Source: Candidatus Syntropharchaeum caldarium
GTDB lineage: Archaea; Halobacteriota; Syntropharchaeia; Syntropharchaeales; Syntropharchaeaceae
Length of the DNA stretch: 32,000 nucleotides
Assembly: GCA_001766815.1 (NCBI GenBank)
Contig: LYOS01000007.1
Coordinates: 13,393 to 45,392 of the forward strand
Direction of reading: 5' to 3'
Made by a program: the position numbers and the translations under genes. A model generated the notes under the pieces. That model was not told the origin of the DNA. It ran no database searches and saw only the letters and a list, made by a program, of their open reading frames with translations. Each line of letters starts with the position of its first letter. The stretch's first letter is position 1. This document shows positions 1-32,000 of the stretch, one piece after another.

Positions 1-1
1 T

Positions 2-1231
2 GCATCTGGCAGGATCTCTTATTATCTTGAGCGAAACTTCCTTGGATATGAGCGGATCGATGGGTTGATGGATGATCCATGGATCGAAGATATATCCTGT
101 GATGGTGTGGGTCTGCCAATATATCTATACCACAGGAAGTACCAGAATCTACCAACAAATATCTCATTTCAGGATGAGGAGACGCTCAATTCGTTCATCA
201 TTCGACTCGCACAGAAAGGCGGAAAACATATCTCAATCGGTGAACCGCTCGTGGATGCAACACTTCCCGATGGTTCAAGACTCCAGATAACGTACGGGCG
301 TGAGGTCACATCACACGGCTCAACGTTCACGATAAGAAAGTTCAGAGAAGATCCGTTCACCCCGCCCGAACTTATCAAAAATAACACCTTCTCGGTTGGG
401 ATGCTTGCATACCTCTGGCTCTGCATCGAGAACAGCAAGAGTCTGATCTTTGCTGGAGGAACTGCTTCTGGCAAGACTTCATCACTAAATGCGGTCTCGT
501 TCTTTATCCCACCGATGGCGAAGATCGTATCAATTGAGGATACACGGGAGATCACGCTCTACCATGAGAACTGGATCCCTGCTGTTACGAGAAACCCTGT
601 GACAAAAGGTGGTGAGGGCGAGGTTACGATGTTTGATCTCCTGAAGGCAGCGTTGAGGCAACGACCTGAGTATATACTACTGGGAGAGGTGAGAGGTGCA
701 GAGGCTTTAACGCTCTTTCAGGCGATGAATACAGGGCACACAACCTACTCAACGATCCATGCAGAGGACCCTCAGAGTGTTGTGAGCAGGCTTGAGAATG
801 AGCCGATCAACGTCCCGCCTGTGATGCTCCAGGCACTTGATATCATCGTGGTTCAGATCCAGACACGTCTTGGTGGGAAACGGGTGAGGCGTGCAAATAC
901 ACTTGTTGAGATCATCGGAATCGATCCGCAGACAAAGAATCTGAGGATAAATGAGCTCTTCAGATGGGATCCTGCAACAGACGACTTCACGCAGCTTGGC
1001 GACTCGCATAAGTTGCGGGAGATCATGAAAGAGCGGGCATGGACAAGGGATGAACTTATGGATGAACTTCATCGAAGGGAAAAAGTGCTTGAATGGATGG
1101 TCTGTGAGGATACTATGGACTACAGGAAGGTTGCAGAAGTTCTCCAGGCATACAATCTTGATCCTGAGCGTAGTGTGTCTGAAATCAAGGATGGGTGCGA
1201 ATATGCAGAACTCGACCTCCAGATTGTTTAG
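2..1231 (+). CDS. Type IV pilus/archaellum-type secretion ATPase (FlaI/ArlI-PilB-VirB11 superfamily), 5' end cut by window edge
   Basis: The frame is open from nt 2 (ASGRISYYLERNFLGYERIDGLMDDPWIEDISCDG, typical FlaI-family core), so the track's M at 65 is internal. Walker A GGTASGKTS, Walker B-like ILLGEVRG, His-box-like TGHTTYSTIHA. Confidence 0.9.
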   Translation, partial: ASGRISYYLERNFLGYERIDGLMDDPWIEDISCDGVGLPIYLYHRKYQNLPTNISFQDEETLNSFIIRLAQKGGKHISIGEPLVDATLPDGSRLQITYGREVTSHGSTFTIRKFREDPFTPPELIKNNTFSVGMLAYLWLCIENSKSLIFAGGTASGKTSSLNAVSFFIPPMAKIVSIEDTREITLYHENWIPAVTRNPVTKGGEGEVTMFDLLKAALRQRPEYILLGEVRGAEALTLFQAMNTGHTTYSTIHAEDPQSVVSRLENEPINVPPVMLQALDIIVVQIQTRLGGKRVRRANTLVEIIGIDPQTKNLRINELFRWDPATDDFTQLGDSHKLREIMKERAWTRDELMDELHRREKVLEWMVCEDTMDYRKVAEVLQAYNLDPERSVSEIKDGCEYAELDLQIV

Positions 1232-3071
1232 CATCGCTTACAGGATCTTTGGGGGAAGTGTGCAGAAAAAGGATCTTTCTGCGCTTTCGCTGGATCTGAG
1301 GCGAGCCAGGATCCCAATTCCAGCGGCAATCTACCTCTCAACCTCGAGACTCATCGCATCTTTCCTTGCAATCTTTGGGGGTTTCATCGGGGTTCTTGCA
1401 GGATATGCAATCGTTCCTTATCCTGATCTTGCAGGTTTCATTCTGATCCTATCTGCTGGATCACTCGGTGCGATTCTCTTCTATCTGCTCACGATGCGAA
1501 CATGCCTTGTGTACCCCACCTTCAGGATGAATACGAGGAAGATGAAGATAGAGAGAGGTCTGCTTCATGGGATAAACTACCTCTATGCGATGGCAAAAGG
1601 CGGAATGGGAATGATCGATGCTTTTCGATCTCTACATAGGCATGAGGAGGTATATGGCGAGTGTGCAGTAGAGGCAGGTTATATCGTAAGGGATGTTGAG
1701 TACTTCGGGCTTGACCTTAAAACCGCTCTTATGCGAGCATCGAAGAACACACCGTCCGAGAAGTTCAGGGATTTCATTGAGGGTTTGATCTCGGTGATGA
1801 ATACAGGTGGCTCGATCGAGAACTATCTTGCAACCAGGTCAGAGCAGTATCAGGAACTTGCAGAGGAGGATAATAATTTCTTTCTTGATACGCTTGGTAT
1901 GCTCGCAGAATGTTATGTTACGGTATTTGTTGCAGCACCATTATTTCTCATCACGATCGTCCTTGTTCTGGGGATGCTGAAATCAGGAACACTTCTGATA
2001 CTCGCTATCATCGTGTATGTCCTTATCCCAATCGGGACTTCACTCTTTATCATTCTGCTTGATGCAATCACAACCAGGACAGATGAAGAGGCACCATCCT
2101 TTATCAGGTTGAAAAAACTCAATGTATTTGATGACGTACACACCATCGAGGGAGATGGGGAAAGTATCGTTGATGCGTTGAAGTGGTATGCGAAGGTCGA
2201 GCGTATCAGGTTCTTCCTGCGCTCTCCATTCCGCTTCTTTATCGAGAAACCATACAGGAGTTTCTATATCTCACTCCCACTAACTCTCATCTATCTCCTC
2301 GAACTCCTGCACCCTTCATGGCAAATCCCAACAGACTTTGACCGCTCGATCTTCTATGCCACCATTCTCTTACTTCTTCCATACTCGCTATTCTTTGAGA
2401 TTAGAGCAAAGCGGATAAGGGATATTGAGAGGATGGTACCTGAGTTCTTGAGACGGCTTAAGAGCATAAATGAGACCGGGCTACATCTTGTCGATTCTAT
2501 ACGGGTTATGATCAGATCGAACATGGGGGTTTTAACAAGCGAGATAGTAAGGGTTGCAAGCTCGATTGAGTGGGGAAATACCGTTGGGGAAGCATTACGC
2601 AAGCTTGAGGTCAGGGTAAAGACAGGTGCATTATCAAGAGCGATCACGCTGCTTGTCGATGCAGATCGTGCAACAGGAAACCTGAGGGATATACTCTCTA
2701 TTGCAGCATTGAATGCTGAGATCATGCAGCGACTCAGGGAGCGGCGAAGTGCTGCGATGTCGATCTACCTTATAATCGTGTACATTACCTTTGCGGTATT
2801 CTTATTTACGATATACATAATAACGACGAAGTTTCTTGGTGGAATGCCCAAAATTCCGATTGAAGGTGCCGAAGAGTTCCTCTCAGTTGACTACGATCTC
2901 TCCCTCTATGAAAAGGTGCTCTTTCATGGATCACTCCTCCAGGGTTTCTTCTCAGGGATCGTTGGTGGACAGATGAGCTCAGGGAATCCATACAGTGGGA
3001 TCAAGCATGCAATTGTGATGATGATCGCAGCATATCTTGTCTTTGTGTTTCTGATATGGGGTGAAGGATGA
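1203..3071 (+). CDS. FlaJ/ArlJ/TadC-like polytopic membrane platform protein of a type IV pilus-like system
   Basis: Long ORF with many hydrophobic helices separated by two soluble T2SS-F-like segments, directly after the ATPase. The track start at 1050 lies inside the ATPase gene. ATG 1203 (alternative 1191) gives a short overlap with the ATPase stop at 1231. Its stop overlaps the next gene's start (ATGA at 3068-3071). Confidence 0.8.
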   Translation: MQNSTSRLFSIAYRIFGGSVQKKDLSALSLDLRRARIPIPAAIYLSTSRLIASFLAIFGGFIGVLAGYAIVPYPDLAGFILILSAGSLGAILFYLLTMRTCLVYPTFRMNTRKMKIERGLLHGINYLYAMAKGGMGMIDAFRSLHRHEEVYGECAVEAGYIVRDVEYFGLDLKTALMRASKNTPSEKFRDFIEGLISVMNTGGSIENYLATRSEQYQELAEEDNNFFLDTLGMLAECYVTVFVAAPLFLITIVLVLGMLKSGTLLILAIIVYVLIPIGTSLFIILLDAITTRTDEEAPSFIRLKKLNVFDDVHTIEGDGESIVDALKWYAKVERIRFFLRSPFRFFIEKPYRSFYISLPLTLIYLLELLHPSWQIPTDFDRSIFYATILLLLPYSLFFEIRAKRIRDIERMVPEFLRRLKSINETGLHLVDSIRVMIRSNMGVLTSEIVRVASSIEWGNTVGEALRKLEVRVKTGALSRAITLLVDADRATGNLRDILSIAALNAEIMQRLRERRSAAMSIYLIIVYITFAVFLFTIYIITTKFLGGMPKIPIEGAEEFLSVDYDLSLYEKVLFHGSLLQGFFSGIVGGQMSSGNPYSGIKHAIVMMIAAYLVFVFLIWGEG

Positions 3072-4666
3072 GGTTTATTCGGGATGAAAACGCGGTATCC
3101 GAGATCGTTGGTGAGATTCTGATGATAGGGGTTGTGGTAATCTCCTTCGGTCTCGTAACAACCTTTGTCTATACGTACCTGTCAGGACCTGATATTTCGC
3201 CAGGGATAGACGTAACGGGAATAGCAGATGATACGCTTGATATGATATATCTCAAGCACAGCGGTGGGGAGTGGGTTGGTGAGAACGAACTCAAGGTTAT
3301 CCTGCGGATAAACGATACAACCTACCAGTATAACTGCACGGATGAGTTCAGGCTCGGGGATGTGATCGAGATCAATACTTCAAGTGAGTATGGTCTTGAT
3401 CTCAGGCGGGGCGAAGAGGTAACGATCCTGCTTATTCATGTACCAACGGGACAGATCATATCCTCAGGCGAACTCGGATACAGGGCAGCAGACTGCTCTG
3501 AAGATTCAACACCCCCGTCATCGGTTACAAACCTCAGGAATACAACCTTTGAACCCTCATACATCATCTGGGCATGGGATAACCCGGCAGACGAGGATTA
3601 CTCACATGCAGAGGTCTACATCGATGGCATCTATCAGGGCACAACCTCTGCAAGCTGGTACAATGCAACAGGGTTTGATTCAGGGACGAGCCACACAATA
3701 TCACTCAGAACGGTCGATACCTGCGGGAATGTTGATGCAACATGGGTGAATGGTAGCGCGAGAACCTTCAGGCCCTGGTGGGATGCGGGATGGGGATACA
3801 GAAGACCAGTAAACATTACATCCTCTGATGCGCTCTCAGACCACCAGATCAGGTTTTATATTCCCTATGATAGCGATATGCAATCAGACTTTGATGATCT
3901 GCGGTTTACAACCCAGGATGATTCTCCGATACTCCACTGGCTTGAGCTTAAAAGTAATAGTAACTGGGCAAGTGTGTGGGTCAAGGTTCCGACAATCGCG
4001 GATGGAAACACCACGATATACATGTACTACGGGAATGCAAGCGCTGGGAACGCATCAAACACCGCGACGTTCGAGTTTTTTGATGACTTTGATGCCTGGA
4101 GTGGGTGGAGCGACTACGGGTCTGGGACGGTTGAATGGACGTCTTATGGCTCTGAGTACGTGCTTAAGAAGAACGGAAGCTGTGATCCAAGTGGAGGATG
4201 GAAGAGTCTCGGGATACAGGTTACAGACTATCGTCTGGTGACAAGAGAGCGAAGGGATGTTGAGGGGTCTGATTGTGGTATGGATCGTTATGGGATCGAA
4301 GATTCAAGCTACAACGGCTATAACATCTACAGGACTGCTTACACATCTGGATCCGGGAGCTTTGGGTTTGAGCGAAGAACAGGAGGGTCTTCCACGGGCA
4401 GATGGTACACAAGTCTCAGTCAGCCCTATAACAACTGGTACATCACAGAATTAAAACGAGATGGGTCAAATTTCAATGCATCGTTGTTTGATGGGGATGA
4501 CAGAGGTTATATCGGCTCGCAAACAGGGAGTGATTCAGTCCACTCAGGTCCATTTGACAGGGTTGTGATAAGGGGCGGGAGACCTTATTATGTTGACTGG
4601 ATTGCGCTTTGTAAGTACAGCATGCCTGAACCCACTTACGCGATAGGAGATGAGGAGGAATATTAG
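3068..4666 (+). CDS. Large pilin-like surface protein: class III (type IV pilin) signal peptide + FN3-like + DUF2341-like domain
   Basis: N-terminus MRFIRDENAVSEIVGEILMIGVVVISFGLV matches the archaeal pilin N-terminal pattern (charged residues, AVS, hydrophobic helix). The central WWDAGWGYRRPVNITS...DDLRFT...WVKVP...IYMYYGN resembles DUF2341. There are many N-x-S/T sequons. Confidence 0.75.
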   Translation: MRFIRDENAVSEIVGEILMIGVVVISFGLVTTFVYTYLSGPDISPGIDVTGIADDTLDMIYLKHSGGEWVGENELKVILRINDTTYQYNCTDEFRLGDVIEINTSSEYGLDLRRGEEVTILLIHVPTGQIISSGELGYRAADCSEDSTPPSSVTNLRNTTFEPSYIIWAWDNPADEDYSHAEVYIDGIYQGTTSASWYNATGFDSGTSHTISLRTVDTCGNVDATWVNGSARTFRPWWDAGWGYRRPVNITSSDALSDHQIRFYIPYDSDMQSDFDDLRFTTQDDSPILHWLELKSNSNWASVWVKVPTIADGNTTIYMYYGNASAGNASNTATFEFFDDFDAWSGWSDYGSGTVEWTSYGSEYVLKKNGSCDPSGGWKSLGIQVTDYRLVTRERRDVEGSDCGMDRYGIEDSSYNGYNIYRTAYTSGSGSFGFERRTGGSSTGRWYTSLSQPYNNWYITELKRDGSNFNASLFDGDDRGYIGSQTGSDSVHSGPFDRVVIRGGRPYYVDWIALCKYSMPEPTYAIGDEEEY

Positions 4667-6154
4667 ATGCTAAAAGATGAGGATGCAATCTCGGTCGTTC
4701 TATCGGTCGTTCTCTTACTCGGCGTGCTTGTTACAGTTCTTGGAATTGTTCATGTTACGTATCTCCCTGAGTGGCGAAAATCTGCTGAGGCAGATCACAT
4801 GGATGACATACTTGAGGATCTTGCAGATCTCAAATCAGGTATCGACCTCGTTGCAGCGGTCTCCCCGGATACATCGTGCACGGTTTCACAGAAGATGCGA
4901 CTTGGTGGCGGATCGATCCCTGTTATATCACCCCAAAAAAGTGGTGGAACACTCAGAACAGACCCATCCCTTCCAGATCTCTACATAACTGCGGATAACT
5001 ATACCGTGGCTTATGCCTTCCCAGATCTTGGCTCGATCGAGCTTGAAGTGGACAACCTCTATGCTCTGGATCGCATATATGTCTATGAGGACGGGGCACT
5101 GATCCTGAAGGAGGTTAATCGTTCAATAATGGTACTCTCCCCTGGTATAACCCTGCAAAAGTTTAATAACGGAACAAAGGCGCTCACCATTCAGGTCATC
5201 AATATGAGCCTTGAGAGTGAATCTGTTGCAGGCTCAGGTATTGAGGAGGTTTATTTCACATACACCTCGTCCACAACCCATCATGCAGGTACAACCTCGA
5301 ATGTGACGCTTACACTCACATCTGAGTACCTTGATGCATGGAAGGCTTTCTTCACCGATCGGGCAAAGAATGCTGGCTTTAATGCGACTGAGTTCAACGT
5401 GACCGCATCCCAGAATGTTGAGCTTGATATCTATGGAGATGTGTTACTCAACGTGGTTGAGGTTGATGGGGATGCACGGATAAGACCTGTGATCGAGGCG
5501 ATTGAGCCGACATGGACGCCTGGCGGTGGGATATCATGGGGTTGTGGAGGATGGTGGAAGCTTGATGCAGGGTCTGGCACAACAGCCACGGATAGTTCTG
5601 GAAATGATAATCACGGCACGATACATGGTGCAACATGGTCATCTGGATACCTGCACTTTGATGGCTCAAACGACTATGTCAGTATCCCTGACAACGACTC
5701 GCTTGAACCGCAGGATGCGATCACGCTTGCGGCATGGGTTAAATGGGAATGCGATCCATCCACAGGGCACAGTTGGGCAAATATCATCAGCAAGTACGGG
5801 GACAACCAGTATCTACTCCAGCATAACGTCAACAACCAGTACTTCGAGGTTGCTGTGCGAACAGATACAGGCAGGAGCTATACCTGGTCGAGCACAGAGC
5901 CACAGCAGGGCGTCTGGTACCATGTTACAGGGGTCTATGATAGTTCTGATGTTATAATCTATGTGAACGGGACACAGGAGAACTCAATGGGACGTACAGG
6001 AAATATCACGACCTCGTCATCGCCTGTGAACCTTGGAAGGCGGGCATGGAGTGGAGATCGGTACTTCAATGGCGTGATTTATGATGCGAGGATATATTGC
6101 CGTGCACTCACACCTTCTGAGATACAGGCACTCGCATCCTCACCACCACCATAA
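4667..6154 (+). CDS. Pilin-like protein with C-terminal LamG/concanavalin A-like lectin domain
   Basis: N-terminus MLKDEDAISVVLSVVLLLGVLVTVLGIV looks like a class III signal peptide. The C-terminal ~200 aa (GNDNHGTIHGATWSSGYLHFDGSNDYVSIPD...LAAWVKW...FNGVIYDARIYCRALTPSEIQAL) is a typical Laminin_G_3-type pattern. The ATG follows the upstream TAG directly, with a GAGGAGG SD-like motif at 4652-4658. Confidence 0.75.
   Translation: MLKDEDAISVVLSVVLLLGVLVTVLGIVHVTYLPEWRKSAEADHMDDILEDLADLKSGIDLVAAVSPDTSCTVSQKMRLGGGSIPVISPQKSGGTLRTDPSLPDLYITADNYTVAYAFPDLGSIELEVDNLYALDRIYVYEDGALILKEVNRSIMVLSPGITLQKFNNGTKALTIQVINMSLESESVAGSGIEEVYFTYTSSTTHHAGTTSNVTLTLTSEYLDAWKAFFTDRAKNAGFNATEFNVTASQNVELDIYGDVLLNVVEVDGDARIRPVIEAIEPTWTPGGGISWGCGGWWKLDAGSGTTATDSSGNDNHGTIHGATWSSGYLHFDGSNDYVSIPDNDSLEPQDAITLAAWVKWECDPSTGHSWANIISKYGDNQYLLQHNVNNQYFEVAVRTDTGRSYTWSSTEPQQGVWYHVTGVYDSSDVIIYVNGTQENSMGRTGNITTSSSPVNLGRRAWSGDRYFNGVIYDARIYCRALTPSEIQALASSPPP
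5405..5514 (+). repeat. 110-nt perfect direct repeat, copy 1 (inside the LamG-pilin gene, immediately before the LamG domain)
   Basis: Base-by-base comparison shows gcatcccagaatgttgagcttgatatctatggagatgtg...gaggcgattgagccgacatg is identical to 6879-6988. The flanks on both sides differ. Confidence 0.95.
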
Positions 6155-6158
6155 ACAG

Positions 6159-6989
6159 ATGATGAAAATGAGATATATCATGGATGATGCGGCAAACGTT
6201 ATCATTGTAGCAACCGTTCTACTTCTGGGACTGCTTGTAGCTGTGACTGCGATCATTAATGCAACATACATCCCTGAATGGAAGAGCGTGGCAGAGGCAG
6301 AGCAGATGGAGGAGGTCTGTGAGGATTTTAAGGATCTTAAAATGGGGATCGATATTGTTACATCCGCATTTCCTGATCGAGTGGTTGCATCATCCCATAT
6401 AATAGGGATGGGAGGGGGTGGAACACTCAGGACAGATCCGGATCTTCCTTCGGTATATATCGCAACCGATGACTATACGCAGACGATGGCGTTTGAGCAT
6501 CTTGGATCGATAAGTTTTGAGTCAGATAATCACCATGAGCTTGATCGCACGTACATCTATGAGAGCGGTGCTGTGATTGTGGAGGAGATAAACCGTTCGA
6601 TGATGAGACTCGCCCCAACAATTGATTTTACGAGATTTAACAACGGGACAAAGGCTGTAACAATGCGCATCATCAATATGAGCCTCGATGAAGAGGTGAT
6701 AACAGGTGATAAGATCGCCAATCTCGAACTCGTCCTCATCTCAGAGGATCTTGTATTCTCAGATAATGTCCTGAACATGAGCTTCACGATAACATCCAGA
6801 CACTCAGATGCATGGGAGGAGTTTCTGATAGAGCGTGCAACGTGTGCTGGTTTCAATGAGAGTGAATTTGATATAACAGCATCCCAGAATGTTGAGCTTG
6901 ATATCTATGGAGATGTGTTACTCAACGTGGTTGAGGTTGATGGGGATGCACGGATAAGACCTGTGATCGAGGCGATTGAGCCGACATGA
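6159..6989 (+). CDS. Pilin-like protein, LamG-less paralog of the N-terminal 283 aa of the preceding gene
   Basis: N-terminus MMKMRYIMDDAANVIIVATVLLLGLLVAVTAI looks like a class III signal. It aligns along its whole length with aa 1-283 of the 4667-6154 product (roughly half the residues identical by eye), and the last 37 aa are identical. The track start at 6081 lies inside the upstream gene; ATG 6159/6162/6168 follow its stop at 6152-6154. Confidence 0.7.
   Translation: MMKMRYIMDDAANVIIVATVLLLGLLVAVTAIINATYIPEWKSVAEAEQMEEVCEDFKDLKMGIDIVTSAFPDRVVASSHIIGMGGGGTLRTDPDLPSVYIATDDYTQTMAFEHLGSISFESDNHHELDRTYIYESGAVIVEEINRSMMRLAPTIDFTRFNNGTKAVTMRIINMSLDEEVITGDKIANLELVLISEDLVFSDNVLNMSFTITSRHSDAWEEFLIERATCAGFNESEFDITASQNVELDIYGDVLLNVVEVDGDARIRPVIEAIEPT
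6879..6988 (+). repeat. 110-nt perfect direct repeat, copy 2 (3' end of the LamG-less paralog)
   Basis: Identical to 5405-5514. Here the repeat ends in ...acatga (stop codon), whereas copy 1 continues ...acatgg into the LamG domain. Confidence 0.95.
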
Positions 6990-7037
6990 ACAGTAGTTTG
7001 ATGGGATGAAACCGCAGAAGTCACCAATCTCGAAAAT

Positions 7038-7481
7038 CTATGTGAAGAAGCTCTTGAACCACCGGGTAATGACTTTCTTCGCAGCGTCATATCCACCATC
7101 AAGATAAATCGCACCGATCAATGCTTCGAGCGTTTCTGCAAGAACTTTTGGCTCTTCGTTTGCTCTATGTTTTTTCTCTCCAGCACCCAGCTTAATGAAA
7201 GGTCCAATTCCAATATCTTGAGCAATCTTTGCAAGCCCTTCTTCTCTTTCAAGTCTTATCTTTTCGCTTGTTATCTCATCCCTTGTCTTACAGCCTGATT
7301 TTATCAATAGATCTACCAACACCGCTTTCAATATTGCATCGCCAAGGGTTCGATATATCTCCTGATCTTCGCAATCACGGTTCTGTTGTTTTGCTTCGAG
7401 CGCATGTGCCTTGCGTGTCAATGCACGATCAAGGAGCTCTTTGTTAGAGAACGAATAACCAAGATCTTTCTCGATTGTCAT
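7038..7481 (-). CDS. RNase III-domain-only protein (Mini-III-like), no dsRBD
   Basis: LGYSFSNKELLDRALT, YRTLGDAILKAVLVDLL (RNase III signature region) and AETLEALIGAIYLDGG (second catalytic region). The protein is ~147 aa, so there is no room for a dsRNA-binding domain. ATG at 7481; a GTG at 7490 is an alternative start. Confidence 0.7.
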   Translation of the reverse strand: MTIEKDLGYSFSNKELLDRALTRKAHALEAKQQNRDCEDQEIYRTLGDAILKAVLVDLLIKSGCKTRDEITSEKIRLEREEGLAKIAQDIGIGPFIKLGAGEKKHRANEEPKVLAETLEALIGAIYLDGGYDAAKKVITRWFKSFFT

Positions 7482-7530
7482 GTGGAACACACCATTAAAA
7501 TCATAGTCGTTTACAGGAGGAAAGTTGTTA

Positions 7531-7603
7531 GGCCGAGGTCGGGATTCGAACCCGAGTCAAAGGATCCACAGTCCTTTAGCATAACCACTAACCCACCCCG
7601 GCC
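7531..7603 (-). tRNA. tRNA-His (anticodon GTG) with genome-encoded G-1
   Basis: Reverse complement: GGCCGGGGTGGGTTAGTGGTTATGCTAAAGGACTGTGGATCCTTTGACTCGGGTTCGAATCCCGACCTCGGCC. It has an 8-bp acceptor stem including G-1:C73, an anticodon stem AAGGA/TCCTT with loop CTGTGGA, and a T arm TCGGG-TTCGAAT-CCCGA. CCA is not encoded. The D stem is imperfect. Confidence 0.9.
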
Positions 7604-7763
7604 ATTCCGTGAGATATATCGAATATTAATTTGGGGAGTGTATATAACCCTGTCGTTCAGGCTGCGTGGTTTGAGTGTTAAGAGGTCTATCGGAATTCTT
7701 TATATATCCTTGTGATGAATGTCTCTTTGATAACCTCTTATAATTATCAAATGGAGTGGTTCT

Positions 7764-10358
7764 GTGCAGAATATAGCAAAAGAGTACGATCACAGGCGTA
7801 TTGAAGCGAAAGGCATCGAGAATTGGGATGACAGCCTTTATTATTTTGATTGGGAGTCTGATAAAGCACCTTACATTATCGATACGCCTCCACCATATCC
7901 AACAGGTAGCTTTCACATAGGAAATGCACTCAACTGGTGTTATATCGATTTTATAGCGAGATACAGGCGTATGCAGGGGTATAATGTGATGTTTCCTCAG
8001 GGATGGGACTGTCATGGCCTTCCGACAGAGGTGAAGGTTGAGGAGACACACGAGATAACAAAGAGTGGGCTTGATAGGATTGAGTTCAGAAGACTGTGCT
8101 GTGAATTGACCTCATCGAACATCGAGAAGATGCGGAATACGATGAAATCACTCGGTCTCTCGATCGACTGGTCGAATGAGTACATCACAATGGATCCTGC
8201 TTACTACAGAAAGACGCAGGTTTCCTTTGTCAGGATGTACGAGAAAGGGCTTATCTATCGTGATGATCATCCAGTGAACTGGTGTCCGAGATGCAAGACT
8301 GCGATCGCATTTGCAGAGGTTGAGTATGACACGAGAGAGACATCTTTGAATTACATACACTTTGAAGGCGTTGATATCGCAACCACAAGACCAGAACTGA
8401 TCCCTGCATGTGTTGCTGTTGCTGTTAACCCTGATGATGAGCGGTTCACGGATCTTATTGGCAAAGAGGTTGGCGTTCCAATATTTGATTACCACGTGCC
8501 AGTTATAGCAGATCCAGAAGTTGATTCTACGTTTGGTACAGGAATTGTTATGATCTGTACGTTTGGTGATAAACAGGATGTCAGGTGGTGGAAAGAGCAT
8601 TCATTGCCCCTTAGAAGGGCTATTGATCGGGATGGAGTGATGACCGAGATTGCGGGTAGATACGCCGGGATGAAGATCAAAGAGACAAGGGATGCTATAA
8701 TAGAAGACCTCAAAAGACTTGGTTTGCTCTATGAGAGCGAGCGAATAGAGCAGAATGTTGGGCTTTGCTGGCGGTGCAAGACACCGATTGAGATACTCTC
8801 CGAACGTCAGTGGTTTGTCAGGATTGAACAGGAGAAGGTGCTTGATGCAGCGGCAAAGATCGAGTGGATACCAGATTACATGATAATCAGGCTCAAAAAC
8901 TGGGTTGAGTCGATGGAATGGGACTGGTGTATTTCAAGGCAGCGTCTATTTGCAACACCGATACCAGTCTGGTACTGTAAAGCGTGTGGTAAAGCGCTTG
9001 TAGCAAGAGAGGCTGAACTCCCGGTTGATCCAACAATTGATTTGCCTGAAGAAACATGTTCGTGCGGATCTAATGAGTTTGAGGGTGAAACAGATGTTCT
9101 TGATACATGGATGGACAGTTCAATCTCTGCGCTTGTTGTTGGGGGCTGGCTTGAAGATAAATTTATTTTTCCGACACAGTTAAGACCGCAGGGGCACGAT
9201 ATCATCCGTACATGGGCTTTTTACACAATTTTGCGATCGATCGCGCTCACAGACAAGATCCCATGGGAGACGATTGTTATAAATGGTATGGTGCTTGGTG
9301 AGGATGGGCACAAGATGAGTAAATCAAGGAATAACATCACAGCACCTGAAGCAGTGATGGAAAAGTATGGTGCCGATGCCTTCAGGCAGTGGGCCGCAAT
9401 CGGAGGATCAACAGGCTCTGATGTGATGTTCAGGTGGAAGGATATTGTTGCAGCCTCGCGGTTTCTACAGAAACTGTGGAGCATTCTCAGATTCTCATTG
9501 ATCCACATCGATAAAGAAAAAGCCCCTTACAAAAAACCAGAGCAACTTCGTGCAACTGACAGATGGCTTCTTACACGACTCAACATGCTGATTGAGACTG
9601 TCACCGCGAAGATGGATGCCTACAGCTTCGATGAGGCGATGAAGGAGATACGTGGATTTACGTGGAACATACTTGCAGATGACTACATCGAGCTTGTGAA
9701 GTCAAGACTTTACTCAGCAAACTCTGATGGAAGCGAATCTGCAATCTACACGCTTTACACTACAATGGAAACATTATCAAGGCTCATCGCACCTTTTATG
9801 CCATTCTTTGCCGAGGAGATGCACTCATATCTCGCTGCGGATAGTGTACACGCAAAAGATTGGCCAGTTGTCAACTATGACCTGATCGATGAGCGATCGC
9901 TTGAGGAGGGCGAGCTTATACGAAAGATCGTTGAAGCGGTTCGAAGGTACAAATCAGAGAATAAAATTCCCCTCAACGCACCACTTAAAAATATTGAAAT
10001 TTACACGACCCTCGATCTGGACGTTGATGATATAAAAGGAACCTTGAACAGTGAGGTTGAGATTGTAAGTCCCACAACAACACTCAACATGAAGGCGGTC
10101 TCAATCAAGCCAAGGATGGATGTGATCGGTCCTATGTACAGGAAGCAGGCTGGAGAGATTGCAAAGCGGTTGCGTGAACTTGACGCCGAAGAGGTCGAAC
10201 AACTCATATCAGAAGGAAAGAAGGTCGAGATTGAGGTTGCTGGAGATCACATAGTGCTCGACGATTCAAGTTTTGAGATTGAACATGCTTTTGAATCCAG
10301 AGGAGAGCGGGTCGATCTTTTGGAGGTTTCTGGGATGAAGATTGCGGTTGCAAGGTGA
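7764..10358 (+). CDS. valS: Valyl-tRNA synthetase (archaeal type)
   Basis: Class I aaRS: [21 protein letters not shown] (HIGH-region), [23 protein letters not shown] (HKMSKSRNN). The 864-aa length fits ValRS rather than IleRS or LeuRS. GTG start; no in-frame ATG nearby. Confidence 0.9.
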
Positions 10359-10530
10359 GAGGCGAAACAGGTCACAAAGAAGTGCAGGTAAAATTTTCAA
10401 AATCCTCCTTATTTTTATTCGCAATCCTTATAATCATTTACATTATAAATGGTATGTTATGAGAGCGATCACCACTGGTGGTGAATGTGCGAATAAGCGT
10501 TGTAAAATCGAAATCTGAGGTCGAGTAATT

Positions 10531-11874
10531 ATGTCAAAAAGAATTGTGATAATCGGGGGTGGTGATGCAGGAACTTATACACTGGAAGCGATCATGAAAA
10601 GAAAGGAGGATGTGGCGATAACTCTTCTAAAGAAGGACAGATATGGTTCTGTATCTATCTGCGGACTGCCTTTTGCTTTGCAGGGGATTTATCCGCTAAA
10701 AGATATTGAGCTACAGGAACCAGAATTCTTTCAGAGCAGGGGCATCGACTATCGAACCTTAACCGAGGTCACAGAAATTAATTTAGAAGCGAATAGTGTG
10801 ACGATTCAGACAGGAGAGGAGTTAGAATACGATTATCTTGTGATAGCAACAGGAAGCAGACCGTTTATCCCATCAATTCCGGGTGTGGAGCTTGAGGGAG
10901 TTTATACGGTAAAAGATATGGAGGATGGCGAGAGGATTGAGGTCGCTATGAATGATCCAGGTGTGAAAAACGCTGTTGTTATCGGTGCTGGAACAATCGC
11001 GCTTCAGGTTGCAGTTGCATTCTCTAAAAATAATATTAAGACCACGGTTACAAAACCCCGCCCTCTGATCCTTCGTTCAATGTTGGATCCTGATATCGCC
11101 TCAAAAGTTCAGAAAAAACTTGAAGAGCTGGAAATAAGGTTTATACTTGGAAAGGAGACGGTAGCTATAAAGGGCGATGGAGATGTTAAGTCAGTTTTGA
11201 TAGGGGATACTGAGGTTCCTGCTGATATAGTGGTGGCATGCGCGGGAATGCGTCCGAATGTTGATCTTGCGAAAGAAGCTGGGATAGAGATAGGTGAGAG
11301 TGGAGGAATCGCGACAGATCCATTTTTACATGTTAAAAAGGGAAGAGGATATATAGACAATGTATATGCCGCCGGCGATTGTGTGGAGGTCATAGATGCA
11401 ATTACACACCGCCCGAGGTTGAGCATGCTTGCCTCCACGTGTGTAACACAGGCTAAGGTAATATCCGATAACATATTTGGTGATAATTCATCTTTTGATC
11501 CAGTTTTAAGTCCAACCGTCGCCAATATCGCAGGTCTTCAGGTGGGATCTGTTGGGATCACCTCAGAGACCGCAAAAAGATACGGCATGAAGGTTATAAC
11601 CGGCAAAAAGGAGAAGCCTACAAAGCCGAGATATTATCCTGGAAGAAAGTCCATGCTGATGAAATTACTCTTCGATGCCTACTCTGAGCGGTTGGTAGGT
11701 GCACAGATAATCTCGGAGGATCAGGTTGCAGACCGTATAGATGAACTCAGCATCGCGATAAGGTCTGGCATGAGGGCCAGGGAATTACGTATGATGGAGA
11801 AGAGCTTTGACCCCTCTGTTGCATTGCACAGGGATGTGATGGCCGATGCGGCAGAGGATGCTCTAAATGTATAA
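10531..11874 (+). CDS. FAD-dependent pyridine nucleotide-disulfide oxidoreductase (NADH oxidase / CoA-disulfide reductase family)
   Basis: N-terminal Rossmann motif IVIIGGGDAGT, single redox-Cys motif SICGLPFAL typical of the Nox/CoADR family, a second dinucleotide fold VVIGAGTIALQ, and AAGDC near the C-terminal third. Confidence 0.8.
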   Translation: MSKRIVIIGGGDAGTYTLEAIMKRKEDVAITLLKKDRYGSVSICGLPFALQGIYPLKDIELQEPEFFQSRGIDYRTLTEVTEINLEANSVTIQTGEELEYDYLVIATGSRPFIPSIPGVELEGVYTVKDMEDGERIEVAMNDPGVKNAVVIGAGTIALQVAVAFSKNNIKTTVTKPRPLILRSMLDPDIASKVQKKLEELEIRFILGKETVAIKGDGDVKSVLIGDTEVPADIVVACAGMRPNVDLAKEAGIEIGESGGIATDPFLHVKKGRGYIDNVYAAGDCVEVIDAITHRPRLSMLASTCVTQAKVISDNIFGDNSSFDPVLSPTVANIAGLQVGSVGITSETAKRYGMKVITGKKEKPTKPRYYPGRKSMLMKLLFDAYSERLVGAQIISEDQVADRIDELSIAIRSGMRARELRMMEKSFDPSVALHRDVMADAAEDALNV

Positions 11875-11894
11875 AAAGAGTAGGTTTTAGATAC

Positions 11895-11901
11895 AAAAAA
11901 A
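11895..11901 (-). terminator. Oligo-T tract (T7 on minus strand) immediately after the mqnD stop
   Basis: The plus strand reads aaaaaaa at 11895-11901, directly abutting the minus-strand TGA (11902-11904). Archaeal terminators are typically oligo-T runs. Confidence 0.35.
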
Positions 11902-12780
11902 TCACTCAGGAAAGATCGAGTGATTGGAGTGGGGTAATATCCCTGCGTCTTCGCCCATTTTAAAAAGGTATTCAACCGCCTTTATCCCCTCATCTCCAAT
12001 ATCGAGCGTGTTATCATTGACATAAAGATTGATATGTTCAGAAATTACATCATCATCCATCTCCTGGGCGTAAGATCTGATATAGCTCATCGCTTCGTTT
12101 GGATTTTCAAAAGCATACTCGATACTCGATCTGAGCCATCTATTGAACTCATGAATCAGGTTGTATCCAAGCGATCGATCGATCACAATTCCACCAAGCG
12201 GTATCAAAAGCCCCGTCTCATCTTCCCACCACTTTCCAAGATCTATTACCGCTTTCAAGCCATAGATTGGGTATGTGAACCTCCCTTCATGGATTATAAG
12301 CCCACAATCAACATCCCCTGATCTAACAGCTGGCATGATTCTGTCAAAAGACATCACAACGGTCTCTTTGATCTCAGGCTCAAATAACTTCAGAAGCAGG
12401 TTTGCAGTTGTACAGGTGCCTGGTATTGCGATGCGCTTATTTTTAATCTCCTCCGGGTCGATCACCTCATTTGCAACGATCAATGGACCGCATCCTTCTC
12501 CAAGCGCGGCGCCTGCACGAAGAAGTGCATATCTCTCTCTTAAAAATCCAAAAGCATGAAACGAGACCTTTGTAACATTCAGGGTGTGCTTGAATGCCAT
12601 CCTGTTCAGTGTTTCAACATCATCGATCACGGGTTTGAAGGTTACATCCCCTGTCGAGATCCGCCGGTGCATCAGTGCATAGAAGATAAAGGTATCATTC
12701 GGGCAGGGTGAGTATCCAACGCTCAACTTCACACTCAGAGAGAGCACACCAGAGGTCTTTAATATTTCGATCTCCTTCAA
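11902..12780 (-). CDS. mqnD: 1,4-dihydroxy-6-naphthoate synthase-like (MqnD/MqnA family, futalosine pathway)
   Basis: VGYSPCPNDTFIFYAL...DDVETLN...VTKVS...GAALGEGCGPLIV follows the MqnD pattern as I remember it. The start is uncertain: the track uses TTG 12780, and GTG at 12732 (MKLSVGYSPCPND) is an alternative. Confidence 0.75.
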   Translation of the reverse strand: MKEIEILKTSGVLSLSVKLSVGYSPCPNDTFIFYALMHRRISTGDVTFKPVIDDVETLNRMAFKHTLNVTKVSFHAFGFLRERYALLRAGAALGEGCGPLIVANEVIDPEEIKNKRIAIPGTCTTANLLLKLFEPEIKETVVMSFDRIMPAVRSGDVDCGLIIHEGRFTYPIYGLKAVIDLGKWWEDETGLLIPLGGIVIDRSLGYNLIHEFNRWLRSSIEYAFENPNEAMSYIRSYAQEMDDDVISEHINLYVNDNTLDIGDEGIKAVEYLFKMGEDAGILPHSNHSIFPE

Positions 12781-12787
12781 TCGTCTG

Positions 12788-13639
12788 GTGAACTTTATGG
12801 TAAAGGTTGGTTTTCATGTCTCGATTGCAGGCTCAATCGATCGGGCGGTTGATCGGGCGGTTGAAGCTCAATGTGATACATTTCAGATCTTCTCACGAAA
12901 TCCCAGAGGCTGGCAGAGTAAGGAGCTTTCACAAACTGCAATTAATAAGTTTATCGAGAAACTTGAAAGCTCGGGACTCTATCCGCCTGTTGTTCACATG
13001 CCTTACCTTCCAAACCTTGCATCACCCGATGAAGAGGTTTACAAAAAGTCTGTGAATGCACTCATTGCAGAGCTTGTAAGATGTCAGGAGCTCACGATTC
13101 CATATCTTGTCACGCATCTCGGCAGCCACAGAGGTAGCGGGATTGAGAAAGGATATGAGCGAGTTGCAGATGCGATAAAGACCGCGTTTGACGAGGTTGA
13201 AAATGATGTGATTATACTTCTTGAGACTACAGCAGGCACAAAAAACAGCATTGGAGGGTCATTTGAAGATATTAAAGCAATTATGAATCAAATTGATGAT
13301 ATAAACCGTATTGGCGTCTGCTTTGATACCTGTCATGTCTTTGTTGCAGGCTATGAGATTCGAACGACAGAAGGGCTTGAGAGAACGCTGAAGCATTTTG
13401 ATGAGGTGATCGGGCTTTCAAAGCTCAAACTTCTGCATATCAATGATTCAAAAGGGGATCTTGGCTCGAGGCTTGACAGGCATGAACATATCGGGTTTGG
13501 CTATATCGGTGAGGATGGCTTCAGACTGATCCTGCACGATCCGCGCTTGCGGGATCTACCGATGATACTTGAAACTCCTGTCGATGAACGATGCGATGAT
13601 CGTTGTAACATCGAGAAGGTGCGTGAGCTTGCAGGCTGA
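12788..13639 (+). CDS. nfo: Endonuclease IV (AP endonuclease family 2)
   Basis: FHVSIAGS, FQIFSRNPRGW, VTHLGSH, LETTAG, CFDTCH, LHINDSKGDLGSRLDRHEHIGFGYIG. The first ATG in frame, at 12797, may be the true start. Confidence 0.9.
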   Translation: MNFMVKVGFHVSIAGSIDRAVDRAVEAQCDTFQIFSRNPRGWQSKELSQTAINKFIEKLESSGLYPPVVHMPYLPNLASPDEEVYKKSVNALIAELVRCQELTIPYLVTHLGSHRGSGIEKGYERVADAIKTAFDEVENDVIILLETTAGTKNSIGGSFEDIKAIMNQIDDINRIGVCFDTCHVFVAGYEIRTTEGLERTLKHFDEVIGLSKLKLLHINDSKGDLGSRLDRHEHIGFGYIGEDGFRLILHDPRLRDLPMILETPVDERCDDRCNIEKVRELAG

Positions 13640-14276
13640 TATCGAGAGGATCATCGAAGGGTTGAGTGAAGCATATCGAGATAAGAAGACTGCAGTTATG
13701 AAAGTATCCCAGGTTAATGATCCATATCTTGTTCTGATCTCGTGTATCCTGAGCCTGCGAACGAAGGATGAGGTCACAGCTTCTGCCTCTAAACGCTTAT
13801 TTGCTCTTGCAAGAACCCCGGGGGAGATGGTCAAGCTTGAGGTGCGTGATATTGAAAATGCGATCTATCCTGTTGGATTTTATCGACGGAAAGCTAAACA
13901 GATCAAGGAGATCTCCCGTGTGCTTCTTGAAGATTATGATTCACAGGTTCCTGATGAACTGGATGAACTTCTGAAGTTCAATGGAGTTGGGAGAAAGACC
14001 GCAAATATCGTTATTACGGTTGGCTTTGGTAAGCCAGGGATTGCAGTTGATACGCATGTTCATCGCATCTCAAACAGGCTCGGGCTTGTTGAAACAAAAG
14101 ATCCAGATGCGACCGAATTTGCCTTGAGGGCGATACTCCCAGAAAAATACTGGATCTCCTTCAATGACCTGCTTGTGATGCACGGACAGACGATCTGCGC
14201 CCCCATAAGTCCAAAGTGTAGCATCTGTCCGATCACAGCCTACTGTAAGAGAAATGGAGTTCTGAGATCACGATGA
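13584..14276 (+). CDS. nth: Endonuclease III (HhH-GPD DNA glycosylase/AP lyase with 4Fe-4S cluster)
   Basis: HhH motif FNGVGRKTANIV, catalytic-region VDTHVHRISNRLG, and the C-terminal cluster CAPISPKCSICPITAYC. The start is ambiguous (TTG 13569, ATG 13584/13596, GTG 13623), and all candidates overlap the end of nfo. Confidence 0.88.
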   Translation: MNDAMIVVTSRRCVSLQADIERIIEGLSEAYRDKKTAVMKVSQVNDPYLVLISCILSLRTKDEVTASASKRLFALARTPGEMVKLEVRDIENAIYPVGFYRRKAKQIKEISRVLLEDYDSQVPDELDELLKFNGVGRKTANIVITVGFGKPGIAVDTHVHRISNRLGLVETKDPDATEFALRAILPEKYWISFNDLLVMHGQTICAPISPKCSICPITAYCKRNGVLRSR

Positions 14277-14277
14277 G

Positions 14278-14282
14278 TTTTT
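14278..14282 (+). terminator. Oligo-T tract just after the nth stop
   Basis: TGA at 14274-14276 is followed by g then ttttt. Confidence 0.3.
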
Positions 14283-14417
14283 AGTAACCAGTCGAATCTT
14301 AACTCATAAGAGATAAATACACCCATTCAAATTAATAACCTCAAAGGGATGATTCAAACGTCCCATCTTTTATTACAGTTCAATCAAGGTGAGTATAGAT
14401 AGAGGAGGTTTAAAGGA

Positions 14418-15155
14418 ATGGGTTATGTAATTGCAGTATCTGGTAAAGGTGGGACGGGAAAAACACTCATCTCATCGCTTCTGATACGCCACTTCTCAAA
14501 GAAGACTCCTGTTCTGGCAATAGATGCCGATCCAGATTCGAATCTTCCAGAGGCACTTGGTGTTAAGGTTGAAAGAACGGTAGGTGATATCAGAGAGAGC
14601 ATAACAGGGGAAGGTGTCGCTGCGTTTGAGGGAAAAATCCAGGAGGTACTTGTTGAAGAGCGCGACTTCGACCTCTTTGTCATGGGAAGACCTGAACAGG
14701 AGGGGTGTTACTGTGTTGTTAATAATATCCTCAGGGTTGCAATCGATTCACTATCCAAGAATTATGATATAACGATAATCGATTGTGAGGCAGGGCTTGA
14801 ACACTTAAGCCGCAGGACAACACGAAATGTCGATTTCATGATTGTGGTTACTGACGCGACACGAAAAGGCATTCTCACCGCAAAGAGGGTGAAAGAGATT
14901 GCAGATGAACTCAATATAAAGTTCAAGAAAATTCGTGTTATCGTAAACCGTGTTGCACCAGAACTCAGAGAAGAAATGGAGAATGCACTTAATGAGGCGG
15001 GGCTTGAGGTGATTGGCTTCATACCGCATGATCCGATCGTAGCAGAGTATGACCTCAAAGGTAAAACCGTCTTCGAACTCCCGGAGGATACACCTGTAGT
15101 TCAATCATTCAACGAGATCGTATCAAAGATTGAGGAGGAACTTAAGACCTTATGA
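14418..15155 (+). CDS. cooC: CooC-type Ni-insertion accessory ATPase (MinD/ParA-like) for CODH/ACS
   Basis: Deviant Walker A SGKGGTGKT, the CooC-typical C-x-C metal motif (EGCYCVVNN), and DCEAGLEHLSR. A GAGGAGGT SD-like motif lies at 14402-14409. Confidence 0.8.
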   Translation: MGYVIAVSGKGGTGKTLISSLLIRHFSKKTPVLAIDADPDSNLPEALGVKVERTVGDIRESITGEGVAAFEGKIQEVLVEERDFDLFVMGRPEQEGCYCVVNNILRVAIDSLSKNYDITIIDCEAGLEHLSRRTTRNVDFMIVVTDATRKGILTAKRVKEIADELNIKFKKIRVIVNRVAPELREEMENALNEAGLEVIGFIPHDPIVAEYDLKGKTVFELPEDTPVVQSFNEIVSKIEEELKTL

Positions 15156-15838
15156 CGTACCCCAGAGCACTTGCAATAGATCTTGATGGTACAATCGCTT
15201 TCAAAGACAGTAGAATAGATCCTGTTTGCATCGATCCACTCAGATCGCTTGTGAAGGATATTCCTGTGATAATCGCCACTGGGAACACGGTCTGCTATGC
15301 GATGAGTGCCGCGGTTCTTCTTGGAACAGATAGGACGGTGATCGCAGAGAACGGAGGAGTGATAAAAGTTGGTCGTGATGGGGTTGAGATTACGAACGGA
15401 TACGGCGAGGGATGCAGACGAGCATACAATATCCTCAAAGAGGAGATGGAGCTTGAACCGCTCGACTGGGATCAACGAAGGAGTGATGTTGCGCTGAGAC
15501 GGAATGTATCGGTGGATGAACTTTCAAAACGTCTCCGCCAGATCGATCCGTTTCTCGAGGTTGTCGACTCGGGACTTGCGCTACATATTAAAGATAAGCG
15601 CATAAACAAGGGAGAGGGTTTAAAAATAATATCTGAGATTATTGAGGTTGATCTTGCTGATTTTGCAGCGATCGGTGATTCAAATAACGATATTGAGATG
15701 CTGAAAATGGTTGGTATGGGATTTGCGGTTGGTAACGCATCGGATGCGCTCAAAGAGGTTGCAGACGTTGTTCTTGAGAATGAGTATGGCAGAGGTGTTC
15801 TTGAGGCGATCAGAATGTTTAAAACCGACGCAGTATAA
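15152..15838 (+). CDS. HAD-IIB phosphatase (archaeal phosphoglycolate phosphatase-like)
   Basis: HAD motif I AIDLDGTI, motif IV GDSNNDIEM, and ~228 aa. The ATG overlaps the cooC stop (ATGA at 15152-15155). Confidence 0.7.
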   Translation: MTYPRALAIDLDGTIAFKDSRIDPVCIDPLRSLVKDIPVIIATGNTVCYAMSAAVLLGTDRTVIAENGGVIKVGRDGVEITNGYGEGCRRAYNILKEEMELEPLDWDQRRSDVALRRNVSVDELSKRLRQIDPFLEVVDSGLALHIKDKRINKGEGLKIISEIIEVDLADFAAIGDSNNDIEMLKMVGMGFAVGNASDALKEVADVVLENEYGRGVLEAIRMFKTDAV

Positions 15839-17006
15839 TTCCTTCTATCACTTTCGGTAGAAATCTGGTTGATTTTTGCGGCAGTGATCTTTTTTGAGTT
15901 GCAACTTCCTCTATAACTCCTATATCTGGTGGTTTAACGATGAAAGAAGCTGTGCATCTGCCCTGATCAACCCTCTCCATAGCATCACGTATCGTAGGCG
16001 AAAAAGAGATCTTACCACCTTCTTTTATCAACGGATCGATGATCATTTTCTGTAGCTTGAATATATCGAGATTGTTGAGGATCTGAAAACCTGCACCGCA
16101 ATATACAGCTGAGTTTGCATCCTTCTCGTTCTTGAATGCTCTGATAAACTCATCATATCTCTCATAGTTAGTGCCCGTGTGCGCTGCCAGAACTCTCGTT
16201 AACTGATCACGACTCACATCGCTGATGCATCTGTGCCAGGGAAGAAGCAGGAGGTTCGGATCCTGACCCCACACAAGCATCATCATCGTATTCTTCACAC
16301 CATCGCGCTCATCGAGCCTGCACGCGGCTGTGTAGCGGTGGTGGCCATCGAGTATCATCAGCTTCTGATTGCTGAGCGAATGAATGATGTATTCACAGAT
16401 CGCCTGATCATTAATCTCCCAGAGTGTGTGGGTGGTTCCGTTGTGTTTTACCTCGACTATAGGCAGGTTTTCCTTTATGTAAGGTTTAAGAAGTTTGGAT
16501 ATTGCCACACCGTCCTCATTATACTCTGCCATAATTGGGGAGAAGTTCATTCGGCATTTTTTCATGAGATAATATCGTTCCTCTGTATTATCATCAAAAA
16601 CAGACTCGTGACCCATAATTTCCCTGCCCGTATCATCGACAGAGACCAGTGCGACGATGCCAAGTAGTGTGTACTCATCACGTTCTTCATCCGCATCCAC
16701 ACCAGATTTCAGGTCATCCGAAATTTTATAGCAGATCCTGTAGATGTAAAGCGATTCTTTCTCACGTTCTTCGAGTATGCGATCCTGAAAGAGCGTCTTT
16801 ATCGTCGTATCTGCAACTTCAATGAAGTTATCGAGATCAGCGCCGTCCTGTCGTCTTGTTGCATGTATAATATTATTCCTGTTTGCGGCATAGATTTTGT
16901 ATGTCTTCTCATCGATTGTATCATATATCGGTGCAACATACCGCTCCTTCTCGTCAAGTGCTGGACTTAAGGTCACTGCTTTGAATCGAGCTATCTCTAC
17001 CATCAA
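15819..17006 (-). CDS. DUF1015 family protein
   Basis: ~395 aa with the family-typical LMILDGHHRYTAA motif and overall DUF1015 length and architecture. Confidence 0.7.
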   Translation of the reverse strand: MMVEIARFKAVTLSPALDEKERYVAPIYDTIDEKTYKIYAANRNNIIHATRRQDGADLDNFIEVADTTIKTLFQDRILEEREKESLYIYRICYKISDDLKSGVDADEERDEYTLLGIVALVSVDDTGREIMGHESVFDDNTEERYYLMKKCRMNFSPIMAEYNEDGVAISKLLKPYIKENLPIVEVKHNGTTHTLWEINDQAICEYIIHSLSNQKLMILDGHHRYTAACRLDERDGVKNTMMMLVWGQDPNLLLLPWHRCISDVSRDQLTRVLAAHTGTNYERYDEFIRAFKNEKDANSAVYCGAGFQILNNLDIFKLQKMIIDPLIKEGGKISFSPTIRDAMERVDQGRCTASFIVKPPDIGVIEEVATQKRSLPQKSTRFLPKVIEGIILRRF

Positions 17007-17100
17007 TCACCCTTACAGATGAAGTTATATAATGGTTATCCTATAATTACGGGTTAGGGGAGTGAGATAAAGTCTATACCATCTTCAGTGATGCGATTCG

Positions 17101-17706
17101 ATGAGCGGTGAACCGAGATTCAGGGATCTTATAGAGGAGCTGGTGAGTAAGGATTCACTTTCAATAAGCGCTATTCAGCGGCAACTTGAAAAAAAGGGCG
17201 TTAAAGAGCATCGATTAATAGTTACGGGCTATCTCAGGGCACTCAGAGACATGGGAATTGTTGAAGAACGAAAAGTTCCGCCTTCAAAGGTCTATTCACT
17301 AATATCGAAAGAAGAAAAGTCAGAGACAGATTTTTATAGTTATATAAAACAGGAGATCGAAGATCTTGATGTGGATGCAGAGGTTAAGCTTGCTGTTGCA
17401 GTTCTTCTCATAAATACACTATTCCATCGCCCCTGTTTCAGAATCGAACTTAAACGCCTGGGTACATCGTACGTTGAGAGTGAATTTGTTCGGAAGGTAG
17501 ATGGAAGTGCATATATCCGTGCAATCAACCAGAATAAGCTCGCAATATCAGATGATGAACCTGCATTTGAGTGTGTCACCGAGCTTCTCTCTACAGAGGT
17601 TGTTGATCTGATGATCAGGGTCCTATCCAACGTAGTGAAGGAGGTTGTAGATGTCAGCGGGCTGTATGAAAAATATCCTCAGAAGACGCTTGAATTTAAT
17701 CTCTGA
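17101..17706 (+). CDS. Hypothetical protein with probable N-terminal winged-helix domain
   Basis: An ORF with clean codon structure. SISAIQRQLEKKGVKEHRLIVTGYLRALRDMGIVEE looks wHTH-like. I recognise no family. Confidence 0.4.
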   Translation: MSGEPRFRDLIEELVSKDSLSISAIQRQLEKKGVKEHRLIVTGYLRALRDMGIVEERKVPPSKVYSLISKEEKSETDFYSYIKQEIEDLDVDAEVKLAVAVLLINTLFHRPCFRIELKRLGTSYVESEFVRKVDGSAYIRAINQNKLAISDDEPAFECVTELLSTEVVDLMIRVLSNVVKEVVDVSGLYEKYPQKTLEFNL

Positions 17707-18172
17707 GTTGCTCTTCGGTTCTCTGGTGATCGATCGAGAGGTCTGTCGCGATATCATTTCTTTTCTGGCCTTTAAGGTGATATTCCATCTGTTTTCTCGT
17801 TCCGCGTCTGACGAGAAAACCCTCCCGACAGAGCCGTGCAAGGTATGTTGATACAGTGCTCAGAGGAATATCGGTGGCGTAATTCAATTCATAACCTAAC
17901 TTCACATCTGATGATGTGAACCACCTGTTTTCAAATTCAAACTTTAAAAAAAGCCTTAAACGCTCTTTGAGTGTCATAGAAGATTCATTAACATCTTTTT
18001 CGCTATGAAGATAGGGACTCGATGAAGATCCGCCAATATGGTGCACGGGTATTCCAGCATCCTGCATAAATTTGATCAACTTTGCAGCTGTTTTTGGTGA
18101 TTTAACATCGTTTTCCGTTTCCACTGAGGTTTTAAATCCATCATCATCGATAATCTCAAGGTGGATCTTCAT
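17696..18172 (-). CDS. Hypothetical protein with C-terminal wHTH (putative transcription regulator)
   Basis: LSTVSTYLARLCREGFLVRRGTRKQMEYHL is wHTH-like. The track ORF extends to 18268; the internal ATG at 18172 (MKIHLEIIDDDG) is an equally plausible start. The gene is divergent from the MtaA-like gene. Confidence 0.45.
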   Translation of the reverse strand: MKIHLEIIDDDGFKTSVETENDVKSPKTAAKLIKFMQDAGIPVHHIGGSSSSPYLHSEKDVNESSMTLKERLRLFLKFEFENRWFTSSDVKLGYELNYATDIPLSTVSTYLARLCREGFLVRRGTRKQMEYHLKGQKRNDIATDLSIDHQRTEEQLRD

Positions 18173-18461
18173 CGCAGTCCCTCGCTGGCATCCATCTATC
18201 CCCTCAGATTGGTTAATCACACATTGTGAAGCTGTTTTCTGAATGCCAGTTAAATTGATATACGTCATACTATTTAAACTTTTAGTGGAAATAAAGGTTT
18301 TAACACGTTATTCACTTAGTGAAAGTTTGTGTTCATGATCTATACTACTTAAAAGTGCTGCATTACCCATTTTATTTCTTTCACAGGATGACTTAAAGAA
18401 AAGATCGTGACGCTTAAATAGTAATAGGTAGAATGAGGGGTAGATAGATGGAGGAATCATT

Positions 18462-19520
18462 ATGAGTGAAACAATGAGTCCGATAGAGCGATTTCATGCA
18501 GCGATGGAGAATAACCCGATTGATCGGGTTTCACTTGCACCTGTAACGCAAACAGGAACAACTGCGCTTATGGAGAAATGTGGCGCATACTGGCCAGAGG
18601 CACACAAAGATCCGAAGCTTATGGCACAACTAAGCTGGGCAGCTTATGAATATGGAGGGCTTGAAGGCGTTAGAATTCCATTCTATGTCTATACAGAGGC
18701 AGAGGCAACCGGTGCAAAACTCTCCAAGTGGAAGAAGAAGAACCACCCCGTTGTGGACGTTCCATCAGTACCAAATCTCGAGGCAATCGACAAGCTTGAA
18801 ATACCCGATCCAAAGAAAGATGGACGGATGCCCCAGATTCTTGAGGCAATAAAGATCCTCGTGCCAAAGTGCAAGCAGGAGAAGCTTCCGATCATCACAA
18901 GTGTCATTGCGCCCCTTACGATGACACTGAATGCAGGTGTGACAGATGCGATGCAATCCATGCTCTGGTGGGCAAAGAACCCCAATGAGATGGATAAACT
19001 GATCAAAAAGACGCTTGAGATTGGACTGGTATGGGCAGAGGCTGCATATGAAGCGGGTAGTGACACAATATTCTACAACGGTGCATTTGATGCAAGTGTC
19101 ACACCGGATGATTATGAGAAAAGGGTCATCAGGTATCATATAGAGGGAGTTAGAAAGCTGAAAGAAATGGGTGCGTATGTTGTCTATCACAGCTGCATGG
19201 ATATCTCGCCCGTGATTGATAAATTACCAAGGCTTGAGGCGCACGCGATAAGCGTTTCTCAGGAGATGGATATGGCCAAGGCACGGGAGATCGTTGGGGA
19301 GAATGTGATCCTTGCTGGAAATGTTGATCCAACATACACTCTCATCAAGAAATCCCCTGAAGAAGTTCTTGAAGAATCCAAGTACTGCATTGATGCTGGA
19401 ACCGACATACTATGCCCAGGATGTGGATACGGTCCAAACACACCACTCGAAAATATGACGGCACTTGCTCAGGCTGGAAGAGAATACGGACATAACGCAC
19501 GACTGGCAAAGAAGAACTGA
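18462..19520 (+). CDS. MtaA/MtbA-family methylcobamide:CoM methyltransferase (uroporphyrinogen decarboxylase fold)
   Basis: N-terminal IERFHAAMENNPIDRV, GAYWPEAH, a Zn-ligand pattern H-x-C (YHSCMD) plus a distal Cys (CPGCGYG), and 352 aa. A GGAGGA motif lies 6 nt upstream of the ATG. Confidence 0.8.
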   Translation: MSETMSPIERFHAAMENNPIDRVSLAPVTQTGTTALMEKCGAYWPEAHKDPKLMAQLSWAAYEYGGLEGVRIPFYVYTEAEATGAKLSKWKKKNHPVVDVPSVPNLEAIDKLEIPDPKKDGRMPQILEAIKILVPKCKQEKLPIITSVIAPLTMTLNAGVTDAMQSMLWWAKNPNEMDKLIKKTLEIGLVWAEAAYEAGSDTIFYNGAFDASVTPDDYEKRVIRYHIEGVRKLKEMGAYVVYHSCMDISPVIDKLPRLEAHAISVSQEMDMAKAREIVGENVILAGNVDPTYTLIKKSPEEVLEESKYCIDAGTDILCPGCGYGPNTPLENMTALAQAGREYGHNARLAKKN

Positions 19521-19598
19521 GCTTGTACCTTCTGTTTACCTGTGCAGGAATTAAGAAGATGGCTTGCGCAGGTCTTTTATTTATTTTATTATTCAATA

Positions 19599-20282
19599 AT
19601 GATCAGCACACACGAAATCGGACGGAAGACACATATAGTGGACTGTAGAGAGACACCTGGCTTTGGCATCGGTGGTGGGCTTGCACAGAAGGGGACGCTC
19701 TCTGAGGCAGAGAACCCTGAGATTGTTGTGGTTGCCATGAGCCCAATTGCACGACATGTAACAAAGCCAGTCTGTGAGATCACTTATGGAATCAGAGAAG
19801 CTGGGATACAGACAAGCGTACTCGTTCTTGAAGCGGGCATGGGGCTTCCAAGGGATGCACCTGGTGGTGCAAGTATGGGAATCTGTGGGATTACACCAAA
19901 GGAAGTTGCACAGATCAATCGACATAAGCTTGTTCTGCTGCATCTTGGAAATATACCATCCCATTTTATCTACAAGACAAGAACGTTCCTCAAGAACGTA
20001 ACGATTCCTGCAATCGTAATCTGTCAGGCACCTGTAGAATTCAAACAGTTTGCTGATATCAAGATCCGTGTTCGGGACTTCCCGCAGGACGATGCCGTAA
20101 CAAAGGGTGAACTCGTGGATGTTGTAACAGGTGTGATCAGGGGTGAGACCGTCCCTGCTGTCAAGCTTGAGGAGATTATACGTAAGGTTAAATACTGGTA
20201 CTCTGTTTACTACCCAGCAGATTACGCCACCAGGAGATGGGATGCTGTTGGCAGGGCATGTCGCAGAGTAGAGGTATGTTGA
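19599..20282 (+). CDS. mcrC: McrC homolog (methyl-coenzyme M reductase operon protein C / activation-complex component), outside an mcr operon here
   Basis: HIVDCRETPGFGIGGGLAQKGT, VVVAMSPIARHVTKPVCEITYGIREAGIQTSVLVLEAG and RHKLVLLHLGN closely follow the McrC sequences I remember. The ATG at 19599 is preferred over the track start at 19542. Confidence 0.85.
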   Translation: MISTHEIGRKTHIVDCRETPGFGIGGGLAQKGTLSEAENPEIVVVAMSPIARHVTKPVCEITYGIREAGIQTSVLVLEAGMGLPRDAPGGASMGICGITPKEVAQINRHKLVLLHLGNIPSHFIYKTRTFLKNVTIPAIVICQAPVEFKQFADIKIRVRDFPQDDAVTKGELVDVVTGVIRGETVPAVKLEEIIRKVKYWYSVYYPADYATRRWDAVGRACRRVEVC

Positions 20283-20285
20283 TCC

Positions 20286-21650
20286 ATGAACTGTCTTGAA
20301 GAAATTGAGAGGACCTTTGAGCGTATAGAAGAAAGCGATCTGAACACCTTTATAACGCTCAATAAAGAAAGGGCGATCGAGCAAGCCGAGATGATAGATC
20401 GTGAAGGGGATGGAGAAGGCAGACTCAGAGGCGTGCCTGTTGCAATCAAGGACGCAATTACCACAAAAGGGATCGTAACAACCTGTGCATCCCATATCCT
20501 TGAAGATTATATCCCACCCTACAATGCTCATGTGATCGAATGCCTGCTTTCAGAGGGTGCCATCATCGTTGGAAAGACCAATATGGATGAGTTCTCGATG
20601 GGGACAAGCACCGAGACAAGCTACTTTGGACCCACGCTCAACCCACACGATAGAACGAGAGTCCCAGGAGGATCGTCGGGTGGGAGTGCAGCGGCGGTTG
20701 CAGCAGGAGAGGTGCCGCTTGCGCTTGGATCAGATACAGGGGGTTCGATCAGATGTCCTGCATCCTTCTGTGGTGTGGTCGGGCTTAAAACCACCTATGG
20801 GCTTGTATCAAGGTATGGCCTCATCGCTTATGCAAACTCACTCGAGCAGATAGGTCCAATCGCAAGGACTGTTCCTGGTGTTGCACGTCTTCTCGATGTA
20901 ATATCAAAGCCAGATGCGCGAGACAGTACACAACTTGGATCTGAAGGGGGTTATCTTGATAATCTGACGCCAACGATCGAGGGTTTGAGAATTGGCGTTC
21001 CAGCAGAGTTTTTTGGCGAAGGAGTGGATCCTGCGGTTTCTAAAGCGGTGTGGGATATGATACACACAGCAGAGGCAGAGGGTGCAACATACACTGAGAT
21101 CTCGATGCCGTCGGTTGAGTACTCGCTTGCTGCATACTATATAATCGCGATGAGTGAAGCATCCTCAAACCTTGCACGCTTCGATGGTATGCGTTACGGG
21201 CTTAGACTTGAAGATACAGGCAACTGGCACGATACGTTCTCCATGATCAGAGCCGAGGGCTTTGGCGAGGAGGTTAAACGGAGAATTCTGCTCGGAACTT
21301 ATGCACTCTCTGCTGGATACTATGGAAAATACTATCTCAAGGCGCTCAAGGTGAGAAGGATGATAAAAGAGGAGTTTGATCGTGCATTGAAGGATTTTGA
21401 CCTTTTATTTGCGCCAACGATGCCATTTACCGCCTTCAAGCTGGGTGAAAAGGTAAATGATCCGCTCTCATTATATCTCGCAGATATCAATACTGTTGCA
21501 GTTAATCTCGCAGGACTTCCATCGATCTCAATCCCAGCAGGATATTCTGAAGGGCTTCCGATCGGATTGCAGATAATCGGGCGATATTTTGAAGAGCAGA
21601 GAATTATGAATGCAGCCTATGCCCTCCTTGGGGATGTAGAGGATGAGTGA
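20286..21650 (+). CDS. gatA: Amidase-signature enzyme, GatA-like (Asp/Glu-tRNA amidotransferase subunit A)
   Basis: GVPVAIKDAITTKGIVTTCAS, GKTNMDEFSMGTSTE and the amidase signature GGSSGGSAAAVAAGEVPLALGSDTGGSIRCPASFCGVVGLKTTYGLVSRYG. No gatB or gatC lies in the window. Confidence 0.8.
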   Translation: MNCLEEIERTFERIEESDLNTFITLNKERAIEQAEMIDREGDGEGRLRGVPVAIKDAITTKGIVTTCASHILEDYIPPYNAHVIECLLSEGAIIVGKTNMDEFSMGTSTETSYFGPTLNPHDRTRVPGGSSGGSAAAVAAGEVPLALGSDTGGSIRCPASFCGVVGLKTTYGLVSRYGLIAYANSLEQIGPIARTVPGVARLLDVISKPDARDSTQLGSEGGYLDNLTPTIEGLRIGVPAEFFGEGVDPAVSKAVWDMIHTAEAEGATYTEISMPSVEYSLAAYYIIAMSEASSNLARFDGMRYGLRLEDTGNWHDTFSMIRAEGFGEEVKRRILLGTYALSAGYYGKYYLKALKVRRMIKEEFDRALKDFDLLFAPTMPFTAFKLGEKVNDPLSLYLADINTVAVNLAGLPSISIPAGYSEGLPIGLQIIGRYFEEQRIMNAAYALLGDVEDE

Positions 21651-22698
21651 CAGGCTTTACGAGAGGATCTATGACGGCAGACTTGAGCGAGATGATATAG
21701 AAAGGCTTCTTTCACTTTCTGAGGGTGAACTCTTCAGGATAGCAGATGATCTGAGGCGTTCAAGTGTAGGAGATGTTGTGACGTACGTTGTGAACCGTAA
21801 CATCAACTTCACAAACAGATGTATCGGAAACTGCAAGTTCTGTGCCTTCAGGGAAGATAATGGATACATTCTCTCGCAGAAAGAGATACTATTGAAGGTT
21901 GAAAGAGCAGAAAAACTTGGCATAACCGAGATTTGTCTCCAGGGAGGACTTATCAAGGGGTGGGGAGTTGATCAATATGTGGGTATCCTTGATGCGATAA
22001 AATCAGAATATCCCGAGGTGCACCTCCATGCTTTCTCGCCGATGGAGGTGTTACATGCCGCAAAAAACTCAAAGCTCCCGGTTGAAGAGGTTTTATCCAG
22101 ATTAAAATCGGCAGGTCTTGGTTCAATGCCAGGAACCGCGGCAGAGATTCTTTCGGATCGTGTGCGAGCGATCATCTGCCCCGGCAAACTCACATCTTCC
22201 GAGTGGATTGAGGTTGTGATGACCGCACACCGCCTTGGAATTCCAACAACTGCAACGATGATGTTTGGTCATGTTGAGACAGAGCGGGAGCGATTGGAAC
22301 ATATTTTCACGATTAAAGAGATACAGGATGAGACTGGTGGGTTTACCGAGTTTGTGCCACTTCCTTTTGTTGGGGGAAATACCGAGCTTGAATCATACAA
22401 AAACCAGCTTACCACGATCGATCAAATTAAAGTCCATGCACTTGCCAGGATCATCCTGCATAGATCGGTGAGGAATATTCAGGCGTCATGGGTCAAGCTT
22501 GGACCTGGGACAGCCTGCATGCTTCTACTGCATGGTGTGAATGACCTTGGTGGTACATTGATCGAGGAGAACATATCCCGATCTGCAGGCTCATCTTTTG
22601 GGGAGTATATGCCACCAGATGTATTTGATGCACTTATCCGATCTGCCGGGCGAATCCCAAAACAGAGAACAACACTATATGAGATATTGAGCGCTTGA
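21643..22698 (+). CDS. cofH: FO synthase subunit 2 (CofH, radical SAM; F420 chromophore biosynthesis)
   Basis: TYVVNRNINFTNRCIGNCKFCAF (CxxxCxxC), HAFSPMEV, MPGTAAEIL, GIPTTATMMFGH, GGFTEFVPLPF, NIQASWVKLG, GGTLIEENISRSAG, PKQRTTLY. These strings match CofH rather than MqnC/MqnE. The start overlaps the gatA stop (ATGAGTGA). Confidence 0.85.
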   Translation: MSDRLYERIYDGRLERDDIERLLSLSEGELFRIADDLRRSSVGDVVTYVVNRNINFTNRCIGNCKFCAFREDNGYILSQKEILLKVERAEKLGITEICLQGGLIKGWGVDQYVGILDAIKSEYPEVHLHAFSPMEVLHAAKNSKLPVEEVLSRLKSAGLGSMPGTAAEILSDRVRAIICPGKLTSSEWIEVVMTAHRLGIPTTATMMFGHVETERERLEHIFTIKEIQDETGGFTEFVPLPFVGGNTELESYKNQLTTIDQIKVHALARIILHRSVRNIQASWVKLGPGTACMLLLHGVNDLGGTLIEENISRSAGSSFGEYMPPDVFDALIRSAGRIPKQRTTLYEILSA

Positions 22699-22699
22699 G

Positions 22700-23608
22700 A
22701 TGAATTTTAAAGCCTGGATCAGGATCTCAAAGCCATTCAAGCATCAGACGATGATATATCCATTCCTCGTTGGAACTGCGATTGCATACCACGTGCTTGG
22801 CACGATCGACCCTCTGATCTTTGTGGTCTCCTTTTTCGCTGTTATCGTCATGGTTGAGGCTGCATACATCTCAAACGACTATTTTGACTATGATACCGAT
22901 CTTGGGAATCCATCAAAGTTTACAGGTGGGAGCAAGGTACTCGTCGAGGGCGAACTCCAGAAAGAGGTTGTTTTGAAGGTTACAGCAGGTTTAATTGCTT
23001 TTGCCTTCATACTGGGGCTCATCATACAGTTTGGCCTGAAGACTGGTCCTTTTTCAATTCCAATCGGTGCGTTCGGGATGTTTCTTGCATACTCATACTC
23101 AGGAAAACCTCTCAGACTCTCATATCATGGTCTTGGCGAGATTACGCTTGCGTTCAACAATGCATGGACGCCGATCTTTGCAGGCTATTACCTCCAGGTT
23201 CACAGACCGGATTTACTTCCAAGCATCGTTGCAATTCCCTACATACTCGGTGTATTCTCCCAGAAACTTCTTCGAGAGATCCCTGATCTTGAATATGACA
23301 TGAAAGCGGGAAGGAGAAATCTTGCGGTGATACTTGGAAAAGAGCATGCGGGAAGACTATATCTCGCATCATTAATTCTCACAATCATATCATTACTCCT
23401 TATGATCCTCTATCTACAGAATCTTTATCCCTTTACGCTTCTTCTGATAATACCTGCGAGCATGCTTCTTCCTAATCTCTGGTATGGGATCAGGAGAGGA
23501 TGGAAAGGGTTAAAAGATCTTGAGCGTATGAATGATCTTGGATTTAAAGCGATGTTTGCGATACCTCTCGTCTTCACGCTGACATTTATTCTTGCAGGAG
23601 TGATTTGA
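22700..23608 (+). CDS. UbiA-family aromatic prenyltransferase (MenA/MqnP-like)
   Basis: Polytopic membrane protein with the first Asp-rich motif NDYFDYDTD and a second motif region EIPDLEYDMKAGRRNLAV. It starts 2 nt after the cofH stop. Confidence 0.75.
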   Translation: MNFKAWIRISKPFKHQTMIYPFLVGTAIAYHVLGTIDPLIFVVSFFAVIVMVEAAYISNDYFDYDTDLGNPSKFTGGSKVLVEGELQKEVVLKVTAGLIAFAFILGLIIQFGLKTGPFSIPIGAFGMFLAYSYSGKPLRLSYHGLGEITLAFNNAWTPIFAGYYLQVHRPDLLPSIVAIPYILGVFSQKLLREIPDLEYDMKAGRRNLAVILGKEHAGRLYLASLILTIISLLLMILYLQNLYPFTLLLIIPASMLLPNLWYGIRRGWKGLKDLERMNDLGFKAMFAIPLVFTLTFILAGVI

Positions 23609-24645
23609 TGATCGAAAGGCTATTTGATAACGATACAGTCGGAACGGGGTGCTTCAGTTACCTTCCAGCAGAGTTTGTGTGGGCGGTTACAAAACGTTGC
23701 AACTTAAGCTGCTTACACTGCTCGATCGAGGAGTCTGATGAAGGAGAGCTCACAACAGAGGAGGGAAAGCTTCTGATCGAGGATGCAGCAGCACTTGGGG
23801 ATGTCAAATTTGCGTTAACAGGGGGCGAGCCTCTACTGCGTAAAGACATTTACGAGCTCATAAGCTATGCCTCAGGTTTTGATATGCAGATCGTGATGGC
23901 GACAAATGCAACGCTTATAACCCGAGAAGTTGCAGAAAAACTTGTCGATGCAGGGCTTGAGCGTTTTGGGGTGAGCATCGATGGTGTCGGCGATGCACAT
24001 GATAAAATCAGGGGGGTTAAGGGTGCGTTTGAGCGCACAATGAAGGGGCTTGAGGCTGCAAAGGATGCAGGCCTGAGCTTTCAGTTTCACTCGATGGTCA
24101 CAGCATACAACCTTGATGAGATCCCGAAGATAATCGATCTTGCAGAAGAGCTTGGTGCATACAGGATCTACTTTGTTTACTTAATCCCGATGGGAAAGGC
24201 CCGTGAGATCCCGGAGGCGTGTATCGGGGTTGAAGAGAACAAAAAGTTTTTTGAGTACATCTATGAGCGCCAACATTCATCCAGCGTCTGGCTCAAACCG
24301 ATCTGTAACCCGCAGTACTGGCTGTACTTGAAGTCTAAGGAGAATGACTCATTTAAGATGACAGGATGTACCGCAGGGATTACGAGATTTCACATCTTCC
24401 CGAACGGTGATGTTGCACCCTGTGCTTATCTGCCTGTTAAGGCGGGGAGTTTGAAGGAGAAGAGATTTGGTGAGATTTTAGAGACGAGTGAGGTTTTCAG
24501 GAAGCTTCGCAATCGGGAGCTAAATGGTAATTGTGGTGTGTGTATCCATCGAGGGGAGTGCGGGGGGTGCAGATCAAGGGCTTATGGTTTTTCAGGGGAT
24601 TATTTAGGGGAGGATCCGGTGTGTGGGTGGTGGGAGGAGGGGTGA
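23608..24645 (+). CDS. Radical SAM protein with C-terminal SPASM domain (AhbD/NirJ-like architecture; specific function unassigned)
   Basis: CNLSCLHC radical SAM cluster motif, and C-terminal Cys-rich CTAG...CAY...GNCGVCIHRGECGGCRSRAY...DPVCGW (SPASM). The ATG overlaps the ubiA stop (TGATG). Confidence 0.8.
   Translation: MIERLFDNDTVGTGCFSYLPAEFVWAVTKRCNLSCLHCSIEESDEGELTTEEGKLLIEDAAALGDVKFALTGGEPLLRKDIYELISYASGFDMQIVMATNATLITREVAEKLVDAGLERFGVSIDGVGDAHDKIRGVKGAFERTMKGLEAAKDAGLSFQFHSMVTAYNLDEIPKIIDLAEELGAYRIYFVYLIPMGKAREIPEACIGVEENKKFFEYIYERQHSSSVWLKPICNPQYWLYLKSKENDSFKMTGCTAGITRFHIFPNGDVAPCAYLPVKAGSLKEKRFGEILETSEVFRKLRNRELNGNCGVCIHRGECGGCRSRAYGFSGDYLGEDPVCGWWEEG
24520..24645 (+). repeat. 3' end of the radical SAM/SPASM gene: copy 1 of a triplicated att-like segment
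   Basis: Aligns without indels to 26196-26321 (18 mismatches in 126 nt by my count), with the same frame and the stop at the same position. The core TGCAGATCAAGGGCTTAT lies at 24568-24585. Confidence 0.8.
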
Positions 24646-24646
24646 A

Positions 24647-24651
24647 TTTTT
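24647..24651 (+). terminator. Oligo-T tract right after the radical SAM gene stop
   Basis: TGA at 24643-24645 is followed by a then ttttt, after which an AT-rich spacer begins. Confidence 0.3.
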
Positions 24652-24758
24652 ATAAGCAGTCTACTATAGTAAAGTCAAAAAGTATATATTCAAAAATATA
24701 ATAGATACACAATGTCAAAGAAGGGTCCCAGGACGCTTAAAGGGGTGATAAGTCGAAT

Positions 24759-25214
24759 ATGAAAACCACTGCAACTCTTATAATAATAGCAATCATGACA
24801 GTTACAATCTTTACAGGATGTATTACAGTCGTTACACCCCCATTACCTCAAGCATCACCAAGTGAGGTTGTTGAAACTTTCGCTTCCTGGTATGGGGACG
24901 AATATCTCGAAGGGTGTTATAGTTTGATGTCGACAGAATACAGGAATTCAACAGATTTGAAGACTTTTAAAGAAAGAATAAATCAGTGCGAAAAAGGAGG
25001 GTTTCATCACAAGTTTGTCAGAGTAAAAAGTGAGAAAATAAATGGAGACTTTGCATCAGTAAGGATTGTGTATAGGAGAAAAGGACCTTTCTTTGATCTT
25101 TTTTGCATCATTGAAGACTTGATTGAGGATCCAAAAACTAAAACCGTGAATTTGGTTAAAGAAGAGGATGGATGGAAACTCACGGAACTGCACTGCGAAC
25201 TTAGAGGTAAATGA
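24759..25214 (+). CDS. Putative secreted lipoprotein, small NTF2-like/DUF4878-like
   Basis: Signal peptide with a lipobox-like FTGC (MKTTATLIIIAIMTVTIFTGCITVV), followed by a ~125-aa soluble domain. Confidence 0.5.
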   Translation: MKTTATLIIIAIMTVTIFTGCITVVTPPLPQASPSEVVETFASWYGDEYLEGCYSLMSTEYRNSTDLKTFKERINQCEKGGFHHKFVRVKSEKINGDFASVRIVYRRKGPFFDLFCIIEDLIEDPKTKTVNLVKEEDGWKLTELHCELRGK

Positions 25215-25374
25215 GAGATACAATGGTTAAAGTGGTGATTTAGCTTACAACTTAGTTTCTCCACGAAATTCGCCTTCTAATACTCCAAAACCTCACTAAT
25301 CCAAAAGATCCAACACCCACCAATCCCCAAAAAAGAATAACCACAATCCCTCTTCACGGCTTCCAGACCTTGAG

Positions 25375-25845
25375 CTATTCTACTCTTTCAAAATCGGCGT
25401 CGTTTGTTGCGATGTTTGTGATTCCATAGGCTTTACAACAAGCAGCATGTAAAGCATCCCGTGGAAACAGGTGGCATTCCCTTGAGAGATCCAGTGCAAT
25501 CTTTGAAATCGAATAATCTATGCTCACAACCTTCAGATTGCCTAAGGAAGTAAGATAATCCAGATACTCGTAAAATTTTGTTACTGGCTCGAGGCATTTA
25601 TCTAAAATTTTTGATATAGCCTGCTTAACAGCCATGGTTTCCTTAATTCCTGTTAGTTCTTTCCCTTTTTGAATCATCAGAACATAAGAAACCTCGTCAA
25701 TTATGAGCGGGGAGACGAAACCCTCCCTTTTCCCATCCTCTACTTCTTCCAAAAATCTCATGCAATTATCGCCATATTTAGGATGGTTCGTCAGAACGTA
25801 TGCAAATACGTTAGCATCTATGAATATCGAATTCATACTCCTCAT
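25375..25845 (-). CDS. vapC: PIN-domain toxin (VapC family)
   Basis: IFIDANVF (first acidic residue), IIDEVSY, DALHAA and ATNDADFERV make up the typical PIN acidic quartet layout. An antitoxin-like gene overlaps directly upstream. Confidence 0.85.
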   Translation of the reverse strand: MRSMNSIFIDANVFAYVLTNHPKYGDNCMRFLEEVEDGKREGFVSPLIIDEVSYVLMIQKGKELTGIKETMAVKQAISKILDKCLEPVTKFYEYLDYLTSLGNLKVVSIDYSISKIALDLSRECHLFPRDALHAACCKAYGITNIATNDADFERVE

Positions 25846-25999
25846 GAACCTCCTCCAACCCCTCCCAGCACTTCACGATCCCAAGCATTCTTCTTGTCAT
25901 ACCACTTCGTACCTCAATCTCAACCACCTCTCCCTCCTTCAAATCCAGCTTCTCAAGCGGCTTCAATACGTTGTTCTCATACACGGCTTTTATGATCAT
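25811..25999 (-). CDS. AF2212-like (PF01954-type) antitoxin, VapB-equivalent
   Basis: MIIKAVYENNVLKPLEKLDLKEGEVVEIEV is the hallmark of the AF2212/DUF104 antitoxin family. ATG at 25999 is preferred over TTG at 26011. The gene overlaps the vapC start. Confidence 0.75.
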   Translation of the reverse strand: MIIKAVYENNVLKPLEKLDLKEGEVVEIEVRSGMTRRMLGIVKCWEGLEEVHEEYEFDIHRC

Positions 26000-26005
26000 G
26001 GAGGA

Positions 26006-26024
26006 CACCAATCGTTAATTGGTG
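26006..26024. promoter_or_regulatory. Perfect inverted repeat CACCAAT-n5-ATTGGTG between an A/T box and the antitoxin start (candidate TA autoregulation operator)
   Basis: Arms at 26006-26012 and 26018-24 are exact reverse complements. The A/T-rich tract gattaaaaaaata at 26031-26043 lies upstream in the minus-strand sense. Confidence 0.35.
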
Positions 26025-26179
26025 GTTGGTGATTAAAAAAATACCTTTGATGAAGCTGGTAAACCCACTCCAAAATGGACTGGAGTGTAAGCGAAAGCTC
26101 ATCTATTTTTTCACCAACCACCATAAATACACCCCCAGCCTCGTAAGTTAAAGAGATAATTAAGCTGTTCTGGGATGGA

Positions 26180-26321
26180 TGGTAAGAGGAGGAACCTAAA
26201 CGGCAACTGTGGCGCGTGTATCCATCGAGAGGAGTGCGGAGGATGCAGGTCAAGGGCTTATGGGTTTTCAGGGGATTATCTGGGGGAGGATCCGGTGTGT
26301 GGGTGGTTTGAGGTTGAATGA
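26180..26321 (+). pseudogene. Orphan 3' end fragment of a radical SAM/SPASM gene (copy 2 of the att-like segment)
   Basis: Translates in frame as ..RRNLNGNCGACIHREECGGCRSRAYGFSGDYLGEDPVCGWFEVE*, against RNRELNGNCGVCIHRGECGGCRSRAYGFSGDYLGEDPVCGWWEEG* in the intact gene. No upstream body of the gene is present. Confidence 0.8.
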
Positions 26322-26340
26322 CCGATCCATCAGGACTTAG

Positions 26341-26349
26341 CTTTATATC
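26341..26349 (+). promoter_or_regulatory. TATA-like box (ctttatatc) ~28 nt upstream of the DUF488-1 ATG; implies a leaderless or very short-leader transcript
   Basis: The sequence and its spacing to the ATG at 26374. No SD-like motif lies in between. Confidence 0.4.
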
Positions 26350-26373
26350 AGAAGAGCGCAAACAACATTTAAG

Positions 26374-26880
26374 ATGAAAAACGGCTCACCACCCCAGCTC
26401 ACTATCTACACAATCGGACACAGCAACATCGAACTTGAGGATTTTTTGAGCTTGCTGGAGGGTATTGAGGTGGTTGTGGATGTAAGGAGCGTTCCATTCA
26501 GTAAATACGCTCCTCAGTTCAATCTAAAAAATGTAAAAAGTGCACTCGAATCGATCGGTATTGAGTACAAATATCTTGGAAATGTCCTTGGAGGAAGACC
26601 AAAGGATGAGGACTGTTATGAGAATGGAAAAGTAGTTTACGAAAATATAATGAGAAAAGAGTGGTATAGAAAAGGTATCTCGGCATTGATTGAGCTTGCA
26701 GCGAAGAAGAAAGTGGCGATCATGTGTAGCGAAGAGGATCCTTACCGGTGTCACAGGCATCATCTGATCTCACAGAGCTTACTTAAAGAGGGAATGGAAA
26801 TCTTTCATATAAGGGGTGATGGAAGAAAGGAGAATGTGGAGAAGCCGAAAAAGCGGACAGTTCAACTTACGCTGGTATGA
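26374..26880 (+). CDS. DUF488 family protein (paralog 1)
   Basis: LTIYTIGHSN, VVVDVRSVPFSKYAPQF, YKYLGNVLGG and the C-terminal MCSEEDPYRCHRHHL (the C-x-E...CHR hallmark of DUF488). Confidence 0.85.
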   Translation: MKNGSPPQLTIYTIGHSNIELEDFLSLLEGIEVVVDVRSVPFSKYAPQFNLKNVKSALESIGIEYKYLGNVLGGRPKDEDCYENGKVVYENIMRKEWYRKGISALIELAAKKKVAIMCSEEDPYRCHRHHLISQSLLKEGMEIFHIRGDGRKENVEKPKKRTVQLTLV

Positions 26881-27311
26881 AGATATACACGATCGGATTT
26901 ACAAGAAAGAGTGCGAAGGAGTTCTTTGAGATACTCAAAAGAAACGATGTCAAGCAGGTAGTGGATATAAGGCTCAATAACACATCTCAGCTTGCTGGGT
27001 TCACAAAGAAAAACGATCTGGCGTATTTTTTAAAGGAGCTATGCGGAATAGAGTATTACCATTTTAAATTTCTTGCCCCAACAAAGGAGATCAGAGATCG
27101 ATACATCGAGAGCAAGGATTGGGATGTTTATGTTGAAGAATATCTCAGGCTACTTGAGGAGAGAGGCGTTATTGATAAACTTGAGAGGTCGTTCTTTGAG
27201 ATGAGAACATGCCTTTTATGTAGCGAGCCAACAGCAGAACACTGCCACAGGAGATTATTGGCTGAATATCTCAAGAAACAGTGGGGGGATGTTGAGGTGG
27301 TGCATTTGTGA
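26877..27311 (+). CDS. DUF488 family protein (paralog 2, highly diverged from paralog 1)
   Basis: MKIYTIGFT, VVDIRLNNTSQLAGF and LLCSEPTAEHCHRRLL. The ATG overlaps the upstream stop (ATGA at 26877-26880). Confidence 0.8.
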   Translation: MKIYTIGFTRKSAKEFFEILKRNDVKQVVDIRLNNTSQLAGFTKKNDLAYFLKELCGIEYYHFKFLAPTKEIRDRYIESKDWDVYVEEYLRLLEERGVIDKLERSFFEMRTCLLCSEPTAEHCHRRLLAEYLKKQWGDVEVVHL

Positions 27312-30010
27312 AGAAGAGGGTGGTTATTACTGATTTAAGCAGAATGGAAGGTGATAGGGTATGTATATTCGGCATCGACGAAGAAAGAAGACCAATAAGA
27401 CCCGTAATTTCTTATCGAGGGGTAAGAGAAAGTGATCTCTTTGATGAAGAAGGTAACCAGATTATAAAGCCATTTGCAGAGGTAGAGTTTGATTTTCTCC
27501 ATCCTTTGCCTAAACCACCGCATACAGAAGATTGGGAGATAAACACGATATACAAGCCAAGATTGATAAAAAATCTCTCAGAGGATGAAAGAAAGGTGTT
27601 TTTAGAGGAAGTACTGGATGGATCGGTTAAAGAGATCTTTGGAGCGGTGATTCATGAAAATCGTTACATAAATCCATGGGAAGGGGAGAGATCACTCGGA
27701 ACGGTGAAGATAAAAGAGGTTTTGGATGTTAATTATTCGATGAAAGAAGAAGGGAAATACAAATACAGGCTAAAATTTTTAGATGTAGCCGGAGATGCTT
27801 ATGACCTACCGGTCACGGATTGTGCATTCAGGAGGTATTGTGATCATGAGAGAATTCAAAATCAGAAGAGCATGGGACTTATCGGGGCTGAGCTGCAGAG
27901 GAGATTTAACCAGAGCAAAGTTTATCTTCGTGTGGGTCTTGCGAGACCTTTTCCTGAAAAGTACTACAGGTGTTATCTACAGATCTCTGGTTTATACACT
28001 TTCCCGGATTATAAGGGTGAGGATGGAGATTGTGGAAATGAAGTCGATATGGAATCAGCGCATCAGGCACTGCAAAAATACTTTGGCTATACATCATTTC
28101 TTCCCCTCCAGAAAGACATTATCAGGGATGTTCTCCTGAAAAACGATATTTTTGTGCTGATGCCAACTGGCGGTGGTAAATCTCTGTGTTATCAGTTACC
28201 TGCACTTCTTCTGGATGGCGTAACGGTGGTTATCTCACCACTCATTGCATTGATGAAGGATCAGGTGGATGATTTGAGGGCAAACGGGATTGCTGCAGCC
28301 TGCATCAACAGTTCACTGAGTCCCGATGAGATACAGGCGGTAAAAACAAAATTGCTGAAGAATAGAATCAAGATTCTTTATGTGGCTCCCGAAAGAATGA
28401 TGCAGCCTGGTTTTTTATCATTTTTACAGCGATTGAATATCGGCCCCATCGCGGTTGATGAAGCTCACTGTATCTCTGAGTGGGGGCATGATTTCAGGCC
28501 TGAGTATCGCCGATTGAGCCTGCTCAAAGAAATCTTTCCTCAAACACCTTTAATCGCATTGACAGCGACCGCTATTACTGCTGTACAGAGAGATATTATA
28601 AGAGAGTTAAGGTTAAACGATCCGAAGATATATAAAGCGAGTTTTAACCGAAAAAACTTGTTCTATCAGGTCAAACCAAAATATGATGGCTATTCCCAAT
28701 TGATCCAGTATTTAGAGAATCACAAAGGTGATTCAGGGATAATTTATTGTCAAAGCCGTAAATCTGCCGATGAGCTGGCAAATAAACTTCAAAAAGAGAG
28801 ATATCGCGTTTTACCCTATCATGCTGGGTTGAGTTCTGATTTGAGGAACGAGACGCAGAATAAATTTGTTAAAGATGACTTTGAGATAATCGTGGCAACA
28901 ATAGCCTTCGGGATGGGGATAGATAAATCGAATATCCGTTTTGTGGTCCATTATGACCTCCCAAAGAATCTTGAAAGTTATTATCAGGAAACGGGCAGGG
29001 CTGGAAGGGACGGGGATAAGGCAGATTGCATTCTCTTTTTCAGCCGTGGAGATAAGGCAAAAATAGAGTACTTTATCGAGCAGAAATCGGAGGAAAGAGA
29101 GAGGCGAATTGCGTATAAGAAGTTGCACGATATGGTTGAGTTTTGTGAGAGTCAGGGCTGTCGCAGGAAGATCCTGTTGAAGTACTTTGGGGAAGCCTAT
29201 GATAAAACGAACTGTGGAAGTTGTGATAATTGCATAGAACCGAAAGAAAAGATCGATGGAACCAACATCGCTCAAAAGATCATATTATGTGTCTCCCAAG
29301 TTAAAGAAAGATTTGGCGTGAACTATATCGCTGATGTTCTGTGCGGCTCAAAGAGTCAAAAGATAATCCGCAATCGACATGATATCTTATCAATTTATGG
29401 TACTGGCAGGGAATACTCAAGAAAACGGTGGCAGACTTTTACCAGGGAACTAATTCAACTTGGGTTTCTGAGATTGGAAGGTGATAGATACCCAATCGTT
29501 AAGCTTACACAGAAGAGTCAGGATATTTTATCTGGGGAAGAGCAAGTTTTACTGACCAGGCCGGTAGAAGAAGTTAGGATAACAGAAAAATCTGCTGACG
29601 AGGACTTTGATCATGATTTATTTGAAATGTTGAGAGGTTTGAGGAAGAGGCTCGCTGATGCAGAAGGTATGCCACCGTATATCATCTTTCATGATTCAAG
29701 TTTGAAGGCGATGGCAAGATATTTTCCCCAGACTCTATCCGACTTTCGGAAGATAGATGGTGTCGGTGAAAGCAAGCTGGAGAAGTATGGGGAAATATTC
29801 GTGAAAGAGATTGCGGATTACTGTCAAGATTATAGAATCGAGCATATACGAAAAGTTCATCCTCGAGCGTATGAACCATGGACAAAAGATGAAGATGAAA
29901 GACTAATCAGAGAATACAGGTCTGGTAAAAGTATAGAAGAGCTTATGGAACTATTTGGAAGACAAAGCGGTGGTATTAAGTCAAGATTGAAGAAACTGGG
30001 GTTACATTGA
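27308..30010 (+). CDS. recQ: RecQ-family DNA helicase with an extra ~245-aa N-terminal domain of unknown type and a C-terminal HTH tail
   Basis: The helicase core runs from aa ~250: FGYTSFLPLQ, MPTGGGKSLCYQLPA, VVISPLIALMKDQ, DEAHCISEWGHDFRPEY, LTATA, FGMGIDKSNIRFVVHYDLP, YYQETGRAGRDG. It also has a Zn module (CESQGCRR...CGSCDNC), an RQC region, HRDC (YIIFHDSSLKAMARYFPQTLSDFRKIDGVGESKLEKYG), and the tail WTKDEDERLIREYRSGKSIEELMELFGRQSGGIKSRLKKLGL. The GTG start overlaps the upstream stop (GTGA at 27308-27311). Confidence 0.9.
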   Translation: MKKRVVITDLSRMEGDRVCIFGIDEERRPIRPVISYRGVRESDLFDEEGNQIIKPFAEVEFDFLHPLPKPPHTEDWEINTIYKPRLIKNLSEDERKVFLEEVLDGSVKEIFGAVIHENRYINPWEGERSLGTVKIKEVLDVNYSMKEEGKYKYRLKFLDVAGDAYDLPVTDCAFRRYCDHERIQNQKSMGLIGAELQRRFNQSKVYLRVGLARPFPEKYYRCYLQISGLYTFPDYKGEDGDCGNEVDMESAHQALQKYFGYTSFLPLQKDIIRDVLLKNDIFVLMPTGGGKSLCYQLPALLLDGVTVVISPLIALMKDQVDDLRANGIAAACINSSLSPDEIQAVKTKLLKNRIKILYVAPERMMQPGFLSFLQRLNIGPIAVDEAHCISEWGHDFRPEYRRLSLLKEIFPQTPLIALTATAITAVQRDIIRELRLNDPKIYKASFNRKNLFYQVKPKYDGYSQLIQYLENHKGDSGIIYCQSRKSADELANKLQKERYRVLPYHAGLSSDLRNETQNKFVKDDFEIIVATIAFGMGIDKSNIRFVVHYDLPKNLESYYQETGRAGRDGDKADCILFFSRGDKAKIEYFIEQKSEERERRIAYKKLHDMVEFCESQGCRRKILLKYFGEAYDKTNCGSCDNCIEPKEKIDGTNIAQKIILCVSQVKERFGVNYIADVLCGSKSQKIIRNRHDILSIYGTGREYSRKRWQTFTRELIQLGFLRLEGDRYPIVKLTQKSQDILSGEEQVLLTRPVEEVRITEKSADEDFDHDLFEMLRGLRKRLADAEGMPPYIIFHDSSLKAMARYFPQTLSDFRKIDGVGESKLEKYGEIFVKEIADYCQDYRIEHIRKVHPRAYEPWTKDEDERLIREYRSGKSIEELMELFGRQSGGIKSRLKKLGLH

Positions 30011-30039
30011 GGTGTTACAGATTTCTGGACATACTTTCC

Positions 30040-30186
30040 AGATCACAGAGTGTGAGGGAAGAGCTCTTCAAGAACTTGAGAGGCGGAGGCTTAACGGAAA
30101 CTATAGTGTGTGTAAGAACCGTTGTAAGCACGGAGGCTGCAGGTCAAGGGCTTATACGAGGTAGTATCTGGTTTGAGGTAGGGTAG
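30040..30186 (+). pseudogene. Second, more decayed orphan 3' end fragment of a radical SAM/SPASM gene (copy 3 of the att-like segment)
   Basis: Frame 0 reads ..ALQELERRRLNGNYSVCKNRCKHGGCRSRAYTR* (stop at 30162-30164). The 18-nt core TGCAGGTCAAGGGCTTAT (30138-30155) is identical to 26244-26261. The tail tggtttgaggt (30169-30179) is identical to 26304-26314. About 45 nt present in copy 2 between core and tail is missing. Confidence 0.65.
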
Positions 30187-30427
30187 AGATTATGTGGTAG
30201 TTGTGGTTAGTTTTATTAAAGAAGGTATTCCAAAACATTTAGATAAGATAAGGTCACCTTAATATACGGATCATAAAGGGAAAAACAGAGGTGGGGGTAA
30301 ATCAAAATAGCTCTACGTACCAGATCCCTCCAGAAAAGATCATCGCAAGATGGACTATATGGCCTAAATCGACTCCCTCCGACCCCCCTCACAAAGTATA
30401 TCTGCATGCACTTTGAATATAACAGGG

Positions 30428-31366
30428 ATGAAATTTTGCGAGCGGTGCAGAAAGAAAGAGGCAGATGTGGTTCTAAGTACTGTGCGTTTCTGTGAACCCT
30501 GCTTCATTGAGTATTTTGAAAGGCAGGTACAACGCGCGATTGACGGTGAAAAACTTGGCGCGGAGATGTTCTCACGAGATAGCCGCATACTAATGGCGGT
30601 CTCAGGAGGCAAGGACAGCATGACGCTCTGGAACGTCCTGAACGACCTCGGCTATGAGACCTGTGGGCTTCACATCGATCTCAACATCGACGAATACTCA
30701 GAGGTTTCGAGGAGAGTCGTTGAGAACTTTGCCGCTTCAAAAAGCCTCGACCTGATAGTGGTGGACTTAAGGAAAGAATACGGGAAAAGTCTGATGGAGC
30801 TGGCGATGAGGGATGCGTGTTCTGCATGCGGCTTGGTGAAGCGTTATTTGATGAATAAAGTCGCTTATGAGAAGGGTTTTTCGGTGCTTGCCACCGGGCA
30901 CACGCTTGATGATGAGTGTGTCACACTTCTTGGAAATTTGACGCGGTGGAACCTGGAATTTCTGCAGCGCCAGTATCCCATCTTAGAAAGCACACACCCG
31001 AAGCTTGTGCGCAAAGTAAAGCCGCTGTTCAGGATTTCTGACGAAGAAACGGCGGCATACGCAAGGATAAAGCGGTTGGAGTTTGTAAGAGAGAAGTGCC
31101 CGCTGGCAAGCGGCGCAACCTCACTCAGCTACAAGAAAGTGCTGAACGAGCTTGAGCAGCGGCACCCCAGCTTGAAAAAAGCTTTTTACCTCGGATTTTT
31201 GAAGAATAAATCGCTGTTCGGCAAGGAAGAAAATTTCGAGCTCAAGACGTGTGAATCCTGCGGCATGCCTACGGCAAACGTCGGACTTTGCGCATTCTGC
31301 AAGCTTTTAGAACGTCCGAAGCGGCGGCACGATGAGAAAAGCAAAGTTAAACCCTTGTCCATCTAA
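30428..31366 (+). CDS. PP-loop tRNA thiolation ATPase (TtuA/NcsA/TtcA family)
   Basis: N-terminal Zn-ribbon CERC...CEPC, PP-loop AVSGGKDS, CSACG, ATGHTLDDE and a C-terminal Zn-ribbon CESCG...CAFC. ATG at 30428 is preferred over TTG at 30413. Confidence 0.8.
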   Translation: MKFCERCRKKEADVVLSTVRFCEPCFIEYFERQVQRAIDGEKLGAEMFSRDSRILMAVSGGKDSMTLWNVLNDLGYETCGLHIDLNIDEYSEVSRRVVENFAASKSLDLIVVDLRKEYGKSLMELAMRDACSACGLVKRYLMNKVAYEKGFSVLATGHTLDDECVTLLGNLTRWNLEFLQRQYPILESTHPKLVRKVKPLFRISDEETAAYARIKRLEFVREKCPLASGATSLSYKKVLNELEQRHPSLKKAFYLGFLKNKSLFGKEENFELKTCESCGMPTANVGLCAFCKLLERPKRRHDEKSKVKPLSI

Positions 31367-31373
31367 TAATCTA

Positions 31374-32000
31374 TTATGAGTAAAATTGTCGAGGGTGACG
31401 TTATCCAGCTCGTGGACAGGAAGCGGCGCAGGTATCAATTCAGAGTGCAACGGGGTGCTCAATTTTCCTTCCACAGAGGAGCCGTGCCGCATGACAAGCT
31501 CATCGGGCTTGAGGAGGGTAACGTCGTAACCTCGTCGCACGGCGAACGCCTTTTCGTCTTTAAGCCAACGCTTGCCGAATTCGTTCTGAAGATGCAACGG
31601 GGTGCCCAGATAATTTATCCAAAGGATATTGCTGCCATTTTAATGTTTGCAGATATCTTCCCCGGAGCTCGTGTTTTGGAGGCGGGAACTGGTTCTGCTG
31701 CCCTCACGCTTGCTCTGCTACGAGCGGTCGGCGAGCACGGCGTCGTCATCTCCTATGAGATCAGAAAAGACTTTTTAGAGGTTGCAAAACGCAACATCGA
31801 GGTTTTTTTCGGGAACATCCCGGAAAACCTCATCCTTCGTGAGCGGAATATTTATGAGGGGCTTGTCGAAGAGGATAAAAACCTTGATAGGATGATTCTG
31901 GACTTGCCTGAGCCCTGGCGTGTCGTCAAGCACGCAAAAGCCTCGCTGCGGAATGGTGGCATCCTCATTGCCTACAACCCATCCATCCTCCAGATCTTCA
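31374..32000 (+). CDS. trmI: tRNA (adenine-N1)-methyltransferase TrmI (GCD14 family), 3' end cut by window edge
   Basis: Absent from the ORF track because no stop is reached. Translation: MSKIVEGDVIQLVDRKRRRY...KMQRGAQIIYPKDIAAIL...VLEAGTGSAALTLALLRAVG...VISYEIRKDF...ILDLPEPW, which is collinear with archaeal TrmI. Confidence 0.85.

Follow-up and report, generated by a model that had tools for sequence, protein, structure and literature searches.

Small gene cassettes arrayed behind a radical SAM/SPASM gene vary between strains of Candidatus Syntrophoarchaeum

Accretion at the 3' end of the fda gene of Streptococcus thermophilus, in the ICESt1/ICESt3 family, was reportedly described by Pavlovic et al. 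in 2004 and Bellanger et al. in 2011. The locus analysed here resembles the CIMEs (cis-mobilizable elements) found at fda: insertion is targeted at a protein gene's 3' end, integrase-less islets lie between direct gene-end repeats, tandem elements are separated by a chimeric site, and newcomers stack onto older elements. The fda system differs in having related ICEs with a matching integrase and short att cores, whereas the present array has yielded no integrase and has repeats of 50-180 nt, arms located upstream of the crossover, single modules of 0.5-4.5 kb and an archaeal host. CIMEs and accretion have been defined (PMC5704250), and the array is an archaeal instance of this already known tandem accretion of integrase-less islets.

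Other systems share part of these features. In the Tycheposon islands of Prochlorococcus, newcomers displace older elements, old partial copies are scattered and genes for defence are among the cargo (10.1101/2020.12.28.424599); these islands, however, target a tRNA gene, many of their elements have a tyrosine recombinase, and fragmented integrases occur, none of which is found here. Integrons similarly consist of one-module cassettes lacking promoters and mobility genes, in a one-directional array with a fixed address and fast turnover between strains, but no IntI gene adjoins the present array, and its spacer repeats, derived from the gene end, show no tendency to form hairpins (z-scores -0.07 to 1.1) and are not attC sites. 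Integrated elements of the SSV (suicidal) and pTN3 types also have archaeal hosts and tandem elements recombining by homology, but target a tRNA gene or their own integrase gene and leave integrase halves behind, whereas neither integrase nor fragment is present here. The archaeal integrase Int-pTN3 gives homologous-recombination-like products on identical segments of at least 104 bp, which is in the size range of the arms described below (PMC8371274). Core-gene-flanked defence hotspots of E. coli and Pseudomonas aeruginosa likewise have a fixed address and strain-specific defence systems (PMC10121019); those of E. coli mostly hold recognisable integrase-bearing mobile elements between two conserved core flanks, whereas here conservation is limited to the left flank, with gene-end remnants marking the boundaries. 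Finally, in IMEX elements and pdif modules, mobilised by host Xer, modules without a recombinase of their own lie between recombination sites, but these are dif-like, their inverted arms of 11 nt being separated by a spacer of 6 nt (PMC8371274), and none occurs in the crossover zone defined below.

The DNA analysed (the window) is a 32-kb stretch from Candidatus Syntrophoarchaeum, an uncultured alkane-oxidising archaeon. The intact target gene, radical SAM/SPASM (23605..24645, + strand; Pfam Radical_SAM and SPASM), lies in the gene row CofH/MqnC-like, UbiA, rSAM. Its protein is 97% identical to that of one Ca. Syntrophoarchaeum MAG and resembles AhbD/NirJ2, at scores under the family cut-offs (NCBIfam heme b synthase, 309 bits against a cut-off of 500). 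The part recurring downstream, copy 1 (24457..24645, +), is within the working gene. Copy 2 (26191..26321, +; nhmmer E = 1.6e-33, profile positions 59-186) is a gene-end remnant composed of an arm (26191-26306) and a tail (26307-26321, WFEVE-stop).

As claimed in a previous, sequence-only reading of this DNA, the segment 24520-24645 recurs at 26196-26321 over 126 nt, with 18 mismatches, no indels and both frame and stop position retained; BLAST gave E = 2e-38 for this pair, the same family was recovered by a repeat search, and 12 of the 18 mismatches fall at third codon positions. The 18-nt core TGCAGGTCAAGGGCTTAT, also reported there, was found exact in copies 2 and 3 (26244 and 30138) and with one mismatch in copy 1 (24568), and the tail TGGTTTGAGGT is indeed common to copies 2 and 3 (26304-26314 and 30169-30179) and absent from copy 1. 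The decayed third copy (30018..30186, +), previously placed at ~30040-30186, proved to be real, although its start lies closer to 30018, where the RecQ gene has just ended with its stop codon: a profile built on the last 189 nt of eight orthologues matches it at 30061-30155 (nhmmer E = 3.5e-12). It lacks two internal stretches; its arm (30018-30168) is frameshifted, with an internal loss of 24 nt, and 10-11 nt of gene sequence are missing at the join. Its tail (30169-30186, WFEVG-stop) matches, at 17 of its 18 positions, the gene ends of relatives carrying WFEVG-stop (L004, L012, L013 and L023).

Copy 2 is classified as non-coding, since its orthologue in the near-identical strain L020 has an in-frame stop. 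Between its arm and the gene there are 10 synonymous but only 2 nonsynonymous changes (P = 1.6e-5), and the arm is 14-23% diverged from each sampled allele; on this evidence the arms derive from working alleles.

Cassette A (24646..26190; 95.4% identical to L020 2973-4496) contains a lipoprotein-like ORF (24759-25214, +), a PIN-domain VapC (25375-25845, -; Pfam PIN) and an AF2212-like VapB (25811-26011, -; Pfam AF2212-like), with an inverted repeat upstream of vapB (26020-26042 and 26101-26123). Cassette B (26322..30017, +), which at this locus shares 99% identity with L020 and 80% with L023, contains two DUF488 genes (26374-26880 and 26877-27311, both +; Pfam DUF488) and a DuOB-RecQ helicase (27308-30010, +; Pfam DuOB, DEAD, RQC and HRDC), the latter scoring 782 bits in NCBIfam, above the cut-off. 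By its matches to the PADLOC models PDC-M45B (2e-52) and PDC-M45C (2e-60), cassette B is a candidate defence module. The islets had been described as AT-rich, at 33-40% GC against 43-58%; the contrast is real but smaller, with 39.5% for islet A and 41.3% for islet B against 45.9% for the upstream core, and every core window of the same length has a higher GC content than the islets. The proposed k-mer profile also revealed a compositional break, the tetranucleotide distance being 0.26-0.31 for the islets and 0.177 +/- 0.022 for core windows.

The sequence past the outermost tail (30187..30270, +), which holds the TATA-like TTTTATTAAAG, is read as the stretch that originally followed the gene and was later displaced. 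Tail and flank together (30170-30247) are 88.6% identical (E = 1.8e-22) to a segment following a HicAB cassette in the sister lineage L030 (3464-3542), while the radical SAM gene itself shows only 70.6% nucleotide identity between the two. Further right, a TtuA/NcsA-like PP-loop gene (30413..31366, +; Pfam ATP_bind_3, NCBIfam) forms the right core flank in this genome only: its link to the outer flank is seen in the window alone, homology to the 96% relative L019 begins only at about 30290, and other genomes have other gene sets on this side. The empty site predicted earlier, with the radical SAM gene followed directly by the TtuA-like gene, was found in no relative examined.

Comparison with a handful of related metagenome contigs indicates that the array of small cassettes at the 3' end of the radical SAM/SPASM gene varies from strain to strain. 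Four Syntrophoarchaeum or Syntropharchaeia lineages have this gene with differing small modules behind it. Besides VapBC and HicAB toxin-antitoxin pairs and DUF488-DUF488-DuOB-RecQ, the modules include a HerA-type ATPase with a D12 methyltransferase, and a transglutaminase with a PDC-M34B-like protein; toxin-antitoxin pairs and candidate antiviral modules are thus stacked behind one housekeeping gene. Each cassette is 0.5-4.5 kb in size and carries one module, and a direct partial copy of the gene 3' end is located at every readable cassette boundary, except the far end of each array. Three copies, including the gene, are present in the window, four remnants in L020 (c1', c2', c2b' and c3'), three in L023 and one in L030, all in direct orientation. 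Profile searches gave arms of 50-170 nt, unequal in length and upstream of the crossover; the left boundaries of the remnants vary (profile positions 34, 48, 59, about 84, 106, 125 and 138), while the remnants end in the 3' end region of the gene, at the stop or no more than a few nt from it, except for c2b', whose 3' part is lost.

Near-identical strains (L020, L021 and L022) carry extra cassettes at copies 1, 2 and 3. Insertions at copies 1 and 2 are bounded by further gene-end remnants, c1' and c2b'; for the insertion at copy 3, no far-side remnant was found within the contig. In L020, the extra sequences are a DUF559-containing cassette upstream of copy 1, a 4.5-kb HerA/535-aa/D12-methyltransferase cassette at copy 2 and a PDC-M34B-like ORF at copy 3. 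Identity between L020 and the window is 94% for copy 1 and its flank (24518-24752), 95% for islet A with the arm of copy 2, and 99% for islet B with the arm of copy 3. Contigs only 3-6% apart in the radical SAM gene already differ in what follows its stop codon, and behind this gene L023, another species, and L030 each carry remnant-bounded cassettes not shared with the others. The arrangement is therefore not the same in all relatives, and the sequence-only proposal of repeated 3'-end insertion, with a replaced end and the old end pushed distally, is supported by these strain-variable, remnant-bounded cassettes.

Such comparisons also locate the joints. Copy 1 and remnant c1' are 86% identical over 24518-24594 and 99% identical from 24595 through 24752; between copy 2 and c2' identity continues up to GGTGTGTGGGTGGT, after which the tails diverge; homology between copy 3 and c3' stops at 30168. 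Copy 2 and c2' have a common arm, different tails and different right-hand cargo, and c2b', at the right end of the extra L020 cassette, is unlike copy 2: arms, therefore, go with the left cassette and tails with the right one. From these data the crossover zone is placed, by inference, at 24595-24631, i.e. from -51 to -15 relative to the end of the stop codon. Each of the three mapped junctions fits this zone, at a resolution no better than about 10-35 nt, and the zone coincides with the longest exact run common to copies 1 and 2 (25 nt, -39 to -15).

Serial single-crossover insertion is well supported by these sequence comparisons, and the repeats in the window point firmly to at least two insertions. 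Incoming cassette DNA, most simply a circle, would carry its own copy of the last 50-180 nt of the gene and would be inserted by crossing over once with the resident copy, at a point 51 to 15 nt from the gene end. The last five codons and stop of the working gene would then be those of the incomer, so that, on the model, 24631-24645 (WWEEG-stop) would belong to the following cassette. The upstream arm of the incomer and the old tail would be joined into a direct-repeat remnant on the far side, and older cassettes, together with the original downstream flank, would be displaced outward. We infer that later gain, loss and exchange of cassettes proceed through the repeats by homology-dependent recombination, for which the host RadA pathway, or an in-trans integrase with homologous-recombination-like products, would be candidate machinery; a true integrative element probably gave rise to the first duplication.

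A probability of about 0.5 is assigned to this reading, i.e. a cassette array inserted in the radical SAM 3' end by single crossovers, with later homology-dependent turnover through the repeats. Signs of homology-driven exchange are the arm layout, the crossover at the longest run, the mosaicism of the gene and the divergence pattern of copy 3 and c3'. Site-by-site comparison and sliding identity showed that the 3' third of the gene is mosaic, with two patches (24339-24385 and 24504-24517, +) that match the alleles of L004/L005, from a species ~18% diverged, while the remaining gene matches L001/L003; copy 3 and c3' are ~12% diverged beside a 99%-identical block, and the differing sites match gene-type sequence. 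Further support comes from the compositional break of the islets, from the failure to find a recombinase in the window or the cassettes, from the activity of Int-pTN3 cited above, and from the breaks of metagenome contigs at the repeats, which suggest that several junctions coexist in one population. Against this reading, neither a circular form nor an excision junction nor an empty site was observed; the three junctions also fit a single short site of fixed position, the outcome expected from a site-specific enzyme; copies 1 and 2, only 86% identical, are a poor substrate for homologous recombination today, although the insertion events may have involved copies more similar than the present ones; homology alone does not account for the first duplication; and an integrase-bearing relative at the site could be unsampled.

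Site-specific accretion is a tentative alternative, deserving serious consideration. The cassettes would be decayed CIME-like elements that keep attL and attR and have lost the integrase, and a tyrosine or serine integrase acting in trans, from elsewhere in the genome or from a visiting element, would insert and excise them by using a short core among the final ~50 nt of the gene. What such accretion classically leaves behind is the pattern seen here, an intact gene whose end has been replaced and whose former end lies further out; the 18-nt core is perfect in the otherwise decayed copy 3, and precedents exist in CIMEs and accretion (PMC5704250) and in Tycheposon islands, with partial tRNA copies between elements (10.1101/2020.12.28.424599). 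All three mapped junctions fit the one zone, -51 to -15, but their clustering does not separate the two models, because this zone is also the longest identical run. The absence of any visible integrase, already remarked in the sequence-only reading, extends further: searches of the 32-kb window turned up no site-specific recombinase, integrase, integrase fragment or excisionase, those of at least eight cassette types from four lineages were equally negative for the last three, and the cassettes of L020, L023, L001 and L004 yielded no recombinase. Likewise, no inverted-repeat core structure is present in 24560-24680, no candidate attP was detected among 2.9 million viral contigs, and a fixed core neither needs nor predicts long, unequal, recently copied upstream arms. 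One IS-type transposase fragment was noted on a related contig.

It appears unlikely that linear DNA from related cells, running from the interior of a donor radical SAM gene into the cargo, was captured by an illegitimate joint at one end and a homologous one at the other, no circle being involved and the truncated donor ends being passengers. The differing left boundaries of the remnants, the mosaic gene and the copy 2 arm, which looks fresh from a working foreign allele, agree with this view, but a remnant and its right-hand cargo should then come from one donor, a prediction broken by copy 2 and c2'. Their different tails, together with the mid-repeat switch of c1' from 86% to 99%, place the joints inside the repeat and not at its left edge; moreover, all remnants but c2b' reach the 3' end region of the gene.

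That no insertion occurred, and that copies 2 and 3 were left by a tandem duplication in place or by a neighbouring paralogue since lost, is very improbable. A more distant relative, L014, does have a second radical SAM/SPASM gene directly adjacent, whose 3' end is ~70% identical to copy 1 over 68 nt, close to the 72% of copy 3. Copy 2, however, is not an old paralogue, since it retains 86% identity to the gene and its changes show the pattern of purifying selection; the copy 3 tail (WFEVG-stop) is specific to orthologues of this gene, and the LNGN...CRSRAY stretch of copy 3 is nearer to orthologues than to the L014 paralogue. The islets, in addition, differ in composition, and cassette content varies between strains at 95-99% identity. 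Strain-variable cassettes, in-repeat junctions and the copy 2 substitution pattern refute this reading in practice.

That the repeats led to unrelated contigs being fused into a chimera during assembly of a metagenome bin is hardly credible: several public contigs do break at these repeats, but the joins of A to copy 2 and of B to copy 3 recur in three independent assemblies (L020, L021 and L022), those of the gene to the lipoprotein and of the copy 2 tail to DUF488 in L023, and that of the copy 3 tail to the flank in L030 and L031.

The radical SAM/SPASM gene of the window is intact (23605-24645), and its final 126 nt are repeated at 26196-26321: as counted in the sequence-only reading, 18 positions differ and no indel is present, so that frame and stop position are preserved. 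A profile built on the last 189 nt of eight orthologues matched this second copy at 26191-26318 (E = 1.6e-33) and a third, decayed copy, past the RecQ gene, at 30061-30155 (E = 3.5e-12); the same repeat family was recovered by a repeat search of the window. The 18-nt core (24568-24585, 26244-26261 and 30138-30155) and the 11-nt tail common to copies 2 and 3 (26304-26314 and 30169-30179) were likewise confirmed. Copy 3, previously placed from about 30040, was instead found to start at about 30018, eight bases past the RecQ stop codon, and to carry a frameshift and internal losses. Direct repeats of the 3' end of the target gene bracket each inserted segment, both in the window (copies 1-3) and in the related metagenome contigs L020, L023 and L030. 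An inverted 24-nt match to the gene at 25287-25310 was taken as chance; it was not recovered by the profile search.

The gene shares 97% protein identity with that of L001, a Candidatus Syntrophoarchaeum MAG contig, and is preceded by housekeeping genes (GatA, a CofH/MqnC-like radical SAM gene, UbiA prenyltransferase) and, farther upstream, by type IV pilus genes, a class I tRNA synthetase gene and MqnA-type genes. Exact-match look-ups with the radical SAM protein, as 346 aa and as 345 aa, gave no entry. The repeats delimit two islets, A (24646-26190) and B (26322-30017), whose lower GC content is real, at 39.5% and 41.3% against 45.9%, but smaller than the contrast of 33-40% against 43-58% first estimated from spot counts. 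A compositional break was confirmed, since both GC and tetranucleotide distance of the islets fall outside the range of core windows (for GC, all windows of equal length).

Islet A contains a lipoprotein-like ORF and a VapBC pair on the minus strand (PIN, 1.6e-17; AF2212-like, 8e-15), in which the gene for the PIN-domain toxin is preceded by a small antitoxin gene overlapping it by 35 nt. Just upstream of vapB, a 23-nt inverted repeat (26020-26042 and 26101-26123; 83% complementary, 58-nt spacer), kept in L020, is probably the operator of the pair. Islet B contains two DUF488 genes and a RecQ helicase gene with an N-terminal DuOB domain. The DUF488 proteins correspond to PADLOC families PDC-M45B (2e-52) and PDC-M45C (2e-60), with nearly full-length matches, and the helicase scores above the NCBIfam RecQ cut-off. 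PDC-M45A was absent from the best 25 PADLOC families matched by DuOB-RecQ, and the DuOB domain taken alone had no match in PADLOC or in the plasmid collection; a search of the phage collection with the whole region returned generic RecQ motif matches only, and no paper on PDC-M45, or on DUF488 with RecQ or DuOB, came up in the literature. The full-length homologues of DuOB-RecQ (27308-30010) that are closest beyond Syntrophoarchaeum are bacterial, from Nitrospiraceae, with about 70% identity, which suggests that the module has crossed between domains of life.

Comparison with related genomes, based throughout on metagenome contigs, revealed that the DNA past the stop codon differs in almost every lineage sampled. 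The next feature is a 346-aa lipoprotein gene in L001, L003 and L004, AT-rich DNA in L005, a small ORF in L012 and L013, and a second radical SAM gene in the more distant L014. L012 and L023 are 94% identical until the stop codon and unrelated beyond it; similarly, L001 and L003 diverge from the window from the stop codon onward. RecQ homologues were found on L020, L021 and L022 (99% identity) and on L023, from Ca. Syntrophoarchaeum sp. GoM_oil (78%).

The closest arrangement is that of L020, in which islet A with copy 2 is 95% and islet B with copy 3 is 99% identical to the window. Its locus starts with sequence found 3' of the gene in L001, and three additions are present: a cassette ahead of the remnant resembling copy 1 (c1'), with a truncated gene for the 346-aa lipoprotein, one for a DUF559 endonuclease-like protein and a 190-aa ORF; a 4.5-kb cassette at copy 2, encoding a HerA-type ATPase, a 535-aa protein and a D12 methyltransferase, with a decayed remnant at its right end; and a PDC-M34B-like ORF fused with the copy 3 tail. 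The last ORF (122 aa, L020 12848-13216) begins within the remnant c3': the old gene end supplies its first residues (MRWDPVCGWW...), and what was left over thus now serves to begin a new gene. In L023 the gene is followed by a lipoprotein gene (80% identical to that of the window), a remnant, a transglutaminase gene, a second remnant, the DUF488-DUF488-RecQ module and a third remnant. The RecQ gene is there split (8781-11659) into a 745-aa ORF and a 149-aa HTH_40 ORF, and the module may be decaying in GoM_oil. A sister lineage (L030-L032; 74% protein identity for the gene) features the gene, a HicB-HicA pair and a remnant.

All the remnants of the window, L020, L023 and L030 are in direct orientation. 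Their left ends vary, between profile positions 34 and 138, and every remnant but one reaches the 3' end region of the gene, at the stop codon or within a few nt of it, the exception being L020 c2b', which has lost its 3' part. Eight contigs (L003, L005, L012, L013, L021, L022, L024 and L025) end 54-235 nt past the gene, or start or stop within a remnant, which is the behaviour expected of an assembler when several alternative junctions coexist in one sample. In L014 (10001-13782), a relative at 71% protein identity, a paralogous radical SAM/SPASM gene comes directly after the gene, with a B12-binding radical SAM gene next; this may be the ancestral operon, lost or moved in Syntrophoarchaeum. 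Copy 3 was also considered as a relic of such a paralogue, and this was rejected on its tail and motif.

The position of the joints was derived from pairs of related remnants. Relative to the window gene, c1' is 86% identical over 24518-24594, a value that rises to 99% at 24595 and stays there past the stop codon and over 100 nt of flank. Copy 2 and its L020 counterpart c2' are identical until GGTGTGTGGGTGGT; beyond it the last five codons differ (WFEVE versus WWEEG), as does the cargo. The homology of copy 3 and c3' stops at 30168, and the remnant at the right end of the extra L020 cassette is unlike copy 2. On these grounds it was concluded that the joint lies inside the repeat, within -51 to -15 as counted from the end of the stop codon, and that the tail (the last five codons and the stop) goes with the right-hand cassette, the arm upstream of the crossover with the left-hand one. 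This pattern of joint, tail and arm would result if a circle bearing an arm, a tail and cargo entered the resident gene end by one crossover. The target gene itself remains whole, its end having been exchanged; the tail varies according to the right-hand cassette, and the presumed original end is found at the far side. All three mapped junctions are compatible with the -51 to -15 interval, part of which (-39 to -15) is the longest stretch, 25 nt, over which copies 1 and 2 match exactly. No inverted repeats (arms of at least 6 nt, spacer of 2-12 nt) were found in 24560-24680.

The outermost tail (WFEVG-stop) and the next 80 nt or so (window 30170-30270) are 88.6% identical to L030/L031 3464-3560, although the genes of L030 and the window share only 70.6% nucleotide identity. 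The matching stretch of L030 sits past the HicAB cassette, and WFEVG-stop is a common gene ending in other species. From this alignment the stretch is read as the probable original gene end and flank, displaced outward in both the window and L030 lineages. It is unusually conserved, contains a TATA-like TTTTATTAAAG and a tandem TGTGGTAGT/TGTGGTTAGT, had no Rfam match and gave no RNA fold signal, and may represent a promoter, a site of protein binding or a piece acquired by recent transfer. The empty site predicted earlier, with the gene directly adjoining the TtuA-like gene, was not found among the relatives, nor was a circular form seen; in sister lineages the TtuA-like gene has other neighbours, and the link between the array and this gene is present in the window contig only. 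The left flank (UbiA and the radical SAM gene) is common to L020, L023 and the window, and three different right flanks follow: DUF359 and FEN1 in L020 (after 13216), CobT on the minus strand in L023 (after 11805) and TtuA/TrmI in the window (after 30412). Gene order is thus interrupted at the array.

The arm of copy 2 shows 10 synonymous and 2 nonsynonymous differences from the gene (P = 1.6e-5 versus the neutral expectation) and diverges by 14-23% from each sampled allele; it was concluded from this that the arm belonged until recently to a working gene of another lineage. It has decayed little since, although its L020 orthologue has already gained a stop codon; decay is far stronger in copy 3 and in the L020 remnant at 8978-9012. 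The working gene is itself a mosaic, in which patches at 24339-24385 and 24504-24517 match alleles of L004/L005, a species about 18% diverged and co-occurring in the same sample series as L003, and the remainder is 98-100% like L001/L003. Copy 3 and c3' differ by about 12% beside a block that is 99% identical, and the differing sites carry gene-type sequence. As judged from these alignments, homology-driven exchange is visible in the gene patches and in the differences between copy 3 and c3'.

In line with the first reading, which noted no integrase at the site, no recombinase domain is present in the whole 32-kb window. No integrase, excisionase, integrase fragment, Cas1 or site-specific recombinase was found in at least eight cassette types from four lineages, a small sampling. 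The sole mobility-related match in the cassettes is to DUF4277, where contig L001 ends (13287-13769), 2.2 kb past the gene; this domain is typical of the N-terminus of IS-type transposases, and the match was therefore assigned to an insertion sequence within the cassette region of L001. Four queries (the protein, the 18-nt core, the crossover zone and the conserved element downstream) were run against 2.9 million viral contigs, and none gave an attP candidate.

The preferred reading, held with a probability of about one half, is that the array turns over through its own repeats in a homology-dependent way: an initial event would have seeded the site, and subsequent gains and losses would proceed through the repeats. 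The arms are long, unequal and recently copied, and their position upstream of the joint serves no purpose in a fixed-core reaction. The clustering of the joints could suggest one fixed site; homologous recombination would, however, be channelled to the same zone, because copies 1 and 2 have their longest stretch of perfect identity there. An enzyme may also take part in homology-dependent turnover: the archaeal integrase Int-pTN3 is reported to yield products resembling those of homologous recombination on identical 104-bp segments (PMC8371274), and a trans-acting enzyme is therefore compatible with a homology-dependent outcome.

Integration at gene 3' ends with a replacement end, tandem accretion and integrase-less islets between att repeats are established phenomena, one example being the CIMEs found at fda in Streptococcus thermophilus; such elements are derivatives of ICEs or IMEs. 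The locus shares with them the direct repeats of a gene end, the intact gene with its end replaced and an occupancy varying among close relatives. It differs in that no matching integrase was found in related elements at the site, neither in the window nor among the cassettes of four lineages, a small sampling. Classical site-specific mobilisation in trans, of the CIME type (PMC5704250), is retained as a possible, less favoured explanation, and little probability is given to readings other than this and repeat-driven turnover. Partial gene copies also occur in tycheposon islands, where they derive from tRNA genes (10.1101/2020.12.28.424599). What distinguishes the locus from the established cases is the archaeal host, the single small module in each cassette, the failure to find an integrase across several genomes and the long arms upstream of the joint.

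Other families were compared by their defining features. Unlike an integron, the array has no IntI or attI beside it (the neighbours are CofH-like, UbiA and the radical SAM gene, with no tyrosine recombinase domain found) and no attC-type hairpins between cassettes: DNA folds of both strands of copies 1 and 2 gave z-scores of -0.07 to 1.1, with no hairpin potential. Rfam had no match over 24400-30500. A promoter and terminator scan remained at the level of shuffled sequence, the model used being a sigma-70 one, unsuited to archaea. Casposons and transposons have a short target-site duplication, whereas the duplicated segment is here 50-180 nt of a gene end; no transposase or Cas1 was found in the window and the islets have no terminal inverted repeats. 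There are no int(N)/int(C) halves as in SSV-type elements, all islet ORFs being accounted for with intergenic gaps of 52-402 nt, and no dif-like site (11-nt inverted arms, 6-nt spacer) in 24560-24680 as in Xer-dependent elements (IMEX, pdif). Since these features were tested and are absent, the locus is outside the integron, casposon, SSV-type and Xer-dependent families.

A bolder reading, tentative and on balance rather unlikely, is that the last 130 nt or so of the gene act as a portable address: any DNA with a copy could leave one genome as a loop and enter another by crossing over, whether through homology alone or through an enzyme of the host or of a visitor whose products resemble those of homologous recombination, so that a population of uncultured alkane-oxidising archaea would shuffle single defence modules in an integron-like manner, with neither a dedicated integrase nor attC. 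The defence role of the cassettes is suggested by family matches. The assembly of defence islands is well described in bacteria with recognisable mobile elements, much less so in archaea and hardly in uncultured lineages such as Syntrophoarchaeum. The locus displays its steps: modules are added singly, each addition leaves a dated scar, and strains 1-5% apart differ by whole cassettes. If exchange runs on the repeats alone, it would represent a simple, recombinase-free circulation of immune genes, and repeated 3' ends of core genes would become a practical search rule for such arrays; should an integrase act in trans instead, the locus reveals where it attaches, along with a natural set of elements that carry cargo only. 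Either way, three candidate archaeal defence modules are provided: DUF488-DUF488-DuOB-RecQ, the HerA-type ATPase with the 535-aa protein and the D12 methyltransferase, and the PDC-M34B-like protein.

Elsewhere in the window, two ORFs with no Pfam match, of 201 aa (plus strand) and 190 aa (minus strand), occupy 17101-18268. Kinship with the L020 cassette ORFs of equal length was considered and rejected, the sequences being unrelated. The two ORFs lie in the core patch of lowest GC content (38-41%), and the segment may be another small foreign insert.

Follow-up and report, generated by a model that had tools for sequence, protein, structure and literature searches.

Among the phage-defence candidates of PADLOC, PDC-M45 comprises three protein families and has 68 instances in RefSeq, and PDC-M19 is a related two-gene candidate (Payne et al., bioRxiv 10.1101/2024.01.29.577857). 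PDC-M45 was picked by guilt-by-embedding inside known defence systems and is a prediction only; most PDCs are unvalidated (PMC12988326). Our literature search found no paper that mentions PDC-M45 and no experiment on any cassette member. RecQ-family motors also occur in conflict-type operons of known defence systems, namely as DpdF in the Dpd 7-deazaguanine system and as PsyrT in PsyrTA.

Here, a window of 32,000 nucleotides from Ca. Syntrophoarchaeum caldarius (contig LYOS01000007.1, positions 13,393 to 45,392) was analyzed, in which three adjacent genes encode two DUF488 proteins, DUF488-A and DUF488-B, and a DuOB-RecQ fusion protein (Table 1). The trio is a RecQ-fused version of a DUF488-A/DUF488-B/DuOB cassette, which is compact and horizontally mobile and corresponds to the PDC-M45 candidate. 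DUF488-A is matched by the PADLOC model PDC-M45B at 2.1e-52 and DUF488-B by PDC-M45C at 2e-60, while the PDC-M45A model matches divergent DuOB proteins of other loci (L083, L082 and L028) at 1e-12 to 1e-7. The DuOB domain of the window itself has no match to any PADLOC model, and PADLOC would therefore probably not call the system here. Thus, the trio shares with PDC-M45 the same three protein families in a compact predicted cassette, here in the order DUF488-A, DUF488-B, DuOB, but differs in the fusion of its DuOB to a full RecQ and in a DuOB sequence too divergent for the PADLOC model. The first-pass annotation had regarded the module as undescribed, which does not hold, because the N-terminal extension of the helicase is the Pfam DuOB family, DUF488-B belongs to DUF488-N3a and the cassette corresponds to PDC-M45.

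Layout and borders of the locus

Table 1 Features of the Ca. Syntrophoarchaeum caldarius locus (window coordinates).
Feature	Position	Strand	Remarks
Border repeat, copy 1	24509..24645	+	Reference copy; functional 3' end of radical-SAM/SPASM gene 23605-24645
PIN gene	25375-25845	-	VapBC-like pair
AF2212-like gene	25811-26011	-	VapBC-like pair
Border repeat, copy 2	26185..26316	+	Left border of trio; radical-SAM/SPASM 3' end, 87% identical to 24509-24645
TATA-like element CTTTATATC	26341..26349	+	Putative promoter; 25-33 nt upstream of DUF488-A start codon
DUF488-A gene	26374..26880	+	ORF, 168 aa
DUF488-B gene	26877..27311	+	ORF, 144 aa; start overlaps DUF488-A stop (ATGA)
DuOB-RecQ fusion gene	27308..30010	+	ORF, 900 aa, GTG start; start overlaps DUF488-B stop (GTGA)
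DuOB domain	27314..27991	+	aa 3-228; PF22557 at 64 bits; tandem OB fold
RecQ helicase core	28103..29014	+	DEAD aa 266-426; Helicase_C aa 463-569
RecQ_Zn_bind, RQC, HRDC	29048..29812	+	aa 581-642, 645-755 and 769-835; Pfam
C-terminal tail	29813..30007	+	aa 836-900; HTH-like; shortened remnant of HTH_40, which follows HRDC in relatives
Border repeat, copy 3	30079..30178	+	Right border of trio; radical-SAM/SPASM 3' end, degenerate (73%)

Both proposed stop/start overlaps (26877-26880 and 27308-27311) are read in the sequence and, together with the shared TATA-like box, support a single operon of three coupled same-strand genes. The GTG start of the 900-aa protein is supported by homologues that align from residue 1 (MKKRVVITDL), and the fusion itself recurs in a 99% identical homologue (P0001) as well as in other fused homologues. 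The TATA-like box was likewise confirmed: CTTTATATC lies within the sequence TAG(C/T)TTTATAT, which is invariant upstream of DUF488-A in four archaeal loci (window, L003, L090 and L093), and we infer that it serves as the promoter of the trio.

The 3' end of a radical-SAM gene forms an insertion hotspot, and the cassette is located there. Three direct copies of this gene end support the integration hotspot suggested earlier. The left border repeat is also found in L003 and L090, and copy 3 has a conserved counterpart immediately behind DuOB in L007 and behind RecQ in L090. The AT-rich islet described for this region is real (41.3% GC for 24646-30178), but modest when compared with 45.9% upstream and 48.7% downstream. 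The VapBC-like pair reported beside the trio is present; in L093, PIN and HicAB follow the trio, and a strain variant with a 99%-identical trio carries a cassette of a HerA-like ATPase, an unknown gene and a Dam-MTase inserted upstream. In two Syntrophoarchaeum species the trio occupies the same position, with an interspecies identity of 78-83% versus 75-87% for the housekeeping flanks. Judged by these sequences, it looks like a stable resident rather than an arms-race gene. The possibility that the trio is a syntenic core locus is thus borne out in part, specifically within Syntrophoarchaeum, where its divergence keeps pace with that of the housekeeping flanks.

Conserved core and recurrent helicase partner

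A survey of GTDB took in 79 loci, and 72 loci encoding DuOB were assessable. DUF488-A followed by DUF488-B is found directly upstream of DuOB on the same strand in 63 of these 72 loci, and DUF488 adjoins DuOB in 70. The DUF488-B and DuOB genes overlap by 4 nt in 13 loci and are separated by at most 30 nt in 41 of 62. No fourth conserved family surrounds the cassette, with no other family in more than 9 loci and no flanking-gene family in more than 3 of 126; the immediate neighbours in the 79 loci are, by raw tally, mostly ordinary metabolic or housekeeping genes with a minority of defence-type genes. DuOB is a rare family with a patchy distribution: 105 matches were obtained in 185,579 species, about 0.06% of GTDB species, and a set of 1.84 billion representatives contained 1425 clusters. 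The cassette is scattered over archaea and Chloroflexota, and DuOB was absent from IMG/VR, PLSDB and GenBank phages when these were searched.

RecQ is fused to DuOB in 5/79 loci and encoded by a separate neighbouring gene in another 7/79, together about 15%. Fused cassettes occur in archaea (L003, L008, L014 and L093), a separate TPR-RecQ gene follows the trio in Chloroflexia (L080 and L082-85), and in L018 a UvrD helicase gene comes after a DuOB-RQC-HRDC fusion. One locus combines the DUF488 pair with RecQ but lacks DuOB (L092), and two encode DuOB-RecQ without DUF488 (L001 and L017). In close relatives of the window locus, the RecQ part is missing (L007) or split (L003) while the other cassette genes are kept. 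Based on these counts and on the relatives, the core consists of DUF488-A, DUF488-B and DuOB, with RecQ as a recurrent optional partner, so that RecQ is not the organizing component it was initially taken for. The proposed association of DUF488 with RecQ takes three forms, namely gene fusion, adjacency and a DUF488-DUF488-RecQ version that lacks DuOB; the functional link is real and arose independently several times.

The notion that an ordinary RecQ came to lie beside two unrelated DUF488 genes by chance could appeal to the RecQ genes of 68-75% identity that stand alone in related archaea. However, dozens of distant genomes share this arrangement, complete with codon overlaps, gene fusions and the fixed order of A before B, and the neighbourhood survey already refutes this notion, leaving it a negligible probability.

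Domain architecture and predicted folds

PF04343 (DUF488; cut-off 22.2) is matched by DUF488-A at 79 bits and by DUF488-B at 88 bits, the latter also being a member of DUF488-N3a (PF22751 at 39 bits). The family hallmarks ascribed to both proteins were located as TIGHS (13-17), VDVR (35-38), LGGRP, CSEED (118-122) and CHRHH (126-130) in DUF488-A, and as TIGFT (5-9), VDIR (29-32), LAPT, CLLCSE (112-117) and CHRR (123-126) in DUF488-B. The two proteins share 29% identity. The A-then-B order, with an A-type orthologue in first position, holds in 68/73 loci and the two are naturally fused into one protein in L006, both of which support the hetero-pair of paralogues that had been postulated. B-type proteins retain 60-83% identity across archaeal orders.

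The AF2 model of DUF488-B (pLDDT 89.6) predicts a three-layer alpha/beta fold in which C115 ends strand 111-115 and H124/R125 open helix 124-136. A conserved cysteine that ends a strand and leads, through a loop, to an arginine at a helix N-terminus is also the arrangement of the cysteine phosphatases (PTP/dual-specificity), although the DUF488 motif reads C-x7-C-H-R (or C-x9-R) in place of their C-x5-R P-loop. Foldseek searches returned phage DUF488 proteins first (TM 0.57-0.68), then dual-specificity and Tyr phosphatases (probability 0.82-0.96, TM only 0.35-0.44); against the PDB, tetrapyrrole/diphthine-type methylase domains, PRL-1, PTP-2 and RapZ were found, none at E<=0.001, and an RNA 5'-phosphatase is a further likeness. 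These models only weakly suggest a phosphatase-like fold, and Pfam, unlike this reading, files DUF488 under the SGNH clan. The Pfam name "Active DUF488-N3 subclade" indicates that an enzyme had been predicted. In 2023, Burroughs and Aravind reportedly placed DUF488 in a RapZ-C/DUF488/DUF4326 clade with a predicted role in DNA-end processing.

Invariant columns of the DuOB domain are PPHTEDW (aa 70-76), RSLGT (128-132), TD (170-171) and RxGLxR (208-213). Its AF2 model (pLDDT 91.5) contains two predicted OB barrels similar to those of POT1, RPA, TEBP-alpha and HIN-200 proteins (IFI16, p204) (Foldseek probability 0.98, E 3e-4 to 6e-4), with low TM (0.25-0.36), 9-12% identity and no detectable sequence relationship to any of these. 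The ligands of POT1, TEBP-alpha, RPA and HIN-200 are ssDNA, DNA ends or junctions, or foreign dsDNA. The PPHTEDW motif with its invariant His, Glu, Asp and Trp is DuOB's own when compared with POT1/RPA-type binders and could point to a role in recognizing a terminal group, or even in catalysis.

These folds also bear on a nucleotide- or RNA-directed system, in which the substrates of the DUF488 pair would be RNA termini or small molecules derived from nucleotides or NAD, as has been proposed for relatives of the phosphatase-like fold. DuOB would then bind RNA or a signalling oligonucleotide, with RecQ as only an occasional passenger. Indeed, about 85% of loci have no RecQ, OB folds can bind RNA in addition to DNA, the low-ranking fold matches of DUF488 include RNA 5'-phosphatase, PNK 3'-phosphatase and RapZ, and an archaeal ParB-CTPase-fold protein fused to DUF488-HTH binds CTP (PMC12704722). 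However, all recruited helicase and nucleic-acid modules are of DNA type (RecQ, RQC, HRDC and UvrD) and the proteins that DuOB best matches in structure bind ssDNA/telomere ends or dsDNA, which makes such a system improbable.

The RecQ part is complete, as had been claimed: the 900-aa protein matches TIGR01389 (recQ) at 782 bits (cut-off 640), DEAD, Helicase_C, RecQ_Zn_bind, RQC and HRDC are all present, and Walker A GGGKS (288-292), DEAH (384-387), QETGRAGRDG (560-569) and the Zn cysteines (618-642) were located. It thereby shares helicase motifs, Zn module, RQC and HRDC with canonical bacterial RecQ (E. coli type), with 57-63% identity to Brocadia/Nitrospirota RecQ and 68-75% to ANME/Methanosarcinales RecQ. 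These archaeal relatives lack DuOB, and their presence means that RecQ is not exotic in this clade. Unlike canonical RecQ, the window protein has an N-terminal DuOB and a shortened HTH_40-like tail of about 65 aa (the "two additional domains" of the first-pass annotation), is translationally coupled to two DUF488 genes and is dispensable in close relatives. The tail has no Pfam match at E<0.01, window positions 29846-30010 align at 84% to the end of the L003 HTH_40 ORF, and the same tail directly follows DuOB in L010, L012, L013, L062 and L063.

Among the PADLOC models, those for DpdF and PsyrT match the helicase core; the window locus has neither Dpd nor PsyrA partner genes. Assignment as DpdF was rejected (NCBIfam DpdF 193 bits versus a cut-off of 550); any ordinary RecQ gives a full-length alignment with the best-scoring "DpdF" models, which are thus not diagnostic. 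The PsyrT match (1.6e-108), the tight gene coupling and the adjacent TA modules would fit a toxin-antitoxin or abortive-infection system in which the RecQ-type helicase or DuOB is toxic like PsyrT and is restrained by the DUF488 proteins. However, the ordinary RecQ match is much stronger and full-length, most cassettes contain no helicase, and the loci encoding DuOB-RecQ without DUF488 show that it is not obligatorily toxic. We regard such a system as very unlikely.

Proposed function

We hypothesize that the trio is made from one transcript and acts as one complex. DuOB, with its POT1/RPA/HIN-like tandem OB fold and PPHTEDW loop, would recognize ssDNA or a DNA end or junction, from which entry point the fused RecQ motor would unwind 3'->5'. 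The DUF488-A/B heterodimer may then act chemically on phosphate or sugar-phosphate groups of the DNA terminus thus exposed, as suggested by the resemblance of its alpha/beta fold to cysteine phosphatases and by the Cys...Cys-His-Arg motif at the place of the P-loop (strand-loop-helix). Surveillance of foreign or aberrant DNA in conflict or defence is the most likely role and the least certain part of this proposal, with DNA-end repair a close second. As a whole, a PDC-M45-type cassette that encodes a DNA-terminus processing complex for surveillance or defence is our preferred explanation, held tentatively and at slightly less than an even chance.

For repair or replication restart, DuOB would be an SSB/RPA-like loader of RecQ at gaps, stalled forks and broken ends, and the DUF488 pair would "heal" damaged termini (e.g. 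3'-phosphate or blocking groups), to the benefit of the host genome and with invaders not the target. The canonical RecQ with intact RQC and HRDC and the RPA- and POT1-like tandem-OB fold are consistent with this. The strong conservation of the cassette proteins, the co-divergence with housekeeping flanks at a shared position, the mostly ordinary neighbours and the absence of DuOB from the viruses and plasmids searched also fit repair, and they count against a defence role. However, the extremely patchy distribution, the position in a hotspot of insertion that also holds TA and R-M-like cassettes, the loss or splitting of RecQ in close relatives that retain the other genes, and the discovery of the core within known defence systems all argue against repair, which we consider rather unlikely though a serious contender. 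On the side of a conflict role stand the border repeats, VapBC, HicAB, the inserted HerA-like/Dam-MTase cassette and the rarity and patchiness of DuOB. Surveillance or defence stays our preferred, tentative role for the trio, which is useful as a lead to the function of DUF488 and does not represent a novel type of system.

Domain composition of the DUF488/DuOB-RecQ trio

The two small DUF488 genes and the recQ gene, hereafter the trio, are located on one strand and coupled through overlapping stop and start codons (ATGA and GTGA), as the first-pass annotation had read from the sequence. All motifs it named can be located in the trio proteins. Pfam likewise assigns both small proteins to DUF488 (PF04343; 79.2 bits for DUF488-A and 88.4 bits for DUF488-B, gathering score 22.2) and, as had been claimed, the two are strongly diverged, sharing 29% identity. 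DUF488-B additionally matches PF22751 (DUF488-N3a) at 39.2 bits, above the cut-off of 27, whereas DUF488-A stays below it at 23.0 bits and therefore belongs to a different DUF488 clade. Pfam separates DUF488-N3 into "active" and "inactive" subclades, with DUF488-B falling into the active one. The TATA-like element noted upstream of the trio lies inside TAG(C/T)TTTATAT, which is invariant across four archaeal loci. A scan with sigma-70 promoter and terminator models, not relevant to an archaeon, returned fewer matches than shuffled sequences.

Features of the trio, its neighbors and the border repeats (positions in the window unless a homologous locus is named)
Feature	Coordinates	Strand	Basis or remark
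DUF488-A	26374-26880	+	ORF call, PF04343
DUF488-B	26877-27311	+	ORF call, PF04343 and PF22751
DuOB-RecQ	27308-30010	+	ORF call; 900 aa
Radical-SAM/SPASM 3' end, copy 1	24509-24645		
Radical-SAM/SPASM 3' end, copy 2	26185-26316		87% to radical-SAM/SPASM 3' end
Radical-SAM/SPASM 3' end, copy 3	30079-30178		73% to radical-SAM/SPASM 3' end
Putative lipoprotein, 151 aa	24759-25214		no Pfam/PADLOC match
VapC (PIN)/AF2212-like antitoxin pair	25375-26011	-	
Border repeats of L003 (Ca. Syntrophoarchaeum GoM_oil)	5245-5373, 5973-6044, 6963-7012		
Border repeats of L090 (strain variant)	about 1717-1954 and 4385-4512		

[quoted passage not shown] We know of no measured activity for any DUF488 protein. DUF488, RapZ-C and DUF4326 were reportedly placed by Burroughs and Aravind in 2023 in one clade, for which DNA-end processing was predicted. 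A solved DUF488 relative could not be found in the PDB by sequence, and the DUF488-B model (pLDDT 89.6) consists of a three-layer α/β domain. When the conserved residues are placed on the secondary structure of this model, the invariant C115-x-E117 closes a strand and C123-H124-R125 starts the following helix, so that the Cys...CHR motif is predicted to occupy the topological position of the cysteine-phosphatase P-loop. Foldseek comparison with viral models returned phage DUF488 proteins as top matches (TM 0.57-0.68), followed by giant-virus phosphatases of the dual-specificity and tyrosine types (probability 0.82-0.96, TM 0.34-0.44). The same search against the PDB gave nothing at E<=0.001; the best E-value was 0.01, and the folds ranked, none of them significant, included tetrapyrrole/diphthine-type methylase domains, PRL-1, PTP-2, an RNA 5'-phosphatase and RapZ. 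Pfam, in contrast, places DUF488 in the SGNH clan, so that the phosphatase-like fold is a tentative assignment.

The N-terminal extension of the RecQ protein corresponds to the Pfam "dual OB-containing domain", DuOB (PF22557; aa 3-228, 64.2 bits, gathering score 27). Two OB barrels are found in its AlphaFold2 model (pLDDT 91.5), for which the best PDB fold matches are the tandem-OB DNA binders POT1, TEBP-alpha, RPA and the HIN-200 domains of IFI16 and p204, at a Foldseek probability of 0.98 and low TM-scores of 0.25-0.36; the PDB holds no solved DuOB relative detectable by sequence. The invariant residues form an unusually rigid set (PPHTEDW 70-76, RS 128-129, TD 170-171 and RxGLxR 208-213). 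The helicase had been described as complete, and DEAD, Helicase_C, RecQ_Zn_bind, RQC and HRDC domains all exceed their Pfam gathering scores; the RecQ part reaches 782 bits against the NCBIfam equivalog TIGR01389 (curated cut-off 640). The C-terminal 65 residues are what is left, in shortened form, of the HTH_40 domain found after HRDC in related RecQs.

RecQs 68-75% identical to this one stand alone in ordinary contexts in ANME and Methanosarcinales genomes. In the related loci L088/L089 (6001-8655), a RecQ 73% identical to the window helicase core carries an N-terminal CbiC-like fusion inside a cobalamin-biosynthesis operon, which adds a further unusual fusion of RecQ among archaeal relatives, or may be a gene-call artefact.

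The conserved cassette and its recurrent RecQ partner

The first-pass annotation had proposed DUF488-DUF488-RecQ as a module and called for a survey of gene neighborhoods. When the DuOB domain alone is used as query, most family members turn out to be standalone proteins of about 250 aa. An exhaustive profile search over 1.84 billion representatives yielded 1425 clusters; nearly all of the best 150 of these 1425 are standalone DuOB proteins. From a scan that took one genome for each GTDB species, 105 DuOB relatives were recovered, of which 79 loci were kept, 12 of them archaeal and the remainder mostly from Chloroflexota. ORFs were called in all 79 and searched with our own profiles, 72 loci being uncut by a contig end. 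In 63 of the 72, DuOB is directly preceded by two DUF488 genes in the same orientation; other arrangements are a divergent pair (3 loci), a downstream pair (2), a single DUF488 (2) or none (2). The order within the pair is fixed, with the A-type first and the B-type second in 68 of 73 loci and each type carrying its own conserved motif set. In one locus (L006), DUF488-A and DUF488-B are naturally fused into a single 320-aa protein. B-type gene and DuOB are separated by at most 30 nt in 41 of 62 loci and overlap by 4 nt in 13. No fourth conserved partner could be identified: all-against-all clustering of the ORFs within 6 kb gave no further cluster shared by more than 9 loci, and a Pfam search of 126 flanking genes returned 175 families, none more than three times.

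RecQ is fused to DuOB in only five of the 79 loci and encoded as a separate gene in seven. The recurrence of the DUF488 pair and of its link to RecQ stands, but RecQ is optional and the conserved third member is DuOB; the conserved unit is DUF488-A/DUF488-B/DuOB, not RecQ. The link to RecQ arose several times, making it a recurrent partner, and RecQ, RQC, HRDC and UvrD modules have been recruited to the cassette repeatedly. Archaeal DuOB-RecQ fusions are found in Syntrophoarchaeum, Methanosarcinales Met12, Methanolliviera and others. In Chloroflexia (L080, L082-L085), a separate TPR-RecQ of 970-1080 aa directly follows the cassette genes, and an Altiarchaeales locus (L018, 7079-11305) encodes a DuOB-RQC-HRDC-HEAT fusion that lacks the helicase core and, after it, a UvrD-type helicase that carries a Zn-ribbon. 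Further natural variants include a DUF488 pair with fragmented A-type coupled to a RecQ without DuOB (L092, 6392-9624), DuOB-RecQ without DUF488 (L001 and L017) and a standalone DuOB without RecQ at 95% nucleotide identity to the window (L007, 1-1900). In GoM_oil (L003, 8001-10879), RecQ is split within HRDC into ORFs of 745 and 149 aa in three independent assemblies. Variants with and without RecQ or DuOB in near-identical genomes represent ready-made controls.

The system had been put forward as a candidate undescribed one, a view that no longer holds, as the cassette is already catalogued as the PADLOC candidate phage-defence system PDC-M45. DUF488-A matches the PDC-M45B family (PDLC04657) at 2.1e-52 over profile positions 5-161 of 204, and DUF488-B matches PDC-M45C (PDLC04658) at 2e-60 over positions 1-144 of 145. 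The window DuOB domain has no match among PADLOC models even at E<=1, and PDC-M45A weakly matches 5 of 22 other DuOB proteins and also matches more divergent ones, those of L083 (1e-12), L082 (3e-10) and L028 (1.5e-7). The window locus represents this candidate cassette, catalogued but uncharacterised, in a variant fused to RecQ. PDC-M45 was proposed by "guilt-by-embedding" as a three-family cassette with 68 RefSeq instances (bioRxiv 10.1101/2024.01.29.577857, supplementary file 8), and PDC-M19 looks like a relative with two genes. PDCs are for the most part unvalidated (PMC12988326), and M45 was not among the eight PDCs tested in a cold-seep study. Our literature searches found no mention of PDC-M45, no anti-phage or anti-plasmid validation of it and no paper on the cassette or on DUF488 activity.

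Two known systems were considered and rejected. The match to NCBIfam DpdF (193 bits) lies below its cut-off of 550 and the Dpd partner genes DpdA-K are not in the window, nor is PsyrA, the partner gene of PsyrTA. PADLOC "DpdF" matches were likewise discarded as Dpd evidence. It should be noted that the models concerned, PDLC02861 and PDLC02864, match ordinary RecQ at E 3e-238 over profile positions 13-608 of 611; since they span it end to end, they label any RecQ as DpdF and produce false defence calls.

Gene-end repeats and an integration hotspot

Upstream of the trio lie housekeeping genes, namely futalosine-type menaquinone genes, URO-D, an amidase, a tRNA synthetase and pilus genes. An McrC-like (MCR_C) gene at 19542-20282 is found among the URO-D, amidase and menaquinone genes (MqnA-like, CofH/MqnC-like, UbiA and radical-SAM/SPASM), in synteny with GoM_oil.

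The AT-rich islet suggested earlier is apparent at 24646-30178 (41.3% GC, compared with 45.9% upstream and 48.7% downstream), as is the adjoining VapBC pair (PIN toxin, AF2212-like antitoxin). Three copies exist of the terminal 50-130 nt of the radical-SAM/SPASM gene (23605-24645), and copies 1 and 2 share an identical 22-nt core, for which 0 matches are expected by chance. Together the three repeats delimit two cassettes, one comprising the lipoprotein and VapBC and the other the trio, and their decay rises with distance from the radical-SAM/SPASM gene, the most distal being the most decayed. Such a pattern would be expected from serial, site-specific insertion at this protein-coding 3' end, where each event would have brought a replacement end. 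ORFs 25996-26361 (-) and 30012-30164 (+) were rejected as genes because both traverse decayed copies; the translation of the latter keeps the SPASM fragment ...LNGN..C...GGCRSRAY. The claim of an integration hotspot is borne out by these direct repeats and by the same borders in L003 and L090.

Cassette content at these borders varies. GoM_oil carries a transglutaminase cassette in place of VapBC, whereas the strain variant L090 has a 99% identical trio and a different downstream flank; the putative lipoprotein is conserved in both (62% and 88% aa identity, respectively). L090 differs further by an additional cassette that separates VapBC from the trio (4721-8974; L091 2927-7180) and consists of a HerA-like ATPase (PADLOC HerA 7e-30, mad8 9e-21), a 535-aa protein that matches no family and a Dam-type methyltransferase (MethyltransfD12). 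It may represent an uncharacterised HerA-associated R-M-like system, and as a regular partner of the trio it was discarded, being present in none of the other loci examined. PIN and HicAB modules follow the trio in Met12 (L093), and a large SF1 helicase and an MTES_1575 protein precede the DUF488 pair and RecQ in L092. A second low-GC patch (40-42%) at 17101-18268, between the DUF1015 and URO-D genes, contains two ORFs without Pfam match (201 aa, +; 190 aa, -) and may be another small insertion.

No ORF within 24646-31366 was found to carry an integrase domain, and none is listed in the gene tables for L003, L090 (22 kb) or L093. Rfam and tRNA scans of the window returned only a tRNA-His at 7530-7603, and there is therefore no tRNA target for the insertions. 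A cassette array bounded by gene-3'-end repeats with no visible integrase poses a puzzle as to how archaeal hotspots are built.

Defence, maintenance and a possible role for DUF488

The cassette may serve in genetic conflict or in DNA maintenance, and we rate a conflict or defence role somewhat above repair, the two being close. The location in a hotspot with toxin-antitoxin and R-M-like cassettes argues for conflict, as does the embedding signal behind the PADLOC entry. The distribution over two domains of life is very patchy, and parts of the cassette show presence/absence polymorphism among near-identical genomes, both of which point the same way. A maintenance function would agree with the strong conservation of B-type DUF488 (60-83% identity across archaeal orders) and with the trio itself, which occupies the same position in two Syntrophoarchaeum species at 78-83% identity, equal to the housekeeping flanks (75-87%). 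Neighbors in the survey are also mostly ordinary, with defence-type matches scattered (raw counts: mad2 four times, mad3 and MzaA twice each, and a few MTases). Finally, DuOB has no match in IMG/VR, PLSDB or INPHARED (phage GenBank), which again favors maintenance; a virus- or plasmid-borne origin is therefore not supported in these collections.

We infer that a single transcript would give rise to a complex in which a DUF488-A/B heterodimer joins DuOB, itself linked covalently to RecQ in this locus. DuOB would recognise ssDNA, an end or a junction, RecQ would unwind DNA from the DuOB-bound site and the DUF488 pair could then modify the exposed terminus by phosphate or sugar-phosphate chemistry. 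We tentatively propose, as an idea more likely wrong than right, that DUF488-A/B is a new kind of effector with a cysteine-phosphatase-like fold that modifies nucleic-acid termini. Guided by DuOB as a POT1/RPA-like tandem-OB sensor of ends and driven here by the fused RecQ, it would chemically mark or disable ends or ssDNA intermediates of invading replicons. If true, this would be a form of immunity for which no characterised precedent exists, and the widespread DUF488 family would gain its first function.

The cassette is one of many PADLOC candidates, in a domain, Archaea, for which few defence systems are known to us. It is of value for its natural variants and for the link to RecQ, through which the functions of DUF488 and DuOB can be tested directly. 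It places DUF488 in a defined biochemical context, where an obligate A/B pair goes with a tandem-OB DNA binder and, in several independent lineages, with a RecQ-type helicase, and narrows "function unknown" down to a few activities on DNA termini that can be tested.
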